Below are positions 1 to 64,000 of a stretch of 64,000 bases of DNA, one piece after another. The position numbers and the translations under genes are program-made. The notes below the pieces were generated by a model. It had not been told where the DNA came from. It ran no database searches and worked only from the letters and a program-made list of their open reading frames with translations. Each line of letters starts with the position of its first letter. Positions within the stretch are counted from its first letter, which is position 1. Source of the stretch: Vicinamibacterales bacterium (lineage in GTDB: Bacteria; Acidobacteriota; Vicinamibacteria; Vicinamibacterales; UBA8438); NCBI GenBank assembly GCA_965229825.1, contig CBDDJQ010000010.1, positions 159,417 to 223,416 of the forward strand. The letters run 5' to 3'.

Positions 1-14
1 ATGGCCCCCAGAAC

Positions 15-2591
15 GTGAGCGGCACCAGCACCACGATCGCGGGCTTGGCCGCCGACCCCGCCGCCTACCAGGTGCAGGTGCGGGCCACCAACGACGAGGG
101 CGACGGTCCCTGGTCGCCGACGGGGCGCATCGGCGGTGGTGGTGGCGGTGCCCGTAACGATCCGCCGCTGGCGGTCGACGACGCAGCGGAGACGGTGGAC
201 GGCACGGCCGTGTTCATCGACGTGCTCGCCAACGACAGCGACCCCAACGGAGACACGCTGACGGTGGTGGAGGTATCGGCGCCGGCGCACGGCACGGCGG
301 TGGTGGCGGCGGCGGCGGCGGGTACGGTGGAGTACACGCCGGAGGCGGACTTTCACGGCACCGACCGCTTCACGTACGTCGTGGGCGACGGATCGGGGCT
401 GACAGCGCGGGCGGCGGTGGAGGTGACGGTGCTGCCAGTGAACGATCCGCCGCTGGCGGTCGACGACGCAGCGGAGACGGTGGAGGGCACGGCCGTGTTC
501 ATCGACGTGCTCGCCAACGACAGCGACCCCAACGGAGACACGCTGACGGTGGTGGAGGTATCGGCGCCGGCGCACGGCACGGCGGTGGCGGCGGCGGCGG
601 GTACGGTGGAGTACACGCCGGAGGCGGACTTTCACGGCACCGACCGCTTCACGTACGTCGTGGGCGACGGATCGGGGCTGACAGCGCGGGCGGCGGTGGA
701 GGTGACGGTGCTGCCAGTGAACGATCCGCCGCTGGCGGTCGACGACGTAGCGGAGACGGTGGAGGGCACGGCCGTGTTCATCGACGTGCTCGCCAACGAC
801 AGCGACCCCAACGGAGACACGCTGACGGTGGTGGAGGTATCGGCGCCGGCGCACGGCACGGCGGTGGTGGCGGCGGCGGGTACGGTGGAGTACACGCCGG
901 GGCCGGACTTTCACGGCACCGACCGCTTGACGTACGTGGTGGGGGACGGATCGGGGCTGACGGCGCGGGCGGCGGTGGAGGTGACGGTGCTGCCGGTGAA
1001 CGACCCGCCGCTGGCGGGCGACGACGCGGCGGACACACCCGAGGACACGTCGGTGACCATCGACGTGCTCGCCAACGACAGCGACCCCAACGGGGACACG
1101 CTGACGGTGGTGGAGGTATCGGCGCCGGTGCACGGCACGGCGGTGGTGGCGGCGGCGGGTACGGTGGAGTACACGCCGGAGCCGGACTTTCACGGCACCG
1201 ACCGCTTGACGTACGTGGTGGGGGACGGATCGGGGCTGACGGCGCGGGCGGCGGTGGAGGTGACGGTGCTGCCGGTGAACGACCCGCCGCTGGCGGGCGA
1301 CGACGCGGCGGACACGCCCGAGGACACGTCGGTGACCATCGCCGTGCTCGCCAACGACAGCGACCCCAACGGGGACACGCTGACGGTGGTGGAGGTATCG
1401 ACGCCGGTGCACGGCACGGCGGTGGTGGCGGCGGCGGGTACGGTGGAGTACACGCTGGAGCCGGACTTTCACGGCACCGACCGCTTGACGTACGTGGTGG
1501 GGGACGGATCGGGGCTGACGGCGCGGGCGGCGGTGGAGGTGACGGTGCTGCCGGTGAACGACCCGCCGCTGGCGGGCGACGACGCGGCGGACACGCCCGA
1601 GGACACGTCGGTGACCATCGCCGTGCTCAGGAACGACAGCGACGGCGACGGGGACGCGCTGGCGCTGGTGGAGGCGTCGGCGCCGGCGCACGGCAGCGCG
1701 CGGCTGACCGACGCGGGCGCGGTGGAGTACACGCTGGAGCCGGACTTTCACGGCACCGACCGCTTGACGTACGTGGTGGGGGACGGATCGGGGCTGACGG
1801 CGCGGGCGGCGGTGGAGGTGACGGTGCTGCCGGTGAACGACCCGCCGCTGGCAACGGGCGTCATCCCCGACCAGACCCTGGATGTCGGAGACGGGCCGGC
1901 GGTGCTCGATCTGATCCCGTTCTTCGAGGACCGGGACGGCGATGCGCTCGGCTACACGGCCGTCGTGTCGGATCAGGCCGTGGCGGTGAGCCTCACCGGC
2001 GCGACGTTGACGCTGACCGCAACGCGTCTGGGTACGGCGACGGTGACGGTGACGGCACAGGATCCCGGCGGGCTGACGGCGACGCAGGCGTTCCTGGTCA
2101 CGACGACCGACCACCAGGCGCGGGGCGTTGTGGAGGACACGCTGGCGGCGCTGGGCCGCGGGCATCTGGCGAGCGCGCGGGCGACGCTCGGTCGGCGCGT
2201 CGAGACGACGGGCCAGGAGGAGTCGCAGGTCACGGTGGCGGGGCTGCACGTGCCGCTGGGGACGGGCGTGGCCGCCGCCGGATGGGCCGTGGCGGAGCGC
2301 TGGATCACGGGCGTGGCGGGCGGCATGCCGCTGCAGTCCGGCGGCCGGACCGGGATGGACGCGGCGCCGGGGGCGGAAGCGGTCGGTGCGCCTGGTGCGC
2401 TGGGCGCTCCCGCTGCACGACTCGGCATGGCCGGCGGCGCGCCGTTCGGGGAGGGCGCCTCACCCACCCGCTCCAATTGGTCGCCGCTGAGCGCTGGCGG
2501 TCAGACGGAGTTCCTGTTGGCGCTCGGCCGCGGGCAGGCCGGCGGCGGCGCGGCGCCGGGGCCGCACTGGACGGTCTGGGGGGCAGCATGA
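15..2591 (+). CDS. Large surface adhesin, passenger part. Partial at the 5' end: the frame stays open to the window start. Contains an FN3 tail, six 93-aa 'tandem-95'/cadherin-like Ig repeats and one divergent Ig-like domain.
   Basis: The N-terminus reads ...YQVQVRATNDEGDGPWSP, an FN3 C-terminal signature. The repeated unit is NDPPLAxDDAAxTxEgTxVxIDVLANDSDPNGDTLTVVEVSAPxHGTAVVAAAGTVEYTPExDFHGTDRxTYVVGDGSGLTARAAVEVTVLPV. There is no stop between nt 3 and 15 in this frame. Confidence 0.85.
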   Translation: MSGTSTTIAGLAADPAAYQVQVRATNDEGDGPWSPTGRIGGGGGGARNDPPLAVDDAAETVDGTAVFIDVLANDSDPNGDTLTVVEVSAPAHGTAVVAAAAAGTVEYTPEADFHGTDRFTYVVGDGSGLTARAAVEVTVLPVNDPPLAVDDAAETVEGTAVFIDVLANDSDPNGDTLTVVEVSAPAHGTAVAAAAGTVEYTPEADFHGTDRFTYVVGDGSGLTARAAVEVTVLPVNDPPLAVDDVAETVEGTAVFIDVLANDSDPNGDTLTVVEVSAPAHGTAVVAAAGTVEYTPGPDFHGTDRLTYVVGDGSGLTARAAVEVTVLPVNDPPLAGDDAADTPEDTSVTIDVLANDSDPNGDTLTVVEVSAPVHGTAVVAAAGTVEYTPEPDFHGTDRLTYVVGDGSGLTARAAVEVTVLPVNDPPLAGDDAADTPEDTSVTIAVLANDSDPNGDTLTVVEVSTPVHGTAVVAAAGTVEYTLEPDFHGTDRLTYVVGDGSGLTARAAVEVTVLPVNDPPLAGDDAADTPEDTSVTIAVLRNDSDGDGDALALVEASAPAHGSARLTDAGAVEYTLEPDFHGTDRLTYVVGDGSGLTARAAVEVTVLPVNDPPLATGVIPDQTLDVGDGPAVLDLIPFFEDRDGDALGYTAVVSDQAVAVSLTGATLTLTATRLGTATVTVTAQDPGGLTATQAFLVTTTDHQARGVVEDTLAALGRGHLASARATLGRRVETTGQEESQVTVAGLHVPLGTGVAAAGWAVAERWITGVAGGMPLQSGGRTGMDAAPGAEAVGAPGALGAPAARLGMAGGAPFGEGASPTRSNWSPLSAGGQTEFLLALGRGQAGGGAAPGPHWTVWGAA
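159..1835 (+). repeat. Six tandem, near-identical 279-bp (93-aa) coding repeats. The first copy is 282 bp.
   Basis: The antisense ORF track shows the same 87-aa artefact ORF six times at an exact 279-bp spacing (353, 632, 911, 1190, 1469...). Direct reading of the DNA confirms the repeats. Confidence 0.95.
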
Positions 2592-3400
2592 CCAGCAAGC
2601 GTTCGGCGGCGAGCGATCGCCGGCGGCGCGCTATGACGGGCACCTCCGGACGGCGTACGTGGGCTTCGACGGGCGGCTGAGCGAGCGCTGGCTGGCTGGC
2701 GTGGCCGTGTCGCGCAGCCGCGGGGACGGCGACTGGACCTTCGGTTCGTCGGCCGGCCGGCTGACGACGACCCTGACGTCGGTCCGTATCTGCGGTGGTC
2801 GGACGGCGGTACGACGATCTGGGCCACGGCCGGCAGCGGCCACGGGTCGGCGGAGAACGAGCGGGTGCGGTACGGGCTGCAGGAGGAGAGCGCCCTCGGG
2901 CTGCGGCTGGGCCTGGTGGAGGTGCGCCGGCGGCTGGCGACGGTCGGCGGCGGCGTGGAGCTGCAGCTCCGCGGCGACGCGTCATGGGCGCGGCTGACGA
3001 CCGCCGCGGGCGACGAGCTGATCGACGCGCTCGGGGTGGACGTGCACCAGTTGCGTGTCGGGATCGACGTGAGCCGCACGGTGCGCACCGCGGGCGGGAC
3101 GCTGGTGGAGCCGTTCGGCGAAGTCCATGCGCGGCGCGACGGCGGCTCGGGCCAGACCGGCGCCGGCCTGGAGGTGGCCGGCGGACTACGGGTGGCGCGT
3201 GGCGTGTTCCGCGTCGAAGGCATGGGCCGGCTGCTGGCGCTGCACGCGGCCGACGGCTACCGGGAGCACGGCGGCGCCGTGACGCTGAGCGTGGGTGACG
3301 GCGCGCGGCAGCCGGGCCTGACGCTCTCGCTCTCGCCGCGCTGGGGCGCGCGGGCGACGGCCAGCGACGCCCGCGGCGATCGGCGGCGGGGCCGCCATCG
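2582..3400 (+). pseudogene. Autotransporter (type Va) beta-barrel translocator domain belonging to the upstream adhesin. It is split over three frames by at least two frameshifts.
   Basis: Reading across the G-run at about 2581-2586 gives WTVWG-QHDQQAFGGERSPAARYDGHLRTAYVGFDGRLSERWLAGVAVSRSRGDGDW. A second shift near 2785-2790 gives ...TSV/PYLRWSDGGTTIWATAGSGHGSAENERVRYGLQEESALGLRLGLVEVRR...LSLSPRWGA. The pattern of alternating beta-strands is classic for an autotransporter beta-domain. The 3' end is uncertain. Confidence 0.6.
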
Positions 3401-3439
3401 TCATCAGCACGACGAACGAGTGGACGGGGCTGGGCCTCC

Positions 3440-3960
3440 GGGTGGCCGAGACCCAGGCCCAGCGGGAGGCCCCAGCCACAGGCCCTCCCGGAGGGCACAG
3501 GGCCCTCGAGGGCCCTGGCGGACCGGAGAGGGCCCAAGGCAGGGGAGGCCCGGGGCCCTGGACGGGCTGGACGAGCCCCACGCCGCTGAGCTCGAGAGCC
3601 TACGGCGAGCTGAGCGGAGCGAAGCCCTGACCGCCCTCGCGGGGCTAAAAGCGGCCGGCGTGTGTTGGCGGCAATGGCCTGGTACATGGCCACGGGCGGC
3701 GGCCTGATCAGAGCACCGGCAACATCCCTCGTCACGGACAGCCTCACCGGCACAGCCCCGGCCAAGCCCGGGAGAACACCTGCTGACACAAGCCGGGGCC
3801 ACGGCCCATCCACGAGGTCGACGAGCCAGCCCGAAGCCCCCCCGAGGCCGCAAAACGGGGCGACAGACCCCCAGGGCCCTGCGGCCCCGGGACAGGGCCC
3901 TACCCCCAGGGCCCTAGGGCCCAAGAGGGCCCTGACCCCCCCGGTCCAGGGGCCTGGGAC
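3440..3960. repeat. Non-coding stretch densely populated with the palindrome GGGCCC, mostly as AGGGCCCT
   Basis: I count nine GGGCCC sites by eye. Four lie in 3496-3560 and five in 3872-3935, for example cccagggccctgcggccccgggacagggccctacccccagggccctagggcccaagagggccctgacc. Confidence 0.7.
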
Positions 3961-4282
3961 CGGTCATCCGCCCGAGAGGCGTGAAGCGAAGAAAAAACGA
4001 ATTTCGGGTCCCTGCGGGGACCCACCTTGGATGTCCCCGACGCCGAGACCAATCATGGAGCATGAAGCACAGAGTTTCGATCGGCGCGCGTTCCTGCTGG
4101 AAATGGGTGCCTACGACGGGGTGACTATGGCGTAACCCCCTTTATGGGACCCTCGGGCGGGCGGGACCCGGATCTTGCATTGCCCGGCCGCGATGTAAAA
4201 CCTTCTACTAACATGTCCAAAGACATGCGCGCTCTGAATCGTCCCAACCCACACGAGCGCAACGGGTTGACCGGGATCTAGG

Positions 4283-4776
4283 ATGCCCCCCAAGCCCCGA
4301 TGGCTCCTCGCCATACCCGACGCCATCAGCCAGCTCGAAAAGCTCGACCGGACCCTCCTCACCCGCCGCGACATCGAGCGGCTCTTCGGCGTCTCGACCG
4401 CCCGGGCGGCGACCCTCATGCAGACCTTCGGCGCCGAGATGACCGGCTACCAGAGAACGCTGCCCCGGACGAAGCTCCTCCGCCAGCTCCGGAAACACCG
4501 GGCCCGGGCCGCCTTCCGCGGGGAAAGAGGAACGGCGGGCGCGGCTGGCGGCCGAGCTCCAGAAGGCCCGGCCTGACCGGGATCCGAGTGACCGTTCCCG
4601 TAGAGGCGCGGGGCGGCTCGCCAGCCTGCCCGAGGGCGTCTCGGTCGCGCGGGACCGGATCGAAGTACGTTGGGGCGAAGGAGGCCGTCGCGCGGCTCTT
4701 CGCCCTGGCCCAGGTCCTGACCAACGACTACGACCGCTTCGAAACGCTCGTCGGCAGGGAAGAGGTGTCCGAATGA
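4283..4776 (+). pseudogene. Hypothetical protein gene upstream of the integrase, frameshifted
   Basis: The N-terminal part (MPPKPRWLLAIPDAISQLEKLDRTLLTRRDIERLFG...) is in one frame. The plausible C-terminus (...AKEAVARLFALAQVLTNDYDRFETLVGREEVSE) is in another. The stop overlaps the integrase ATG (ATGA at 4773-4776). Confidence 0.5.
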
Positions 4777-5310
4777 GCGAAGCCCTGGTTCCGGAGTACT
4801 CCGGGCCGCCAGTCACGCGCAGGGGAGAGACCGCGGCCGTCGTGCTGCCGCAGCTGATCGTCGACGCCGGGCCGGCCGCCGTCGAACGGTTTCTGGAGTT
4901 CTTCGCGGCGGGGATCGCGAACGGGAGGACGCGGGCGGCGTACGGGCGGGCCGTGGGCCGTTTCTGGCGTGGTGCGAGGCGCGAGGCCTCGGCCTGGGCT
5001 CAGTCTCGCCGCTCCACGTCGCCGCCTACATTCGGAGATCGGTCCCCACGGTGAAGCAGCACCTGGCGGCGATCCGCATGCTGTGCGACTGGCTCGTCGT
5101 CAGCCAGGTCCTCCCCGCGAACCCGGCCTCGGCCGTCCGGGGGCCGAAGTACGTTGTCACCAAGGGCTCGACGCCGGTCCTCGCGCCGGCCGAAGCGCGG
5201 AAAGCTCCTCGACTGCATCCGACACCGGCTCTCTGGCCGTGGCTCCGAGACCGGGCCCTCCTCAGCGTCATGCCAGCTTCGCGCGGGTGAGCGCGGTCCT
5301 GGGGATGAGA
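4773..5310 (+). pseudogene. Tyrosine recombinase/integrase remnant. Only the N-terminal SAM-like domain and the start of the catalytic domain remain, with multiple frameshifts and a truncation.
   Basis: Stitched across frames the sequence reads ...FLEFFAAGIANGRTRAAYGRAVGRF/LAWCEARGLGLGSVSPLHVAAYIRRSVPTVKQHLAAIRMLCDWLVVSQVLPANPASAVRGPKYVVTKGSTPVLAPAEAR/KLLDCI/DTGSLA/LRDRALLSVM/..SFARVSAVLGMRR. No R..HxxR..Y catalytic residues follow. Confidence 0.75.
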
Positions 5311-5465
5311 CGGTCCCGCCAGGACAAAGCAGGGGTTCCCGAGGGTGCCCAAGGCGCAACGGTCGCTCCGGTAGAATGGCAGGCCTCAGTCCCCGAGAGC
5401 CGAACCAAGAATCGGCCCGGACGCGGCCAGCCAGGCTAAGAAGCAACTCGACGCAATGAGGTGGC

Positions 5466-8400
5466 ATGACGCTTGAGACGCGGAGTCCGAACTTGTCTCC
5501 TGGCGCCGTGGTCCGAGGACCGCTGCTCCCCGAGCCCGTCGAGGTCATCACCGCGATTCCGATGGGCGAATCGGTCAAGCTCATCGCGAAGGGTCTGAAG
5601 ACCGGCAGGGTTCACGACCCAATCCTGAACGCGGACCAGCTTGCACAGCTCACGGTCTCCCCGGCCACCGAGCCTTTCGACGGGGATGCTGTCCGCTTCC
5701 GGCTCGGCATCGAGGCCGAACGCCTGGGACTCGCCTACGAGTATGACCCCTATTTCTCGCTCTCGATCGCGCGAGTGGACCCGCTGCCCCACCAGCTCGA
5801 GGCGGTCTACGAGTACTTCCTCCCGCTCCCGCGCATCCGCTTCCTGCTCGCCGACGACCCTGGCGCCGGCAAGACGATCATGGCTGGGCTGCTCCTTAAG
5901 GAGCTCAAGATCCGCGGTCTCGTCCAGCGCACGCTGATCGTTGCGCCCGCGAACCTCACGTTCCAGTGGCAGCGGGAGATGAAGGACAAGTTCCGGGAAA
6001 CCTTCGAGGTGATGCGCGGCGAGATCCTCCGAAGCCAGTACGGCCAGAACCCCTGGCAGGAGAAGAACCAGGTCGTGACCTCGGTGTCGTGGATCTCGCG
6101 GATCGAGGACGCCAAGGAGAGCCTGCTCCGCAGCCGCTGGGATCTCGTCATCGTGGACGAGGCCCACAAGATGAGTGCCTACAGCCACGAGAAGAAGACG
6201 CTCGCCTTCCAGCTCGGCGAGGCGCTTTCCGAGCGCACCGACCACTACCTGCTAATGACGGCGACGCCCCACAAGGGCGACCCGGAGAACTTCCGCCTGT
6301 TTCTCTCGCTCCTCGACCGCGACGTCTACGGCGACGTGAAGAGCCTCGAGGAGGCGATGCGCCGGCACGAGGCGCCCTTCTACCTGCGCCGGACCAAGGA
6401 GGCGCTCGTCAGCTTCCCCGACGAGCAGGGCAACGTCCACCCGCTCTTCACCAACCGCGACGTCCGTACGGCCAAGTTCGACCTCGACGGCGAGGAGTAC
6501 GACTTCTACGACGCCCTCACGCGCTACGTCGAGGACCAGTCGATGAAGGCAGCCGCAAGCGACTCGCCGCAGGCCCGCGCCCTCGGCTTCATCATGGCAA
6601 TGCTGCAGCGGCGCTTCGCCTCCAGCGTTTACGCCGTGCGCCGCAGCCTCGAGCGCATGCGCGAGAAGCGGGAGAAGATCCTCGAGGATCCGGAGAAGTA
6701 CCGCCGCGAGCAGATCGAGCGCAGGCTGCCCGACGACTTCGACGACCTGACCGAAGAAGAGCAGGACGAGATCCGCGACCGGCTCGAAGGCGTCGTCGTC
6801 TCGATCGACCCGGCGGCGCTGCGCGACGAGATCCAACGCCTCGCGAAGCTCATTGAGCGCGCCAAGACCCTCGAGGCACGGGAGGTCGAGTCGAAGCTCG
6901 CCAAGCTACGTGAGGTGCTGAACGAGCAGAACATCTTCGGCGACCAGCGCATGAAGCTGCTCGTGTTCACTGAGCACAAGGACACGCTCGACTACCTCGC
7001 CGGCGACGGCAGGGACGGGCGCCCGCTCGGAAAACTCCGGGAGTGGGGCCTCACCGTCACGCAGATCCACGGTGGCATGAAGATCGGCGACCGGGACAGG
7101 CCCGGCACCCGCATCCATGCCGAGCGCGAGTTCCGCGAAGACGCCCAGGTCCTGGTGGCGACCGAGGCCGCGGGCGAGGGGATCAACCTCCAGTTCTGCT
7201 GGTTCATGATCAACTACGACATCCCCTGGAACCCGGTGCGGCTTGAGCAGCGCATGGGCCGCATCCACCGCTATGGCCAGACCCACGACTGCCTGATTTT
7301 CAACTTCGTGGCGGTGAACACGCGCGAGGGACGCGTGCTGCAGAAGCTCCTGGCGCGCCTGCTGGAGATTAAGAACGAGCTCGGCACGGACAAGGTCTTC
7401 GACGTGGTCGGTGAAGTCTTCCCGTCGAACCTCCTGGAGAAGCTGTTCCGCGAGATGTACGCCCAGAGGCTCTCTGCACCGAGCATCGAAGAGCGTATCG
7501 TCCGCGAGATCAACCCCGAACGCTTCCGCGCGATCACGGAATCCACGCTGGAGGGACTCGCGAAGCGCGAGCTGAATCTTGGCACCCTGATCGGCAAGTC
7601 TGCCGAATCCAAAGAGCGCCGGCTCGTTCCCGAGGTCATCGAGGACTTCTTCGTCGCCGCCGGGCCGGTCGCCGGCGTGCATCCGGCCGCCCAGCGAGGA
7701 AGCCCGCATGTCTATCGCATCGGCAAGGTGCCCAGCACCCTCGTCACCCTCGGCGAAAGGCTGGAGCCGCGGTTTGGCCGGCTCGGCAAGACCTACCAAC
7801 GCATCACATTCGACAAGGCTCGCCTCGGCGATGACCAGACCCTGGAATGGGTGACACCGGGCCATCCGCTCTTTGAGGTCGTTCGCGCCGACCTCCGCGA
7901 GAGAGTGGGCGACGATCTGCAGCGCGGGGCGGTCTTCTTCGACCTGCATTCCGGCGAGCCTTATCGGGTCGACGTCTTTGGCGCCTCCATCAAGGACGGC
8001 CGAGGCCTCACGCTGCACCGCCGGCTGTTCGTGATGCGCGCCGACGCCGCCGGCACGCTCTCCGTGCGCCAGCCTACGCTGCTCCTCGATGTGATCCCCG
8101 CCCCTAAGGGCACGGCTGTGCCGGCGGCGCCTGGCTTGCCCGACCGCCAAGCCGTCGAGCTGGCGCTCGTAACCCGAGCGCTCGAGCCCTTCCTCGCCGA
8201 GGTCTCCGAGCAGCGCGCACGAGAGAACCAAGTCGTCCGAGAGCACATCGAGATCTCGCTCGGCGAACTGACCCACCGCCAGAATCTCCAGCTCGCCGAC
8301 TTCGTCTCGAAGCAGCAGGCCGGGGACACGACCCCGGGGCTCGCCGGCAACATCGCACAGGCGGAGCAGCACCTCGACGAGCTGAACCGGCGCCTCGAGA

Positions 8401-8909
8401 CTCGGCGCGAGCAGCTCCAGATGGAGCGGCACTGCACGATCGGCGACATCGCGCACCTCGGCCGCACGTGGGTGCTGCCGCACCCCGACCGCACAAGCCC
8501 CGGCATCGCGCCGATGGTGCGCGACGAGGAGATTGAGCGGATCGCGGTTCACGAGGCGTTCAAGCACGAGGAGGCTCGCGGCTGGGTCGCCGAGAGCGTC
8601 GAGTCCGAGAACCGGGGCTTCGATCTGATTTCCCGCAAGCCGCACGCGCACGACCCGAAGACCTTCGTCGAGGTCCGCTTCATCGAGGTCAAGGGCCGCG
8701 CTGGTGTCGCCGAGGTCGCCCTGAGCGCGAACGAATACAAGACCGCTCGGCGGCTCGGCGCCGACTATTGGCTCTATGTCGTCTACAACTGCGCCGAGAC
8801 GCCCGAGCTCCACGTAATCCACGAGCCCGCCCGGCTCGGCTGGAAGCCGGTCGTGCGGGTAGAGCACTACCATCTCGGGGCGACTGAGATCTTGAGAGGG
8901 CGCCGATGA
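5466..8909 (+). CDS. SNF2/DEAH-family helicase with a C-terminal DUF3883-type, restriction-endonuclease-like domain (HmaA-like)
   Basis: Helicase motifs present: LADDPGAGKT (I), VIVDEAHKM (II), LLMTATPHKG (III), VLVATEAAGEGINLQ (V), PWNPVRLEQRMGRIHRYGQ (VI). The C-terminus reads ENRGFDLISRK...FIEVKGR...YWLYVVYNC, a D...E-x-K type motif. The SD GAGGTG precedes the ATG. Confidence 0.9.
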   Translation: MTLETRSPNLSPGAVVRGPLLPEPVEVITAIPMGESVKLIAKGLKTGRVHDPILNADQLAQLTVSPATEPFDGDAVRFRLGIEAERLGLAYEYDPYFSLSIARVDPLPHQLEAVYEYFLPLPRIRFLLADDPGAGKTIMAGLLLKELKIRGLVQRTLIVAPANLTFQWQREMKDKFRETFEVMRGEILRSQYGQNPWQEKNQVVTSVSWISRIEDAKESLLRSRWDLVIVDEAHKMSAYSHEKKTLAFQLGEALSERTDHYLLMTATPHKGDPENFRLFLSLLDRDVYGDVKSLEEAMRRHEAPFYLRRTKEALVSFPDEQGNVHPLFTNRDVRTAKFDLDGEEYDFYDALTRYVEDQSMKAAASDSPQARALGFIMAMLQRRFASSVYAVRRSLERMREKREKILEDPEKYRREQIERRLPDDFDDLTEEEQDEIRDRLEGVVVSIDPAALRDEIQRLAKLIERAKTLEAREVESKLAKLREVLNEQNIFGDQRMKLLVFTEHKDTLDYLAGDGRDGRPLGKLREWGLTVTQIHGGMKIGDRDRPGTRIHAEREFREDAQVLVATEAAGEGINLQFCWFMINYDIPWNPVRLEQRMGRIHRYGQTHDCLIFNFVAVNTREGRVLQKLLARLLEIKNELGTDKVFDVVGEVFPSNLLEKLFREMYAQRLSAPSIEERIVREINPERFRAITESTLEGLAKRELNLGTLIGKSAESKERRLVPEVIEDFFVAAGPVAGVHPAAQRGSPHVYRIGKVPSTLVTLGERLEPRFGRLGKTYQRITFDKARLGDDQTLEWVTPGHPLFEVVRADLRERVGDDLQRGAVFFDLHSGEPYRVDVFGASIKDGRGLTLHRRLFVMRADAAGTLSVRQPTLLLDVIPAPKGTAVPAAPGLPDRQAVELALVTRALEPFLAEVSEQRARENQVVREHIEISLGELTHRQNLQLADFVSKQQAGDTTPGLAGNIAQAEQHLDELNRRLETRREQLQMERHCTIGDIAHLGRTWVLPHPDRTSPGIAPMVRDEEIERIAVHEAFKHEEARGWVAESVESENRGFDLISRKPHAHDPKTFVEVRFIEVKGRAGVAEVALSANEYKTARRLGADYWLYVVYNCAETPELHVIHEPARLGWKPVVRVEHYHLGATEILRGRR

Positions 8910-11872
8910 GTCACGAGAGGCGATACCCGCGGCGTCTGATCGAGGTGGACCTGCCGATCAAGGAGATCTCGGCGCACGCGCGACGGGAGAAATCGATCCG
9001 GCACGGGCACATCTCGACGCTGCACATCTGGTGGGCCAGGCGGCCGCTGGCGGCGTGCCGGGCGGTGCTCTGCGCAGCGCTCTGGCCCGATCCGGCCGAT
9101 CCGCTCTGCCCGGAGTGCTTCCGCAAGGAGGCAGCCGAGGCGATGCGGGCTTGGCGCGACCGGCGCGGCGGGAAAGCGCGCGACTGGGCGAAGCCAGTGA
9201 ACGTGCGCGAGGCGCTGCTTGCGTTCATCGCGGAGTTCGCAAACTGGGACAACTCAACCGACAAGAGCTTCCTCGAGACCGCGCGGCATCTCACCCAGGC
9301 GGCGCATGAGTCGCTCGGTGGAGTGCCAGGGACGCGGCCGCTCGTCGTGGACCCGTTCGCCGGCGGAGGGGCGATCCCGCTTGAGGCGCTGCGCATCGGG
9401 GCCGACGCATACGCCTCGGACCTCAACCCCGTCGCGGTGCTGCTCAATAAGGTCGTGCTCGAATACATCCCGAAGCACGGCTCGCGGCTGGCTGAGGAGG
9501 TGCGGCGCCGGGGCGCGTGGGTGAAGGAGCAGGCGGAAGCGGAGCTCGGCCGGTTCTATCCCAAGGACGCCGACGGCGCGGGGCCGATCGCGTATCTCTG
9601 GGCGCGGACGATCCGCTGCGAGGGGCCGGGGTGCGGGGCCGAGGTGCCGCTCGTGCGCTCGTTGTGGCTGTCGAAGAAGCGGGGGCAGAGCGTCGGCATG
9701 CGGCTCGTGCCGCGCAGGGATCGGAGCGGCGTCGAGGTGGAGATCGTCGAGAACCCGAAGGTCGCCGAGGCCAACCAGGGCACGGTGCGCCGCGGCTCGG
9801 CGACCTGTCCGTGCTGCGGCTACACGACGCCCGTGGCCTCGGTCCGCACGCAATTCAAGGCGCGCCGGGGCGGCGCAGCCGATGCGAAGCTTCTGTGCGT
9901 GGTGACGACCCGTGCCGGGCAGCGGGGGCGTTCCTACCGGCTGCAGGAGGAGCGGGATCTGGCGGCGGTGCGGGCGGCGGCCGAGGAACTAGCGCAACGA
10001 GAACGGCACCATAGCGACCGCCTGTCCCTAGTGCCGAACGAAAAGATCTCCCTCAACGAGATTCGGCGTATCAGCGCTCCCATCTACGGCATGACGACGT
10101 GGGGCGACGTATTCAGCCCCCGCCAGTTGCTGGCGCTCGCGGCGCTGGCGCGGCTGGTGCGAGAGGCGGGCGAGCGGTGTCGCACGGAGTGCGACGCAGC
10201 CTTGGCCGAGGCGGTGGCGACGTGTCTGGCGCTGGTGGTGGACCGGCAGGCCAACGCAGCCACATCCCTTTCCCGTTGGCACATTGCTGGAGAGAAGATT
10301 GAAGGTGTCTTCGCTCGTCAAGCAATTCCTATGGTGTGGGACTTCGCCGAGGCGAACCCTTTTTCCGACGCAACGGGCGACTTCTCAGGCGCCCTCGAGT
10401 GGGTCGCCAAGGTCTGCGAGGCCAACGTACCGACCACCACGGTCCCGGGCCACGCCCAGCTCGCCTCCGCCACGGTGCACCCGCTGCCTGACGATGCTGC
10501 CCACGCCTTCGTCACCGACCCGCCCTACTACGACGCCGTACCATACGCGTACCTTTCGGACTTCTTCTACGTCTGGCTACGGCGCACACTCGGAAGCACG
10601 TTTCCGGCGCTGTTTCCGGGCGAGTCTGTGCCCAAAGACGAGGAGATTGTGGTCGATCGACCGCACGAGCTTTCCACGTCGACCAAAGACATCGCCTTCT
10701 ACGAGGCGAATCTTCAGCGCGCGTTCGCGGATGGCCGCCGAGTGCTCATGCCAGAGGGCATCGGAACGATCGTTTTCGCCAGCAAGACGACGGCTTCCTG
10801 GGAGGCGATCCTCCAGGCGATGGTCGACGCAGGATGGGTCATTACGGCGTCGTGGCCTATCGACACGGAGATGGCTTCAAAGGTTGCAGCCATCGGCCAA
10901 GCCCGCCTGATGTCCTCTGTCCACCTCGTCTGCCGCCCGCGAGAGAACCCCGGCGGCTCGCTGCGCGAGGACGCCGTCGGCGACTGGCGGGCGGTGCTGC
11001 GCGAGCTGCCCGAGCGTATCCACGCCTGGATGCCGCGCCTCGCCAGGGAAGGCGTCGTCGGCGCCGACGCGATCTTCGCCTGCCTCGGCCCCGCACTGGA
11101 GATCTTCTCCCGCTACTCCCGCGTCGAAAAGGCCTCGGGCGAGGGCGTCGAGCTGCGGGATTACCTGGAGCAGGTCTGGGCCGTGGTGGCCCGCGAGGCG
11201 CTCTCGATGATCTTCGAGGACGCCGACGCGACGGGCCTCGAAGAGGACGCGCGCCTCACGGCCATGTGGCTGTGGACGCTCTCGACGAGCGCGAACGGCG
11301 GGAGCGGCACATCGAGCGCTGCTGGTGGGGACGAGGAAGGAGGCGACGCGGGCGACGACAAAGTGGAGAGCGCCCCGAAAGCCAAGACGGGTGCGGGGTT
11401 CACGCTCGAGTTCGACGCCGCGCGCAAGATCGCCCAGGGGCTCGGCGCCCACCTTGAGGACCTCGGCCGCGTGGTCGAGATCAAGGGCGGCCAAGCACGG
11501 CTCCTCTCCGTCGCCGAGCGGACCCGGCACCTCTTCGGCAAGGACACCGAGCGAGCGCCAGCCAGGCGCGTGAAGAAACAGCAGCTTATGCTGTTCGAGG
11601 AGCTGGAGGCGGCCGAGAAGGACGCCAGCTGGGGCGACGTCGGTCTGCCGCCAGCCGGCGAGACCACCCTCGACCGCGTGCACCAGGCCATGGTCCTCTT
11701 CGCCGCGGGCCGGAGCGAGGCACTCAAGCGCTTCCTGGTCCAGGAGGGCATCGGCCGCGACACGCGCTTCTGGAAGCTCGCACAGTCGCTCTCGGCGCTC
11801 TACCCGATCGGCACCGACGAGAAGCGCTGGGTCGACGGCGTGGTGGCGCGCAAGAAGGGATTGGGGTTCTGA
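8906..11872 (+). CDS. DUF1156-domain DNA methyltransferase with a Zn-ribbon (N6-adenine or N4-cytosine type; HmaB-like, DrmMI-like)
   Basis: The N-terminus RRLIEVDLPIKEISAHARREKSIRHGHISTLHIWWARRPLAACRA is the DUF1156 signature. The AdoMet motif is VVDPFAGGGAIPLEA, the catalytic motif is FVTDPPYYD, and the Zn-ribbon is CEGPGCGAEVPL...CPCCGY. The start overlaps the helicase stop (ATGA). Confidence 0.9.
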   Translation: MSHERRYPRRLIEVDLPIKEISAHARREKSIRHGHISTLHIWWARRPLAACRAVLCAALWPDPADPLCPECFRKEAAEAMRAWRDRRGGKARDWAKPVNVREALLAFIAEFANWDNSTDKSFLETARHLTQAAHESLGGVPGTRPLVVDPFAGGGAIPLEALRIGADAYASDLNPVAVLLNKVVLEYIPKHGSRLAEEVRRRGAWVKEQAEAELGRFYPKDADGAGPIAYLWARTIRCEGPGCGAEVPLVRSLWLSKKRGQSVGMRLVPRRDRSGVEVEIVENPKVAEANQGTVRRGSATCPCCGYTTPVASVRTQFKARRGGAADAKLLCVVTTRAGQRGRSYRLQEERDLAAVRAAAEELAQRERHHSDRLSLVPNEKISLNEIRRISAPIYGMTTWGDVFSPRQLLALAALARLVREAGERCRTECDAALAEAVATCLALVVDRQANAATSLSRWHIAGEKIEGVFARQAIPMVWDFAEANPFSDATGDFSGALEWVAKVCEANVPTTTVPGHAQLASATVHPLPDDAAHAFVTDPPYYDAVPYAYLSDFFYVWLRRTLGSTFPALFPGESVPKDEEIVVDRPHELSTSTKDIAFYEANLQRAFADGRRVLMPEGIGTIVFASKTTASWEAILQAMVDAGWVITASWPIDTEMASKVAAIGQARLMSSVHLVCRPRENPGGSLREDAVGDWRAVLRELPERIHAWMPRLAREGVVGADAIFACLGPALEIFSRYSRVEKASGEGVELRDYLEQVWAVVAREALSMIFEDADATGLEEDARLTAMWLWTLSTSANGGSGTSSAAGGDEEGGDAGDDKVESAPKAKTGAGFTLEFDAARKIAQGLGAHLEDLGRVVEIKGGQARLLSVAERTRHLFGKDTERAPARRVKKQQLMLFEELEAAEKDASWGDVGLPPAGETTLDRVHQAMVLFAAGRSEALKRFLVQEGIGRDTRFWKLAQSLSALYPIGTDEKRWVDGVVARKKGLGF

Positions 11873-12468
11873 TGGCGGTGGACGCGCGCAAGTGGACCCG
11901 GTCGCTGTACGCGACGCTCGACGGCGGCCGCGCAACCACAGCCGAGCTGCGCCAGGCTTCGGTCGCTGGGGACCTCACTCGCTGGACGCAGGCCCTCACG
12001 GGTCTCGTGGCCCAGTCGCTGCGTGGCCTCGAGCTGGAAGTGGCGGCCAAGGGCCACCGGTGTACGGCACTGCCGGTGGAGCGGGAGGAGTATCTCGCCC
12101 TCGACGTGACCGCTTTCCCGGACACTGGAAGCGCTTGGCGTTTCCCGGTCGCCGTCTGCGAGCTCGAGAACTCGGCCCGCGACGAGGTGGTTGCGTACGC
12201 GCTCTGGAAGGTGCTCTGCATCCGGCACGCACTGCGGGTGGTTTTCTGCTACCGGAGCGCGCGCACCGATGCACCGAGGCTCATCGGGTTGCTCTCCGAC
12301 CGAGTGGTCGGCGCGATGGCGCTTCCGGATCGTGAACGACTGAGCGCCGACACGCTCGTGTTCGTCGGATCGCGCAGCGAGTCGGACACGTTCCCGTACG
12401 GCTTCTTTCAGGCTTGGTGCCTGAATCGGAACCTCGGCCGATTCGAGACCTTCAGGTGGCAGGAATAG
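11872..12468 (+). CDS. Hypothetical 198-aa protein embedded in the helicase-methylase-ATPase operon
   Basis: The ORF start overlaps the methylase stop (TGATG at 11870-11874). It sits on the same strand and ends 18 nt before the DUF499 gene. I recognise no family. A weak nuclease-like pattern is present: YLALDV...VAVCELENS...YALWK. Confidence 0.6.
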   Translation: MAVDARKWTRSLYATLDGGRATTAELRQASVAGDLTRWTQALTGLVAQSLRGLELEVAAKGHRCTALPVEREEYLALDVTAFPDTGSAWRFPVAVCELENSARDEVVAYALWKVLCIRHALRVVFCYRSARTDAPRLIGLLSDRVVGAMALPDRERLSADTLVFVGSRSESDTFPYGFFQAWCLNRNLGRFETFRWQE

Positions 12469-12486
12469 TCTGAGAGGAAGCACGCG

Positions 12487-15276
12487 ATGGCATTGAAACC
12501 CTGGTACAAGGTCGTGACACCACGCGAGGACCTGCGCGAGGGGCGGCCGCTCGACGCCTCGGAGTTCGCGGTCCACCTGGACCAGGTGCGCGAGGGGCGG
12601 GCGCCGGCGGTCTATCAGCAGCCGGCCGACTTCTTCGAGCGCACCTACCTCACCAAGAACCTAGCAGGCCTCGCCGCCGAGGTCATCCGCCGGCTCTCCG
12701 GGATCAAGGTCGCGACCTCCGCGGTCTTCAACATGACCACCCAGTTCGGCGGCGGAAAGACGCACGCGCTGACGCTCCTCTACCACCTTGCGCGGGGCGG
12801 ACCGGAGGCCGCCGGGTGGAAGGGCGTGCGGACGCTTCTCGAGATGGCCGGCGTGACTGAGATCCCCCGGGCCGCCATGGCGGTATTCGTCGGCACCGAG
12901 TTCGACTCCATCGCGGGCCGGGGCGGCGCGGACGGCACGCCCGTCCGCAAGACCCCCTGGGGCGAGATCGCCTGGCAGCTCGGCGGGGCGGAGGGACTCC
13001 GCGTCGTGGCAGAGCACGACGCGTCGCTCACGGCACCTGGTGGAGACGTCGTCGCGCGGATTCTGCCCGCGGATCGGCCCGTGCTGATCCTGCTCGACGA
13101 GCTAATGAACTACGTAAGCCGCAGTCGCAAGAGCGGCCTCGGCGGCCAGCTGTACAACTTCCTCCACAACCTGTCCGAGGTCGCCCGCTCGCGCGACAAC
13201 GTGGTGCTCGCCGTCTCGATTCCAGCATCGGAGCTCGAGATGACGGCCGAGGACCAGTCCGACTACGAGCGCCTCAAGAAGCTCCTCGACCGGCTCGGCA
13301 AATCGGTGATCATGTCGGTCGAGGCGGAGACGTCGGAGATCATCCGGCGTCGGCTCTTCGAGTGGCACGGCCTGCCCGCGGACGCTTCGAAGACCGTCGG
13401 CGAGTACGCGGAGTGGATGACCGCGCACCGGCACCAGCTTCCGAGCTGGTTCCCCGTGGACAACGCCCGCGAGGCCCTGGCGGCGAGCTATCCCTTCCAC
13501 CCGTCGGTGCTCTCGGTCTTCGAGCGTAAGTGGCAGGTGCTTCCACGCTTCCAGCAGACCCGCGGGACCCTGCGGCTCCTTGCCCTGTGGGTCTCGCATG
13601 CCTACGTCGAAGGCTTCAAGGGCGCCCACAAGGACCCGCTGATCACGCTCGGCACGGTACCCCTCGACAATCCGACGTTCCGGGCGGCGGTGTTCGAGCA
13701 GCTCGGCGAGTCGCGCCTCGAAGGGGCGGTGACGACCGACATCGTCGGCAAGGAGTACGCGCACGCGCTGCGCCTCGACAAGGAGGCGACAGCCGAGGTC
13801 AAGAAGGCTCGCCTTCACCGCAAGGTGGCGACGGCGATCTTCTTCGAGTCGAACGGCGGCCAGCAGCGCGGCGAGGCAACGCTACCCGAGGTTCGGCTCG
13901 CAGTGGCCGCGCCCGACCTCGACATCGGGAACGTCGAGCAGAGCCTCGAGGCGCTGGCGGACACTTGCTACTTTCTCTCGGCCGAGAAGAACCGCTACCG
14001 ATTCAGCTTCCAGCCGAACCTCAACAAGCTCCTCGCCGATCGGCGTGCGAGCGTCCCTACGAACGCGACCCGCGACCGGGTACGCGCCGAGATCCAGAAG
14101 GTCTTCGCGGCCGCCAAGGGCGTCGACCGCATCTACTTCCCGGAGCGCCCGAACCAGCTGCCCGACCGCGCGGCACTCACGCTCGTCGTGCTTGCGCCGG
14201 AGAACGAAGCCGGCCCGGCCACGACACACCTCATGGAAACGATGGCGCGCGAGCACGGCTCGTCGTCGAGGACCTACAAGAGCGCGCTACTTTGGTGCGT
14301 GGCCGAGAACGGCGCGCTACTCCCCGACGAAGCGCGCAAGGTGCTCGCCTGGGAGGACATCGACGCCGAGTCGGAGACGCTCCGGATCGACGAATCGCAG
14401 CGCCGCCAGCTCGACGAGAACTTGAGGCGCGCTAAGCGGGACCTCCGGGAGGCTGTCTGGCGCACCTATAAGAACGTCTTCCTCCTCGACGACACGAACG
14501 CGCTCCACAGAATCGACCTCGGCCTCGTGCACTCGAGCGCCGCGGAGTCGCTCGTGGGCCTGATCCTCGACCGCCTCCAACAGGAAGACCTCGTCGTCGA
14601 TGGCGTGAGCCCGAACTTTCTGGTCCGGAACTGGCCTCCGGCACTCCCGGAGTGGAGCACCAAGGCCGTCCGTGACGCCTTCTTCGCCTCCCCGAAGTTC
14701 CCGCGGCTGCTGAATGCCGACGCGGTCAAGCAGACCATCTGCCGTGGCGTCGAAGCTGGCATGATGGCCTACGTCGTAAAGGAGACGAGCGGCAAGTACG
14801 ACCCGTTCATGTATCGCGAGTCCCTCAGTGAGGCCGACCTCGAGGTCGCCGACGATGTTTTCCTGATCTCGAAGGAAGCCGCCAACGCGTACATCGAGGG
14901 TCGGGTGGCCAGCGAGGACGGCCAGCCGTCTGTTTCCTCTCCAGACCAGCCCAAGCAGCCTGGGGGCGAACCACGCGAGGCCGGCATCACGGGTGGATCT
15001 ACATCCGTGCCGCCAGCCGGGACGACGCCGGATGTTGTGCCCGGTTTCCGCTGGACCGGGAGCCTTGCGCCGCAGAAGTGGATGAACTTCTACACGAAGG
15101 TCCTGGCCCGCTTAGCCGACGCCAAGGGGCTCACGCTCTCGCTGACCGTCGACGTTCAGCCCGAGAGCGGTATCTCGAAGGCCAAGGTCACGGAGATGAA
15201 GGTCGCACTAAGAGAACTCGGGATGTCAGAGGACGTGCACATCGGCGACACTCACGATTCCGGGCGCACGGAGTGA
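12487..15276 (+). CDS. DUF499-family P-loop ATPase (HmaC-like)
   Basis: The N-terminus ALKPWYKVVTPREDLREGRPLDASEFAVHLDQV is typical of DUF499. Walker A is TQFGGGKTHAL and Walker B is VLILLDELMNY. The SD GAGAGGAAG lies upstream. Confidence 0.9.
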   Translation: MALKPWYKVVTPREDLREGRPLDASEFAVHLDQVREGRAPAVYQQPADFFERTYLTKNLAGLAAEVIRRLSGIKVATSAVFNMTTQFGGGKTHALTLLYHLARGGPEAAGWKGVRTLLEMAGVTEIPRAAMAVFVGTEFDSIAGRGGADGTPVRKTPWGEIAWQLGGAEGLRVVAEHDASLTAPGGDVVARILPADRPVLILLDELMNYVSRSRKSGLGGQLYNFLHNLSEVARSRDNVVLAVSIPASELEMTAEDQSDYERLKKLLDRLGKSVIMSVEAETSEIIRRRLFEWHGLPADASKTVGEYAEWMTAHRHQLPSWFPVDNAREALAASYPFHPSVLSVFERKWQVLPRFQQTRGTLRLLALWVSHAYVEGFKGAHKDPLITLGTVPLDNPTFRAAVFEQLGESRLEGAVTTDIVGKEYAHALRLDKEATAEVKKARLHRKVATAIFFESNGGQQRGEATLPEVRLAVAAPDLDIGNVEQSLEALADTCYFLSAEKNRYRFSFQPNLNKLLADRRASVPTNATRDRVRAEIQKVFAAAKGVDRIYFPERPNQLPDRAALTLVVLAPENEAGPATTHLMETMAREHGSSSRTYKSALLWCVAENGALLPDEARKVLAWEDIDAESETLRIDESQRRQLDENLRRAKRDLREAVWRTYKNVFLLDDTNALHRIDLGLVHSSAAESLVGLILDRLQQEDLVVDGVSPNFLVRNWPPALPEWSTKAVRDAFFASPKFPRLLNADAVKQTICRGVEAGMMAYVVKETSGKYDPFMYRESLSEADLEVADDVFLISKEAANAYIEGRVASEDGQPSVSSPDQPKQPGGEPREAGITGGSTSVPPAGTTPDVVPGFRWTGSLAPQKWMNFYTKVLARLADAKGLTLSLTVDVQPESGISKAKVTEMKVALRELGMSEDVHIGDTHDSGRTE

Positions 15277-15299
15277 ATCGTGGATAGCGCTATAAAGCT

Positions 15300-17494
15300 C
15301 CGCCGGAACCACCCGGGAACGTGTCCGAACGTCGGGTCACTTCCGCGCTTAGGACAAGTGTCCCGCGCGGAGGCCCGCAGCGCATGACTGACAACATCCG
15401 AGGTCTTCGGTTAGCGGGTCGTGGCGAGAAAATCCACGAAAAGGTGTGCAGGTACGGCGGGCGTGTGCCGATACGTGAAGTATGGCGCGCAAGAGCGATG
15501 ACCGCGGCGGTTCGAAGGGTCCTGGGCCTCAGCGAGACCCTCGGGACGTGCGCATCGAGCGCCTCGAACGAGACAAGGCGAAGCTGATCGAGGAGCGGGA
15601 TCACTGGAAGCGCCGCAGCGAGCATCTGGAGAAGGAGCTCGAGGCGGCGCGGCGCGCCGGCCGCCGACAAGCGGCCCCCTTCGCCAAGGACCGTCCGCAG
15701 GGACGCGGCGGGCGTCCCGGGCGGCGAGCCGGGGCGGAGTACGGCAGGCAGGGGCGCCGCCGGCCGCCGACGCAGGCTGACGAGACCCACGTGGCGCCGG
15801 CCCCGACGAGCTGTCCGGACTGCGGCGGCGCGGTCGCGCTGGACCGTGTGGCGTCGCAGTATCAGGAAGACCTGCCCGAGGTGCGTCCCCTCGTGCGGCG
15901 CTTCGACATCGAGGTGGGCCACTGCTCGCAGTGTCAGCGGCGCGTGCAGGGCCGGCACGCGCTGCAGACCTCCGACGCGTTGGGCGCGGCTGCCGCTCAA
16001 CTGGGCCCGAACGTCGCCGCGCTGGTCGTCGAGTTGCACACCGAGCTGGGCATGCCGCTGGAGAAGGTCGTCCGCGTTCTGCGGACGCAGTTCGGACTGT
16101 CGGTGACCAAGGGCGGCCTGGTCCAACTGCTGCACCGCACCGCCGACGCGGCGGCGCCCGCGTATGCGGCGCTGCGCGAGCAGGTCCGCTGCAGTCCGGT
16201 GGTCACGCCGGATGAGACCGGCTGGCGGGTGAACGCGATCCTCCACTGGCTGTGGGCGTTCGCCACCCCGGAGACGACGGTCTATGCCATCTGCGACGGC
16301 CGGGGGTTCGCCGAGGCGGCGGCGGTTCTCGGCCCCGACTTCGCCGGCGTGCTGGTGCGGGACGGGTGGGTGGCCTATCGCGGCTTCAAGAAGGCGCCGC
16401 ATCAAACGTGCCTGGCCCACCTCTTGAGACGGTGCAAGGACTTGCAGGCCGCTCATCCCGACAGCCCGTGGGCGGGCGCGGTGCAGGCGGTCCTGCGGGA
16501 CGGCCTCGCCCTGCGGACCCGCTCGAACGCGGGCGAAATCAGTGAGCACGGTCTGGCGTCGGCCCGCGGTCGGCTCGCCGCCCGGCTCGGCCGGCTGATC
16601 GACACCGCGCCGCCGTTGGCCGCCGCCGAGCGCTTCGCCAAGCACTTGGCCAACGAATTCCCGGCGGTGTTCCTCTTCTTGTGCGACCCGTCGATCGACG
16701 CCACCAACTGGCGGGCCGAACAGGCCATCCGACCCGCAGTGGTCACGCGTAAGGTCTGCGGCGGCAACCGCACCCGGCGCGGGGCCGACACCCAGCAGGT
16801 GCTGGCCAGCGTCGTGCGTACCGCCCGCCAACGCAACCTCGACCCGCGCTCGCTGATCACGACGATGCTGTGCGCCCCCGAACCCGTCGTGCCCGAAGCG
16901 CTTGCGTTGCCGCCGCCCGCCTGACGCCGGGCGGCGTGGAAACCGCTCATCCGCTTCCCGTCCTCCTGCGCGCCCCCGGCCCGCACTCAATCCGCGCCGT
17001 CCCGCCGCCGCCCGAGCCCGCGACCCGTGGGTTTCGCCGCCAGCGGCGGGAACGCCACCAGGCAGCTCGCCGCTGTTCGCGGCGTCGGTCCCCGCCGCGT
17101 GTCCCTCATGGCGGCGGCGCCGTCGCCGGGACCCGCGTGGTCTCGCGCCGCCGCGGGGGACCGGGGCGCCGCGGAGCCGCCAGACCCAGCGCTCCGCGAG
17201 CGAACCAGCCGGACCGACCGTCGCTGCCGATGACGCGCCGACAAGCTGCCTTGGCGACAATGGGACTGCGAGTCTGCCATGGGCGCTCTCAACAGCGACA
17301 TGCTCTGCACAGGTCCGCCGGCCGGCGAGTCGCCCCTCGTGCCCCTCGTTTCCGGCCTCCTCACAGCCACAGAGACCGACGCTGCGATGCCGACAAATCT
17401 GCGCGGGGACAACCTCGTCATGCAGCAACTTCCCCGACGGCTCGGTTCATTTCCGCCCATTTCCACTGGAGAAAATCAGTCCCGCACCCGGTAA
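15300..17494 (+). mobile_element. IS66-family insertion sequence. The ends are not resolved; the limits are set by the flanking gene ends.
   Basis: It contains a single IS66-type transposase. It fills the whole gap between the DUF499 stop (15276) and the start-less caspase ORF (17495). Only a weak candidate inverted-repeat pair is seen (about 15303-15328 versus about 17476-17500). Confidence 0.4.
15482..16924 (+). CDS. IS66-family transposase
   Basis: It has a coiled-coil N-terminus and a zinc finger (CPDCGG...CSQCQRR). The DDE region reads VVTPDETGWRVNAILHWLWAFATPETTVY...VLVRDGWVAYRGF...HQTCLAHLLR. Confidence 0.9.
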   Translation: MARKSDDRGGSKGPGPQRDPRDVRIERLERDKAKLIEERDHWKRRSEHLEKELEAARRAGRRQAAPFAKDRPQGRGGRPGRRAGAEYGRQGRRRPPTQADETHVAPAPTSCPDCGGAVALDRVASQYQEDLPEVRPLVRRFDIEVGHCSQCQRRVQGRHALQTSDALGAAAAQLGPNVAALVVELHTELGMPLEKVVRVLRTQFGLSVTKGGLVQLLHRTADAAAPAYAALREQVRCSPVVTPDETGWRVNAILHWLWAFATPETTVYAICDGRGFAEAAAVLGPDFAGVLVRDGWVAYRGFKKAPHQTCLAHLLRRCKDLQAAHPDSPWAGAVQAVLRDGLALRTRSNAGEISEHGLASARGRLAARLGRLIDTAPPLAAAERFAKHLANEFPAVFLFLCDPSIDATNWRAEQAIRPAVVTRKVCGGNRTRRGADTQQVLASVVRTARQRNLDPRSLITTMLCAPEPVVPEALALPPPA

Positions 17495-18050
17495 CCGAAT
17501 ACCATCCGAGCTACAGGATCACGACGCGCTCGTGCCCTCATCGTGGGAGTGTGCGAGTACGCCAACGCAAGTTCCTTAGAGTTCAGCGTAGCCGATGCAC
17601 AGGACGTCGCTGAGGTGTTGATGTTCGAGGAGTATGGCTTCACCGTCGAGACCTTATTCGACGAGCAAGCGACGCGGCCGCGGCTTCTTAAAGCACTGCA
17701 TGAACTGCTAAATAGTGACGCCGATAACCTGCTATTCTACTTCTCGGGCCACGGGGCCGCACCCCCCTACGGCCCGTACCTCTGCACGACGGACGCCAGT
17801 CCCGACGACCTTGGAATAGATTTAGCGTTCCTCGCCAGGCTCGTTAGCGCCCGCGCGCGACCAGGACGGACAACGACTATCGTTTTGGATTGCTGTCATG
17901 CGGGCGCGATGACTTTCGCCACCGCACAGGGCGCGACGCCGTTGCTGCGGCCGCCGGAAGTCACTAACTCATTCATTTCACTTCCAGACGGCAATGTGTT
18001 GTTTGCCGCGTGTCGACCCGATGAGGCTGCGTATGAATGTACGGGATTAG
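17495..18050 (+). pseudogene. Caspase-like (peptidase C14/orthocaspase) domain. This is the 5' segment of a caspase-kinase fusion gene. No usable start codon lies before GTG 17543, and the segment is interrupted at 18050 by IS1380.
   Basis: The sequence reads RALIVGVCEYANASSLEF...DNLLFYFSGHGAA (catalytic His) ...TTIVLDCCHAG (catalytic Cys) ...LFAACRPDEAAYE. G+C is lower than in the flanking DNA. Confidence 0.8.
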
Positions 18051-19743
18051 CCTGCATTATTCACGAAGGTCCAGATTCGACCGCCAAAGGGCGTGATCGG
18101 CGCAGGAATGGGTCTCGGACATCGTCGCCTGCAAGCGGAGCCGGGGTTGAGCAGCCGACCGGGGGGGGCATGACGGACGCGAGGGTTGGGCAGCGACAGC
18201 CCCGCCGGCGGCGCGGCCCATGCCGCCCAGGAAGCAGGTGGGCGCGGCGCAACGGGTGGGCTATCCGGCGCGCGCGCCTAGCGCGAGTGCGATGTGCCGC
18301 CACGCCTCGAGGTGCGGCGTCGAGCGCGGCAGATGCAGAACCACGCGGCGGACCGAGCGGACGACGTGGACCCCCAGCTTCAGCAGCCGGTCGCGCAGCC
18401 ACGTTACCTGGCTGCGGGCACACGCAGTACGCGCCGCCCGCAATCGCAGTTCCTGCATGAGCACGTAGGCCGCGGCGGTCAGGAAGACGCGCAACTGGTT
18501 CGCCGGGAACAGACAGCAGCTCGTGCGGTCGATCTGCAGCCCATCGAGCAGTTCCTTGATCCGATTCTCGATGTCCCCGCGAGCACAGTAGACCTTCTCA
18601 TAGATGAAGCGCGGCGTCTGCCGCAGATTCGTCACCACGAACCGCGGGTTGTCCCGCGGCTCGCGGTCTCCGAGGCGAACGACTTCGGCCTTGATCACGA
18701 CCCGGCGCTCGTGGTCCCACGTGCCGGCGGCGTAGCGGGTGTCGGTATAGACGTGCGCGGTCTCGCCACCGACCTCGCTCTGCGCGCGGGCCACCTGCAT
18801 GGCGGACTCCGCATGCCGCTGCAACACCGCGTTCTTCGCCATCGCCACGACATAGTCGAGCCGGGGCTCCGCATCCAGGAAATCGAAGATCTCCGGGGTC
18901 GCAAAGCCCCCGTCGAGCCGGACGAGAAACCGCGCCCGCGGAAACGCGGCCCGCAACAGCGGGAGCAACCGACACAGCAGGCCGAGGGTCCCGTCGGCGG
19001 CCACTGCCTTCCCGGGCCGCAGCACCGCCGCGCACAGATACTGCTCCGCCTCGCGGTCGAAGCTCAGAAACCCCAGCATCGGCAGATAACACCAGCCGCC
19101 ATAGTGCCCGTTGAAGAACGTGAGCTGCTGGGCCCCGTGCGTCAGGTCGTCGGTCGGGTCCAGATCGATCGTGATCCGGCGCGCCCGCCCGTGCAGGCGG
19201 CGCCGATGACGCTCGATGACGCACGCTGCCAACTCGCGCCCCATCCGGTAGAGCACGGTGCGGCGCGCGCCGTTCTCGAATCGCGAGATCGTGGGTTGCG
19301 ACGCCAAGGGCGCGCCGGACACCGGGTCCCGCCCGAGCAGCAGCTTGTGGATGGGGTCGTCGGCCAAGTGGTCGGCATCGTTGCCATCGGGATGACCGCA
19401 CGCGATGCCGAAGACCCGCTGGCCGATCAGGTCCGCGAGCGTGTGCCGAATCTTCCCGGGTGCGCGTTTGTCGGCCAGACACCGGGCGAACGCCTTGACC
19501 AAGCCGTACACGCGCTCGGCCGCCTTGAGCAGGACGGCGCCGCCGTCGGAACTCGCGTGCTCCTGGTTGAACGTGGCGACGAGGGGCTTGTCGAACAGAT
19601 CCGGAAACAGAACACTCTGTGGTATCGTGTCAGGTGTCACGCAGGGGCCTCCGTCGTGGCTAAACGTTTATATACACTACGTTTGTACCACACGGAGGCC
19701 CTTGTGTCTCTCCCAGAATCAACACCTTCACGCATAATCCGGG
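18051..19743 (-). mobile_element. IS1380-family insertion sequence, complete, 1693 bp, with inverted repeats and a 4-bp TTAG target duplication
   Basis: The left inverted repeat is 18051 cctgcattattcacgaaggtccagattc. The reverse complement of the right inverted repeat is cccggattatgcgtgaaggtgttgattc (19716-19743). They match at 20 of 28 positions. TTAG occurs at 18047-18050 and again at 19744-19747. Confidence 0.9.
18261..19640 (-). CDS. IS1380-family DDE transposase
   Basis: Diagnostic stretches present: GHPDGNDADHLADDP, SQPTISRFEN, QLTFFNGHYGGWCYLP, ARGDIENRIKELL. Confidence 0.9.
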   Translation of the reverse strand: MTPDTIPQSVLFPDLFDKPLVATFNQEHASSDGGAVLLKAAERVYGLVKAFARCLADKRAPGKIRHTLADLIGQRVFGIACGHPDGNDADHLADDPIHKLLLGRDPVSGAPLASQPTISRFENGARRTVLYRMGRELAACVIERHRRRLHGRARRITIDLDPTDDLTHGAQQLTFFNGHYGGWCYLPMLGFLSFDREAEQYLCAAVLRPGKAVAADGTLGLLCRLLPLLRAAFPRARFLVRLDGGFATPEIFDFLDAEPRLDYVVAMAKNAVLQRHAESAMQVARAQSEVGGETAHVYTDTRYAAGTWDHERRVVIKAEVVRLGDREPRDNPRFVVTNLRQTPRFIYEKVYCARGDIENRIKELLDGLQIDRTSCCLFPANQLRVFLTAAAYVLMQELRLRAARTACARSQVTWLRDRLLKLGVHVVRSVRRVVLHLPRSTPHLEAWRHIALALGARAG

Positions 19744-21339
19744 TTAGGGCACAGCATATTCTCCTTTCACCTTCTTGAGGCGCTGATTGGGAACGCCGCA
19801 AACGAGGAAGGGCAAGTAACTGCATCCAGTCTGCACGACTACCTATCCAGGTCACTTCAAGGGCACGCCATGGCGCAGACGATGGTGTACCGAGGGGATA
19901 TTGCCGGCGTGTTTCTGATTGGCGCAGGGTTCGCCCCGGTGCGGCGTGCGCCAGCCAGCGGGACACGATTGCATGCTATTGTGCGCGACGCACAGGAGCA
20001 CCTGAACACGTTTCAGATGGAGACCGGTCGCGACTATGCCAATAGACAAGTGTGGTCGCGCACAGCCTACAAGGCTGCATGTCAGCGCCTGCGACCGATT
20101 GTTGCGTGGTTCGGCAAGAGAGAGAGTGAGTACCTGGAGCTAAAGAATCACAAGCCGTTTCAGATCTTAATGGATGAGATACGTGCTTGGCAGGCGCGAC
20201 TGGGCGATATCGAGAATGTCTCCGAAACCCCGTGGGGCACCGTTGAACGACGTCTTGGGTACGGAACGTTCGGAACCGTGTGGCTTTTTCAGGGTAAACC
20301 TGGCGGTAGCGAAATAGCTCGGAGAGCGTTCAAGATATATCACGGTCAGGACATACGCCTGCGTGACAAAGTGAGTCGCTTCCGCCGTGGCTTTGAAGCA
20401 ATGAAGATGCTAGATCATCCACTGGTGGTCAAGGTCGGAGAACTATATGAGTGCCCGCTGGGTTTTTCCATGGAGTACATCGATGGACCTAACTTTAGAG
20501 AGTTCACGGGAACACTCGATGTTCCAGAACAGTTACGCCTCCTCCTGACGGTTGCGGAAACGATTGCGCATGCCCACAGTAGAGGTGTGGTGCATCGAGA
20601 CGTCAAACCCGAGAACATCCTGCTCCAAGAAACCAACGGCATCTGGCTGGCGCACCTTGCCGACTTTGACTTGGCGTGGTTTTCGACGGCGAGTATGGTT
20701 ACAAGAGAAGCGATAGGTAGCGCATTCTATTGCGCACCTGAGCAGGTTCACAGGCCGCGCTCGCCGATGGCGCGAGACCCGCGGGTGGACCAGTACGCAT
20801 TCGGTCAGCTACTATTTTTTGGGCTTACAGGGTCTGATCCACTCCAGAGCGCTGCGGACAACATGGATGAGTTGCGCGGCCGCCTACGCCAATGGGGCTC
20901 GGGCGATGCAGCGAGTGCAGTGTTGCGGCTATACGAGCGCGCAACCGCACTACGGCAAGGCGAGCGGTACTCAACTGTACGGGAAATCTGCGATGAGCTT
21001 CACAGAATTATATTACTTGCGGAGACGGATCCAGCCCAGGAGATATCGACGGAACGAATGATTAGGGAGTTGGTATTCGGACTTGTGGGAATAGCAGACT
21101 CCGCGGCCCGCAGCACAGGGGCATTTCGGTCATTGTCTGAAAGGACTATGGTGGGTGTTCAAACCGTAACAACCGGACCACACAAATTGTCCCTGCGCTT
21201 TCGGTTAGAACGCATTGGTGCGTTGACGATGGAGGGTCTTGACAATAGGATGGCCCGCCGAAGGCTCAATACGCGCGTTGATGAGGTGGTGCGCGAGTTT
21301 CCTAATACAACCCGGGAATCGGGGCGGCAGGGAACATAT
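19744..21339 (+). pseudogene. 3' segment of the caspase-kinase fusion: the caspase p10-like end, a linker, a Hanks-type Ser/Thr protein kinase domain and a C-terminal region. It abuts or is cut by ISL3 at 21340.
   Basis: It is in frame with 17543-18050 once the IS and one TTAG copy are removed (...YECTGL|GHSIFSFHLLEALIGNAANEEGQVTASSLHDYL). Kinase motifs: GYGTFGTVW, AFKIY, HRDVKPENILL, DFDLAW, YCAPEQ. The track ORF 19870..21441 runs into the IS inverted repeat. Confidence 0.85.
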
Positions 21340-23079
21340 GAGTCTCCTCAAATGCGTGTGGGTAGCGGCGGCGCCAGTTCTATGCCTCCACAGCAGAGGA
21401 ACAGCATCGAGATCAACGCGCCGGGCGAGTGGAAGCCATAGGCGCGACGCGCGATCACCCGCAGCTTGTTGTTGATGCCCTCCACCGGACCGTTCGTCAT
21501 CTTCGTGTCCAGGTACGCCAGGATGCCTTCAGCGTGTTTCCGAATCGTACGCCCCAGCTTCACGAACGGCGTCAGGCGGGACCGCGCAGCCCACTCCAGC
21601 CACTCATCGAGCAGCGCCGGCGCATCCTCGGGTGTCGCCTGCCCCAGGATCGTCGCCAGGTACTCCTTCAGTTCGTAGGCCCGGTCCAGCGCCCGGTTCT
21701 TACGACGCAACGTCTCCAGACGCCGGGCCTCACCAGGCCTCAGCCGCGCCGGGTGCTTCAGCAACGCATAGCGCGTCCCCTTGAGCGCCTTCGCATCCTC
21801 CGGCTCCGAGGCCAGCCGCCGCTGCTCCGAACGCCGCACCTCGTCAACCGCATCCGCCGCAAGCCGTTCAACGTGAAACCGGTCGAACACCACCCGCGCG
21901 TGCGGAACCCACGCCCGCAGCGCCTTCTGCCAGCTCGACGCCAGGTCCGCCGTCACCAACTCGATCCGCGCACAGCCACCAGGTCCCAACTGCTCGAAGA
22001 AGGCCCCCAGCGTCTCGGCGCTGCGCCCCCGCCCCGCCCAAACCACCCGACGCTCGTCATGGTCAACCACGATCGTCAGGTAGCGGTGACGCTTCCGGTA
22101 GCTGAACTCATCGACGCCGATTCGTCTCAGCTTGGCGAACCGAGCCCCGTCCAGCCGCCGCGCCACAACCCGTTCCACGATGCTGCCCACCGTCACCCAC
22201 GATATCCCCAGCAGGCGGCTCACCGCCGTCCGGTCCGTCACCTGCGCCAGATACGCCGCCAATTCCTCGAACCCCGACGTGAACACGCTGCTGCCGCTCG
22301 CCCACGGCACCTGCTCCACCTTCACCCCGCGGCAACGCCGGCACGACACCCGCCACGGCGCATACCGCAGCCACGCCGGCATCCGGCCCCAGGACAGATG
22401 CCGCCACTCGCGCACCGGCTGCCGGTCATACCGCGGCGACCGCTTCCCGCACGTCCCGCACCGGGAACGCCGCCACGCCGGCTCCACCGACACCGTCAAC
22501 GGACCGTCGGCGGCCATTTCCACCTGCTTGACGTACATCTGCGTGACACCCAACAGCCGCCGTAGTAACGTAGTCAGACGCATGGGGCTCTCCTCCTCGC
22601 GGGTCGTGGTGATACACGCCCATGAGACCAGGAAGCCCCTTGCGTTTGCAACCGCTTCCGCCAAGCGAGACGACGCACGCGGCCCCGACAACACCCTTGG
22701 CCCCGCCCAACGGGCGTCCGCCGCCGGCGCCGGGACCCGAGGTGGCCGTTGGGGCAATCAGCCAGCGTCTATCCCCGAACCGCCAGCCGTCGCGCTTTCC
22801 GCGTTGTCGTGGACGGCCGGGACGCCCCCGTCCAGGCCGGGCCGCAAGGCCCATATCTGCTGCTTGAGCGGAGGGACGGACGGTGTGTCACCCGAAGGGC
22901 CGCAGCGCAGCGAAGGACGCGCGTAGCGCGTTGACACGCCGGCCGGCCCGCAGCTACTCCGCTCCGACTATATCCCGCCACGGTGCGCCACGCCCGCCGC
23001 CGGTCAGGTGAACTGCCAGCACCCCTCGCCGACCCGCCGATCGCGCCTCAACCCACCCACACCCGTTTGAGGAGAGCCC
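21340..23079 (-). mobile_element. ISL3-family insertion sequence, about 1740 bp, with roughly 27-bp terminal inverted repeats and no recognisable target duplication
   Basis: The left inverted repeat at 21340 is gagtctcctcaaatgcgtgtgggtagcg. The reverse complement of 23051-23079 is gggctctcctcaaacgggtgtgggtgggt. Confidence 0.75.
21348..22583 (-). CDS. ISL3-family transposase
   Basis: The protein begins MRLTTLLRRLLGVTQMYVKQVEMA. It carries a zinc finger (CGTCGKRSPRYD...CRRC) and the stretch IGVDEFSYRKRHRYLTIVVD...VTADLASSWQKAL...RFHV. The SD GAGGAGGAGAG sits before the ATG at 22583. The longer track ORF to 22757 is not supported. Confidence 0.9.
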   Translation of the reverse strand: MRLTTLLRRLLGVTQMYVKQVEMAADGPLTVSVEPAWRRSRCGTCGKRSPRYDRQPVREWRHLSWGRMPAWLRYAPWRVSCRRCRGVKVEQVPWASGSSVFTSGFEELAAYLAQVTDRTAVSRLLGISWVTVGSIVERVVARRLDGARFAKLRRIGVDEFSYRKRHRYLTIVVDHDERRVVWAGRGRSAETLGAFFEQLGPGGCARIELVTADLASSWQKALRAWVPHARVVFDRFHVERLAADAVDEVRRSEQRRLASEPEDAKALKGTRYALLKHPARLRPGEARRLETLRRKNRALDRAYELKEYLATILGQATPEDAPALLDEWLEWAARSRLTPFVKLGRTIRKHAEGILAYLDTKMTNGPVEGINNKLRVIARRAYGFHSPGALISMLFLCCGGIELAPPLPTRI

Positions 23080-23283
23080 AAAAAGCACAATCAGTGGCAA
23101 TGGGGGCGAGAAACCAGTCACTGGCAATCGCAGCGAGAGACGTAGCTCCGGTGAACGCGAAGACGGCGTTGGGAACGGTCCCAGCGTGTACATTAACCTG
23201 CAGTCTCATCGGATGCCACACCCGACCAGATAGACCAGATTTTCGAGAGCATGGCAAAGCACATTTATCGCGAGGGGTGATAG

Positions 23284-23802
23284 GTGAACACGACCAAAGC
23301 CCGTGAAGTGCTGCTTCTTGCCAAGAGTGTGCAGGCTGAAGCGCCGATTATCTTCGTACCGCCCTCCGCGGGCACGCGGCCCAATAGCCAAGGTGTGTTG
23401 CCGCATGCCTGTGTGTCGGGTACTCGTGGTTACATTGAGCGGGTTGTATTTCAGATCAATGGCTGCTACGAGAAGGGTTGGTTCGATGGATGTGCGGTCA
23501 TGATGCGTCGGCTCTTGGAAACACTGATTATAGAGTGCTTCGAGGCGGCTGGCATCGCTAGCAAGATCAAGAATTCTCAGGGCGACTTCTTGATGCTCTC
23601 GGATTTGATCGTCGGGATGCTCTCGGAGACTAGCTGGAACCTTGGACGGATCACTCGACGGGCACTACCGAAACTAAAGAATATTGGCGATTGGTCGGCA
23701 CACAGCCGGCGATACAATGCACATCGAGAGGACATTGAACGGCTTGCCACAGACTTCCGGGTGGTTTGCCAAGAGCTGGTTTACTTGGCGAGCCTCAAAT
23801 AG
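23284..23802 (+). CDS. Hypothetical protein, DUF4145-like/HEPN-like, lower G+C
   Basis: The pattern AVMMRRLLETLIIECF...LKNIGDWSAHSRRYNAHRED resembles the DUF4145 pattern (...R.lLE...GN.aaH) and contains an R-x4-H motif. The family call is from memory of the motif only. Confidence 0.45.
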   Translation: MNTTKAREVLLLAKSVQAEAPIIFVPPSAGTRPNSQGVLPHACVSGTRGYIERVVFQINGCYEKGWFDGCAVMMRRLLETLIIECFEAAGIASKIKNSQGDFLMLSDLIVGMLSETSWNLGRITRRALPKLKNIGDWSAHSRRYNAHREDIERLATDFRVVCQELVYLASLK

Positions 23803-24014
23803 GGATGTGTTGCACGTTCGCGAGCATCCTAATCCTAATTCAGAACGGAGGATCCAGATTGGTCAGTTGGCTGAATATGCATCGAGAAGCCCCCGAGCGG
23901 CGTCCATGGCCCTTTGGGGCGGCGTGACCTCGCCCATTGGGGGTGATGGCAAGCGACTCGGGAACGACTGCGACGCGCCTTCCAGTCGGGCCACGCTGAG
24001 GCTACATTGTGCGG

Positions 24015-24356
24015 ATGAAGACGGTCGGAATCAGGACGCTGAAGAACCGCCTCAGCGAGTATCTTCGCGCCGCCCAGTCCGGCGAGCGGATTGCCGTTAC
24101 CAGGCGGGGAGTGCCGGTGGGCGACGTGGTTCCCCAGGCGCCCCCCGGCCTGGACCCCGACGAGGAACTGCTGCGGTTGGCGCGGGCGGGCGAGGTCCGG
24201 CTCGGCAGGTCCGACTCCGACTCCGGCGTCCAGTACACGCGCCCTCCCAGGGAAAGGCGGTTGGCGCACGATGAGCTCATGGCGATACTGAGCGCGGTCG
24301 GCGGCGATCGGCAAGTAGATTCCGCGCGGCGCCCAGTGCCTCCTCCAGGGACGTGA
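24015..24356 (+). CDS. Phd/YefM-type antitoxin, orphan. The 3' end runs into the convergent cca gene, so the C-terminus is probably not native.
   Basis: The N-terminus MKTVGIRTLKNRLSEYLRAAQSGERIAVTRRGVPVGDVVP is typical of the family. No toxin ORF follows. Confidence 0.6.
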   Translation: MKTVGIRTLKNRLSEYLRAAQSGERIAVTRRGVPVGDVVPQAPPGLDPDEELLRLARAGEVRLGRSDSDSGVQYTRPPRERRLAHDELMAILSAVGGDRQVDSARRPVPPPGT

Positions 24357-25698
24357 CTTCCCCGTCGAGCTGCCGTTCGTAGATGGCCTTGAGAATCCGC
24401 CCGATCTCGGGTCCGGGCGACAGGCCGAGCTGCAGCAGGTGGCGGCCGAGCAGGAGCGGCGCGGGGGCCTCGTGCTCGACGCCGAGGGCGCGGGCGCGGT
24501 CGAGGAACCAGTCCAGGGTCGCGGTGCAGTCGAAGTTGCCGGTGCGGCCCAGGCAGTCCGCTACGGACAGCCGGGCCAGCAAGTCCAGGTCGACCTTGCG
24601 GGCGAGGCGGCGGAAGGCGCCGTCGCCGACGGGGTCGGCGCCGCGGTGCCACATGCCCGGCTTCAGGTGCTGCGCGACGAGGTTGAACACTTGCTGCCGG
24701 ACGTCGTAGCCGGCGAGGGTGTGGATGTCGAGACGGTCGAGGAACGCGCGGGTGGGCGGCACGCCGGCCTCTTCGTGGCCGCGCGAGCGGATGCGGCCGT
24801 CGATGAGCTCGGTGGTGGCGGGCTTGCCGAGGTCGTGGCAGACGGCGCCGAGCATCAGGGCGACCTGCTGGGGGTGGTCGAGGTCGTCGATGCGGGTGCG
24901 GGCCTGGTCGATGACCATCAGGGTGTGCACCCAGACGTCGCCTTCGGGGTGCCATTCGGGCTCCTGCTTGCAGTCGATCAGGGCTTCGAGCTCGGGGAAG
25001 AGCCGGGCGATGACCCCCAGGCGGAGGGCGAGGTCGAATCCGAGCGAGGGCCGCTGGGCCTGCAGCAGCAGCTTCTCGAGCTCGCCCCAGATGCGTTCGG
25101 CGGGAAGGTCGTCGAGGGCGATGCCGCGGCAGATGCGCGTGGTGGCGTCGTCCGGGGTGAGTTCGAAGCGGGCCGCGAGCTGCAGGGCGCGGAGGACCCG
25201 CAGGCTGTCGTCTGCGAAAGTGGTCGGGTCCACCACGCGCAGGCGGCGGCGCTCGAGGTCGGCGCGGCCGCCGAAGGGGTCGATGTACTCGTCGCGCCGG
25301 GGGTCCCAGGCGATGGCGTTGACGGTGAAGTCGCGGCGTCGCGCCGCCTCTTCTACCGGCATCCAGGGATCGCCGGTGACGATGAAGCCGCGGTGGCCGC
25401 GGCCCTGTTTCGATTCGGTGCGGGGCAGCGAGACGTCGATGCCGCCGATCTTGTAGACGGTGAAGCTCTGGCCGACGGTGTTGACGGGGCCAATCTGGCC
25501 GAGGAGCTCGCGAAGCCGGTCGGCCTCGATGCCGTACACCTCGAGGTCGATGTCCTTCGACTCGCGCCCGTCGAGGTCGATGTCCTTCGACTCGCGGCCG
25601 AGCAGGCGGTCGCGCACCCAGCCGCCGACGTACAGGGCCCGTCCGCCGGCGTCGCGCACGCGGTCTGCGACGGCCGCCGCAAGCTGGGAGTCGGTCAT
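24277..25698 (-). CDS. cca: CCA-adding enzyme/poly(A) polymerase-family tRNA nucleotidyltransferase with an HD domain
   Basis: Motifs present: LYVGGWVRDRLLG...KDIDLEV, RRDFTVNAIAWD, and an HD region WVHTLMV...CHDLGKP. Confidence 0.85.
   Translation of the reverse strand: MTDSQLAAAVADRVRDAGGRALYVGGWVRDRLLGRESKDIDLDGRESKDIDLEVYGIEADRLRELLGQIGPVNTVGQSFTVYKIGGIDVSLPRTESKQGRGHRGFIVTGDPWMPVEEAARRRDFTVNAIAWDPRRDEYIDPFGGRADLERRRLRVVDPTTFADDSLRVLRALQLAARFELTPDDATTRICRGIALDDLPAERIWGELEKLLLQAQRPSLGFDLALRLGVIARLFPELEALIDCKQEPEWHPEGDVWVHTLMVIDQARTRIDDLDHPQQVALMLGAVCHDLGKPATTELIDGRIRSRGHEEAGVPPTRAFLDRLDIHTLAGYDVRQQVFNLVAQHLKPGMWHRGADPVGDGAFRRLARKVDLDLLARLSVADCLGRTGNFDCTATLDWFLDRARALGVEHEAPAPLLLGRHLLQLGLSPGPEIGRILKAIYERQLDGEVTSLEEALGAARNLLADRRRPRSVSP
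25541..25600. repeat. Perfect-but-one 30-bp in-frame tandem duplication inside cca
   Basis: The sequence tcgaggtcgatgtccttcgactcgcgSccg occurs twice. It encodes GRESKDIDLD/GRESKDIDLE. Confidence 0.95.
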
Positions 25699-25765
25699 GG
25701 CGCGACGTTCCTTGTCGCGACGCGATTGGCGGTCGGCACCGTCGTAGCGTCGTTGAGGGAATCGC

Positions 25766-27718
25766 TCATGGCCCGAGGTTCTCGATCTCGACGGGTTCGA
25801 TGACGCCGGCCGGGGTGAAGCCGAAGATGCGGCCGTAGAAGTAGAGCTCGGCCTCGGTCGCGCGCTCGATGTTCGCGGCCTGGCGGAAGCCGTGCTGCTC
25901 GCCCGCGAACGTCAGACAGGCGACGGGGAGCCCCTTCCTGCGCAGGGCGTCGACCATGCGCTCGGTCTGATCGGGCGGCACGATGGCATCTTCGAGGCCC
26001 TGCAGAAAGATGACGGGGCAGGAGAGGCGGTCGACGGCGTGGATCGGCGAACGCTGCTCGTACAGGTCGGCGCGTTCGGGGTAGGGGCCGATCAGCGAGT
26101 CGAGATAGCGCGACTCGAACTTGTGCGTGTCCTGCGCCAGGGCCGCCGCGTCGGAGACGCCGTAGTAGGACGCCCCGGCTGTGAACACGCCCCCGAACGC
26201 GAGCGCGCACAGCGTGGTGTAGCCGCCGGCCGAGCCGCCGCGAATCGCGAGCCGGGCCGGATCGACGTCCCCCCGCGCGACGAGGTAGCCCGCCGCCGCT
26301 TCGCAGTCTTCGCGATCGACGACGCCCCAGTTGCCGCGCAGCCGGCGGCGGTAGGCGGTGCCGTACCCGGTCGACCCGCCGTAGTTCACGTCGACGACCG
26401 CGAACCCGCGCGTCGTCCAGTACTGAATCGCCCGCTTGAACCCGGGGTCGGTGCTGCCGGTCGGCCCGCCGTGGGTGAACGTGAGCAGCGGCGGCCGCTC
26501 CCCCTCGGGGGCGCGGAATGCGGGATTGCGCGGCGCGTAGTAGTAGGCATGCGCGGTGCGTCCGCCCGTGCTCGGGCAGGCGATGGTCTCTGCGCGCGAG
26601 ACGTACGAGGCATCGAGCCGCAGCTGCGAGCCGCGGCGCAGCGTCTCGCACGCTCCGCTCTCGGCGTCGATCGCGACGAGGGCCGCGCCGGCTTCCGCGC
26701 TCGCGGCCACGCACACGAGGCGGCCCTGCACCACGCCGGCAAAGAAGCCGAACGTCGTGAACGGCGTGGCAATCTCGCGCAACCTCCCCGTCGCCGCGTC
26801 TATCACCCCCAGCCGGCTCCCGTCCGCGTTCTCGTAGTGCGCGACGAGACGATTCGCATCGAGCACCGCGTAGCGGGACATGCCGAACACCCAGGGGGGC
26901 AATCCGAACTCGGCCTCCATCGGCAGCACGGGCGTCAGCCGGTCCTCGTCCCAACGCTGGAGGTTCCACCAGCCCGAGGCGTCCGAGACGCAGTACAGGG
27001 TTTCGTCGGGACCCCACGCGGGTTGAAGCACCGAGACGTCGCCGGCGGCGTCCCCGGCAATCCTGCGCGCCGACGACAGGGCGCCGCCGGCGGCCACGTC
27101 CGCGACCCAGAGCTCCGTCGCGTCCCACGGCATGTTGGGGTGGTTCCAGCAGACCCACGCCAGCCGGCGTCCGTCGGGACTGAGGCGCGGCGACGCATGG
27201 AAATCGAAGCCACGATGCACCGGCGCCGGTTCGCCCCCGGCGCTCGGGACGGCCACCAGCAGGTTCTGGGCCTCGACTCCCTGGCGGCGATGGTCCTCGG
27301 CGACGCAGATCAGCCGTCCTCGGGCATCGTCCACCGTCGCATCGGCATACCGAACCGCGATCTCCGGCGTGATCGCCGCCGGCGCCTCGGAGGCGTCCAC
27401 CGGCCGCCGGTACAGGCGCTGATCGGAGAAGTTCGAGAAGTACGCCACGCCGTTCGACACCGCCAGCGCGCCGCCCCCGTACTCGTGCACCAGGGTCCGG
27501 GCGCTGTAGCCGGGCGCGGTCACCTCCGACAGCGTACCGTCCGCGGCCCGCCGCATCGCCGCGCACCGGCCGGCCTCGTCGGGACGCGACTCGACCCAGT
27601 ACACGTCGCCGCCGTCGACGGCGATGCCTTCGAACCGCAACGCCCCCGCGGTCAGCATCTCCGTCGTGACCGGAGATTCCCACGACCCGTACGGCGCGAG
27701 CGTTCGTTCAGTCGTCAT
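25766..27718 (-). CDS. S9-family serine peptidase (prolyl oligopeptidase/dipeptidyl-peptidase type) with an N-terminal beta-propeller
   Basis: The sequence includes HGGPTGS...VDVNYGGSTGYG...AIRGGSAGGYT (the GxSxGG nucleophile elbow). The ATG at 27718 overlaps the upstream stop (ATGA). The track ORF extension to 28270 overlaps the FGE gene and is rejected. Confidence 0.85.
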   Translation of the reverse strand: MTTERTLAPYGSWESPVTTEMLTAGALRFEGIAVDGGDVYWVESRPDEAGRCAAMRRAADGTLSEVTAPGYSARTLVHEYGGGALAVSNGVAYFSNFSDQRLYRRPVDASEAPAAITPEIAVRYADATVDDARGRLICVAEDHRRQGVEAQNLLVAVPSAGGEPAPVHRGFDFHASPRLSPDGRRLAWVCWNHPNMPWDATELWVADVAAGGALSSARRIAGDAAGDVSVLQPAWGPDETLYCVSDASGWWNLQRWDEDRLTPVLPMEAEFGLPPWVFGMSRYAVLDANRLVAHYENADGSRLGVIDAATGRLREIATPFTTFGFFAGVVQGRLVCVAASAEAGAALVAIDAESGACETLRRGSQLRLDASYVSRAETIACPSTGGRTAHAYYYAPRNPAFRAPEGERPPLLTFTHGGPTGSTDPGFKRAIQYWTTRGFAVVDVNYGGSTGYGTAYRRRLRGNWGVVDREDCEAAAGYLVARGDVDPARLAIRGGSAGGYTTLCALAFGGVFTAGASYYGVSDAAALAQDTHKFESRYLDSLIGPYPERADLYEQRSPIHAVDRLSCPVIFLQGLEDAIVPPDQTERMVDALRRKGLPVACLTFAGEQHGFRQAANIERATEAELYFYGRIFGFTPAGVIEPVEIENLGP

Positions 27719-28488
27719 GGGTCTCCCTGGGCATGAAGGTCGGTGCGAGCGGCGCCGGCGCGAGTGTGTCCGCGCGATCTCGCGAGCCGGAACCCGTAGT
27801 CGGTGTAGCGCAGCGACGGGTCGAGGCTGCTGCGGGCGGCGGTCCGGTTCAGGGTCAGCGCGTGACGCCACGCGCCGCCCCGGGATGCGCGGCGCCGGCT
27901 TTCGTCCGGGCCCACCGGGTTGACGGCCGGCGTGCGCTGGTAGAAGTCGCGCGCATGCCAGTTGGCGCACCACTCGTGAATGTTGGCACCGATGCCGTAG
28001 AGCCCGAATCCGTTGGGCGTCCCCAGCGTGACCGGCCACGGACCCTCGAGCGGGCCCCGGCCGCGGTTCGGCACCCAGTCGGGAATCTCGTCGCCCCACG
28101 GATACCGCTGCCCGTCGGGTCCGCCGCGGGCCGCCCGCTCCCACTCCGCCTCGGTCGGCAGCCGAACCGCGGCGGCGCGGCGCGAACGCCAGGCGCAGAA
28201 CGCGACCGCGTCGTGCCAGCTCACCCCGACCGCCGGCAGGTCTTCCGCCGCGAACGCAGGATTGTCCCACTCGCGCGGCAGCTCGTGACCGGTGGCGTCG
28301 AGAAACCCGGCGTACTCGGCCCGGGTCACGGGATGGACGGCCATCCGGAACCCGTCGACCCAGACCCGGTGGACGGGGCGCTCCGACGGCTGGCCCTCGT
28401 CGCTCCCCATGAGAAACCAGCCCGGCGGGATGCTGACGAACTCGGGCATGGGGGCAGGCCGGCGGCCGGCGAGGGAGGGCCGCGCCAC
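27715..28488 (-). CDS. Formylglycine-generating-enzyme (SUMF1/EgtB-like, DUF323) family protein
   Basis: The sequence includes FVSIPPGWFLMGSD...HRVWVDGFRMAVHPVTRAEY...VSWHDAVAFCAW...RLPTEAEWERAARG...RGGAW...YTDYGFRLA. Confidence 0.85.
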   Translation of the reverse strand: MARPSLAGRRPAPMPEFVSIPPGWFLMGSDEGQPSERPVHRVWVDGFRMAVHPVTRAEYAGFLDATGHELPREWDNPAFAAEDLPAVGVSWHDAVAFCAWRSRRAAAVRLPTEAEWERAARGGPDGQRYPWGDEIPDWVPNRGRGPLEGPWPVTLGTPNGFGLYGIGANIHEWCANWHARDFYQRTPAVNPVGPDESRRRASRGGAWRHALTLNRTAARSSLDPSLRYTDYGFRLARSRGHTRAGAARTDLHAQGDP

Positions 28489-28489
28489 G

Positions 28490-29683
28490 TCAGCGGGACG
28501 GCGATGTCAGCGGGACGACGAGGTCCTGCAACTCGCCGTCGCGCGAGACGGTCACTTCGACTTCGTCGCCCGGCTCGTACCGGTCGAGCACCAGGCGCAG
28601 ATCGCGCAGCGACTGCACCGGTTCGCCGTCGATGCGGACGATGATGTCGCCGAGCTGGTTGGCGTCCGGTTCGGTGCCGCGCAGGCCGGCCCTGGCCGCC
28701 GGAAATCGCGGGTCGACCTCGGCGATGAGAATCCCGTTCACCCCCAGCCGCGCCGTGACGATCCGGTTCAGCCGCTGATTCGTCGTGATGCCGAGTCGCA
28801 CCGGCGTGTACTCGCCGGTGGCGATCAATTGCGGCACGACCCGCATCACGGTATTGACGGGGATGGCGAAGCCGACGCCGGCCGAGGCGCCCGAGGGGCT
28901 GACGATCTGGCTGTTGATGCCGATCAACCGGCCGCGGCTGTCGAGCAGGGGGCCGCCGGAGTTGCCGGTGTTGATGGCCGCATCGATCTGAATGACGTCC
29001 TCGATGATGTCACCGGTCAGACCTTCGATCCGGCGATTGAGGGCCGAGATGATCCCGGTGGTCAGCGTGGCGCTCAGTCCGAACGGGTTCCCGATGGCGT
29101 ACACGCTCTGCCCGACGCGCACCCGGTCGCTGTCGCCCAGTCGGACCTGCCGCAGCGAGTTGGCCGGGGCGTCGATCCGCAGCACCGCCAGATCGTGCCG
29201 GTCCGAGCCTCCGACGTAGTCGGCCAGGTAGCTGGTCTGATCGTGCATGACCACGCGCGCCGACGACGCACCCTGCAGGACATGGTAGTTGGTGACGACG
29301 TGGCCGTCCTGGTCCCAGACGAAGCCGGTCCCGGTGCCCAGCGGCACCTCGCCGGTGGCACGCCCGAAGAAGTCCCGGCGGCGCGTGACGGTGCTGATGT
29401 AAACGACCGACGGGCTGGTGTTCTCGAAAAGGTCGACGATCGCCTGCTCGTCCGGCCGGAGGTCGGCGTAGGGGTCGCGGGCCGGTCCGGGCTGAAGCAG
29501 GTGGACGGCCCGGGTCTCGGCGGGCGCGGCCGGGGCGGCCGGGGTTTCGGCGGGCGCGACGGCGGCCGGGGCCCACTCGATGGTGCATCCGCTCGCCGCG
29601 GCGGCGATCAGGAGGGTGACTGCGACCCGGGTTCGAGTCATGGAGCCGAAACGGCGCCGAACGGATCTGTGTGCCATCACCAC
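28490..29683 (-). CDS. HtrA/DegP-family S1C serine protease with a PDZ domain
   Basis: The sequence includes GTGFVWDQDGHVVTNYHV, DLAVLRI and INTGNSGGPLLD (the catalytic triad context). The C-terminal PDZ-like region includes GDIIVRIDGEPV. The signal sequence looks like a lipoprotein signal (LLIAAAASGC). Confidence 0.9.
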   Translation of the reverse strand: MVMAHRSVRRRFGSMTRTRVAVTLLIAAAASGCTIEWAPAAVAPAETPAAPAAPAETRAVHLLQPGPARDPYADLRPDEQAIVDLFENTSPSVVYISTVTRRRDFFGRATGEVPLGTGTGFVWDQDGHVVTNYHVLQGASSARVVMHDQTSYLADYVGGSDRHDLAVLRIDAPANSLRQVRLGDSDRVRVGQSVYAIGNPFGLSATLTTGIISALNRRIEGLTGDIIEDVIQIDAAINTGNSGGPLLDSRGRLIGINSQIVSPSGASAGVGFAIPVNTVMRVVPQLIATGEYTPVRLGITTNQRLNRIVTARLGVNGILIAEVDPRFPAARAGLRGTEPDANQLGDIIVRIDGEPVQSLRDLRLVLDRYEPGDEVEVTVSRDGELQDLVVPLTSPSR

Positions 29684-29755
29684 ATCCTCGGGAGCGGTGA
29701 CCGGCCCGGGCCGGCCCGCGATCCGTCATCCACGCGGATGCAACGGCCGGCGCGG

Positions 29756-29912
29756 GATCATCGCCTTGCGGCTTCGGTTCCCGCCCAACCAACCCCGCAG
29801 GTGTCCGCGCCGTTGCTGCGGACGCCTCGGCGATTCGGGCCAGGAGCCCGTGGTGAAACCGCGCGTTGCACCTCGCCGGTCGAATGCAGCGGGGACTTTC
29901 GCCACGGTCTCC
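29756..29912. repeat. Intergenic structured repeat, copy 1: an 'atcatcgccttgcgg' module followed by a 70-nt long hairpin
   Basis: The hairpin at 29843-29912 is ggagcccgtggtgaaa...tttcgccacggtctcc. Its interior is the reverse complement of the copy at 44897-44960. Confidence 0.7.
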
Positions 29913-29914
29913 CG

Positions 29915-30244
29915 CTAGACGTGCTTGTCAAGCAGATCGGCCAACTGATCCTTGCCGGCCACGCCGACGGTCGACTCCACGACTTCGCCGCCCTTGAACA
30001 GCAGCAGCGTGGGAATGGAACGGACACTGTACTTCATGGGCGTGTCCGGGTTGTCGTCGATGTTCAGCTTGCCCACGACGACGCGGCCGGTGTACTCGTC
30101 GGCCAGCGCTTCGACCGCAGGGGCGATCATGCGGCATGGGCCGCACCACTCCGCCCAGAAGTCTACGAGCACCGGTTTGTCCGATTGTAGAACCGCCTGC
30201 TCGAAATCGCCGTCGGTGAGGGTCTTCGTGTGTTCCGAGGCCAT
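29915..30244 (-). CDS. trxA: Thioredoxin
   Basis: The sequence VLVDFWAEWCGPCRMIAP contains the WCGPC active site. The protein is 109 aa from the ATG at 30244. Confidence 0.95.
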   Translation of the reverse strand: MASEHTKTLTDGDFEQAVLQSDKPVLVDFWAEWCGPCRMIAPAVEALADEYTGRVVVGKLNIDDNPDTPMKYSVRSIPTLLLFKGGEVVESTVGVAGKDQLADLLDKHV

Positions 30245-30442
30245 TTTTGCTGTTCTTCCTCGTCTTTCTCCGGCTCGCGCCGCGATCGGCATTCAGGCAC
30301 CGGGGATCCGGGCCGTGTGCACCCAGGATACAACCTCTCAGTATACTCCGCTGCGGCCCTCTTCGTTCGGGCCGCCGACTGCCGATGCGCCGCGTGGCCG
30401 GTCGCGGCGAGAATGCCGCGCCGTCCCGAGAGCGCCCCGGGC

Positions 30443-30715
30443 TCAGCCGTTGGGCCCGGGCTCTTCCGCCGGCTCGTCCGCCGACTCGTCGGTCTCCTCG
30501 AACGTGGCGAGACCCTCGACCTGCCACTCGGCCAGCGGCTGGGGCCCCGCGACGATCCCTTCCAGATCGCGGTCGCCGCCCGCGGATGTCTGCCCGGGGG
30601 CCTCCACGCGGCGGTCCTTCGCTTCCTGACGCCGCGCGTCCTTTATCTTGCGCTGCTCTTGCCGTGCACGTTCGCGCTGTCGCTTCTGCTGTGTCGGTCG
30701 TCCACGAGTTGCCAA
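30443..30715 (-). CDS. Small, highly charged hypothetical protein (basic N-terminus, acidic C-terminus), TTG start
   Basis: A strong SD (GAGGAGGTGA) lies 3 nt upstream of the TTG. It occupies an otherwise empty intergenic space. Confidence 0.5.
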   Translation of the reverse strand: MATRGRPTQQKRQRERARQEQRKIKDARRQEAKDRRVEAPGQTSAGGDRDLEGIVAGPQPLAEWQVEGLATFEETDESADEPAEEPGPNG

Positions 30716-30987
30716 TCGTCACCTCCTCGGGCGGGGTGCGGATCGGCCTGAGCAGACGGACAGGTCTGTCGATAGTGACGCGCTCTGGGAAAGCGGTTGG
30801 AGACCTGTCGGCTCAACGGATGAGGATACCCACCCCCGGCCGATCTGTATCTAAAATCCGTCCACAGATCTTATCAGTGCCGGAGGCGAAAGGCAAAACC
30901 GGCGCTCGCACGCCATGCGCGGCGGGCGGGACTATAATCCCGATTCCGGCGGTTCGAATCGTGTCCTCCGGGACCTTGACGCCACTC

Positions 30988-31572
30988 ATGGACGGATTCC
31001 GCGACAGTCTCCTGGCCCTGGGGATCCCGGGGCTGTTTCTCATCGCTCTTCTCGACTCGGCCGGGATTCCTCTGCCCGGCGGCGTTGACGTCGTGCTGCT
31101 GCTGCTGGCCTGGCAGCAGCCGTCGCAGTTCGTCTGGATTGCGCTGGCCGCGGCGACGGGGTCGACGCTGGGCTGCCTGGTGCTCTATCGGATTGGGCGC
31201 ACCGGCGGAGACCGCGCCGTCCGCCGCCTCGACCCCGAAAAACGCGAGTGGGTCACCCGGAAGGTCCACGAGAACGATATCGCGGCGATGCTCGTCGCGG
31301 TCCTCGCCCCCCCGCCGTTCCCGACGAAAGTGTTCATGCTGGTCGCCGGGATCGTCGGCATGTCGTGGACCCGGTTCGCCGGCGTGATATTCGCCGGGCG
31401 GTTGGTTCGCTTCACCGCCGAGGCGTACCTGGCCGTCCGTCTCGGCGACCGCGCGTTCGAGACGCTGCAGCGGCACTATCCGACGATTGGCTTGATGCTG
31501 GTGCTGGCGGTGTTCCTGTTGCTCGCGGTGAAGTGGATCCTGAAGCGCCGCCGGCTCCCCGCCGCGGGCTGA
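30988..31572 (+). CDS. DedA/YqaA-type (SNARE-associated) membrane protein
   Basis: The sequence reads GIPGLFLIALLDSAGIPLPGGVDVVLLLLA...PPPFPTKVFMLVAGIVGM. Multiple transmembrane segments are present. Confidence 0.7.
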   Translation: MDGFRDSLLALGIPGLFLIALLDSAGIPLPGGVDVVLLLLAWQQPSQFVWIALAAATGSTLGCLVLYRIGRTGGDRAVRRLDPEKREWVTRKVHENDIAAMLVAVLAPPPFPTKVFMLVAGIVGMSWTRFAGVIFAGRLVRFTAEAYLAVRLGDRAFETLQRHYPTIGLMLVLAVFLLLAVKWILKRRRLPAAG

Positions 31573-31658
31573 GCCGGCGCTTGCGCTGGCGGGTGCAACG
31601 TCCTATCGTTGTCGATGTGGCGGGTTCGCGGGCGACCGCGGTTTTCCGGGAGGGGCCG

Positions 31659-32687
31659 ATGAACGGGCGAAGCTTCACGGCGGCGGCGGTGACGGCGTTC
31701 GTGCTGGCCGGGCCGGTGGCGGTGACGGCACAGGGGCCGGCGCCGGAGGGCTGGAAGGCGCCTCGCACCGCGGATGGTCAGCCCGACCTGCAGGGGATCT
31801 GGGCGAGTGACTCGGCGACGCCGCTCGAACGGCCGGCCGAGCTCGCCGACAAGGCTTTTCTGACCGACGAGGAGGTCGCGACCCTGCGGACGCGCGCGTC
31901 CGAGCTGTTCAACGGAGAGACCGACGCGGCGTTCGGGGAGAGCGTGTTCCGGGCCGCGCTGACCGGCCGGGAGGACTATCAGTCCGGTGACGGGGTGACG
32001 GAGGAGAATCCCGAGGGGACCGGCAACTACAACCAGTTCTGGTTGATCGACCGCTGGTTCGACAACCGGACATCGCTCCTCGTCGATCCTCCGAACGGCC
32101 GCCTGCCCGCCCTGACCGCCGACGCCGAGCAGCGGCGAGCCGCGGCGCGCGGCGTGGAGCGCCCGCCCTTTCCGCGGGGACCCGAGGATCTCGGGGCCGG
32201 ACTGCGGTGCAGCGGCGGACGCATTCCGATGACCGGCCGCGGCTACAACAGCAACTACCAGATTCTGCAGACGGCCGGCCACGTCGTGATTCAGATGGAG
32301 ATGATGCACGATACCCGCATCATCCCGCTCGCAGAGGGGCCTTCGGCGACGTCGCTCCGGAGCAACCTGGGCGTGTCGCACGGCCATTGGGAGGGAGATA
32401 CGCTGGTCGTGGAGACGACGAACCTGAAGCGCGGGTCTGGGGGATCGTCGCAGGATCTGCGCCTGATCGAGCGTTTCACGCGGGCGGGTCCCGAGACTCT
32501 CGCCTACGAGTACACCATGGACGACCCGAACACGTGGACGGAGCCTTGGACCGCACGGATCTACATGCGGCCCGCGCCGGGGACCGGGGTGATCTACGAG
32601 TTCGCCTGTCACGAGGGGAACTACGCGCTCGAGCATACGTTGCGGGGAGCCCGTCTCCAGGAAGCCGGCAAGATCGGCGCGCCGTAG
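31659..32687 (+). CDS. Secreted hypothetical protein
   Basis: The signal peptide is MNGRSFTAAAVTAFVLAGPVAVTAQG. The ORF is coherent, but I do not recognise a family. Confidence 0.6.
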   Translation: MNGRSFTAAAVTAFVLAGPVAVTAQGPAPEGWKAPRTADGQPDLQGIWASDSATPLERPAELADKAFLTDEEVATLRTRASELFNGETDAAFGESVFRAALTGREDYQSGDGVTEENPEGTGNYNQFWLIDRWFDNRTSLLVDPPNGRLPALTADAEQRRAAARGVERPPFPRGPEDLGAGLRCSGGRIPMTGRGYNSNYQILQTAGHVVIQMEMMHDTRIIPLAEGPSATSLRSNLGVSHGHWEGDTLVVETTNLKRGSGGSSQDLRLIERFTRAGPETLAYEYTMDDPNTWTEPWTARIYMRPAPGTGVIYEFACHEGNYALEHTLRGARLQEAGKIGAP

Positions 32688-32793
32688 ACGGAACCGTCGG
32701 GGCGGGGTGAACTTACGTCGGGGCGCCGTACCGTCGAGGTGCCGTGCCGCCGGGGCGCCGTGCCGTCGCGACAGGGTCACCGGTGAGAGGGTC

Positions 32794-33930
32794 ATGAGGC
32801 ATTTCTGCAACGCGCGGATCCACCGCGGGCTCCTCGTGCTCGCGCTCTTCGCGGCCTCGGCAGCGGGCTGCGGCGGGTCGGCCCCCGGCGTCGACGTGCT
32901 GCGCGCCCCCGCCGGGGCCAGCCTGCCCCAGGCCGCGATCGACGGCGACGGGCGGCTGCATCTGATCTACTACACGGGGTCGATGAGCAGCGGCGACCTG
33001 TGGCACGTCACCCGGGCTCGGGGGGCGGCGGACTGGTCGGTGCCGCAGCGGGTCAACAGCCGGCCGCACTCGGTCACCGGCCTCGGGCCGGTCGACGGCG
33101 GGCAGCTCGCCATCGGACCCGACGACCGCCTGCACGTCACCTGGTTCCACCGCGACCCCACCCGGTTCTTCTACACGCGCACCGACGCGGCCGGGGCGTT
33201 CGAGCCCCAGCAGACGCTGTCGGCCAAGGAGGAAGGCGGCGTGGAGACCGGCTCGACGGTCGCGGTGGGCCCCGACGGCGACGTCTACGTCTTCTGGCAC
33301 GCCGATCCGGTCCAGGACGCCGACCGCCGCGTCTACCTGGCGGCGTCGCGCGACCACGGGGAGCACTTCGACCCGCCGCGCACCGTCAGTCCCGCCCCCG
33401 CGGGGGCGTGCGGGTGCTGCGGGCTGCGGGCGGCGACCGACGGCGCGGGCGCGGTCCACGTGTCCTATCGCGGGGCGGGAGACAACGTGCATCGCGGCAT
33501 GCGGCTGCTCACCAGCACCGATCGCGGGCATAGCTTCGACGACCAGCTCATCCAGCCGTGGGACATCGGCGCGTGCCCGGTCGCCACCACCACCCTGGGC
33601 GCCGGCCCGGACGGCACGGTGGTGGCGTGGGAGACCGAGGGGCAGGTCTATCTGGCGAACACCGAACGGCTGGACGAGCCGTGGTCCCCGCCGGGAGAGG
33701 CGGAGTTCCGGCGCAAGAACGCGACGGTGGCCGTCAACCACCGCGGCGACATCCTGCTGGCGTGGGGGGACGGTCCCGGGTGGCAGTCGGGAGGCAGCCT
33801 GCACTGGCAGGCGTTCGATGCAGGCGGTCGTCCCCGCGGCGATGCGGGCCGCGCGCCGGCGCCGATCCCGGCGCGTAGCGTGCCGACGGTCGTCACCGAA
33901 GCGGACGGCTCGTTCGTGATCGTCTACTGA
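32794..33930 (+). CDS. BNR/Asp-box repeat (sialidase-fold) lipoprotein
   Basis: The lipobox is LFAASAAGCG. Asp-box-like motifs are SRDHGEHF and STDRGHSF. Confidence 0.65.
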   Translation: MRHFCNARIHRGLLVLALFAASAAGCGGSAPGVDVLRAPAGASLPQAAIDGDGRLHLIYYTGSMSSGDLWHVTRARGAADWSVPQRVNSRPHSVTGLGPVDGGQLAIGPDDRLHVTWFHRDPTRFFYTRTDAAGAFEPQQTLSAKEEGGVETGSTVAVGPDGDVYVFWHADPVQDADRRVYLAASRDHGEHFDPPRTVSPAPAGACGCCGLRAATDGAGAVHVSYRGAGDNVHRGMRLLTSTDRGHSFDDQLIQPWDIGACPVATTTLGAGPDGTVVAWETEGQVYLANTERLDEPWSPPGEAEFRRKNATVAVNHRGDILLAWGDGPGWQSGGSLHWQAFDAGGRPRGDAGRAPAPIPARSVPTVVTEADGSFVIVY

Positions 33931-33943
33931 GGAGCAGTTTACG

Positions 33944-35269
33944 GTGAATAGCATGTCGATTCGGTGGCGGTCGTTCCTGTTCGGGCTCGTCGCATTGGCG
34001 GCGCTCGTCGTCGTTTCGACCACGTTCCACGGCGCGCCGGCGGCCGCGGTCCGGGCCGAGGCGGCGCGCGACCTGGCCGTCGCCGACCCCGCGTCCGTCG
34101 GGGTGTCCGCCAAGCGCCTCGAGCGGCTGGACGCCGGCATGCAGGCGATGGTCGACGACGGGAAGCTGGCCGGCATCGTGACGATGCTGGCCCGGCACGG
34201 AAAGGTCGTGTTCACCGACACGGTGGGCAAGCTCGACGTCGGCAAGGACGACCCGGTCGAGCTCGACTCGATCTTCCGCATCTTCTCGATGACGAAGCCG
34301 GTGGTCGGCACCGCCCTCATGATGCTGCACGAGGAAGGCCGGTGGCAGCTCGACCATCCGGTGTCGATGTACATCCCCGCGTTCGCCGATCTGCAGGTCT
34401 ACACCGGCTTGGACGGCGACGGCGCGATGAAGGTCGAGCCGGTCGAGCGCGGGCGGCGCATCACCATGCGCGACCTCATGCGGCACACCGCGGGGCTGGG
34501 CTACGTCCTCAACCCGCGCCACCCCGTGAACCGGGCCGTCATCGACGGCCGGGTCCTCGACACCGGGGCGCCGCTGCAGGCGATGATCGACAAGCTCGTG
34601 GCGATTCCGCTGTTGTCGCAGCCGGGGACGGCGTGGGCGTACAGCATCTCGGTCGACGTGCAGGGGTATCTGGTCGAGCAGATCTCCGGCCAGCCGCTGG
34701 GAGAGTTCCTCCGCGAGCGCATCTTCGAGCCGCTGGGCATGGTCGACACCGCGTTCCACGTGCCCCCGGACAAGATGCACCGGCTGGCCGCGCGTCACAC
34801 GCCGGGTCCCGACGGTGCCCTCATGCCCCCGCCGGGGGGCGCGCAGGCGCCGAACGCGCCGCTCGCGGGGCCGTCGGGCGGCGGCGGGCTGTACGGGACG
34901 GCGCCCGACTACCTCCGGTTCGCGCAGATGCTGCTGAACGGCGGCGAGCTCGACGGGGTGCGCCTGCTGGCCCCTCGCTCGGTGGAGCTGATGTCCGCCA
35001 ACCACCTGACCGGCGCTCAGCAGGCGACCTATCGGCGGCCGGGCCAGGGATGGGGGCTGAACTTCTCGGTCGTCACCGACGGCCCCGCGTCCGGCGAGTC
35101 CTGGTCCACCGGCTCCTACTACTGGATCGGCATCGCCGGAACCTGGTTCTGGGTCGATCCCGAGGAGGACCTGACATTCGTCGGGATGATTCAGAACAAC
35201 GGCGGCGCGATCAACGAGGTGCAGCGGTTGTCGCGCAGTCTGGTGTATCAGGCGGTCGTCGGCGACTGA
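33944..35269 (+). CDS. Serine hydrolase of the beta-lactamase/transpeptidase-like (class C/esterase) family
   Basis: The S-x-x-K motif occurs in FRIFSMTKPVVG. Also present: WAYSISVDV and GGGGLYGTAPDYLRF. Confidence 0.85.
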   Translation: MNSMSIRWRSFLFGLVALAALVVVSTTFHGAPAAAVRAEAARDLAVADPASVGVSAKRLERLDAGMQAMVDDGKLAGIVTMLARHGKVVFTDTVGKLDVGKDDPVELDSIFRIFSMTKPVVGTALMMLHEEGRWQLDHPVSMYIPAFADLQVYTGLDGDGAMKVEPVERGRRITMRDLMRHTAGLGYVLNPRHPVNRAVIDGRVLDTGAPLQAMIDKLVAIPLLSQPGTAWAYSISVDVQGYLVEQISGQPLGEFLRERIFEPLGMVDTAFHVPPDKMHRLAARHTPGPDGALMPPPGGAQAPNAPLAGPSGGGGLYGTAPDYLRFAQMLLNGGELDGVRLLAPRSVELMSANHLTGAQQATYRRPGQGWGLNFSVVTDGPASGESWSTGSYYWIGIAGTWFWVDPEEDLTFVGMIQNNGGAINEVQRLSRSLVYQAVVGD

Positions 35270-35391
35270 TTCGAGGTCGGGAACCGCGGCCGGCGTTTCT
35301 GGCTGGACCGGCAAGGCCGGCCGTGATAAAACCGTCGGATAAACCGTCACTTCAACCCGGCGCGGCGTTCGCGCGGGGCAAGGAGCAAGCC

Positions 35392-36738
35392 ATGCATGCG
35401 AAGTCGTACCGCCGGTGGGTCGGTGTCGGCGCGGCGCTGTGCGCGCTGATCGCCGCGCCCGGTCTGGCCGCGGCCAACGAGGCCGAGGCCGACTACCAGC
35501 CGACGTTCGCGAAGGACGTCGCGCCGATTCTGCAGCAGAAGTGCCAGGAGTGCCATCAGCCCAACTCCATCGCGCCGATGTCCCTGTTGACCTACGGGGA
35601 AGTGCGGCCCTGGGCACGGGCGATCAAGGACCGTGTGGTCTCGCTCGAGATGCCGCCCTGGCATATCGACCGGACCGTCGGCATTCAGACGTTCAAGAAC
35701 GACCGGTCGTTGAGCCAGGAGCAGATCGACACCATCGTGAACTGGGTGGACGGCGGCGCCCCCCTGGGCGACCGCGCCGACCTGCCGCCCGCGGTCGAGT
35801 GGCCCGACCCCGAGTCGTGGCGTCTGTCGGACCGCTTCGGCGAGCCCGATCTCGTCGTGCCCTCGGCTCCCTTCGACGTGGCCGCCGACGGCCAGGACAA
35901 GTGGTGGCGGCCGCTGGCCGAGACCGGGCTGACCGACGAGCGTTGGGTGAAGGCGATCGAGATCAAGCCCTCGGTCCCCGGCGGCCGCAAGGTCGTGCAT
36001 CACGCCATCGCGCGGCTCCTCCAGGAAGAGGAGGGGGTGACGGGGCTGGCCAACAGCGTGGACTTCGACGACGACATCGGTCCCGGCACGTTCATGGAGT
36101 GGGCGGTCGGCAAGGAAGGCGAGATCTTCCCCGACGACGCCGGCAAGCTGATGCTGCCGGGCGCGCAGATTCAGTGGGACATCCACTATCACGCGATCGG
36201 CGAAGAAGTGGCCGGCGACGTGGTCGAGCTCGGGGTCTACTTCCACGAGGCGGGATATACGCCGAAGTATCGGACCATCCTGCACGGCTTCCGCGGGCAT
36301 CAGGGCGGCATCGACATTCCCCCCGGCGAGATCGGCATGAGCCAGGGCTTCACCATGCTCAAGGGGCCGGCCCGCCTCGAGAACTACCAGCCGCACATGC
36401 ACATGCGCGGCAAGGCGATGTCGATGGAGGCGGTGCTGCCCGACGGTTCGCGCCGGATGCTCAACAACGTGGGCAACTTCCGGTGGAACTGGCACATCAA
36501 CTACATCTACGACGAAGAGGTGGCCCCGCTGCTGCCCGGCGGCACGATGATCGTCGTCACCGCGTGGCACGACAACTCCACCGGGAACCGCGAGAATCCG
36601 GATCCGCGCCAGTGGGTCGGCAACGGCTCTCGCACCGTCGACGAGATGGCCCACGCCTGGGTCGACGTCACGTACCTCGAGCAGGACGAGTACGAGCAGT
36701 TGGTCGCCGACCGCGAGGAGCTGGCGAACGACGACTAG
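35392..36738 (+). CDS. Secreted CxxCH (cytochrome c-type) protein with a His-rich, Cu-monooxygenase-like C-terminal part
   Basis: The signal peptide is followed by FAKDVAPILQQKCQECHQPNSIAPMSL. Further on come HHAIARL and HMHMRGKAM. The functional assignment is tentative. Confidence 0.6.
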   Translation: MHAKSYRRWVGVGAALCALIAAPGLAAANEAEADYQPTFAKDVAPILQQKCQECHQPNSIAPMSLLTYGEVRPWARAIKDRVVSLEMPPWHIDRTVGIQTFKNDRSLSQEQIDTIVNWVDGGAPLGDRADLPPAVEWPDPESWRLSDRFGEPDLVVPSAPFDVAADGQDKWWRPLAETGLTDERWVKAIEIKPSVPGGRKVVHHAIARLLQEEEGVTGLANSVDFDDDIGPGTFMEWAVGKEGEIFPDDAGKLMLPGAQIQWDIHYHAIGEEVAGDVVELGVYFHEAGYTPKYRTILHGFRGHQGGIDIPPGEIGMSQGFTMLKGPARLENYQPHMHMRGKAMSMEAVLPDGSRRMLNNVGNFRWNWHINYIYDEEVAPLLPGGTMIVVTAWHDNSTGNRENPDPRQWVGNGSRTVDEMAHAWVDVTYLEQDEYEQLVADREELANDD

Positions 36739-36754
36739 TTCTTGACCGGCCCCG

Positions 36755-36830
36755 GAATCATCGCCTTGCGGTTCCGGTACCGGCGCTGCCAACCTTGCAG
36801 GGGTCTGCGCCGTTCCACGGCGCGGACCCC
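36755..36830. repeat. Intergenic structured repeat, copy 2 (the 'atcatcgccttgcgg' module with a GC hairpin)
   Basis: The sequence gaatcatcgccttgcggttccggtacc...ggggtctgcgccgttccacggcgcggacccc aligns with 29756-29830. Confidence 0.6.
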
Positions 36831-37072
36831 TGCGCCGCGTCCTCCCCAAGAGCTGCCGTTCGAGCGGCCTTTCCTCTGGACTTCGTTCTCGCTCCAGTCC
36901 AGCCATGCCGCAGTTCCTCGCGGCGGACCCGACATCGATTCGCACGGGCGCCCGGCGACGCCCTCGACCCCGATGGCGGCGCGACGGCAGGTGACGCCGC
37001 TCTCATCGATGCACGTCGAAGCGCCCGTGGCATGAGGTATGATTTACGTATCCATGAATTCATATTCCGATC

Positions 37073-37288
37073 ATGAGAATCTCTGAACGCGGGCAGATCA
37101 CCATCCCGAAGCCTCTCCGGGATCGCTTCGGCATGAATCCCGATGTCGAGGTCGAGATCACGCCGACCGAGCAGGGGCTGCTCATTCAGAAGCGAACGGC
37201 AGCGCGGCACCCGGTGGACCGCGTGTACGCGGTGCTCGACCGGAGCGGCAACACGGACGACTACGTCGAGAAGATCCGCGGGCGATGA
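37073..37288 (+). CDS. vapB: AbrB/MazE/SpoVT-family antitoxin (VapB-type)
   Basis: The N-terminus is MRISERGQITIPKPLRDRFG. Its stop overlaps the downstream PIN gene start (ATGA). Confidence 0.85.
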   Translation: MRISERGQITIPKPLRDRFGMNPDVEVEITPTEQGLLIQKRTAARHPVDRVYAVLDRSGNTDDYVEKIRGR

Positions 37289-37692
37289 TCACCGCCGTCG
37301 ACACGAGCGTGCTGCTGGATGTGTTCCTGCCCGACGAGAACCATGGCCCGCGGTCGGCGCAGCGGCTTCGTACCGCCTACGATCGCGGGGCGATCCTCGT
37401 CTGCGACGTGGTCTACGCAGAGCTCGTGCCCGCCTTCGTTGACCGATCCGCGCTCGATCGGGTGCTTCGGGAGATCGGCGGGACCGCGTCCCCGATCGAC
37501 ACCGCCATCGCCTACGAGGCGGGGATGCGCTGGCGTCGATACCGCCAGGCCGGCGGTCCGCGAAAACGGATCATCACCGACTTCCTGATTGGCGCGCATG
37601 CGGTTGCGGCAGCCGATACCTTCCTGACTCGCGATCGCGGCTTCTACGCGACGTACTTCTCGGAGCTGGCGCTGGCGAGGGCGGAGGACTGA
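37285..37692 (+). CDS. vapC: PIN-domain toxin VapC
   Basis: The sequence reads MITAVDTSVLLDVF...CDVVYAEL...ITDFLIGAHA...LTRD, which carries the conserved acidic residues. Confidence 0.9.
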   Translation: MITAVDTSVLLDVFLPDENHGPRSAQRLRTAYDRGAILVCDVVYAELVPAFVDRSALDRVLREIGGTASPIDTAIAYEAGMRWRRYRQAGGPRKRIITDFLIGAHAVAAADTFLTRDRGFYATYFSELALARAED

Positions 37693-37843
37693 CCCTCCAA
37701 GGCTGGCAGGATCTGCCTTCCCCCGACCCGCTGCCGCTGGCAGCAACTGCGGGCGGATCGCACCGGATCGAATGCGCTCGGCGGCCGGGGGTGCATTCGG
37801 CGCTGGCACGCGAGATGCAATGTGGCGTGGGCGGGGGACGATC

Positions 37844-38113
37844 ATGACCACACGCCATTGGGGCGGCGCCTCGGATCGCCGGTACGTGCGACTCGTGCGC
37901 ACCACCTTGAAGATCGACGACGACGTGCTGGAAGCGGCGCGGTGCATCGCCGACGACGAACACGTCAGCGTCGGCGAGGTCCTGTCGAGGCTCGCGCGCC
38001 GCGGGCTCGAACCGCGGCCCGACGAGCCGGCGTGGGCCCGGCTTCCGGCACCGATGGTCCCGCGTCCGCCCGCGCCGAGAGGCGCCCTGACCCGCCGTCT
38101 CGACGACTCGTAG
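37844..38113 (+). CDS. VapB-like ribbon-helix-helix antitoxin, orphan (no adjacent toxin)
   Basis: The sequence reads RTTLKIDDDVLEAARCIADDEHVSVGEVLSRLARRGL. The start codon choice is uncertain. Confidence 0.5.
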   Translation: MTTRHWGGASDRRYVRLVRTTLKIDDDVLEAARCIADDEHVSVGEVLSRLARRGLEPRPDEPAWARLPAPMVPRPPAPRGALTRRLDDS

Positions 38114-38119
38114 CCCGGC

Positions 38120-39271
38120 GTGTCCGGCGGCATGGAGTACTCTGGAAAGATGTTCATGCGCCTGATTGCCTGGGTCGTATTCGTCGTCCTCCAGATCGTC
38201 TTCCTGCCGCTGCTGGTGCTGGGGACGCTGATGGTGACCTACAGGCAGCTCGTCATCAGCCGGCGCATGGGCGTCTCGCAGACGGCCATCGAGGTCATCA
38301 ACGGACGCTGGACCATGGACTGGTTCGGCATGCGGCCGGACCCGGCGACGGCGCGGCTCGCCGGCGTCCTGCCCAATACGTCGATCCTGGGGTTGCAACT
38401 GGTCCTGTTCCCGCTGTGGGTCAAGTACAAGCTGAGCGGCGCCTACTTCGCGTATCCCCGGCTGCCGCCGCCGGGCGGGGCGGAGACCCTGGCGGACATC
38501 GTCGTCGCCCGGACGCTCTACTTCGACCGGATCCTCGAGCGGGTCCTGCGCGAGGTCGAGCAGTTCGTGCTGTTGGGGGCCGGGCACGACACCCGGGCAT
38601 ACGGCCCGCTGGTGCCGGAGGGCGTGGCCTGCTTCGAGCTGGACCAGCCGAGGAATCAGGAGCTGAAGCGGTCGAGCCTGCGCGTGGCGGGGATCGAGGC
38701 GCGGGGCGTCACCTTCGTCCCGGTGGACTTCAGCCGGGACGACGCGTTCGAGAAGCTGACCGCGAGCGGCTACGACCCGGGGAAGAAGACGGCGTTTCTT
38801 TGGGAAGGCGTGACGCTCTACCTGGGCGAGGACGACGTGCGGAAGACGCTGCGGGGCGTCCGGGAGCACGCCGCGCCGGGCAGCGTGGTGGTGGCGGACG
38901 TCTATGGCGAGCGGTTCGTGCGAGTGGCCCGCGGGAAGGCCGCGAGGAAGACACTCGAATACACGGACGAAGGCATCGCCTCCGGACTGCCCTTCGCGAC
39001 GGACTGGGAGAAGACCCTGCGGGATTTCCTGAACAGCGAGGGGCTGGCCCTGGGCGAGTCGACCTTTCATGGGCCGGGCGAACCCCAAGGGGCCGTTCAT
39101 GGTCGTGGCCGAGTGCATCAGCGGGTCGGCGGACCGCCGTCAAGGGGAAGGAAGCGGGTCCGGGAACCAGGAGTCTGCGTCGTAGATGGGTGCCGACTCC
39201 AGCCGGAGGCGCCGAGTCCTGGCAGGGTTGAATGGGGCGGCGGAGCCGCAAGGCGGCGATTTCCGGGCTGA
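38120..39271 (+). CDS. Class I SAM-dependent (LCMT/O-methyltransferase TIGR00027-like) methyltransferase with an N-terminal membrane region. A C-terminal frameshift is possible.
   Basis: Motifs present: QFVLLGAGHDTRAY, CFELDQP, FLWEGVTLYL. After about 39075 the +1 frame reads PKGPFMVVAEC...* (stop at 39183-39185). That looks more native than the annotated tail. Confidence 0.7.
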   Translation: MSGGMEYSGKMFMRLIAWVVFVVLQIVFLPLLVLGTLMVTYRQLVISRRMGVSQTAIEVINGRWTMDWFGMRPDPATARLAGVLPNTSILGLQLVLFPLWVKYKLSGAYFAYPRLPPPGGAETLADIVVARTLYFDRILERVLREVEQFVLLGAGHDTRAYGPLVPEGVACFELDQPRNQELKRSSLRVAGIEARGVTFVPVDFSRDDAFEKLTASGYDPGKKTAFLWEGVTLYLGEDDVRKTLRGVREHAAPGSVVVADVYGERFVRVARGKAARKTLEYTDEGIASGLPFATDWEKTLRDFLNSEGLALGESTFHGPGEPQGAVHGRGRVHQRVGGPPSRGRKRVREPGVCVVDGCRLQPEAPSPGRVEWGGGAARRRFPG

Positions 39272-39342
39272 TGCGGATACCGGCGGGGTGCGGCGGGAGC
39301 GGGAGGGGAGTGGCCGGCGCAGGTCGCGCCGACCACTCGACT

Positions 39343-39786
39343 TCACTCGACGGTGACCGTGATCGTCGAGCAGAGCCCCTCGATGGTGCGGTGCTCGTCG
39401 TCGCCGACCTGCACGGCGAAGGTGTGCTCGCCCGGCGGCATCAGGCTCTCGAAGATGGAAGAGCCGTCGCCGAAGTGCACCCACGGACTCGACTGCGGAA
39501 TGATCTCGCCGGCCGCGAGGCACTCGGTGTCGATGCCGATGTGGTAGTGGCCGGCCGCCCACCGGGGCTGCTCGACTTCCTCGGGGACCGGCAACAGGGA
39601 GAAGCCCTCGCTGCCGAACTCGAACGCGACCGGGCTCGACACGGTGGCGCCGTCGGCCGGAGACGTGAAGAATACGCGCGGCCCGTCCTGGGCTTGGCCG
39701 GTCATCGACCACGCCGCCACTGCGACCGCGCCGGCCAGCACCGCTACCCCGAGCGCCCTCGTCTTCCGTTCCTTCATGTTCAACAC
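39343..39786 (-). CDS. Secreted DUF4399-like protein
   Basis: It has a signal peptide, followed by FTSPADGATVSSPV...GHYHIGIDT. Confidence 0.55.
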   Translation of the reverse strand: MLNMKERKTRALGVAVLAGAVAVAAWSMTGQAQDGPRVFFTSPADGATVSSPVAFEFGSEGFSLLPVPEEVEQPRWAAGHYHIGIDTECLAAGEIIPQSSPWVHFGDGSSIFESLMPPGEHTFAVQVGDDEHRTIEGLCSTITVTVE

Positions 39787-40241
39787 GACTGCTCCTTGAT
39801 GACTGGTGGATGATGACCCGCCGCCGGTCGAGCGCCCGCGGCGCTTGTCGCCCGCGGAGTACCGGCGCCGAGCCGCGGATTACGGGAGCATCCTATTGTC
39901 CCCGGCCGGGTTTCGCAACCCATGGTCCTTTCCAATGAGAAGTGAGCCTGAACGGGGAGTTGATTCCAACGTGAGATGAGCCTGAAGGAACCTGGGTCCC
40001 GGATCATCGGAGGATCATGACGCTCGACACGCGGCGCCCGCCGACTCTGGACCCGGTTGGGGAGTTCCCGCCGGCAGCCGACCGCTCGACCTGCGGCGGC
40101 GGCAGGCTCCCGCGGCAAGACAGCGCCGCACGGAGTGTGCGACACTCAGGACAGGTCGCCCACCGGTGGTGGTCACCGCCTGCGCAGGCGCCCGCCGGCC
40201 GTCTCGACAGACGACCTCGACCCCGAAAGGAGCTTTCGTCG

Positions 40242-41522
40242 ATGCCGCCTTCCTTTACGCGATTCTCTTCCACGGTGCAGCCCGAGGGGGCGTTCACGGT
40301 GCTGGCCGCCGCCCGGCGCCTCGCCGCCGCGGGGAAGGACGTCATCGAGCTCGAGATCGGAGACAGTCCGTTCCCGTCTCCCGACGCCGCCGTCGACGCC
40401 GGGATCGCGGCGATTCGGGCCGGCCGCACGACCTATGGCCCGTCGGCCGGACTGCCGGAGTTTCGCGCCGCCGCGGCGGCCTACGTCAGCGAGGAGCACG
40501 GGTTGCCGGTGACCGCCGACCAAGTGATCGCGGGTCCCGGCGCGAAGACGTTCGAGCAACTGTTCTGCGACGCGTTTCTCGAACCGGATGACGGCGTGCT
40601 CGTGTTCAGCCCGTACTTCCCGACCTACGCGGCGAACATCCGCCGGCGCGAAGCGCGGATGGTGGTGTCGAACCTGCGGGCGTCCCGGGCGTTTCGGCCG
40701 AATCTCGACGACGTGCGCCGGTTTCTCGTGGGGGACCCGCGGCCCAAGGCGATCTTCCTGAACAGCCCGCACAATCCCACCGGGGGGGTCGCGACCGAGG
40801 ACGACCTTCGCGAGCTGGCCGACCTGATTCGGGGCCGCAACGTGGCGGTGTTCGCCGACGAGCCGTACGACTGCATGGCGTGGGACGGCCGGCATCTGTC
40901 GCTGCTGGCGCAGCCGGGCATGTTCGACCAGACCGTCGCCGCCTATACGTTCAGCAAGTCGTTCAGCATGAGCGGGTGGCGCCTGGGGTACGCGGTGTCG
41001 AACCCCGACACGATCAAGGTCTTCGACCTGCTGACGAACGTCGCGTTGTCGTGCGTGCCGCCGTTCACGCAGTTGGCCGGGGTGGCCGCCCTCGAGCGCG
41101 GCCGGCAGTACCGCGACGAGCGGATGCGCGACTTCCATCGCAAGGTCGAGCTGCTGGTGGCCGGCCTGAACACCGTCGACGGCGTGAGCTGTCTCATGCC
41201 CGGCGGCACCTTCTACGTCTTTCCGTCGGTGGCGGAGATCTGCAACCGCGCCCACATCTCGTCCCACGGGCTGGCGCTGTATCTGCTCGAAGGGGCCGAC
41301 GACGCGGTCGGCGTCGCCTGTCTGGGCGGGGAGTGCTTCGGGGCGGCCGGCGGCGGCTTCCTGCGGTTGAGCTGCGCGCAGCCCGACGAACGGCTGATCG
41401 AAGCGGTGTCGTTCATCGCCGAAGCGGTGACCCGTCACGAACGCATCGCGGCGTACCTCGACGCCCATCCCGACCATCGACTCGGCGCGCCCTACGAGGT
41501 CGACGCGCCGGTGACGCCGTAG
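40242..41522 (+). CDS. Pyridoxal-phosphate-dependent aminotransferase (class I/II)
   Basis: Motifs present: YGPSAGLPEFR, FLNSPHNPTG, FSKSFSMSGWRLGY (the PLP lysine context). The SD GAAAGGAG precedes the ATG at 40242. Confidence 0.9.
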   Translation: MPPSFTRFSSTVQPEGAFTVLAAARRLAAAGKDVIELEIGDSPFPSPDAAVDAGIAAIRAGRTTYGPSAGLPEFRAAAAAYVSEEHGLPVTADQVIAGPGAKTFEQLFCDAFLEPDDGVLVFSPYFPTYAANIRRREARMVVSNLRASRAFRPNLDDVRRFLVGDPRPKAIFLNSPHNPTGGVATEDDLRELADLIRGRNVAVFADEPYDCMAWDGRHLSLLAQPGMFDQTVAAYTFSKSFSMSGWRLGYAVSNPDTIKVFDLLTNVALSCVPPFTQLAGVAALERGRQYRDERMRDFHRKVELLVAGLNTVDGVSCLMPGGTFYVFPSVAEICNRAHISSHGLALYLLEGADDAVGVACLGGECFGAAGGGFLRLSCAQPDERLIEAVSFIAEAVTRHERIAAYLDAHPDHRLGAPYEVDAPVTP

Positions 41523-41589
41523 CCCTCCCCGGGGGAGCCGTCCCGTTCCCGAATCGGCGTGCAGGTCCGCGCCCTGCACGCCGGCGCCG

Positions 41590-44500
41590 TCAGCCTCCGA
41601 ATCGATAGGTCAGCCCCACCTTGAACCGCCGGCCCTTCGGGTCGTGCGTGAAACCGTCGTACGCCTGCTCGACGTTGGCCCACGGCGGCTCTTCGTCGGT
41701 GATGTTCAATACGTAGAAGGTCAGGTCGATCCCGCTGCCGGGGAAGCGCCACAGGAAGCTCGCGTCCCAGGTGAGGAAGGGATCGATGACGGGAACCGTC
41801 GTGGTGCCCCGGTCCTCGTAGGAAGAGATGTAGCTCACGTAGGTCGCGAGGGTCTGGAGGTTCCGGGTGTAGGTGGTCGACCACCGGCTCTTCCAGCGGG
41901 GGATCGGCACCGAGATCGGGTGGGCGAAGTTCAGATAGCCGGCGGTCTCCTGGGCCGCGTAGAGTTCCACGCCGCTGCCTTCCAGCATCAGCGCCTTCGT
42001 CTCGTAGCCCAGCGTGTAGGTCGAGTCCCAGCTGATCGACAGCAGACCCGCGCCCGCCTGCGTCCGGGTGGCGAAGTGGGTGTCGATGCCGGTGGTCTTG
42101 AGCCCCGGCCAGTTCACGAGGTCGAGCTGGACGCGCTGGAGGGCCGAGGCGGCGCACCGGTCGGCCGGCATCAGCTCCGAGGCCCGGCCGCCGGGGCAGA
42201 TGATGAACGGCGCCATGGCGTCCCGGACGGCGGGGTCCTCGCTGTTGTAGAGGGCGGTCACCGCGGTGTACGGCATCGACCCGATCGTGTTCTTGAAGTC
42301 GTAGCTCCAGAAGTCGACCGTCGCCTCGACCGCGTCCTCCACGAAGAGCACCGCGCCCGCGTTGTAGGTCAGCGCCCGCTCGGGGACGAGGTCGGTGCGC
42401 CCGAACCGGTCGACCGCCTGGTAGGCGCCGGTCTCGTTGATCCACTCGAGGGTGGTCAGCGGGCTCGTGTTCAGATCGTCGAGCGACGGGGTCCGGAAGG
42501 TCGTCTGCACCGAGCCGCGCAGCGACACGGAGGCGCGGTCGTTCTCGGCGAGCTGAAGGCGCGCGGCGATCTTGGGGTCGAAGCTGTTCACGCGGCTGCC
42601 GGCGACGTTGTAGAACTCGTAGTTGGCGGCGAGCTGCGTATCGATTCGCGGGCCGAGGGTGAACGCGAGCTCGCCGAAGAACCGCTGCACCTGCTGATCC
42701 GCCTGATAGGGGCGGTGGACGTTGGTGAACAGGTAGGGACCGAACCGCTCGCCGGCGGCGCACCCGAGGTCCCCGGTCACCGGACAGGGGTTCACGGTGA
42801 CGTCGGCGGGGTCGTTCGGGTCGCCCGCGGCGTGCGTGCCGCGGTACTGATAGCCGACCGCGAAGTCGGCGACGTTCGGGACGATGTTGCCGCTCAGGGT
42901 GGCGTCGGCCACGAACAGGTGGGACGTGCTGACCAGGTCCACCTCCTCGTTGAGCCACAGGCGCAGATCCTCGGGGTTCGCGAGGTGGGCGGCGTAGTCC
43001 GGATTCGCCGTGTTCTGGAACTCCGACCCCTCCTGATCGGAGTACTGGATGGCGTTGCTGAACGGGTTGTAGTACTGGCACGGGCCCTGGCCCGCCACCG
43101 CGCCGTTCAGCGGTCCGAGCACCATGCCGGCCGGCGAGGTCGGGTCGGCCATCACGCCGACGCCGCAGTTCGTCCCTCCGAAGCCGCGGAACGCGCGGAA
43201 CATGCGATCCCGGTAGACCGCCGGCAGATTCAGATTGCCCCGAGCCCGCGAGTAGCTGACGCCCACGTCCCAGTTGGTGTCCCGGTTTCCGGTTCGGAAG
43301 GCGCCGTCGAGGGAGGCGGCGACCCGCTGGGTGCGGGACTGTCGGCGCAGGGTGCGGCCGGGGCCCGAGTTGCCGTACGGCCGCCCGTTGAAGTACCAGT
43401 TCTCGAGACCGGCGCAGGAGGGGTCGGCGTAGTCGGCGCAGTAGGCCTGCCGGCCGGGGTGGTCCGCCGCCACCTCCATGACGGTGGTGCTCGTCAGCGG
43501 GAAGGGGGGATACGACGGCGTCGTGTACCAGTTGGGAATCACCGCGTCGGCCCACAGGGCCTCGACGTGGTAGTTCGTCCGGTCGTTCACGGGACCGTTG
43601 AGCTCGGTGAAGACCCGCGTCTGATGCTGTTCGTCGATGATGTTGTCGTACTGCGCGTAGCGGAACCGGCAGGTCCAGCCCTCGTCCTGGCCGCCGAACT
43701 CGTCGCACCGGGGGTCGAAGACGTCGGCCGTCCACGGCATCGGCGCGCCCACCGCGAACGTGCCGGGGTTCCCCAGGCTCGACCAGCCGGCGCGGTTGCC
43801 CGGCACGTGGGCTCCGAGGCGGTCGAGACTCCAGGAGCGGTCCGCCATCATCAGGTCCTGGCGGCTGACCCGCTCCGCCGCGACGATCGCGTTGGACGAG
43901 CCGATGCGGCCGCCCCAGATGCCCGCGACGGTCGTGTCGCCGGCGCTGCTGAAGTAGTCCTGCGACACGTTGAGCTCGAGTCCCCGGAAGTCCCCGCGCG
44001 TCACGAAGTTGGCGACGCCGGCGACCGCGTCCGAGCCGTACGTCGCCGACGCGCCCTCCTTCAGCACCTCGAGCCGGCCGATGGCGATCGCCGGGATGGT
44101 GTTGACGTCGACGAAGCGCCCGCCGATGAGGCGCGAGGGGACGGGGACGTGGCGCCGGCCGTTGATGAGCACCAGGGTCCGCGAGGCGCCGAGGCCGCGC
44201 AGGTTGACGTTGGCCACGTTCTCGGTGAGCGTGCTCGGCTGATTCGAGTTGTACCAACTGTTTCGCTCGCCGATGACGCCGTGGCTGATGCTGAGGTTCT
44301 TGAAGAGATCGACGAGCTGGGTCGACCCCTGCTGCTCCAGTGTCTCGCGGCTGACGACGGCGACCGCGTGCGGCATGTCGATGGCCGGCGCGGCAATCGC
44401 GGTGCCGGTCACCGCCACCGTCACCTGCTCGAAGATGCCGCCGACGGTCAGGCTCGCATCGGCCATCGTCGTCATGCCCGCGACGACCTCGACGACGCTC

Positions 44501-44775
44501 TGCTGCGCCCGCTCGAAACCGGGCATCGAGTAGGCGAGCTCATAGGCGCCCGGCGGCAGGGCCGTGAGGGTGTAGCGTCCGTCCAGGTCCGTCACGGCCG
44601 AGCGCCGGCCGCCGGGCAGGGCCGGGCCGGAGGCTTCGACGCTCGCCCCGGGCAGAACGCCGCCGGTGGAGTCGGTCACGGTGCCGGTGATCGCGCCCTC
44701 CTGCGCGAACGCGGCCCCGGTCATCGCCAACAGGCAGACCCCGATGTGCAACCCGAGCGTCGATATCACCTTCAC
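41590..44775 (-). CDS. TonB-dependent outer-membrane receptor with an N-terminal carboxypeptidase-regulatory-like domain
   Basis: The signal peptide is followed by GAITGTVTDSTGGVLPGASVEA...DGRYTLTALPPGAYEL. The plug region includes NLRGLGASRTLVLINGRR. The ORF ends ...GLTYRFGG. The GTG start at 44775 is preceded by GGAGGTG. Confidence 0.9.
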   Translation of the reverse strand: MKVISTLGLHIGVCLLAMTGAAFAQEGAITGTVTDSTGGVLPGASVEASGPALPGGRRSAVTDLDGRYTLTALPPGAYELAYSMPGFERAQQSVVEVVAGMTTMADASLTVGGIFEQVTVAVTGTAIAAPAIDMPHAVAVVSRETLEQQGSTQLVDLFKNLSISHGVIGERNSWYNSNQPSTLTENVANVNLRGLGASRTLVLINGRRHVPVPSRLIGGRFVDVNTIPAIAIGRLEVLKEGASATYGSDAVAGVANFVTRGDFRGLELNVSQDYFSSAGDTTVAGIWGGRIGSSNAIVAAERVSRQDLMMADRSWSLDRLGAHVPGNRAGWSSLGNPGTFAVGAPMPWTADVFDPRCDEFGGQDEGWTCRFRYAQYDNIIDEQHQTRVFTELNGPVNDRTNYHVEALWADAVIPNWYTTPSYPPFPLTSTTVMEVAADHPGRQAYCADYADPSCAGLENWYFNGRPYGNSGPGRTLRRQSRTQRVAASLDGAFRTGNRDTNWDVGVSYSRARGNLNLPAVYRDRMFRAFRGFGGTNCGVGVMADPTSPAGMVLGPLNGAVAGQGPCQYYNPFSNAIQYSDQEGSEFQNTANPDYAAHLANPEDLRLWLNEEVDLVSTSHLFVADATLSGNIVPNVADFAVGYQYRGTHAAGDPNDPADVTVNPCPVTGDLGCAAGERFGPYLFTNVHRPYQADQQVQRFFGELAFTLGPRIDTQLAANYEFYNVAGSRVNSFDPKIAARLQLAENDRASVSLRGSVQTTFRTPSLDDLNTSPLTTLEWINETGAYQAVDRFGRTDLVPERALTYNAGAVLFVEDAVEATVDFWSYDFKNTIGSMPYTAVTALYNSEDPAVRDAMAPFIICPGGRASELMPADRCAASALQRVQLDLVNWPGLKTTGIDTHFATRTQAGAGLLSISWDSTYTLGYETKALMLEGSGVELYAAQETAGYLNFAHPISVPIPRWKSRWSTTYTRNLQTLATYVSYISSYEDRGTTTVPVIDPFLTWDASFLWRFPGSGIDLTFYVLNITDEEPPWANVEQAYDGFTHDPKGRRFKVGLTYRFGG

Positions 44776-44848
44776 GTTCACCTCCGCATGCGGCAAAAGG
44801 CGTCCCGCGCCCAGCGAGTACGAACTGCCGATGATGAATGTTAACCAA

Positions 44849-44962
44849 ATCATTGCCCTTGCGTGGCAAGGGGGACACTCCCCCTTGCGGGCCTTGGAGC
44901 CCGTGGTGAAAGTCCCCGCTGCATTCGACCGGTGCAACGCGGGGTTTCACCACGGGCTCCCT
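44849..44962. repeat. Intergenic structured repeat, copy 3 (nested palindromes plus the 64-nt long hairpin), in the 5' leader of the TonB-dependent receptor
   Basis: The hairpin at 44897-44960 is ggagcccgtggtgaaagtccccgctgcattcgaccggtgcaacgcggggtttcaccacgggctcc. Confidence 0.7.
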
Positions 44963-45031
44963 TGGCAACGTCGGCGGTGCACGACGGCCGAGTGCGCGCC
45001 GCTCGATCTCCCGGTACGCGCACCCGTCGCG

Positions 45032-45907
45032 TCAATCGTGGATGAGCGCCAGTTGCCCCGCCCGGATCCACCCGACCGCGCCGTCTTCGAGAACGACTTC
45101 CGCCCATTCGTCGGAACGGCGATCCACGACGACCTTCGTGCCGGCGTACGCGACGAAGATCTGCAGGGCGGGATCGTCCGACGGCGCGCTCTGCACCTCG
45201 ACCGCCTCGGCCATGACGATCGCCTCCTCGCCGGCGCCGAGTCCGAGCTCCTGGACGAGCAGGTTGATGCCGAAGACGAGGGTCATGGCCGAGGCGGTCA
45301 GCGCGGTGCGCCGCGCCCAGATCGCCGGGCGCGACGCCGGCCGGAGCACGACGAGGACGACGCCGGCGAGCGCCGTCACGTAGGCCAGGGCGACCAGCCA
45401 GATCAACGCGGCGCGCGGCAGCAGCCCGACCCACCAGTCGGCGGCGCGAAAGAGCCAGAACCGCGGCCGCGGGTCGATGTCGCCGGCGGTCATCGACCGG
45501 GCGAGGGCGAGGTTGGCGAGCAGATCGTCGTCGCCCGGCATCAGGCGCCGGGCGCGTTCGTAGTACAGGATGGCGGGGGCGAGTTCGCCCCGCTTGAAGT
45601 AGGTGTTCCCGAGGTTGTAGTAGAGCTCGCCGCTCTCGAGTCCTTCGTCGAGAATCCGCAGGTAGCGGCCGAGGGCGCCGTCGAAATCGCCGGCCTGATA
45701 GAGCCGGTTGCCCTCGTCGAAGAACGCGCTCTGGGCCCCCGCTGGCGCCGCCGCGAGCAGGGCCAGGCAGAGGCCGAGGGCCGCCGCGACGGGCGCCGGA
45801 TGCTGTTCGGTCAAGAGGTGACGTACCCCCCCCGCCGTGTAGTCCTGGGCCAGGTTGCCGCGAAGGACGTCGGCTGCTTCTCGGTCATGAGGTGGGCAAC
45901 GCCGCAT
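45032..45907 (-). CDS. batE: BatE-like protein (TPR repeats, transmembrane segments, C-terminal SH3b domain)
   Basis: The TPR region reads GNRLYQAGDFDGALGRYLRIL...YYNLGNTYFKRGELAPAILYYERA. The SH3-like C-terminus reads WAEVVLEDGAVGWIRAGQL. It is the last gene of the bat operon. Confidence 0.75.
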   Translation of the reverse strand: MRRCPPHDREAADVLRGNLAQDYTAGGVRHLLTEQHPAPVAAALGLCLALLAAAPAGAQSAFFDEGNRLYQAGDFDGALGRYLRILDEGLESGELYYNLGNTYFKRGELAPAILYYERARRLMPGDDDLLANLALARSMTAGDIDPRPRFWLFRAADWWVGLLPRAALIWLVALAYVTALAGVVLVVLRPASRPAIWARRTALTASAMTLVFGINLLVQELGLGAGEEAIVMAEAVEVQSAPSDDPALQIFVAYAGTKVVVDRRSDEWAEVVLEDGAVGWIRAGQLALIHD

Positions 45908-47717
45908 CGAGCCCGGTCATCGCCCGTCCCGCCTCCGCGAGCATCGCGAGCATCGCCGCGGCATCCGGTTCGGTGGGGGCGAAGCGCTGGCGGTCGCAGC
46001 GTTCAAGACAGTCCAGACAGGCGTCGACGACCGCCGCCTCCACGCCGCGGGCGGCGAGGGCGGCGCGGATGTCGTCGTGGATCAGGCCGGCCTCGGCGAC
46101 GTTCAGCTTGTCGCCGAGAAACCCCTGCATGGCGCGGCCCACCTCGGCGTGGAACTCCCGATGCCGGTCCGGCGAGCACAGTGACTCGGCGAGTGCGAGT
46201 CGGCGCCGGGCGACCCGGGATGCGCGCCGGCTGCGCGCGTAGGCGACGTCTCCCGCGAGCCGGTCCTGGTGACGGCGCACCGCGACGGCGCCGGCGAGCG
46301 CGAGCAGGGGCAGCACCACGACCGTCCAGAAGCCGGCGGTGCGGAAGAGCGAGCGTCCGATGACCCGGAAGGACGGGGGCGCGATGCGGATGAAGCGGAT
46401 GTCCTGGCGCTGGAGGTCCGCTCCGGTGCGGGCGCGCCCGCCGGGGAGAACGGGGGCGGGGCCCGGATTTCCGGCGACGGTCAGGGTGATTGGGTCGGAG
46501 GACGCCACCGCGTAGGCGTCGCGGTCGACGTCGAAGTACGCGAGCTCGACCGGGGGAATCGTCATCCGGCCCGGCTCGCGCGGCACGACCACGTACTCGT
46601 AGACCCGGCTGCCGCGGACGCCGTCCACGGTCGGCTCCACCTGCTCGCGCATCTCCGGGGGATAGACCTCGAAGGCCGCCGGCAGGTTCAGGCTCGGCTC
46701 GGGCAGGGTCCGGATGTTGCCGGTGCCGGCGATGTCGAGACGCAGCGTCAGGGCGTCGTTGGTGTCCGCGGCGGTGCGGTCCACGGAGGCCGAGACCGCG
46801 AGCGACCCGACGAACCCGGAGAACGATTCGGGGGCGCCGGGCGGCGCCCGACGCACCTCGAGGTCGAGGGCGTTCGACGCGACCGAGACCGGCATCCGGC
46901 GCCCGAACAGGCTGTCGCCGAAGAATCCGCCGAACGGGTCGCCGAACGGATCGCGCCCGCGGCGGGACCGCCGCTGCACGCGCACCTGCGCCTCGAGCAC
47001 CAGCGGCTCGAGCCGCTTCGACCCGGCGCTGGTCGGAAACAGGGCGACGCGCCGGATGACGCTGCTGGCGTACTGCACGCCGTCGCGGACGACCTGTTCC
47101 GCCCGCCGCTGCGGGGTGGCCAGCTCCTCGACCCAGAAGCCGGCCGTGCCCGGCTGCCGGACGATACTGACGCCGTCGATGTCGACCCGGGTGTAGATGC
47201 GGTACTCCACGACGACCGGCTGGTTGACGTAGACCTGCGCCTCGCTCGGGGTGGCGGTGACGAACAGGTCGTCGGGGCCGATGCCGCCGTCGGCGCCCGC
47301 ACGGCCGCCCCCGCCGCCCCGCCCGCCCCCGCCGGCCGCGGGCGCGCCGGAGACCTCGATGGTCAAGGGGTCCGTGCGCAGGCTCTGTCCGCCGACCGTC
47401 ACCGTCACCGGACCGATCTCGAATCGGCCCTCCTGCGTCGCCTGAAACCGGTACTGGATCGTGAACGTGGTCGACATCCGGCCGTTGACGATTTGCATCG
47501 ACGTCGACGTGCCCGAACCGAGGTAGGCGGCGAACGCCGACAGGTCGGGCAGGGCGGGGTCCGCATCCCGGTCGCCGGAGATCTCCACGTTCAGGACGAA
47601 CTGGCCGTTGAGCGGCACCGGGTTCTGACTGAGGAAGGCCCGCGCCGACTGGGCCAGGCCGGCGGCCGGCAGGGCCAGCGCCAGCACCGCCGCCGCGAGG
47701 CACCGTCGAGGGTTCAC
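45885..47717 (-). CDS. batD: BatD-like oxygen-tolerance protein
   Basis: It is a 610-aa secreted protein with a C-terminal transmembrane segment, sitting at the BatD position of the operon. Confidence 0.7.
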   Translation of the reverse strand: MNPRRCLAAAVLALALPAAGLAQSARAFLSQNPVPLNGQFVLNVEISGDRDADPALPDLSAFAAYLGSGTSTSMQIVNGRMSTTFTIQYRFQATQEGRFEIGPVTVTVGGQSLRTDPLTIEVSGAPAAGGGGRGGGGGRAGADGGIGPDDLFVTATPSEAQVYVNQPVVVEYRIYTRVDIDGVSIVRQPGTAGFWVEELATPQRRAEQVVRDGVQYASSVIRRVALFPTSAGSKRLEPLVLEAQVRVQRRSRRGRDPFGDPFGGFFGDSLFGRRMPVSVASNALDLEVRRAPPGAPESFSGFVGSLAVSASVDRTAADTNDALTLRLDIAGTGNIRTLPEPSLNLPAAFEVYPPEMREQVEPTVDGVRGSRVYEYVVVPREPGRMTIPPVELAYFDVDRDAYAVASSDPITLTVAGNPGPAPVLPGGRARTGADLQRQDIRFIRIAPPSFRVIGRSLFRTAGFWTVVVLPLLALAGAVAVRRHQDRLAGDVAYARSRRASRVARRRLALAESLCSPDRHREFHAEVGRAMQGFLGDKLNVAEAGLIHDDIRAALAARGVEAAVVDACLDCLERCDRQRFAPTEPDAAAMLAMLAEAGRAMTGLDAALPTS

Positions 47718-48586
47718 CAGGGCCTCCGCGGCGGCCGGGCCGGCGCGGTGGTCCGCCGGCGGCGCTGAATCTGGTCGGGGTCTTCGTTGATCGCTTCGAG
47801 CAGGCGCTCCGCGTCCTCCCGGCTCAGCTTGCCGGGCTCCGGCTGCGGTTCGGCCGGCGCTTCATCCGACGGCTCCCCGGATGGATCCGCTTCGGACGGG
47901 TCCGGTTCCGGCTGCTCTTGCGGCTGCTCCGACTGCTCCTGCTGGTTCTGTTCCTGCTCGTTCTGTTCCTGCTCCTGCTGGTTCTGTTCCTGCTGATTCT
48001 GTTCCTGGTCCTGCTGCTCCTGCTCGTCGGGCGGCTGCTCCTGCGGTTCGGACCGGTCGTTCTGTTCCTCGCTCTCGTCGTCGTTCGGGTCCTGCGGCTG
48101 GTCCGAGGGTTGTTGCTGCGGTTGCTGCTGCTCCTGGAGCTGCTCGAGGGCCAGCTCCAGGTTGTGCTTCGCGTCGGCGTCGGCGGGGTTGCGGCGCAGC
48201 GCCTGCTTGTAGGCCTCGAGGGCCGGTTCGAGCTGCTGCTGGCGGTACAAGGTGTTGCCGAGGTTGTACCAGGCTTGCGCCTCGACGGCGGGATCGCCGC
48301 TCTCGGCCGCCTGCCTGTAGGCTTCCATCGCGCGCTGGAACTCGTCGGTTCGGTACAACGCGTTCCCGTTGTTGAACGGGACGACCGATGAATCGGGGGC
48401 CGCCCGCAGGGCTTCCAGATACTGTTCGTGGGCTTCGTCGAACCGGCCCTCCGCGTAGAGCCGGTTGCCCGCCTCCACCGCGCTCCGGCCCGGTTGCGCG
48501 GCGGCGAGGGCCGGCAGCAGAAGACCGGCCAGACAGACAAGCCCGGCCGCCGCTTGACGGCGTTTCACTGGAACCTCCCGGACCAT
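47714..48586 (-). CDS. batC: BatC-like TPR protein with a long Q/E/N/P-rich acidic low-complexity tail
   Basis: The TPR region reads GNRLYAEGRFDEAHEQYLEAL...WYNLGNTLYRQQQLEPALEAYKQALR. The tail is QEQQQPQQQPSDQ...QEQNQQEQNQQEQEQNEQEQ. Confidence 0.75.
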   Translation of the reverse strand: MVREVPVKRRQAAAGLVCLAGLLLPALAAAQPGRSAVEAGNRLYAEGRFDEAHEQYLEALRAAPDSSVVPFNNGNALYRTDEFQRAMEAYRQAAESGDPAVEAQAWYNLGNTLYRQQQLEPALEAYKQALRRNPADADAKHNLELALEQLQEQQQPQQQPSDQPQDPNDDESEEQNDRSEPQEQPPDEQEQQDQEQNQQEQNQQEQEQNEQEQNQQEQSEQPQEQPEPDPSEADPSGEPSDEAPAEPQPEPGKLSREDAERLLEAINEDPDQIQRRRRTTAPARPPRRPW

Positions 48587-49596
48587 CCGGCCCGCGCCCG
48601 CCGGCGGTCCGGTATCAGGACCTCGGCGACGAGCAACGCCAGCGCGAGACCGAGAAAGAGCTGATACTGCTCGTCGAACACCGTCACCTGCTCCGCTTCG
48701 AACTCCTGCCCTTCGCCCCCGGTCACCTCGGCCGCCAACGCCTCGAGCTCGCCCCCGGCCGTCGAGGCGCGGTAGTAGAGGCCGCCGGTGCGTTCGGCCA
48801 TCATCCGGAGGGTGGTCTCGTCGAGCTGCGTCGTCACGACCGTGCCGTCGTCGTCCCGCTTGAAGCCCCGGGCCCGGCCGGCCGCGTCGAACTCCGGAAT
48901 CGGGACCCCGTCGGTCGAGCCGATGCCGACGGTGTAGATGCGGACCCCCGCCTCGACCGCCCGGCCGAGCGCGTCCTCGACCTCGCCTTCGTGGTCCTCG
49001 CCGTCGGTGATCAGGACGAGGACCCGGTGGCGCCGCTCGGTGTCCGCGAACGCGTCGAGGGCCACCGCGACGGCCTGGCCGAGGTTGGTGCCCTGCACCG
49101 AGATCATGTCCAGATCCATCGCGTTCAGGAACAGGGTGGCGGCCCCGTAGTCGCTGGTCAGGGGGCTCTGCACGAACGCCTCGCCCGCGAACGCGACCAG
49201 CCCGACCCGGTCGCCCTCCAGCCGGCCGATCAGATCCGCGATGGCGAACTTGGCCTTGTCGAGCCGGTTCGGCGCCATGTCCTCGGCGATCATCGAGGCC
49301 GACAGGTCCAGCGCCACCACGATGTCCTGCCCCTCGCGCCGCACCGTCTCGACCCGGCTGCCGAACTGCGGTCTGGCGAGGGCCGTGACCAGCAGGGCCA
49401 CCGCGGCAAGAAGGGCCGCGTGCTTTGCCGCCCGGCCCCGCCGGTCCACGGTCGCCGTCAGTCGATCGAGGAGGTGCCGCTCGCCGACGAGGGCCAGCGC
49501 CCGCCGCGTGCGCGCGCGGGCCCACCACGCCAGCCCCGCGAGGGCCGGGACCAGCAGATAGGCGAGCAGCATGTCGGCCGCGGCGAACCTGAACAC
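48565..49596 (-). CDS. batB: BatB-like von Willebrand factor A (VWA) domain membrane protein
   Basis: The MIDAS motif is VVALDLSASM. Also present: VLITDGEDHEG and IYTVGIGS. The N-terminus has transmembrane segments. Confidence 0.85.
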   Translation of the reverse strand: MFRFAAADMLLAYLLVPALAGLAWWARARTRRALALVGERHLLDRLTATVDRRGRAAKHAALLAAVALLVTALARPQFGSRVETVRREGQDIVVALDLSASMIAEDMAPNRLDKAKFAIADLIGRLEGDRVGLVAFAGEAFVQSPLTSDYGAATLFLNAMDLDMISVQGTNLGQAVAVALDAFADTERRHRVLVLITDGEDHEGEVEDALGRAVEAGVRIYTVGIGSTDGVPIPEFDAAGRARGFKRDDDGTVVTTQLDETTLRMMAERTGGLYYRASTAGGELEALAAEVTGGEGQEFEAEQVTVFDEQYQLFLGLALALLVAEVLIPDRRRARAGWSGRFQ

Positions 49597-50591
49597 TACG
49601 GTATCTTCCTCAGTACGGTGCGGGCCAGCGCGATCTCGAGCAGCAGGAGCACCAGACCCGCCGCCAGAGGGACGTGGAACAGCTCGCCGTAGCGGGTGAA
49701 CTGCTCGACGTCGATCTCGGTCGTTTCCAGCGCATCGATCTCCGCGTAGATCTCCTCGAGGCTCGCCCGGTCCGTCGCGCGGAAATAGCGGCCGTCGGTC
49801 AGTTCCGCGGTCTCCTGCAGCGTCGGTTCGTCGACGTCGACCCGCATCTGCGCGTACCGGCGGCCGAAGAGGGGGTCGTCGACCGGTACCCGCGCCACCC
49901 CCTGGGTGCCGGCCCCGATGGCGTAGATCCGGATGTCGAGCGCCTCGGCCATCTGGGCCGCGGTGACCGGATCGATCTCGCCCCGGTTGTTCCGCCCGTC
50001 CGTCAGCAGCACGATCACCTTCGACTCGGCGGACGAGTCCTGCAGCCGCTTGACCGCGGTGGCCAGCCCCATGCCGATCGCGGTGCCGTCTTCGAGGATA
50101 CCGGTCTCGAGCTCGCCGAGCACGGTGGTCACGATGCCGTAGTCCAGGGTCAGCGGGACCTGCGTGAAGGCGTCGCCGGCGAATACCACCAGCCCGATCC
50201 GGTCGTTCTGCCGGCCGTTGACGAAGTCGGCGGCCACTGCCTTGGCCGCCTCGATCCGGTTCGGCTCCAGGTCTTCGGCCAGCATCGAGGTCGACAGATC
50301 GAGGGCGAGCACGATGTCGATGCCCTCGGTGGTGACGTTCTCGGCGGTGACCCCGGTCTGGGGCCGGGCGAACGCGACGATCAGGGCGGCGAGCCCGAGG
50401 CTGCGCAGGACGAAGAGGGCGTGGTGGTAGCGCCCGGTGCGCCGCCGGTCGGCGCGGGCGATCGAGGCCAGCGACGAGTAGCGCAGCGATCCGGTCCGGC
50501 TACGGCCGCGCACGACGTACCACCACGCGAGCAGCGGCACCCCGAGCAGCAGCAGGAGATACGCCGGATCGGCGAACCTGAGGAGGGTCAT
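49596..50591 (-). CDS. batA: BatA-like VWA domain membrane protein
   Basis: Motifs present: VLALDLSTSM, VLLTDGRNNRG, IYAIGAG. The start ATG overlaps the upstream stop (ATGA at 50588-50591). Confidence 0.85.
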   Translation of the reverse strand: MTLLRFADPAYLLLLLGVPLLAWWYVVRGRSRTGSLRYSSLASIARADRRRTGRYHHALFVLRSLGLAALIVAFARPQTGVTAENVTTEGIDIVLALDLSTSMLAEDLEPNRIEAAKAVAADFVNGRQNDRIGLVVFAGDAFTQVPLTLDYGIVTTVLGELETGILEDGTAIGMGLATAVKRLQDSSAESKVIVLLTDGRNNRGEIDPVTAAQMAEALDIRIYAIGAGTQGVARVPVDDPLFGRRYAQMRVDVDEPTLQETAELTDGRYFRATDRASLEEIYAEIDALETTEIDVEQFTRYGELFHVPLAAGLVLLLLEIALARTVLRKIP

Positions 50592-51571
50592 GTCGTCTGT
50601 TCCGCGGGGACCCCCGCCGGCTCGGCCGCTACCGGCTCGACGACGGTGGTGACGTCCACGACGCGGCGGGCGAGCGGAGCCAGCTCGCGGCACTCGGGGA
50701 GCGCGGGCCGGAGCTTCGCGAACTTCACGAGGTCGCATCGGTCGAGGAGGTGCCGGACGTCGGCGACGACCCCGCCGCCGGCATCGGTCCGGCGCAGGCC
50801 GTCGAGGACCTCGCCCGTGGTCATCTCCATCGCGTCGACGCCGAACCGGCCCTCGAGGTAGACCCGCAGGATGTCCGACAGCCGGATGTGGTAGGTCTTG
50901 ATCTCGCCGCGCTCCAGCAGTCCCGCCGCCTCGAGCGCCGCCAGCGCCTCGCGGGCGACGACGTGCGCGGGCCGGGGCGGGCGCGTCGGCACCGGCGCTT
51001 CCGGCCGGACCCGCCGCTGATAGCGCCGGTAGAAGAAGGCGGCGGCCGCCGCGAGGGCCAGCAGCGCCGCGAGCCACGGCAGCAGGGTGACGACCGCGAA
51101 CGGGATGGCCAGCGGCCCCTTGATGTCGCGGATGTCGCCGCCCTCGTCCCGCCCCACGCTCTCGATGGCGACCGGCACCGCCTCGGTCGCGAGGGCGGTG
51201 GCGCCGCCGCCCGCATCCACCACCTCCAGGTCGAGAGACGGAAAGGCCAGCTCGCCGAGCTCGAACGCGGCGACCCGCAGCTCGAGACGCGACTGCCGGC
51301 CCCCGTCCGTCGCCGCCGACTGCGTGACGGGCGGATCGAGGAGCTCGAACGGGGCGGCGTCGACGGGGTCGGGCCACCGCACCTCGGCGTCCGGGGCGTG
51401 GCGCACCGTCACGACGACGGTGATCGGGTCGCCCACCGCCGCCGTCGCGGCGGAGATGGCGATCTCGACGGCGGGCGCCACGGCCTGGCCGGCGGGCGCG
51501 GTCTCCTGGCCGGCAGTGGGCGTCGCCACGAGGAATGCCGTGAGCGCCGCCGCCAGTAATCGGGTTGTCAT
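50588..51571 (-). CDS. DUF4381-like membrane protein of the bat operon. The start could alternatively be 51661, through a duplicated junction.
   Basis: The signal peptide is MTTRLLAAALTAFLVATPTAGQ. A central transmembrane segment is followed by ...YHIRLSDILRVYLEGRFG...TTGEVL. Confidence 0.6.
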   Translation of the reverse strand: MTTRLLAAALTAFLVATPTAGQETAPAGQAVAPAVEIAISAATAAVGDPITVVVTVRHAPDAEVRWPDPVDAAPFELLDPPVTQSAATDGGRQSRLELRVAAFELGELAFPSLDLEVVDAGGGATALATEAVPVAIESVGRDEGGDIRDIKGPLAIPFAVVTLLPWLAALLALAAAAAFFYRRYQRRVRPEAPVPTRPPRPAHVVAREALAALEAAGLLERGEIKTYHIRLSDILRVYLEGRFGVDAMEMTTGEVLDGLRRTDAGGGVVADVRHLLDRCDLVKFAKLRPALPECRELAPLARRVVDVTTVVEPVAAEPAGVPAEQTT

Positions 51572-51657
51572 CGGAACAGTCTTGCGCGGCGCCGAAAGAC
51601 CCGCGGCCGCAGCCGCCGCGCGGACCGCCGTGAGCGCCGCCGCCAGTGCTTGGGTCG

Positions 51658-52532
51658 TCATCGGAACCGTTTCGCGCGTTGCCGGAAGAAACGCATGAGT
51701 CGGTCGGCGTAGGGACGGTCGGTGGTGATCTCCACGACGTCGACGCCGGTCCGCCGGAACTCCCGCTCGCGGGTCGCCCGGGTCTCGGCCACCTCGCGGT
51801 CGAACGCCCGGCGGAAAACCGGGTCGGATACGTTCACCGTGAGCCGGGCGCCGGTCTCGACATCCTCGAGATCGATATAGCCGACCGGCGGCAGCTCCTG
51901 CTCGCGGGGGTCGCTGATGCGTATGACGACGGTATCGTGCCGGCGGCCGGCCACCGCGAGCGCCCGCTGGTAGCCGCTGGCGAGAAAGTCGGAGACCACG
52001 AACGTGACCGCCCGGCGCCGGACGACGCGGGCCAGGTACTCGAGAGCCCCGCCGATGTCGGTGCCGCGCCCCGCCGGCTCGAAGTAGAGCAGTTCGCGGA
52101 GCACCCGCAGCACGTGGCGGCGTCCCTTCCGGGGCGGAACGAACTTCTCGATCCGGTCGCTGAAGATGATCAGGCCGACCTTGTCGTTGTTGGTGATGGC
52201 CGAGAACGCCAGCACCGCACAGATCTCGACCGCGACCTCGCCCTTCATACGGCCCGACGAGCCGAACTCGCCGGACGCGCTGGCGTCGACGACGAGCATC
52301 ACCGTCAACTCGCGCTCTTCGTCGAAGACCTTGACGAACGGGGCGCCGGTCCGCGCGGTCACGTTCCAGTCGATGTTGCGGATGTCGTCGCCGTAGTGAT
52401 ACTCGCGCACCTCGGCGAAGTTCATGCCGCGGCCCTTGAACACCGAGTGGTACTCGCCCGAGAAGACCTCGTTCACGAGACCCCGCGTCGCGATCTCGAC
52501 CCGGCGGACCTGCTTGAGGATCTCTCGGGGGA

Positions 52533-52536
<4 letters not shown>
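51658..52536 (-). CDS. DUF58-domain protein (VWA-like, MoxR partner)
   Basis: The sequence reads GEYHSVFKGRGMNFAEVREYHYGDDIRNIDWNVTAR...LVVDASASG. Confidence 0.9.
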
Positions 52537-53546
<1,010 letters not shown>

Positions 53547-53565
53547 TCAACCTTCTATTGTAAGG

Positions 53566-53633
53566 AACTGGCGCGCCGTTCCCTGCAAGAAACTGGCGCG
53601 CCGTCCCTTTAAAAAAACTGGCGCGCCGTCCCC
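53566..53633. promoter_or_regulatory. Three direct repeats AACTGGCGCGCCGTYCC(C) phased exactly 25 bp apart, immediately upstream of moxR
   Basis: The repeats start at 53566, 53591 and 53616. Each contains the palindrome GGCGCGCC. Confidence 0.6.
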
Positions 53634-53847
53634 AATCGTCGGGGCCGATCGGCCCCCGGTTCCCGCCGGGCCTTGCGTGGCCACGCCGGGCGCGCCGAGC
53701 GACGGCGCCCGCCCCGGAGGCGGCGCCGTGCCCGTTCGGCCCAGCTCGCCGCCAATCCGTCAGACGATCGCGGTGTGAAGATGGCCGGTGGGCGCGGGGA
53801 GCGATGTCCCGCCGCGTCGCCGCGGGCTCGGGGCGGCCGCCGCCGGA

Positions 53848-54309
53848 TCAGCGAACCGGAAAGAAGATGTCGGTGCGCCACTTCGACTGGTCCGGCTCGG
53901 CGCCGGGGTCGGTGACGTAGACCTCCCACGGGGCTCCCGCGGCCTCGAGGCCCTGCGACTTCACCCACTCCGTCAGCGCCGCCCACGTCTGCCCAAGGTC
54001 GTCGTACGGACCCATGTGGGTGACGGTCGCGGCGGTCCCGCAGGGAAGCTCGCCGGCCCGGATGCGGTCCGTGCCTTCCATCGGCGAGGCGACGGGCATT
54101 CCGCACTCGATCTCGACGGTGCCGCCGTCCATCCCGTGGTAGATCGCGAAGGGCATGCCGGCCGGCGCCTGTCCGCTCTGTTGTATGTACGCGTACACCT
54201 CTCCGAAGAGCGGCCCCATGACCTCCCCGATCTTGTCCATGGTGATCGTCGTTCGGATGCCCACGATGGGCTGTGCGTCGATCTGTCTCGTCGCGAATTG
54301 CGGCGCCAT
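53848..54309 (-). CDS. GyrI-like (AraC effector-binding/SOUL-like) small-molecule-binding domain protein
   Basis: The sequence reads ...IVGIRTTITMDKIGEVMGPLFGEVYAYI...PFAIYHGMD...VEIECGMPV...THMGPYDDLGQTW..L..W. Confidence 0.7.
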   Translation of the reverse strand: MAPQFATRQIDAQPIVGIRTTITMDKIGEVMGPLFGEVYAYIQQSGQAPAGMPFAIYHGMDGGTVEIECGMPVASPMEGTDRIRAGELPCGTAATVTHMGPYDDLGQTWAALTEWVKSQGLEAAGAPWEVYVTDPGAEPDQSKWRTDIFFPVR

Positions 54310-54429
54310 CCGTCGTTCCTTCCGAATCTCTCGTCCCGCCGCGGGCTCGAGCGCCTCCCGCTTCCGCGGGCGTGCCCGCACCCCCGCGCCCGGTCCAGGC
54401 CCGCTGGGTCGTGCGACCGGGCCTTCACT

Positions 54430-55158
54430 CTACTCGGACACGAAGCTCTCGAGCACCCGCCAGAGCCGTGTCACCGCATCGGGCAGCGCCGACTCGATTC
54501 TGTCCTCCAGCACGATCTGCCTCGAGTCGAGCCGCTCTCCGTAGAACCGCTCGTTCGCATCGCGATCCGCCCGCATTGTCGCGCCGCCCAGCGACACCCC
54601 CGCGAATGCGCCGCGGGTTCGAGAATAGCTGAGAATCCCCGCCGTCATCTGCAGATCGGTCGACGCTTCGACGCTACGGCCGACCGGCCCCACCACCGCA
54701 GAAGCGTCTCCGCCCAGCTTGAACTGGTTGCCGAGCAGGCGAATCAGGCCCCGCTGGTTCTGGATCAGCAGAACCACGTCGGCCGACTGCGCGCCGACCT
54801 GCAGGCCGACGCTGGCGCCGGTCAGCGTCATGAAGGCGGGCGGCGACCAGTAGCCGGTGTCCGGGTCCTTCGCGGTGATGAACCCCCGCCCGCGCTGCGC
54901 TCCGAAGAAGAATCCCGCCTTGATGGTCGAGGGGAAGACCGCAATCGCGACAGCCCGCTCGAGAATCGCCTCGGGGATGGCGGAGTCGGGAGCGCCCATG
55001 ATCTCTTCGAGGACGAAGGTCCCCTCGTGGAGGCGCGCCGCCTCGTCGTCGGCGCCGGCGACCGCCGGCGTCCAGAGCAGAGCCAGACCGGCGATCGCGA
55101 TCACGGTTCTTGCAAGCCCGGCAACGCCGGCCGTCAACGCACTGTGGCAATTCGGCAT
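54430..55158 (-). CDS. SYLF (DUF500/Ysc84-like) lipid-binding domain protein, secreted
   Basis: The sequence reads AIAVFPSTIKAGFFFGAQRGRGFI...LTGASVGLQVGAQSADVVLLI...FKLGGDASAVVGPVGR...SYSRTRGAFAGVSLGG. Confidence 0.8.
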   Translation of the reverse strand: MPNCHSALTAGVAGLARTVIAIAGLALLWTPAVAGADDEAARLHEGTFVLEEIMGAPDSAIPEAILERAVAIAVFPSTIKAGFFFGAQRGRGFITAKDPDTGYWSPPAFMTLTGASVGLQVGAQSADVVLLIQNQRGLIRLLGNQFKLGGDASAVVGPVGRSVEASTDLQMTAGILSYSRTRGAFAGVSLGGATMRADRDANERFYGERLDSRQIVLEDRIESALPDAVTRLWRVLESFVSE

Positions 55159-55285
55159 GTCTCTACCAGTCCAGTCTCGTCATCACGCATCCGGACTCTT
55201 CGAATACCGGACCGCGCCCATACCGAGAGTATCGGCGCAGGCGACCCGCACCTGCATTGCGTTCGCGCGAAAAGCACCCGCCGAA

Positions 55286-55690
55286 TCACGATCCTGGCTG
55301 CCTGCGGTACGCTGGTTCGATGCCCGTCAACATGGGGTAGTGTCTGACGTTGAGGGTCTTCAGGGCCGCGTTCTCCACGGTCGCGGTCGCCGCGATGATG
55401 GCGTCAGCCAGACCGACGCCATGCGACCTGCCGTAGTCGCGCTTGTACAGCCCTCCGAGCCGGGCGACGTCGCGGCTGACGGGAACGACGCGGAACAGCC
55501 CCAGGAGGTTTTCCAGGACGACCCGGTCGGCGCCATCGGGGCCGCCTCTCGCTCCGGCGTAGAGCTCGGCGACGACGATGGAGGACACCATGATGTCCTC
55601 CGAGTTGGCGGTGACGAAGGTCGTTGCCTCGTCATACCCGCGCAGGAAATCGATCAAAACGTCGGTGTCGACCAGGATCGGTCGCGGCAT
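55286..55690 (-). CDS. vapC: PIN-domain toxin VapC
   Basis: The sequence reads ILVDTDVLIDFLRG...SSIVVAELYAG...LADAIIAATA...LNVRHY. Confidence 0.9.
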   Translation of the reverse strand: MPRPILVDTDVLIDFLRGYDEATTFVTANSEDIMVSSIVVAELYAGARGGPDGADRVVLENLLGLFRVVPVSRDVARLGGLYKRDYGRSHGVGLADAIIAATATVENAALKTLNVRHYPMLTGIEPAYRRQPGS

Positions 55691-55693
55691 GGT

Positions 55694-55927
55694 TCAGTCC
55701 CGGTCCCATCCGCGTCGAAGCGCGTCCGTGTCGGGCAGGTCCGTTCGATCGCCCCAGATCCCGGCCGCCGCCCGGAGCGTCGCTTCCCGTCGGCTACGGC
55801 TCGCCTGCTCTATGAAACGGTCGACGGCCTCCCGGATGACCTCGCTCTGCCGCTTGCCGCTGTGGCCGGCGATGGCGGCGAGCTCGGCCCGCTGGTGTTC
55901 CGTCAGGTAGATCTGGGTCCGCACCAT
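55694..55927 (-). CDS. Ribbon-helix-helix (CopG-type) antitoxin paired with VapC
   Basis: The sequence reads MVRTQIYLTEHQRAELAAIAGHSGKRQSEVIREAVDRFI. It lies 3 nt upstream of the PIN gene. Confidence 0.8.
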   Translation of the reverse strand: MVRTQIYLTEHQRAELAAIAGHSGKRQSEVIREAVDRFIEQASRSRREATLRAAAGIWGDRTDLPDTDALRRGWDRD

Positions 55928-56201
55928 GAGTTGCTCCCGCGCTGTATATATCAGCAACATACACTATGCCGGCCAGCAGGCGGCACTCCGCCAGCTCGGT
56001 GGCGATCCGCGTGGTGCACCAAGCGGTCGATCGCCGCGGCCGTTGGCCTTCTCGTCGGGGCAGATCCGATCCCACTGGCTGAAGACCAAGTTGCTCACCA
56101 TCTCCCGGCGGCGCTCGTAGCGCTCGGTGAGCAGCGTGAGCAGCACCTCGCGGTACGAAGAGGGCCGATACGTGCGACACTGAATCCCAACCTGGGCGGA
56201 C

Positions 56202-56714
56202 ATGCAAACGAGCAATCCGACGCAAGCACACACAGGCGTACGTGCGAGGGCCGCGGCGGCAAAGCTGAGCGAACTGGCCGCGGAAGTGCAGGCTGGCTGG
56301 GATGCGACCACCCTCGAACGGCTCATCGTCAAGGGCCTCACCCGCTACTACCACGGCATCGACGCCAAGGCGCGCGCGGCGCTGGTTGCGGCCGAGCCGC
56401 CGCTGACCGGCACCGTCTGGGACGCGGTCCTCGCGGCTACCGTCGAGCATGTGTGCACGACCCACGGCGCAGAGCCGCCAGCGTGGACCCAGGCGCCCGA
56501 GCGCTTCCTGAAACGGCCCTGGGTGTACAGACGAGGACCGATCGAGCGAGGCACGGCGCTGGCCAACGCGCCGGCCGCCTTCATCCGGCACAACACCTTC
56601 ATCGAACCGCGGAACCTGGACGACCGCGGAGGAGAGCGCCATGTCTGGGCCGCTCACGAAAGCGCGGCTCCTCGAGCTGTTCGACCGGCTGAACGAGAAG
56701 CTGAAGCGGGCTGA
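56202..56714 (+). CDS. Hypothetical protein, first gene of a three-gene unit
   Basis: The ORF is coherent and overlaps the next gene by 74 nt. I recognise no family. Confidence 0.4.
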   Translation: MQTSNPTQAHTGVRARAAAAKLSELAAEVQAGWDATTLERLIVKGLTRYYHGIDAKARAALVAAEPPLTGTVWDAVLAATVEHVCTTHGAEPPAWTQAPERFLKRPWVYRRGPIERGTALANAPAAFIRHNTFIEPRNLDDRGGERHVWAAHESAAPRAVRPAEREAEAG

Positions 56715-57225
56715 TCAGCCTGGCGAGGTGTACATCGTCGTCGGCGCGATGATGGCGCTGGCGCACGATGCCGAGCGGGTGACCGAGGACGTCGACTCGC
56801 ACATCCGCCAGGGCCGCGAGGCGGTGACGCAGGCGGTCGCCGAGATCGCGGACGAGGAGGGCATGAGCAAGCACTGGCTGAACGAGGCCGTGACCATGCG
56901 GCACCTGCCCCAAGACCCGGACTCGGGCGAGCGGCGCGTCTACGCCAACTCGCACTTGGCGATCGAGGGCGCCTCGACCAGCCGGATGATCGCGATGAAG
57001 CTGCACGCGGGCCGGCCGCCCGACTTGGCGGACCTCGACATCCTGCTGGAGGAAGCTCGCGTGAAGACGAGGCAGGAAGCCGTACGGGTACACGCGCTGA
57101 CCTACGGCACCGAGCCGATGGCGGCCGAAGCTGATCTGTACCTGATCGAACGCTACGGACGGCGGCAGCCGGATCGGCACGCCGGACCGACACCACCGGA
57201 TCGGCACGCCGGACCGACACCATGA
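56641..57225 (+). CDS. Hypothetical protein, DUF6036-like (nucleotidyltransferase-fold) candidate
   Basis: The sequence reads EVYIVVGAMMALAHDAERVTEDVDSHI...KHWLNEAV...RMIAMKLHAGRPPDLADLDILL. The C-terminus carries a direct peptide repeat (PDRHAGPTP twice). The family call is tentative. Confidence 0.45.
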   Translation: MSGPLTKARLLELFDRLNEKLKRADQPGEVYIVVGAMMALAHDAERVTEDVDSHIRQGREAVTQAVAEIADEEGMSKHWLNEAVTMRHLPQDPDSGERRVYANSHLAIEGASTSRMIAMKLHAGRPPDLADLDILLEEARVKTRQEAVRVHALTYGTEPMAAEADLYLIERYGRRQPDRHAGPTPPDRHAGPTP

Positions 57226-57752
57226 GCAGCCACGACGGCACGGCGTCGGCCGACAACAAGGAACAACCGTCGGCGCACGTGGTGACCAGCCGGCGAGACG
57301 AACGAGCCGAGGCCGTACTGGGCCGACTCGAGGCGCAGATGGTCAAGAGCAGGCTGCGCGGCCACATCTACCTGACCGAGCGAACCGTGGTCGAGTTCGC
57401 AACGCGCCAGAAGCGGGCCGACAGGCCGCTGGAACGGAACGTCGGGCCAGAACCGGTCAGACGCGCCCTGGGAGAGATACTCCGCGCGGAAGCAGAACCG
57501 GAGATCTGGCTCAGGCGCCTGCACGCCGAAGCGACCCAACGAATGCGAGTGCCGGCGCCGGCGCTGTGGAACAGCCCGACCCTGGTGGTTACCGGCGCAA
57601 TGGGGAGCCGGGCTCTATGCGCCGCGCTCGAGCACGAAGCCGCCTATGCGGCCGAGACCATCGACCGGCTGATGAAGGAGGCCGACGTGGGCGAGAACGA
57701 GGCCGCGTCGATATTCGAGGAAGTGACGGGCAAGCCGCTGAAGCCACGATAA
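57222..57752 (+). CDS. Hypothetical protein, third gene of the unit
   Basis: The start overlaps the previous stop (ATGA). The composition is coherent. Confidence 0.4.
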   Translation: MSSHDGTASADNKEQPSAHVVTSRRDERAEAVLGRLEAQMVKSRLRGHIYLTERTVVEFATRQKRADRPLERNVGPEPVRRALGEILRAEAEPEIWLRRLHAEATQRMRVPAPALWNSPTLVVTGAMGSRALCAALEHEAAYAAETIDRLMKEADVGENEAASIFEEVTGKPLKPR

Positions 57753-57773
57753 CCCCGCGTGATCCGGAGACCG

Positions 57774-57989
57774 TCACTCTGGCCAAGCGAGGTCCGCCCC
57801 CATCGCGCGGTCCACCTCCACCCCGAACCGCCGAGACTCGGTGACGCTACAACCTTGGGCTCCCTCTTGTCCGGGCATCTCTTCCCTCGCGTTCGTCGCT
57901 CTCGCCAGCGTGGTCGCCGACAACCCGAACGGCTCCATGAAGCCGTGCTTCAGGACCTCGCCGGGGTGTACCGGCTGCAAACGCGTCAC
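57774..57989 (-). pseudogene. HigA-type (Xre HTH) antitoxin remnant
   Basis: The N-terminus VHPGEVLKHGFMEPFGLSATTLARATN matches the HigA consensus (HPGE.L.EEFL.P.G.S...LA..L). The remainder is degenerate. Confidence 0.5.
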
Positions 57990-58001
57990 GCGTTCATTCC
58001 T

Positions 58002-58349
58002 TCAGTGGTAGTCGACGATCTCGGCTTCGATCCCCAGCGCGGCCATCAGCGCGGTGTCGAGCCGCAGCAGCTTGGCGGGACCGAGGCTTCCGACGTACCG
58101 CGTCAGTTGCGCCTTCGGCAGACTGACGAGCTCGTCGCAATGCACGCTGCTGTCGTGGAGAAGTCCTTCATCCGGTCCGACCTCGATCTGTGTCGTCAGT
58201 CCGTGGCGCGCCGAGTACACGGGTGCGCACACGATCGTCGAGAATCGGGAATCGATGAGCGCCTGCCGGCTGACGACCAGGAAGACCCGAAAGCGCTTCG
58301 GCTCACGCGCGTGAGGCCTCTCGACCCGGTAGAGCTCGCCGCGTCTCAC
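58002..58349 (-). CDS. mazF: PemK/MazF-family toxin
   Basis: The sequence reads MRRGELYRV...[24 protein letters not shown]......T.I.V.......[16 protein letters not shown]. It overlaps the upstream antitoxin (ATGA-type overlap). Confidence 0.8.
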
Positions 58350-58576
58350 GTCTCCACCTGGTAGCCGAGGACGTCGAGCGCCTCCTCGTTGAGCTCGTCG
58401 GCGTGCGCGTCGATGATGCCCCTGTCGCGTTCATCCAGCGCCGATCGCGTCCGTGCGGCGAGCCCCTGCCGCAGGAGCCGCTCGATGACCTGGGACCGGC
58501 TCTCTCCGCTCTGCGCGATCGCGTCGACGGCGGCAACGACCTCCCGGTCGAGTGTGACAGATGTCTTCAGCTTCAT
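58346..58576 (-). CDS. Ribbon-helix-helix antitoxin paired with MazF/PemK
   Basis: The sequence reads [39 protein letters not shown]. Confidence 0.75.
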
Positions 58577-58696
58577 ACCACGATCATACTCCGCACGGTC
58601 GTGGTTCGATTGCCGGGGTGTCCGGTCCTGACTGGATGGCAGCGGGAGATGTGGAGTCGGATGGCGATGTCGAGGAGGTGACCGTGAGGGCGTCAG

Positions 58697-58985
58697 TCAG
58701 CTGTTCGTCGACTGACGGGGCTGAGCGGCACCGTGGTCGTTCGCTTGTGCCGGGACGGCCGCCCGCATCAGGATGGCCCGCGTATAGAGCAGCTCGAAGC
58801 CCTGCCGCTGGACGTTCTGCTGAGACTTGGAGCCCGGCTGAGTGGTGACGATGGCGACGTCGCAACTCTGGCGCGCCGCGGCGGCCAGCCGGGCCGCGAG
58901 CAGCGCGCTCTGCACGCCGCGGCGACGATGGGCGGTCGCGGTCGCGGCGCCGCACAGTTGCGCGAACCAGGCGGCCCGTGTCGGG
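58697..58985 (-). pseudogene. GNAT acetyltransferase, C-terminal fragment
   Basis: The stitched reading is WFAQLCGAATATAHRRRGVQSALLAARLAAAARQSCDVAIVTTQPGSKSQQNVQRQGFELLYTRAIL. No N-terminal half is present. Confidence 0.6.
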
Positions 58986-59060
58986 CAGGTGCCGCCGGAG
59001 CAACGCGAGGACCCTCTGGCGATCCGCGGTCGTGATGTCGATGGCTGCGTCTACTCCCAC
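58977..59060 (-). pseudogene. MNT-type nucleotidyltransferase (HI0073-like antitoxin), N-terminal fragment
   Basis: The sequence VGVDAAIDITTADRQRVLALLRRHLPDT then loses its frame. Confidence 0.4.
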
Positions 59061-59184
59061 GGATGACGGATTCTGCGATGCCCTCGCGATCCAGGTCGGA
59101 GAGCGCGGGGTTGCCCCGCCGGTAGTTCCCGTGCTGCTCCTCGAGACGCTTCAGGGACGAGCGCAACCCGCTGTAGTCGATCAT
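59059..59184 (-). pseudogene. HEPN (HI0074-like, nucleotidyltransferase substrate-binding) fragment
   Basis: The sequence MIDYSGLRSSLKRLEEQHGNYRRGNPALSDLDREGIAESVIR then degenerates. Confidence 0.4.
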
Positions 59185-59268
59185 GCTGTGGCGGGTCCGA
59201 TCGTCCGTTCGCGGACGATCATGAACGCGCCTCTCTGATGCGTCTTCGACCTCCGGCCCAAGCGTGCT

Positions 59269-59481
59269 TCACGCCGCCACGTCGACAACCGCCGCCGTGG
59301 AGCGGGGTGCCGGCACCGGCTCGCCATGCTCGCGCAGACTCTCGATATGGAACTGGATCGCCCGACGCATCTCGTCGACCGTCTCGTCCTGCGTGGCGCC
59401 CGTCGCGACGCAGCCGGGTAGATCCGGCACGTACGCGGCGTAGTTTTCCGGCGACTTCTCAATAACGATGGTGTACTGCAT
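59269..59481 (-). CDS. hicB: HicB-family antitoxin
   Basis: The sequence reads MQYTIVIEKSPENYAAYVPDLPGCVATGATQDETVDEMRRAIQFHIESL. Confidence 0.9.
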   Translation of the reverse strand: MQYTIVIEKSPENYAAYVPDLPGCVATGATQDETVDEMRRAIQFHIESLREHGEPVPAPRSTAAVVDVAA

Positions 59482-59490
59482 CTCGTTCGC

Positions 59491-59682
59491 TCAATCCTCC
59501 AGGCCGGCGTGCTTCGCGATGCTGGCCCACGTGCCGCTCGGCAGGTCATCGCTCAACTTGCCGGCGATGGTCACGGTTCCCGCCTTGTCTGGATGTCGAT
59601 ACTGGCGATGGCTTCCTCTGGTGCGGACCAGGACCCACCCCTGCTGTTCGACGAGGCGAATCGCATCCCGGACTTTTGGCAT
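59491..59682 (-). CDS. hicA: HicA-family mRNA-interferase toxin
   Basis: The sequence reads [39 protein letters not shown]...[15 protein letters not shown]. Confidence 0.9.
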
Positions 59683-59707
59683 GACGAGGCGAGCTCGTCA
59701 TCGGTTC

Positions 59708-60305
<598 letters not shown>

Positions 60306-60515
60306 CCCCGTGGTCCCTGTCGCCGAGAATCCAGCACTCGCGGGCCGACAGGCAGCCCCGTCACCGGATAGCGTACAACACCGCTCTACGTCGGCCGGAC
60401 ACGCGATGTGCGCGAACGGTTTGGCGTCGATTCAGGGGCGCAGGGTTCGTGTCCGCTCTGCCGGAGCGGATTTGGCCAGGAAAGGCATTTATTTTCAACG
60501 ACTTGCTGGTGGGAG

Positions 60516-60605
60516 TGGCGGAGAGAGTGGGATTCGAACCCACGGTAGAGTTTCCCCTACACACGCTTTCCAAGCGTGCTCCTTCAACCGCTCGGACATC
60601 TCTCC
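60516..60605 (-). tRNA. tRNA-Ser (anticodon GGA), class II with a long variable arm, CCA encoded
   Basis: Read 5'->3' on the minus strand: GGAGAGA-TG-TCC-GAGCGGTTGAA-GGA-G-CACGC-TTGGAAA-GCGTG-TGTAGGGGAAACTCTAC-C-GTGGG-TTCGAAT-CCCAC-TCTCTCC-G-CCA. Confidence 0.9.
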
Positions 60606-60774
60606 GGAAACGAGGCGTGCACGGTCTCGCGAACAGTCTACCACGGGCGTTTCCGGGCCCGGTGCCGGCCTGCGGGCGGTGGCGCGGGACGCTTGATCGG
60701 GCTAAGGGGGGGCGATAGACTGAAGCTGCCGCCGGCCGATCGGGGCGGGCGGTCGCCGTCCAGGATGGTGACGG

Positions 60775-60890
60775 GTCGCAGCGCGGCTCGGAACCTGTGC
60801 AATCTCAGCCTACGAACCGCGTCAGGGCCGGAAGGCAGCAGCGCTAAGTAGTCACTGACATGTGCCGCAGGCTCTTCCGGGTCGCGGCTG
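60775..60890 (+). ncRNA. ffs: Signal recognition particle RNA (small/4.5S type). The ends are approximate.
   Basis: The conserved domain IV motif GTCAGGGCCGGAAGGCAGCAGC has its GGAA tetraloop at 60830-60833. Flanking complementary segments are present (ctac/gtag, tcag/ctga, cctg/cagg). It sits at the conserved position directly upstream of dnaX. Confidence 0.65.
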
Positions 60891-60912
60891 GGGCCCGCCA
60901 CCCCTCACCCGC

Positions 60913-63093
60913 ATGGCCTATCAGGTTCTTGCCCGCAAGTGGCGGCCGCAACGGTTTGATGACGTCATCGGCCAGCGCGGCGTCACCCAGACCTTGCGCA
61001 ACGCCATCGCCCGCGAGCGGGTCGCCCAGGCGTTCGTGTTCGCGGGGCCTCGGGGCGTCGGCAAGACGACGACGGCGCGGATTCTCGCCCGAGCCCTGAA
61101 CTGCGTCGAGGGACCGACGGCCGACCCGTGCGGCGAATGCGACGCCTGCCGCGAGGTGGCCGAGGGCCGCAACATCGACGTGCTGGAGATCGACGCCGCC
61201 ACCCACACCCAGGTCGACAACGTTCGCGAGGTGATCATCTCGGGGTTGTCCATCGCCCCGGTGCGCGACCGCTACAAGGTGTTCATCATCGACGAGGTGC
61301 ACCAGCTCTCGTCGAGCTCGTTCAACGCCCTGCTGAAGTCCGTCGAGGAGCCGCCGCCGCACGTGGTCTTCATCATGGCGACGACGCTTCTCGACAAGAT
61401 TCCCGACACGATTCTCTCGCGCGCGCAGGTCTTCGAGTTCCACACCATCGGCACCGCCGCGATTGCCGAGCAGCTTCGGATGATTATCGAGGCGGAGAAG
61501 GTGTCCATCGACGAGGCGGGTCTCGTCCTCATCGCCCGCACCGCCACCGGCAGCATGCGCGACGCCGAGAGCGCGCTCGATCAGGTGATTGCCTTCGCGG
61601 GAGACTCGGCCGGGGCCGACGACGTGTCCGCGGTGCTGGGCCTGGTGGGCCGCGATGCGGTCCTCGACATGGCGGAGACGGTGGCCGGCGAGGCGGCCGA
61701 CCGCGTCTTCGATCTGGCCGGCCGGTTCGTCGAGGCGGGATACGACCTGCGCTCGGTCTGCCGCGAGCTCGCCCGGCTGGTTCGCGACCTGCTCGTGCTG
61801 AAGGTGGACCCGCGCCGCATCACCGACCCGGAGATCGCCGCCGACGCCGAGCGCGACCGCCTGCAGGCCCTGGCGAACCGGTTCTCGAGGGAGGACCTGC
61901 TGCGCGGATTCGACGTGCTGTCGCGGGCCGAGTTCGACATCCGCAACGCGACGCAGCCACGCTACCACTTCGAGATGGCGATGCTGCGCTGGATCCATCT
62001 GCGCGCGCTGGTGCCGCTGACCGACCTGCTCGCCGGAGCCGGCCAAGTCGAACCGTCGGCGCCGGCCGCCGCGCCGGCTCCTCGCCGCCCCACGCCGGCC
62101 GCCGCGCCGGCTCCTCGCCGCCCGGCGCCGGTCGAGTCGCCGCCGCGGCGCGCCACGCCGGCCGCGGAGGGGCGCCGGCCCGCGGCCCCGGCGGCGGCGC
62201 GTCCAGAGCCCCGTTCCACACCGGGGGCAGGCTCACCGGCGACGGCGGCCCCGGCGGCGGCCACCGGGTCGATGGCCGGCCTGAAGGAACGGTTTCTCGC
62301 CGAGTTGCAGGCCAAGAAGAAGTTCTTTCACGGGACGGTGGCCGCCCAGGCTCGGGAGATCGAGGTCGACAAGGGGCGGATCACCTTCGTCTTCACCACC
62401 GCCCAGCGCACGCTGGCCCAACAGGTGGAGAAGGGCCGCTCCTGGCTCGAACCGCTGGCCGGCCAGATGGCCGGGCAGAAGATGGCGGTGGCCGTTCGGC
62501 AGGTCGACGGGCCGGCGGCCCCGGGCCCCGGGACCGCGTCCGGAGAGCCCGAGACGGGACCCGGCCCGCACCAACCGGCCCTGACGGCGCTGCCGCCCGA
62601 GCCGCCGGCGCCGACCGAGCCGCCGGCCGATCTCGAGTCCGCGCCGCTCGGGTCGCCGGTGCAGTCCGCTTTCCGGTCATCGTCGCTCGAGCCGCAAGCC
62701 GGTTCTGCTCCCTCGCTGCTCGGGTCGCCGGTGCAGTCCGGGTCTTCGCCGCCCGCGGATGGCGCTGCCTCGCCGCTCGGGTCGCCGGTGCAGTCCGCTT
62801 TTCTGTCATCGTCGGGGAAGCCGGCGGCTGATTCTGCTCCCTCGCTGCTCGGGTCGCCGGTACAGTCCGAACCGCCCGCGGATGGCGCTCCCTCGCTGCT
62901 CGGGTCGCCGGTGCAGTCCGAACCGCCGGCGGATGGCGCCTCCTCGTCGCTCGGGTCGCCGGTCCGGTCGGGGGCCCCGTCGCCGCCGCCGGAGAAGACC
63001 GACGACCTGCTGTCGCAGGCGATGGACGATCCCGCGGTGCAGACCATGCTCGACGTGTTCCCGGCCGAGATCAAGGAAGTCGAAGAGATGTGA
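60913..63093 (+). CDS. dnaX: DNA polymerase III subunit gamma/tau
   Basis: The sequence reads MAYQVLARKWRPQRFDDVIGQ...FAGPRGVGKTT...CGECDACREV...FIIDEVHQLS. The C-terminal linker is long, Pro-rich and repeat-containing. Confidence 0.95.
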   Translation: MAYQVLARKWRPQRFDDVIGQRGVTQTLRNAIARERVAQAFVFAGPRGVGKTTTARILARALNCVEGPTADPCGECDACREVAEGRNIDVLEIDAATHTQVDNVREVIISGLSIAPVRDRYKVFIIDEVHQLSSSSFNALLKSVEEPPPHVVFIMATTLLDKIPDTILSRAQVFEFHTIGTAAIAEQLRMIIEAEKVSIDEAGLVLIARTATGSMRDAESALDQVIAFAGDSAGADDVSAVLGLVGRDAVLDMAETVAGEAADRVFDLAGRFVEAGYDLRSVCRELARLVRDLLVLKVDPRRITDPEIAADAERDRLQALANRFSREDLLRGFDVLSRAEFDIRNATQPRYHFEMAMLRWIHLRALVPLTDLLAGAGQVEPSAPAAAPAPRRPTPAAAPAPRRPAPVESPPRRATPAAEGRRPAAPAAARPEPRSTPGAGSPATAAPAAATGSMAGLKERFLAELQAKKKFFHGTVAAQAREIEVDKGRITFVFTTAQRTLAQQVEKGRSWLEPLAGQMAGQKMAVAVRQVDGPAAPGPGTASGEPETGPGPHQPALTALPPEPPAPTEPPADLESAPLGSPVQSAFRSSSLEPQAGSAPSLLGSPVQSGSSPPADGAASPLGSPVQSAFLSSSGKPAADSAPSLLGSPVQSEPPADGAPSLLGSPVQSEPPADGASSSLGSPVRSGAPSPPPEKTDDLLSQAMDDPAVQTMLDVFPAEIKEVEEM
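62641..62975 (+). repeat. Six copies of a coding repeat centred on ctcgggtcgccggtgcagtcc (peptide LGSPVQS) inside the dnaX linker
   Basis: The peptide reads APLGSPVQSAFRSSS...SLLGSPVQSGSS...SPLGSPVQSAFLSSS...SLLGSPVQSEPPADGAPSLLGSPVQSEPPADGASSSLGSPVRS. Confidence 0.85.
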
Positions 63094-63098
63094 CCGCC

Positions 63099-63398
63099 AT
63101 GAACATTCAGAAAATGATGCAGCAGGCGCAGCAGATGCAGGACAATCTGCAGAAGCAGCTCAAGCAGGCCACGGTCGAGGCGACCGCGGGCGGCGGCATG
63201 GTGACCGTCGTCATGAACGGGGTCAAGGAGATCCAGAGTCTGAGCATCGACCCCGAGGTGGTGTCGCCCGACGACGTGGAGATGCTGCAGGACCTCATCG
63301 TGGCGGCGGTGGCCGATGCGCAGCGCCGCGCCGACGAACTCGTCTCCCAGCGGATGGGCGGCATGATGGGCGGGCTCAAGATTCCCGGGATGTCATGA
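63099..63398 (+). CDS. ybaB: YbaB/EbfC-family nucleoid-associated protein
   Basis: The sequence reads [55 protein letters not shown]. It lies between dnaX and recR. Confidence 0.95.
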
Positions 63399-63414
63399 TC
63401 CGGCCCGAAACGCG

Positions 63415-64000
63415 ATGATACGAATCGAGCCGCTCGTGCGGCTGACCGGGCAGCTCCAGAAGCTGCCGGGTATCGGGGCCAAGAGCGCCCAGCGGCTGGC
63501 CTTCCACCTCCTGAAGCAGCCACGCGAGGAGGCCGACCAGTTGTGCGACGCCATTCGCGACGTCAAGGATCGGGTCATCTACTGCTCGGTCTGCTCGAAC
63601 ATCACCGACTGCGACCCCTGCTTCTACTGCACCGACGCGGGGCGGGACCGGCGGCTAATGTGCGTGGTGGAAGACCCCCACAACGTCGCCGCGATCGAGA
63701 AGACCGGCGACTTCAGGGGCACCTACCACGTGCTGATGGGGGCGTTGTCGCCCCTGAGGGGGATCGGTCCCGACGATCTGCGGATCGCGGGGTTGCTGCA
63801 GCGGGTCGGCGGCGGCGAGGTGAGCGAAGTGATTCTCGCCACCAACCCGAACGTCGAGGGCGAGGCGACGGCCATCTATCTGGCGAAGCTGATCAAGCCG
63901 CTGGGGGTCCGGGTCAGCCGCATCGCGATGGGGGTGCCGGTGGGCAGCGACCTCGAGTACGCCGACGAGATCACCATGCTCAAGGCGATGGAGGGCCGGC
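63415..64000 (+). CDS. recR: Recombination protein RecR, 3' partial at the window end
   Basis: The HhH region reads [33 protein letters not shown]. The zinc finger is [16 protein letters not shown]. The Toprim region reads [27 protein letters not shown]...[15 protein letters not shown]. Confidence 0.95.

Follow-up and report, generated by a model that had tools for sequence, protein, structure and literature searches.

The window analysed here, a stretch of 64,000 nucleotides from a Vicinamibacterales genome, carries at positions 5466-15276 four open reading frames that all lie on the + strand, are each uninterrupted and are tightly coupled to one another (Table 1). This co-oriented layout corresponds exactly to the coordinates given in a first-pass annotation, and the junctions described there were recovered by direct reading of the sequence: the hmaA stop and the hmaB start share an ATGA at 8906-8909, the hmaB stop and the orfX start overlap in a TGATG at 11870-11874, and orfX is separated from hmaC by a gap of 18 nt, which contains GAGAGGAAG as SD ahead of the hmaC ATG at 12487. 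Judged by its sequence, this locus is an intact copy of the already described Hma (Type-1 BREX-related) anti-phage operon, and its sole new element is the small fourth gene, orfX.

Table 1. Genes and leader of the Hma cassette in the window
Feature	Position	Strand	Description
upstream leader	5357-5465	+	conserved; presumed promoter and RBS region
hmaA	5466-8909	+	1147 aa; SNF2/DEAH translocase with C-terminal PD-(D/E)xK (NOV_C/DUF3883) nuclease domain
hmaB	8906-11872	+	988 aa; DUF1156 N6-adenine-type DNA methyltransferase with Zn-finger insert
orfX	11872-12468	+	198 aa; conserved protein of a family without annotation, Hma-exclusive accessory gene
hmaC	12487-15276	+	929 aa; DUF499 STAND/ORC-like AAA+ ATPase

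Profile HMM searches against Pfam, NCBIfam and PADLOC bore out the proposed helicase-nuclease, DUF1156 and DUF499 assignments, and every helicase, methylase and ATPase motif quoted earlier was present. HmaA matched the PADLOC profile PDLC00659 at 3.2e-190 and 632.7 bits (residues 10-1108 versus profile positions 7-1132 of 1176) and contains the Pfam domains SNF2-rel_dom, Helicase_C and NOV_C (formerly DUF3883, 2.3e-19), with GAGKT at residue 133, DEAH at 231, RIHRYGQ at 599, GFDL at 1051 and EVK at 1074. HmaB was matched over its full length by PDLC00661 (7.1e-137) and by Pfam DUF1156 (3e-22); it carries FAGGG (motif I) at residue 151, DPPY (motif IV) at 538 and CxxC pairs at 68 and 301. For HmaC, the match to PDLC00662 (8.8e-128) covers residues 1-893 and profile positions 1-912 of 941, together with Pfam DUF499 (6e-23), a Walker A GGGKT at 88 and a Walker B LILLDE at 200. 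In agreement with the PADLOC definition of Hma, which allows at most three embedded genes per junction (criteria taken from the methods of bioRxiv 10.1101/2024.01.29.577857), the locus has one HmaA, one HmaB and one HmaC on one strand, no pseudogenes, no embedded gene at hmaA-hmaB and one at hmaB-hmaC.

Nucleotide similarity to more than 40 other loci is confined to 5357-15292; similarity to related Hma loci begins at 5357, with none upstream. By this comparison the cassette is a discrete unit. Flanking direct or inverted repeats that might serve as its borders gave chance-level matches only, and no tRNA attachment site was found. An intrinsic terminator for the operon above shuffled expectation was not detected. 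A sigma-70 consensus was found neither in the leader nor, above shuffled expectation, for the operon. The first-pass annotation had placed the operon in a decayed mobile island with an integrase remnant on the left and IS elements on the right. The right-hand part of this picture stood, as the flank carries IS66, IS4-like and ISL3 transposases, three different IS within 7.5 kb downstream. The integrase remnant was not recovered: the long ORFs of 2500-5470 gave no Pfam match at E<=1, and tblastn gave no match to three integrases.

Hma was named in 2021 (Payne et al., PMC8565338) and has been reclassified as a Type-1 BREX-related (BR), R-M-like system in a paper that gives both the R-M-like model and the homologies to BrxC, BrxX and BrxHII (Rakesh and Krishnan 2026, PMC12839542). 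The window shares the core trio on one strand, namely a helicase with a C-terminal PD-(D/E)xK domain, a DUF1156 methyltransferase and a DUF499 ATPase without HEPN fusion; the tetrad of the helicase is intact, Pfam gave no HKD (PLD) or PglZ match in the operon or its flanks, and orfX is not a DUF3780 protein. The Type-1 BR definition adds an N-terminal TUDOR and an internal inactive REase in the helicase as well as a C-terminal RRM in the ATPase (PMC12839542). What the window adds is orfX at the hmaB-hmaC junction; embedding as such is known, and the orfX family is new to PADLOC-DB v2, Pfam, NCBIfam and PHROGs.

The HmaA of Halomonas meridiana (Liu et al. 2024, PMC11232893) shares its domain architecture and helicase motifs I and VI with the HmaA of the window. 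By itself it protects E. coli from T4, its defence requires R610 of motif VI and the D/E/K/E tetrad, and its C-terminal domain nicks supercoiled plasmid in the presence of Mn2+ (2024; PMC11232893). The Halomonas tetrad D1084/E1104/K1106/E1121 corresponds to D1053/E1074/K1076/E1090 in the window, which is intact, invariant among 61 relatives and matches the mutated residues by motif (GFD, EVK, NEY helix). This mutagenesis and the nicking assays on the homologue are in line with the earlier proposal, in which the nuclease effector is the DUF3883/NOV_C tail. In contrast, the description of the system as mechanistically uncharacterised, with no biochemical mechanism, has to be given up: in vivo and in vitro experiments on HmaA have been published (PMC11232893), the embedding of genes has been surveyed (bioRxiv 10.1101/2024.01.29.577857) and a BREX-related placement has been published (PMC12839542). 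The two loci differ in their inserts, as the Halomonas locus carries a Septu system embedded at hmaA-hmaB and an AAA_21 pair at hmaB-hmaC, whereas the window has no hmaA-hmaB insert and orfX at the second junction. The Halomonas experiments concern another clade, and the putative activity of the HmaA in the window is read from its motifs.

The central, TRD-containing part of HmaB is swapped between cassettes that are 90% identical, and the divergence of HmaB is correlated with that of HmaC at only 0.19 (Mantel test). Decoupled evolution of this kind, with a replaced centre, would be expected of a protein that determines specificity, and it leads to a prediction open to test, namely that specificity is set by the methylase.

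Sequence comparison establishes orfX as a member of a real, conserved gene family. A total of 662 homologues with a length of 193-205 aa occur in bacteria and archaea, represented by 392 clusters at 50% identity. An alignment of 33 sequences has 36 invariant columns; in an alignment of 48 sequences reaching down to 22% identity, there is no variation at W38, D78, W89, W112 or K113, and E73, E97 and E99 are conserved in at least 90%. Searches yielded no match in Pfam (33 members searched, E<=10), NCBIfam, PADLOC or PHROGs, and orfX profiles gave only chance matches to PDB sequences. Nothing relevant on a fourth Hma gene with a name of its own ("HmaD") turned up in a search of the literature, and five RefSeq orfX accessions do not occur among the rows listed in the supplementary tables of the preprint on Hma embedding (10.1101/2024.01.29.577857). 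Domain fusions were considered as functional hints and rejected, the longer "homologues" being frameshifted or chimeric gene calls.

The AlphaFold2 model of orfX has a pLDDT of 89.5. Foldseek searches of this model against the PDB and BFVD found nothing at E<=1e-3; the best match (E 4e-3) was a non-catalytic acetyl-CoA carboxylase domain with a TM of 0.40-0.46, and PD-(D/E)xK proteins were matched only with a probability of at most 0.38 and E of at least 0.06. The predicted order of elements is helix 35-51, strands 55-59, 79-83 and 94-99, helix 104-115 and strand 121-128, and this modelled core of helix, three strands, helix and strand is compatible with a restriction-endonuclease fold. The nuclease-like residues are D78, E97-x-E99 and, on the following helix, K113; they are near-invariant, with a Glu at the position of the canonical Lys. 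A Glu in place of the canonical PD-(D/E)xK Lys occurs in BamHI. As modelled, orfX is possibly a divergent nuclease-fold protein. This reading is without statistical support: similarity to any known PD-(D/E)xK member was not significant in sequence or structure (Foldseek, hhalign, Pfam E<=10), and comparison with the NOV_C domain of HmaA by hhalign gave a probability of 0.16%. Kinship to two small PD-(D/E)xK-motif proteins encoded at the corresponding junction of a sister locus, on Planktothrix agardhii plasmid2, was likewise not detected (hhalign about 1% or less).

The genomic context of orfX is narrow. A peptide-pattern scan of genomes located 41 loci in bacteria and archaea, all within an Hma operon where the sequence suffices, and a further 21 metagenome loci also have the gene inside Hma; in neither set was it found outside an Hma operon. 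Of 52 loci, 46 have the hmaC start 4-45 nt downstream of the orfX stop, the median gap of the full set being 16 nt, and the orfX start overlaps or abuts the hmaB stop in 33 of 44. Additional cargo was present between hmaB and orfX in 11 loci versus 6 with cargo between orfX and hmaC. Mantel tests gave r=0.80 for orfX and HmaC and r=0.79 for orfX and HmaA (0/2000 permutations each), correlations as strong as that between HmaA and HmaC themselves (r=0.84).

Nevertheless, orfX does not belong to the obligate core of its HmaC clade, as was evident from a survey of the neighbourhoods of DUF499 homologues. Among 70 decidable metagenomic Hma loci, picked by HmaC similarity alone (50-76% identity), orfX was present in only 21, hmaB abutted hmaC in 30 and other inserts were found in 19. 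About 70% of the close Hma relatives lack the gene, and in the HmaC tree lineages without orfX are interleaved with lineages that have it. Of the "four-gene operon" in the first-pass annotation, the four ORFs remain; the small ORF is not a regular member but an optional, yet Hma-exclusive, accessory gene. On these comparative grounds orfX reads as an optional, Hma-dependent accessory factor, most probably one that works with HmaC and/or HmaA.

Two other systems encode small proteins in a comparable place. Type-2 BR, which is said to be the "RL" system of Gao et al. 2020, likewise consists of four genes, in the order DUF499, DUF3780, DUF1156 and PLD/HKD helicase. The gene for its DUF3780 protein of roughly 195 aa lies between those of the ATPase and the methylase and overlaps its neighbours at stops and starts, and by size and place the protein is an analogue of orfX. 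However, DUF3780 is found in 98% of Type-2 loci and orfX in about 30% of its clade, and the helicase of the window lacks HKD/PLD and has a C-terminal PD-(D/E)xK domain instead; the profiles PLD_Helicase and phospholipD_antiphage matched only its helicase core. Homology of orfX to DUF3780 was rejected at an hhalign probability of 0.2-0.3% with both a single sequence and an 18-sequence profile (0.26% in the comparison with the DUF3780 profile). In BREX, the inactive-STAND proteins BrxB and BrxF are also small (~200 aa) and encoded directly upstream of the BrxC-like ATPase, as is orfX. The order described for iSTAND proteins is the beta-alpha-beta of a P-loop, whereas orfX is predicted to have three consecutive strands, with no helix between them, after an N-terminal helical bundle, and it is set apart by this predicted topology and by the Pfam search, in which DUF1788 was not matched even at E<=10.

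Taken together, we favour, with a probability of roughly 0.75, an intact, self-contained Hma cassette with an R-M-like mechanism, in which orfX is an optional accessory factor of the Hma context. HmaB, with its DUF1156 N-terminus and Zn-finger target-recognition insert, would mark host DNA by N6-adenine methylation. By analogy with BrxC, the STAND/ORC-type AAA+ ATPase HmaC would recognise unmarked or foreign DNA and license the effector. HmaA would then move along DNA by its SNF2 motor and nick or cut it via the C-terminal PD-(D/E)xK domain, an activity demonstrated for the homologue and suggested here by the motifs. orfX could modulate sensing or licensing or serve as a second nuclease-like subunit, which is the weakest step of the model.

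This reading has to be weighed against the view that the system is not R-M-like and that HmaA is a stand-alone nickase of the abortive-infection type, merely tuned or restrained by HmaB, orfX and HmaC. We regard this as rather unlikely. The DNA of phage T4, the phage used in the published test, is modified. In that test, HmaA alone sufficed for defence against T4, infected cells became dormant-like and passage of T4 through a host expressing HmaB gave the phage no protection (PMC11232893), so that R-M logic is unproven; in addition, hmaB or hmaC is missing at 15-20% of hmaA loci (PMC11232893). However, the test comprised one heterologous host and one phage with modified DNA, whereas methylase, ATPase and helicase-nuclease are co-conserved over thousands of taxa and are all homologous to Type-3 BREX components (PMC12839542), and the decoupled HmaB with its replaced centre behaves as a specificity determinant would. 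Nor does the cassette look like a decaying, non-functional remnant, as its IS-ridden surroundings might suggest. Three different transposases lie downstream, and an IS66-family element 122 nt past hmaC is polymorphic between assemblies; this element is nevertheless outside the operon, the four ORFs are full-length versus the profiles with all catalytic motifs intact, translational coupling is kept and an independent assembly matches the operon sequence at 100% identity, which makes decay very improbable. Assignment to DISARM or to a variant of canonical BREX is hardly credible. HmaA also matches DrmD (PADLOC 8.8e-131; NCBIfam DISARM_DrmD 7e-106) and BrxHI/BrxHII (1.6e-109), but with NF038317 (DrmD) it scores 355.6, far short of the 610 that NCBIfam requires, compared to 632.7 bits with the HmaA profile, and domains of the DrmA, DrmB (DUF1998), DrmC, PglZ, BrxA, BrxB or BrxL type were absent from the operon and from the scanned flanking ORFs.

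A different objection concerns orfX itself, which might be an autonomous defence gene for which the hmaB-hmaC junction is merely a landing site and which acts independently of Hma, like the Hma-embedded candidate systems (HECs) of Payne and colleagues. Embedded genes are present in 62.7% of Hma systems, and seven of nine tested candidates defended by themselves (bioRxiv 10.1101/2024.01.29.577857). At the same junction, sister loci carry effectors known to stand alone, namely GmrSD, Schlafen/AlbA_2+HATPase_c_4, YhcG PDDEXK, DUF3800, HSDR_N and Uma2 nucleases, and the patchy presence of orfX among close relatives would fit such cargo as well. Typical embedded cargo differs from orfX, however, which was never seen outside Hma in the 41 genome and 21 metagenome loci, diverges in step with HmaC and HmaA (r about 0.8) as swapped cargo does not, and holds a fixed place at short spacing to hmaC even beside other cargo. 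It also matches no PADLOC v2 model, although these models, by the preprint's account, include 145 embedded phage-defence candidates (bioRxiv 10.1101/2024.01.29.577857). On balance, independent action of orfX appears unlikely.

Within the preferred reading of an Hma cassette with a context-dependent accessory factor, a stronger version can be proposed, to which we would give somewhat less than even odds. orfX might found an unrecognised four-gene subtype of Hma/Type-1 BR, as a dedicated subunit with a fold without detectable relatives that binds HmaC and/or HmaA and acts as an adaptor in licensing or sensing, or else as a second, BamHI-like D-ExE nuclease; it would be analogous, not homologous, to DUF3780 and BrxB. 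Taken as one more defence system, the locus contributes little: Hma/Type-1 BR is already catalogued from more than 2,000 taxa, and experiments on its effector have been published. Its value lies in orfX, a compact and well-conserved family without annotation. The least understood elements of Hma are the DUF499 ATPase and the link from sensing to HmaA, and the comparative data suggest a functional tie of orfX to both. Sister cassettes with and without orfX exist at up to ~76% HmaC identity, and together with the minimal version in the window, which carries no other cargo, they provide a clean genetic handle on the ATPase module.

All four genes of the operon described in the first-pass annotation were recovered on the plus strand, with an ATGA overlap between hmaA and hmaB at 8906-8909 and a TGATG overlap between hmaB and orfX at 11870-11874, both read from the sequence, and with GAGAGGAAG within the 18-nt spacer ahead of the hmaC ATG at 12487. 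The motifs quoted in that annotation are likewise present (HmaA: GAGKT-133, DEAH-231, RIHRYGQ-599, GFDL-1051 and EVK-1074; HmaB: FAGGG-151, DPPY-538 and Cys pairs at 68 and 301; HmaC: GGGKT-88 and LILLDE-200). Profile searches against Pfam, PADLOC and NCBIfam confirmed the proposed DUF1156, DUF499 and DUF3883 assignments, the last being the Pfam family NOV_C, assigned to gene 1 beside SNF2-rel_dom and Helicase_C. The supposed Hma (helicase-methylase-ATPase) identity was borne out by end-to-end PADLOC matches to HmaA (3.2e-190), HmaB (7.1e-137) and HmaC (8.8e-128). NCBIfam matches of the operon proteins all stayed below threshold; they were to DISARM DrmD and to the PLD-helicase system's 'anti-phage-associated' DUF1156/DUF499 models. 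By published criteria (PMC12839542), the locus is a Type-1 BREX-related (BR)/Hma system of the non-HEPN kind, adding one more example to a known, partly characterised defence system.

Genes and elements of the Hma operon and its flanks (window coordinates)
Feature	Position	Strand	Description
Big_9/cadherin-repeat surface-type protein	15-2591		at least 7 Ig-like repeats; runs off the window's left end
hmaA	5466-8909	+	SNF2 helicase-nuclease; PADLOC HmaA, Pfam SNF2-rel_dom, Helicase_C, NOV_C
hmaB	8906-11872	+	DUF1156 methylase; PADLOC HmaB, Pfam DUF1156
orfX	11872-12468	+	gene 3; no match in Pfam, PADLOC or NCBIfam
hmaC	12487-15276	+	DUF499 ATPase; PADLOC HmaC, Pfam DUF499
IS66-family element	15399-17506		122 nt past hmaC stop; transposase 15482-16921; imperfect terminal inverted repeats
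Caspase-domain ORF	17543-18457		Peptidase_C14
IS4-like transposase	18261-19637	-	DDE_Tnp_1_4
Ser/Thr protein kinase	19870-21438		
ISL3 transposase	21348-22754	-	
CCA-adding enzyme gene	right of ISL3 transposase		housekeeping

Hma was named from 1,638 three-gene operons in 26 phyla (Payne et al. 2021, PMC8565338). The view that it is mechanistically uncharacterised is outdated, as T4 defence, mutagenesis and nicking have been published for Halomonas HmaA (PMC11232893). This protein alone lowered T4 plaquing in E. coli (Liu et al. 2024, PMC11232893), its defence required helicase motif VI and the PD-(D/E)xK tetrad D1084/E1104/K1106/E1121, and its isolated C-terminal domain nicked supercoiled plasmid with Mn2+ (PMC11232893). 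The corresponding residues of the window HmaA, D1053/E1074/K1076/E1090, are intact and were invariant across 61 related HmaA sequences. An R-M-like role of HmaB could not be demonstrated by Liu et al. (PMC11232893). Homology of the Hma ATPase to BrxC, of the methylase to BrxX and of the helicase to BrxHII was shown by Rakesh and Krishnan (NAR 2026, PMC12839542), and the same study renamed Hma the 'Type-1 BREX-related (BR) system', proposed an R-M-like sense-modify-restrict model, and described Type-2 BR (HKD helicase and DUF3780) and Type-3 BR (PglZ and an inactive STAND protein).

The cassette forms a discrete module, with DNA similarity to more than 40 other loci restricted to 5357-15292: the operon, 109 nt before it and 16 nt after it. 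A search for att-like repeats, a tRNA gene or an integrase delimiting it found none. In hmaA, DNA identity reached 90% with Vicinamibacterales (Acidobacteriota) metagenome-assembled genomes, and despite this identity the central part of hmaB was unalignable in two of them (loci L002/L005 and L003). In many relatives, hmaA and hmaB are separated by about 1.5 kb of additional cargo, such as a PRTase-CE gene. The window has no cargo at this junction, where the genes overlap, and therefore represents the most compact version of its clade. Inserts of the closest relatives lie at 5401-6390 in L002 (a PRTase-CE domain gene) and at about 5591-7056 in L003. HmaB and HmaC distances were nearly uncorrelated (r=0.19, Mantel) compared with about 0.8 for HmaA and orfX versus HmaC, which suggests that the methylase or its target-recognition region is often swapped.

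Such a pattern, with HmaB evolving apart from the rest and being replaced in mosaic fashion, is expected of a specificity determinant and supports an R-M-like model, the best-supported one for the window system. HmaB would mark self DNA, HmaC would sense and license, and HmaA would translocate and nick, the sole step with experimental backing, in a homologue only. An abortive-infection-like model centred on HmaA is still alive, as HmaA alone is enough against T4 (PMC11232893), but the evolutionary behaviour of HmaB favours the R-M-like reading over it.

Only orfX, which represents an unannotated accessory family exclusive to Hma, deserves follow-up. The gene is genuine: its 662 homologues are nearly constant in length (193-205 aa), with 392 representatives at 50% clustering (exhaustive HMMER scan), an alignment of 33 sequences contains 36 invariant columns, and coding-strand conservation extends from the 70% GC window to low-GC cyanobacterial plasmids. 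All RefSeq members are annotated as 'hypothetical protein', such as WP_012098802.1 (Anaeromyxobacter) and WP_254175249.1 (Planktothrix). Peptide patterns of orfX, scanned against 185,579 species-representative genomes, matched 41 loci, in Acidobacteriota, Gemmatimonadota, Myxococcota, Planctomycetota, Nitrospirota, Verrucomicrobiota, Pseudomonadota and Actinomycetota as well as in the archaea Methanothrix and Methanoperedens, and searching plasmids extended the range to cyanobacteria. Wherever enough surrounding sequence was available to judge, orfX lay inside an Hma operon. Across 52 non-redundant loci, the gap from its stop codon to the hmaC start has a median of 16 nt and measures 4-45 nt in 46 of them; its start overlaps the hmaB stop or directly adjoins it in 33 of 44 loci. 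Additional cargo occupied the hmaB-orfX interval in 11 loci versus the orfX-hmaC interval in 6. Pairwise orfX distances tracked HmaC distances (r=0.80) and HmaA distances (r=0.79; Mantel) as closely as HmaA tracked HmaC (0.84). Among 80 metagenomic loci picked by HmaC similarity (50-76%) only, 70 were decidable: hmaB directly abutted hmaC in 30, orfX was present in 21 and other inserts in 19. Lineages lacking orfX were interleaved with orfX-carrying clades in the HmaC neighbour-joining tree, and the closest metagenomic relative of the window HmaC (76% identity) is without it.

The fixed position, translational coupling, restriction to Hma and co-divergence with HmaA and HmaC argue that orfX works with the Hma machinery, and its patchy presence indicates an optional accessory rather than a core subunit. 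A role as replacement effector was rejected, because the HmaA nuclease is intact in all relatives. We tentatively consider that orfX depends on Hma and acts with HmaC as a modulator or a second nuclease-like subunit, with a probability of about 0.45-0.5. The main rival, an autonomous embedded gene, appears unlikely, as the same position, coupling, restriction and co-divergence oppose a free-standing defence gene. A positional and size analogue exists in DUF3780 of Type-2 BR, a 195-aa protein whose gene sits between those for DUF499 and DUF1156 and shares overlapping stops and starts with them; a profile-profile comparison detected no homology of orfX to it. BrxB of BREX, encoded directly upstream of brxC, parallels orfX ahead of hmaC.

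The AlphaFold2 model of orfX (pLDDT 89.5, pTM 0.90) has three N-terminal helices followed by strand-strand-strand-helix-strand-helix-helix-strand-strand-strand, a predicted topology unlike the beta-alpha-beta P-loop order described for iSTAND proteins. Foldseek against PDB and BFVD returned no significant match; the best was a non-catalytic acetyl-CoA carboxylase domain (E=4e-3, TM 0.40-0.46), and faint, non-significant matches to NucC, AF1548, EcoT38I, endonuclease I and a phage PD-(D/E)xK nuclease recurred. D78 and K113 do not vary in a 48-sequence alignment reaching down to 22% identity, where E73, E97 and E99 are conserved to at least 90%; D78 is predicted before strand 2, E97-x-E99 on strand 3 and K113 on the next helix. 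We infer from this layout a possible restriction-endonuclease-like core with Glu replacing the canonical Lys, as in BamHI. Profile-profile comparisons with NOV_C and with two PD-(D/E)xK-motif proteins of a sister locus were negative.

The hmaB-hmaC junction is an insertion hotspot. Gene insertions occur in about 66% of hma loci (Liu et al. 2024, PMC11232893), and embedded genes, found in 931/1,485 Hma systems, served to uncover new defence genes (Payne et al., bioRxiv 10.1101/2024.01.29.577857). Besides orfX, the junction harbours typical accessory effectors, namely GmrSD, Schlafen/AlbA_2+HATPase_c_4 (twice), YhcG PDDEXK and DUF3800; these occupy the gap in the sister metagenomic loci L051, L060, L075, L110 and L118. 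In Planktothrix agardhii NIES-204 plasmid2 (L045 7128-8953), the place of orfX is taken by three genes in a row, each encoding about 200 aa, one matching HSDR_N, one Uma2, and the third without a Pfam match and with a visible D...EAK motif. Several further gap ORFs lack a Pfam match, among them a 191-aa ORF in L056 that begins with a hydrophobic, possibly membrane-spanning, stretch.

The integrase remnant suspected on the left was not recovered: 2600-5460 (about 2.8 kb, 68-76% GC, long ORFs on both strands) held no recognisable gene, with no Pfam match at E<=1, integrase similarity or tRNA. Further left, 87-aa minus-strand mirror ORFs, one per 279 nt, form a ladder reflecting the Big_9/cadherin repeat period. 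The IS elements noted on the right are present as IS66, IS4-like and ISL3 transposases. The IS66 element leaves the operon undisrupted. An ENA metagenome contig (L128) that is otherwise 100% identical lacks it, so the insertion is recent and polymorphic. The caspase and kinase genes may be left over from a different conflict system. GC falls to about 0.59 at 19-22 kb.

Follow-up and report, generated by a model that had tools for sequence, protein, structure and literature searches.

The window, a 64,000-nucleotide stretch of DNA from a Vicinamibacterales bacterium, contains a pseudogene in which three separate insertion sequences (IS) have entered one caspase-kinase fusion gene. The gene of which this remnant is left was a stand-alone gene of ~746 codons encoding a four-part protein, in an Acidobacteriota (Vicinamibacterales-like) genome. 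The explanation that we consider best overall, with a probability of about one half, is that the locus represents an IS-broken copy of a single-gene conflict or anti-phage module that spreads horizontally and whose kinase gates the fused protease. The present genome carries this module in an inactivated form.

A caspase-kinase gene interrupted by three insertion sequences

The caspase-kinase gene (~2.2 kb) has been hit by an IS66-family element in codon 7, an IS1380-like element in codon ~187 and an ISL3 element after codon 717, beyond which the tail is gone. The original prediction had recognized that a split gene encodes a C14 protease and a Hanks-type Ser/Thr kinase as one fusion protein, an assignment that Pfam supports for both domains, and had placed it at 17495-21339. 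This extent had to be revised, as the start is really ATG 15384 and position 21339 is a truncation by the ISL3 element; the true 5′ end, the 3′ loss and the non-functionality of this copy had all escaped that prediction.

The first gene fragment (15384..15402, plus strand) comprises ATG 15384, preceded by GGAGG ~10 nt upstream, codons 1-6 (MTDNIR) and the first base of codon 7. It includes the left copy of an 8-bp duplication, CATCCGAG (15395-15402), and the right copy (17503-17510) flanks the inserted element on the other side. This element (15403..17502, plus strand, 2100 bp) carries a single transposase ORF (15482-16924), with neither tnpA nor tnpB between 15403 and 17502, and belongs to the IS66 family according to the criteria for that family, matching DDE_Tnp_IS66 (E=1.1e-36) and zf-IS66 in Pfam. 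Its terminal inverted repeats, GTCTTCGGTTAGCGGGT and GTATTCGGTTACCGGGT, match at 15 of 17 positions, its G+C content is 0.72 versus 0.59 for the gene, and a stop codon at 17492-17494 falls inside it. When the element and one CATCCGAG copy are excised, the downstream frame is joined to ATG 15384 (MTDNIR followed by ATGSRRARALIVGV), and the repaired N-terminus, MTDNIRATGSRRARALIVGV, is comparable with the homologue N-termini MNQPRRSRALIVGI and MNGPRRARALIVGV.

The second fragment (17511..18050, plus strand) covers codon 7 to part of codon 187, i.e., the N-terminal two-thirds of the metacaspase-like domain, including His87 (17750-17752), Asp133 and Cys135 (17894-17896). It ends with the left copy (18047-18050) of a 4-bp TTAG duplication, the right copy of which (19744-19747) lies beyond a 1693-bp element on the minus strand (18051..19743). 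The transposase of this element (18261-19640, minus strand) matches DDE_Tnp_1_4 (PF13701, E=2.7e-121, Pfam), and the inverted repeats are CCTGCATTATTCACGAAGGT and CCCGGATTATGCGTGAAGGT, with both ends starting with CC (CCTGCATTAT.../CCCGGATTAT...). On the basis of a DDE_Tnp_1_4-type transposase, a length of ~1.7 kb, short inverted repeats starting with CC and a duplication of 4-5 bp, we take it to be a member of the IS1380 family. Removal of 18051-19743 together with one TTAG, which had been proposed to leave the frame intact, indeed does so: the joined product (...YECTGLGHSIFSFHLLEAL...) aligns without gaps to 14 intact homologues.

The third fragment (19748..21339, plus strand) encodes the remainder of the caspase fold (to ~19923), a three-helix linker (~19954-20196), the kinase (~20236-21018) and a C-terminal domain (~21040-21339) that is cut after ...RQGTY. 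It is followed by a probable ISL3-family element (21340..23078, minus strand), whose transposase (21348-22757, minus strand) is supported by DDE_Tnp_ISL3 (E=2.2e-75), HTH_Tnp_ISL3 and Zn_ribbon_ISL3 in Pfam and whose 21-nt inverted repeats (21343-21363 and 23055-23075) are 90% complementary. Homology to a related locus (L001) ends at 21341. The last ~29 codons and the stop codon are missing from this copy, and a search for them throughout the window did not find them; nor was a target duplication, usually 8 bp in this family, detected at the ISL3 element with either plausible boundary. Since there is no such duplication and the tail is absent beyond the element, the junction suggests that the element inserted first and that a deletion or rearrangement came afterwards.

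Even without its tail, the repaired product has 717 residues, in agreement with the predicted minimum of 700, while intact relatives have 727-776. The lower G+C content that had been noted was also confirmed (0.56-0.59 in the gene pieces versus ~0.70 in the surroundings). The reading frame is otherwise clean and all catalytic residues are present, so the inactivation of this copy looks recent.

It is very improbable that the locus is still partly functional, with the upstream fragment providing a free protease and a 523-aa ORF (19870-21441) providing a free kinase with the C-terminal domain. This ORF does begin with ATG, and its product (P0008) has been called in the protein collection. However, it begins within the caspase fold, neither a native promoter nor a native ribosome-binding site precedes it, its C-terminal domain is without the last conserved strand-helix, and its final 34 residues are read from the end of the ISL3 element. 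As for the protease fragment, the C-terminal third of its fold is missing and a 2.1-kb IS separates it from the start of the gene. In databases, truncated forms occur on short contigs and resemble pieces of genes.

Protease and kinase domains

The protease part matches PF00656 (Peptidase_C14) over residues 12-223 of the repaired protein (E=4.5e-17, 63 bits versus a cut-off of 21.4), and the caspase fold previously assigned to 17543-18050 turned out to be its N-terminal part. The catalytic dyad of this copy consists of His87 (FYFSGHGAA) and Cys135 (VLDCCHAG), which are conserved in 160 and 161 of the 161 full-length members, respectively. Among solved structures, the closest sequences are AtMC4 (6w8s, E=1.6e-5) and GSU0716 (3bij). 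Asp133 of the DCCH motif is conserved and, as in TbMCA2, would line the S1 pocket, and the protease of this family, by analogy with metacaspases, probably cuts after Arg or Lys.

The kinase part matches PF00069 (Pkinase; E=3.6e-26, 92.6 bits versus a cut-off of 31.7) and contains the motifs GYGTFGTV, AFK, HRDVKPEN, DFD and APE, with Lys382 at 20332-34, Asp471 at 20599-601, DFD at 20662-70, Thr505 at 20701-03 and APE Glu518 at 20740-42. The G-loop, Lys, HRD, Asn, DFD and APE are each retained in all 161 full-length members, and the activation-loop Thr/Ser in 158. In Foldseek searches with the kinase domain, PknI and PknB were the best matches (TM 0.73-0.77). A complete kinase domain followed by about 190 further residues had been predicted, and a Pfam match with ~160-200 residues beyond it bears this out; nevertheless, the domain is not fully canonical. 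Alignment with AMPK alpha places the Glu of 'ikREiq' opposite Gly401 (20389-91) of 'RFRRGFEAM', and Gly occupies this alpha-C position in 161/161 members; the DFG motif is likewise replaced by DFD in every one of the 161. The kinase is therefore atypical, and these two substitutions may mean that the predicted enzyme is controlled, or operates, in an unusual manner, which weighs against the explanation preferred here.

Family architecture and distribution

More than 100 intact homologues with the same domain order, down to 35% identity, were identified in Streptomyces, Micromonospora, Kitasatospora, Microbispora, Amycolatopsis, a Desulfovibrionaceae MAG and many metagenomes. The two findings named beforehand as refuting the original prediction, a lack of such homologues or of domain-search support for Peptidase_C14 and Pkinase, are thus both contradicted. 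Intact relatives (~740 aa) have one fixed layout, namely a metacaspase-like protease, a three-helix linker, a Hanks kinase and a C-terminal domain, and the AF2 model (pLDDT 84) contains four ordered modules. A profile of the C-terminal domain retrieved 179 clusters from 1.84 billion. The architecture is fixed, because this domain always comes last and every full-length protein has 727-776 residues. The domain is alpha/beta and family-specific, with no confident structural relative found, and its role as a sensor is a guess. Comparison with an 85%-identical homologue gave a dN/dS of ~0.06, with low values across all four parts. Neither a dedicated model for the caspase-kinase architecture nor a paper describing such a fusion was found.

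The family occurs most often in actinomycetes with complex development. These bacteria also regulate themselves by means of kinases and caspase homologues, which counts against a role in defense.

Genomic context and possible function

A complete Hma system (5466..15276, plus strand) lies directly upstream, and 107 nt separate its end from the start codon of the caspase-kinase gene. It consists of the helicase HmaA (5466-8909, E=3.2e-190), the methylase HmaB (8906-11872, E=7.1e-137), an unassigned 198-aa ORF (11872-12468) and the ATPase HmaC (12487-15276, E=8.8e-128), the three Hma proteins being detected by PADLOC. With Hma and three IS elements adjoining the gene, its placement in a defense or mobile island by the original prediction was well founded.

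Defense genes were present within 8 kb in six of the 13 loci inspected, which is a raw count with no background rate beside it, and no recognized defense gene was found within that distance at the other seven. Besides Hma in the window, which is one of the six, the neighbors include DruE (Druantia), PDC-S68, HigB and PIN at L082, GmrSD/HEC-05 at L084, ThsA-Macro and TIR at L087, HEC-01 at L090, and PDC-M48B and patatin at L001, and L089 and L091 are among the loci of metabolic or ordinary look. Transposase, prophage or integrase genes were observed at 6/13 loci. A PP2C phosphatase gene overlaps or abuts the stop codon at two of the 13 (L088 and L091), and no partner gene or operon is conserved across them.

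Based on this context (6/13 loci) and on analogy, a role in defense or abortive infection is plausible. In the mechanism considered most likely, the C-terminal domain and the kinase would act together as sensor and switch: on binding of a trigger, the kinase would dimerize and autophosphorylate the conserved Thr of its activation loop. It would then gate the fused protease, with its DCCH motif, in cis, and cleavage of host or phage proteins would stop the growth of the infected cell. In some lineages, the overlapping or abutting PP2C gene may reset or restrain the switch. The more specific proposal that the intact family constitutes a new one-protein abortive-infection system, running from a C-terminal sensor through an atypical kinase to a metacaspase-like executioner with a PP2C brake in some lineages, is offered tentatively, and we would regard it as rather doubtful; if true, such a system would amount to a single-chain version, in prokaryotes, of the kinase-caspase death switches.

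The same neighborhoods may also be compatible with a family of endogenous signaling or regulated-proteolysis proteins, serving stress responses, development or programmed cell death in complex bacteria with no phage role, whose occurrence in variable regions would reflect dispensability only. This reading, which we think possible though on the unlikely side, draws on the fact that the named members come mostly from actinomycetes rich in kinases and orthocaspases, on the seven loci lacking a recognized defense gene nearby, on the kinase and PP2C as a classic housekeeping signaling pair and on reviews that give prokaryotic caspase homologues roles beyond cell death. However, the spread across phyla is patchy (Acidobacteriota, Actinomycetota and the Desulfovibrionaceae MAG), there are only 179 clusters, the G+C content is foreign to the host, and a conserved partner or operon is lacking. 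In addition, several loci directly adjoin Hma, GmrSD, Druantia, Thoeris-like or HEC-01 genes and mobile elements, and in the present genome the IS hits destroyed this gene while the adjacent Hma system remained intact.

Mobile elements could suggest a selfish toxin or addiction-type module instead, in which the kinase and/or the protease is a growth-arresting toxin, restrained by autoinhibition or PP2C and carried on mobile elements for the stabilization of those elements or for inter-bacterial conflict. The association with IS elements, Tn3, IS21, a Mu-like element and an integrase, as well as toxin-antitoxin genes among the neighbors, would fit such a module, and the translationally coupled PP2C at two loci resembles a toxin-antidote pair. 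Three IS elements in one 2.2-kb gene would also fit selection to silence a costly gene, but the gene was dead after the first IS, so that later insertions would have been neutral and three hits need no selection. Moreover, there is no candidate antidote gene at most loci, and a search of 72,556 plasmids yielded no full-length copy. We consider this explanation improbable, although it partly coincides with abortive infection and no sharp line can be drawn between the two.

Comparison with known systems

The closest known proteases are orthocaspases and bacterial metacaspases (MEROPS C14B), of which multi-domain fusions are typical. The family resembles Microcystis MaOC1, Geobacter GSU0716 and plant metacaspase-4 in its PF00656 match and in the SGHG and DCCH(A/S)G dyad motifs, but here, unlike in orthocaspases, the protease invariably shares its chain with a linker, a Hanks kinase and a C-terminal domain private to the family. 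Among described orthocaspases, we found none organized in this way.

With regard to curated models, the nearest ones for the kinase are the antiphage kinases PD-T4-6 (PADLOC, E=2.5e-32) and MAD6 (NCBIfam; the PADLOC mad6 model matches at 1.2e-29), with further matches to Stk2 and PglW, and the nearest one for the caspase is the EACC1-associated conflict-system caspase. All these PADLOC and NCBIfam matches concern single domains only and are below curated cut-offs where such exist. PD-T4-6 accounts for 19 of the 25 PADLOC models listed for the protein, with profiles of 292-564 positions. Identity with PD-T4-6 was rejected, as the best matches lie within residues ~350-625 of 717 and leave the caspase, linker and C-terminal domain uncovered. 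The NCBIfam candidates were rejected on score: MAD6 (99-116 bits versus a cut-off of 460), Stk1-PknB (PknB_PASTA, 84-109 versus 450), PglW (40-53 versus 990) and the EACC1-associated caspase (NF047832, 75-95 versus 140), the last also on the lack of a conserved partner gene at the 13 loci. Like PD-T4-6 of E. coli and Stk2 of Staphylococcus, the family is encoded by one gene and lacks a constant partner, whereas matches to Stk2, PD-T4-6, MAD6 and PglW are limited to the kinase domain (~350-620), and the family has the alpha-C Gly and DFD. We know of no caspase domain in Stk2, PD-T4-6, MAD6 of MADS or PglW of BREX.

Caspases of conflict systems (EACC1-associated, gasdermin-activating and type III CRISPR CHAT proteins) likewise employ the caspase fold as an immune executioner, and the EACC1-associated type is the best NCBIfam caspase match of the family; the PADLOC 'caspase' model matches at E=1.3e-18. 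Those caspases rely on separate sensors (STAND NTPases, cyclic-nucleotide signals or CRISPR complexes) and on dedicated substrates encoded nearby, whereas the present family lacks a conserved partner or substrate gene and its kinase is the sole built-in candidate switch. RIPK1/RIPK3 with caspase-8, as well as caspase-cleaved kinases, provide a conceptual parallel only, in which a Ser/Thr kinase and a caspase fold take part in a life-or-death decision. In eukaryotes, such switches are built from separate proteins with death-fold or RHIM adaptors; no adaptor domain was detected in the family protein, and no homology beyond domain superfamilies has been shown.

The copy in the window offers an example of a defense-island gene silenced by repeated IS insertion beside an intact Hma system. 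Because it is dead, it is useful as a guide to intact orthologues (such as P0002, P0100 and P0118), which would add a candidate single-gene defense family where current detectors see a generic kinase (PADLOC and NCBIfam) or leave the protein partly unannotated (Pfam). Bacterial immunity is known to employ both caspase-fold proteases and Hanks kinases, but as separate proteins that, in the known cases, are under other sensors. A fixed and strongly conserved fusion, with both active sites invariant, a sensor-like private C-terminal domain and a PP2C partner at some loci, would provide a compact model in which to study the control of a bacterial caspase-like executioner by phosphorylation.

Anatomy of the interrupted gene

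In the window, the gene encoding a caspase-like C14 protease fused to a Hanks-type Ser/Thr kinase is broken into three pieces on the plus strand (15384-15402, 17511-18050, and 19748-21339) and has lost its tail, and therefore this copy is a dead gene, a pseudogene. The original prediction had recognized a split gene and its layout of 17495-21339 was borne out when the sequence was re-checked, but it counted one insertion sequence (IS) where three are present, placed the start near 17495 instead of at 15384, and overlooked the loss of the tail.

The IS1380-like element (18051-19743) encodes a transposase of 459 amino acids (18261-19640, minus strand; Pfam DDE_Tnp_1_4, E=2.7e-121). Imperfect inverted repeats, CCTGCATTATTCACGAAGGT and CCCGGATTATGCGTGAAGGT, form the ends of the element, and TTAG is found on both sides (18047-18050 and 19744-19747). 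In silico excision of the element together with one TTAG yields ...YECTGLGHSIFSFHLLEAL..., which aligns without gaps to 14 uninterrupted homologues, all of which agrees with the interruption of the frame proposed earlier. The repaired protein exceeds the Pfam cut-offs for both domains that had been assigned to it, Peptidase_C14 (E=4.5e-17, 63 bits; cut-off 21.4) and Pkinase (E=3.6e-26, 92.6 bits; cut-off 31.7). The lower G+C content of the gene is likewise real (0.56-0.59 in its pieces vs. about 0.70 in the surrounding genome and 0.68-0.72 in the three IS elements), and its composition is foreign to the host. This combination of IS ends, duplication, reading frame, domains, and G+C content is not due to chance.

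The stop codon at 17492-17494, which forms the apparent boundary of the open reading frame (ORF), sits within an IS66-family element (15403-17502), whose transposase (15482-16924) matches Pfam DDE_Tnp_IS66 (E=1.1e-36) and zf-IS66. The ends of this element, GTCTTCGGTTAGCGGGT and GTATTCGGTTACCGGGT, are identical at 15 of 17 positions, and a perfect 8-bp duplication, CATCCGAG, brackets it (15395-15402 and 17503-17510). Upon its excision, the frame connects to an ATG at 15384 with GGAGG upstream and the N-terminus reads MTDNIRATGSRRARALIVGV; similar N-termini are found in homologues, such as MNQPRRSRALIVGI in the protein P0003 and MNGPRRARALIVGV (GTG-AAT-GGA-CCA-CGA...) at the closest homologue locus, L001. 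A scan upstream of this ATG detected neither a promoter nor a terminator.

At the 3′ end, an ISL3 element (21340-23078; transposase 21348-22757, minus strand, Pfam DDE_Tnp_ISL3, E=2.2e-75; 21-nt inverted repeats at 21343-63 and 23055-75) truncates the gene after ...RQGTY, and intact homologues possess approximately 29 further residues (EVFVNV..KTM.GVERARK.LSRVIEAIER). DNA similarity to L001 ends at 21341, 100 nt short of the end of the L001 gene, and a search for the lost tail found it nowhere in the 64-kb window. Since no 8-bp duplication surrounds the ISL3 element, a deletion or rearrangement after insertion is indicated. An open frame past this element (23079-23306) was considered as a continuation of the gene and rejected, being unrelated to the family tail.

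No additional stop or frameshift interrupts the 717 repaired codons, all catalytic residues are present, and dN/dS against the 85%-identical L001 homologue is approximately 0.06 overall (caspase 0.06, linker between protease and kinase 0.14, kinase 0.03, and C-terminal domain 0.10), ratios that are rough because dS is saturated; the inactivation therefore looks recent. It is very unlikely that the fragments retain a function in this genome. An ORF of 523 amino acids that begins at an internal ATG (19870-21441) is called as a gene, P0008, in the protein collection; its last 34 codons come from the ISL3 end, which makes its C-terminus chimeric, and automatic annotation would name the fragment a protein kinase. 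That three IS elements inserted within 2.2 kb, beside an untouched 10-kb Hma system, could reflect selection against a costly gene, and the insertions could equally have accumulated neutrally after the first one, a process to which a putative target preference for the lower G+C content of the gene perhaps contributed.

Family members, architecture, and fold

A search of 5.8 billion proteins for uninterrupted orthologues recovered more than 100 full-length relatives (730-750 amino acids, 35-85% identity), all of which have Peptidase_C14 followed by Pkinase, the same domain order as that originally predicted. Named sources include Streptomyces, Micromonospora, Kitasatospora, Microbispora, a Desulfovibrionaceae metagenome-assembled genome (MAG), and an unclassified MAG, and two further members were found by scanning genome contigs (L002, Streptomyces torulosus; L003, Amycolatopsis pittospori). 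The distribution is patchy across phyla, and the family is under purifying selection. Source annotations of the relatives are limited to "protein kinase domain-containing protein", "caspase family protein", and "serine/threonine protein kinase". The contig scan was based on the family alignment, whose back-translated patterns (HRDVKPEN and others) proved generic; of its 80 loci, the other 78 held ordinary kinases and were discarded.

An AF2 model of the intact relative P0002 (mean pLDDT 84.1, pTM 0.64) predicts four ordered modules: an alpha/beta protease (residues 7-241), three long helices (254-333), the kinase (about 346-610), and a beta-beta-alpha-beta-beta-alpha domain with a long helix at its end (about 617-744). 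Confidence is lowest in two loops, one that immediately follows the catalytic Cys (133-144) and the other the activation loop (491-506). Full-length Foldseek comparison was uninformative, as kinases dominate the matches and the long AMPK/CaMKII alignments (rmsd 16-26 Å) are meaningless outside the kinase domain.

A profile of the C-terminal domain, built from the last 160 residues, was run against 1.84 billion cluster representatives and matched only 179 proteins, 39 of them at E<=1e-30. The domain is C-terminal in every hit, shorter ones included, and the full-length hits all measure 727-776 amino acids; the family thus has a fixed architecture. An exchange of effector domains, which would favour a modular defence design, was rejected, since among these 179 hits the protease is never replaced by another effector and no alternative architecture occurs. 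HMM searches with the C-terminal domain gave no match in Pfam and no sequence match in the PDB; in the PDB, Foldseek found just weak matches to YbjN or type III chaperone-like proteins (E ~0.01, TM 0.40-0.46), and BFVD gave no confident match, so that the domain is not assigned to a fold.

Conservation of the catalytic centres

Conservation was counted across 161 aligned full-length members. In the protease, the catalytic Cys and the Asp of DCCH are invariant (161/161 each) and the His is kept in all but one (160/161). The nearest proteases by sequence are plant metacaspase-4 (6w8s, E=1.6e-5) and Geobacter GSU0716 (3bij), and the DCCH motif probably corresponds to that of Arg/Lys-specific metacaspases. 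In the kinase, the G-loop glycines, Lys, HRD, the catalytic-loop Lys/Asn, the first Asp of DFD, and APE are each kept in all 161 sequences, and an activation-loop Thr/Ser in 158. As judged from these counts, both centres are under selection. Two replacements are also universal (161/161 each): a Gly occupies the position of the alpha-C Glu of AMPK and other kinases (RFRRGFEAM vs. ikREiq; window 20389-20391), and DFD replaces DFG (20662-20670), features that mark the predicted enzyme as an atypical Hanks kinase. On sequence grounds, the protein thus joins three parts in a fixed arrangement: a metacaspase-like protease with an intact catalytic centre, an atypical but catalytically equipped Hanks kinase, and a private C-terminal domain.

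Genomic context

DnaX places the host in the Acidobacteriota, probably in the Vicinamibacterales: it shares up to 94% identity with its closest matches and 82-84% with MAGs labelled Acidobacteriota or Vicinamibacterales. In the window, the start codon lies 107 nt downstream of an intact Hma (helicase-methylase-ATPase) system comprising HmaA (5466-8909), HmaB (8906-11872, DUF1156), and HmaC (12487-15276, DUF499), with PADLOC E-values of 1e-128 to 1e-190; a 198-residue ORF between HmaB and HmaC (11872-12468) has no Pfam or PADLOC match. The island ends near the gene for a CCA-adding enzyme (24277-25698, minus strand).

Together with twelve other loci, 13 contexts were compared. Neighbours include Druantia DruE, PDC-S68, HigB/HTH, PIN, and a transposase (L082), an adjoining 1079-residue Mrr_N-GmrSD protein (L084/L085), a ThsA-Macro and a TIR protein within 6 kb (L087, Streptomyces sp. 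N50), a HEC-01 pair within 3 kb (L090), patatin, PDC-M48B, and IS21 genes (L001, with IS21 1.6 kb downstream), Tn3 and IS21 (L083), a Mu-like transposase, CI-type repressor, and integrase (L088), and a transposase (L089), and no defence or mobile-element gene was recognized around L086, L091, L002, and L003. Recognized or candidate defence genes thus lie within 8 kb in 6 of the 13 loci, and mobile-element genes occur in 6; the family frequently occurs in defence or mobile regions, and these raw counts from a small sample are suggestive of such a context. No neighbour is common across the loci, and therefore the caspase-kinase gene is a stand-alone unit. No full-length copy was found on the 72,556 plasmids searched, and a toxin or addiction-type module appears improbable.

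The only recurring partner is a PP2C-family phosphatase gene, which follows the caspase-kinase gene in L088 (10223-10963, 2-nt gap after the stop codon) and L091 (10241-10912, one-base overlap with the stop codon), both distant family members; these genes match Pfam PP2C (33.6 bits) and PP2C_2 (28.7 bits) above threshold. The phosphatase gene is absent from the other 11 loci, and in the window the downstream region has been replaced by ISL3. An endogenous signalling or regulated-proteolysis protein of complex bacteria is a somewhat unlikely reading of the family.

In the L001 homologue, whose metagenome contig is marked 2x, a frameshift of one base at about codon 30 (5712-5800) led to a gene call that starts at an internal Met. 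Either the frameshift is an error of sequencing, or L001 holds a second copy that was damaged independently.

Other features of the window

Past ISL3, a low-G+C patch (23079-23810, 0.56) contains a 172-residue ORF (23284-23802) with a weak, sub-threshold DUF4145 match (E=5e-4); the patch has no similarity to the flanks of the homologue loci and may represent additional cargo of the island. A small ORF (24015-24320, MKTVGIRTLKNRLSEYLR...) is convergent with the CCA-adding enzyme gene, whose 3′ end it overlaps; the N-terminus of the ORF is presumably Phd/YefM-type antitoxin-like, and no toxin partner is evident. An 858-residue ORF (15-2591), which may extend past the window start, contains seven tandem repeats of ~279 bp (17-1996, up to 99% identical) encoding Big_9/cadherin-like domains and probably specifies a surface adhesin. 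In the DnaX (tau/gamma) gene (60862-63093), the C-terminal region contains degenerate direct repeats, each about 50-130 bp long (62592-62994), in a stretch with 77% G+C.

Proposed function

The original prediction of an abortive-infection or signalling effector is supported in part, namely in its anatomy and its defence/mobile context, and we infer that the family is a single-gene conflict module. In the most economical mechanism, the C-terminal domain and the kinase would act as sensor and switch: a trigger would cause the kinase to dimerise and to autophosphorylate at the conserved Thr of its activation loop, the activated kinase would license the cis-linked protease, and the latter would cut host or phage targets so that the infected cell is arrested, with PP2C serving as a brake in lineages that have the gene. 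The order may also be the reverse, the protease releasing or activating a kinase that is itself the effector.

Comparison with known systems

The fusion is built from parts of known superfamilies (C14 peptidases and Hanks kinases), and there is nothing unusual about the IS elements or the Hma system. No dedicated model for a caspase-kinase fusion exists in PADLOC-DB v2, NCBIfam, or Pfam, and Pfam annotates neither the linker nor the C-terminal domain. In PADLOC-DB v2, matches of the PD-T4-6 and mad6 kinase models are limited to residues about 350-620 of the fusion and the "caspase" model matches residues 14-279, whereas the best NCBIfam matches, MAD6 kinase and EACC1-associated caspase, are both far under their cut-offs. 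A literature search that covered orthocaspase reviews, conflict-system surveys, papers citing PD-T4-6, and an actinobacterial defence survey found no description of a bacterial caspase-kinase single chain. The conflict-system surveys of the Aravind group place caspases and S/T kinases on separate proteins as alternative effectors (Kaur et al. 2020, 2021). The fusion represents a protease-kinase architecture that is fixed and uncharacterised, and the family is a candidate for single-gene defence; this unusual arrangement, of which the window holds a pseudogene, is testable through its intact orthologues.
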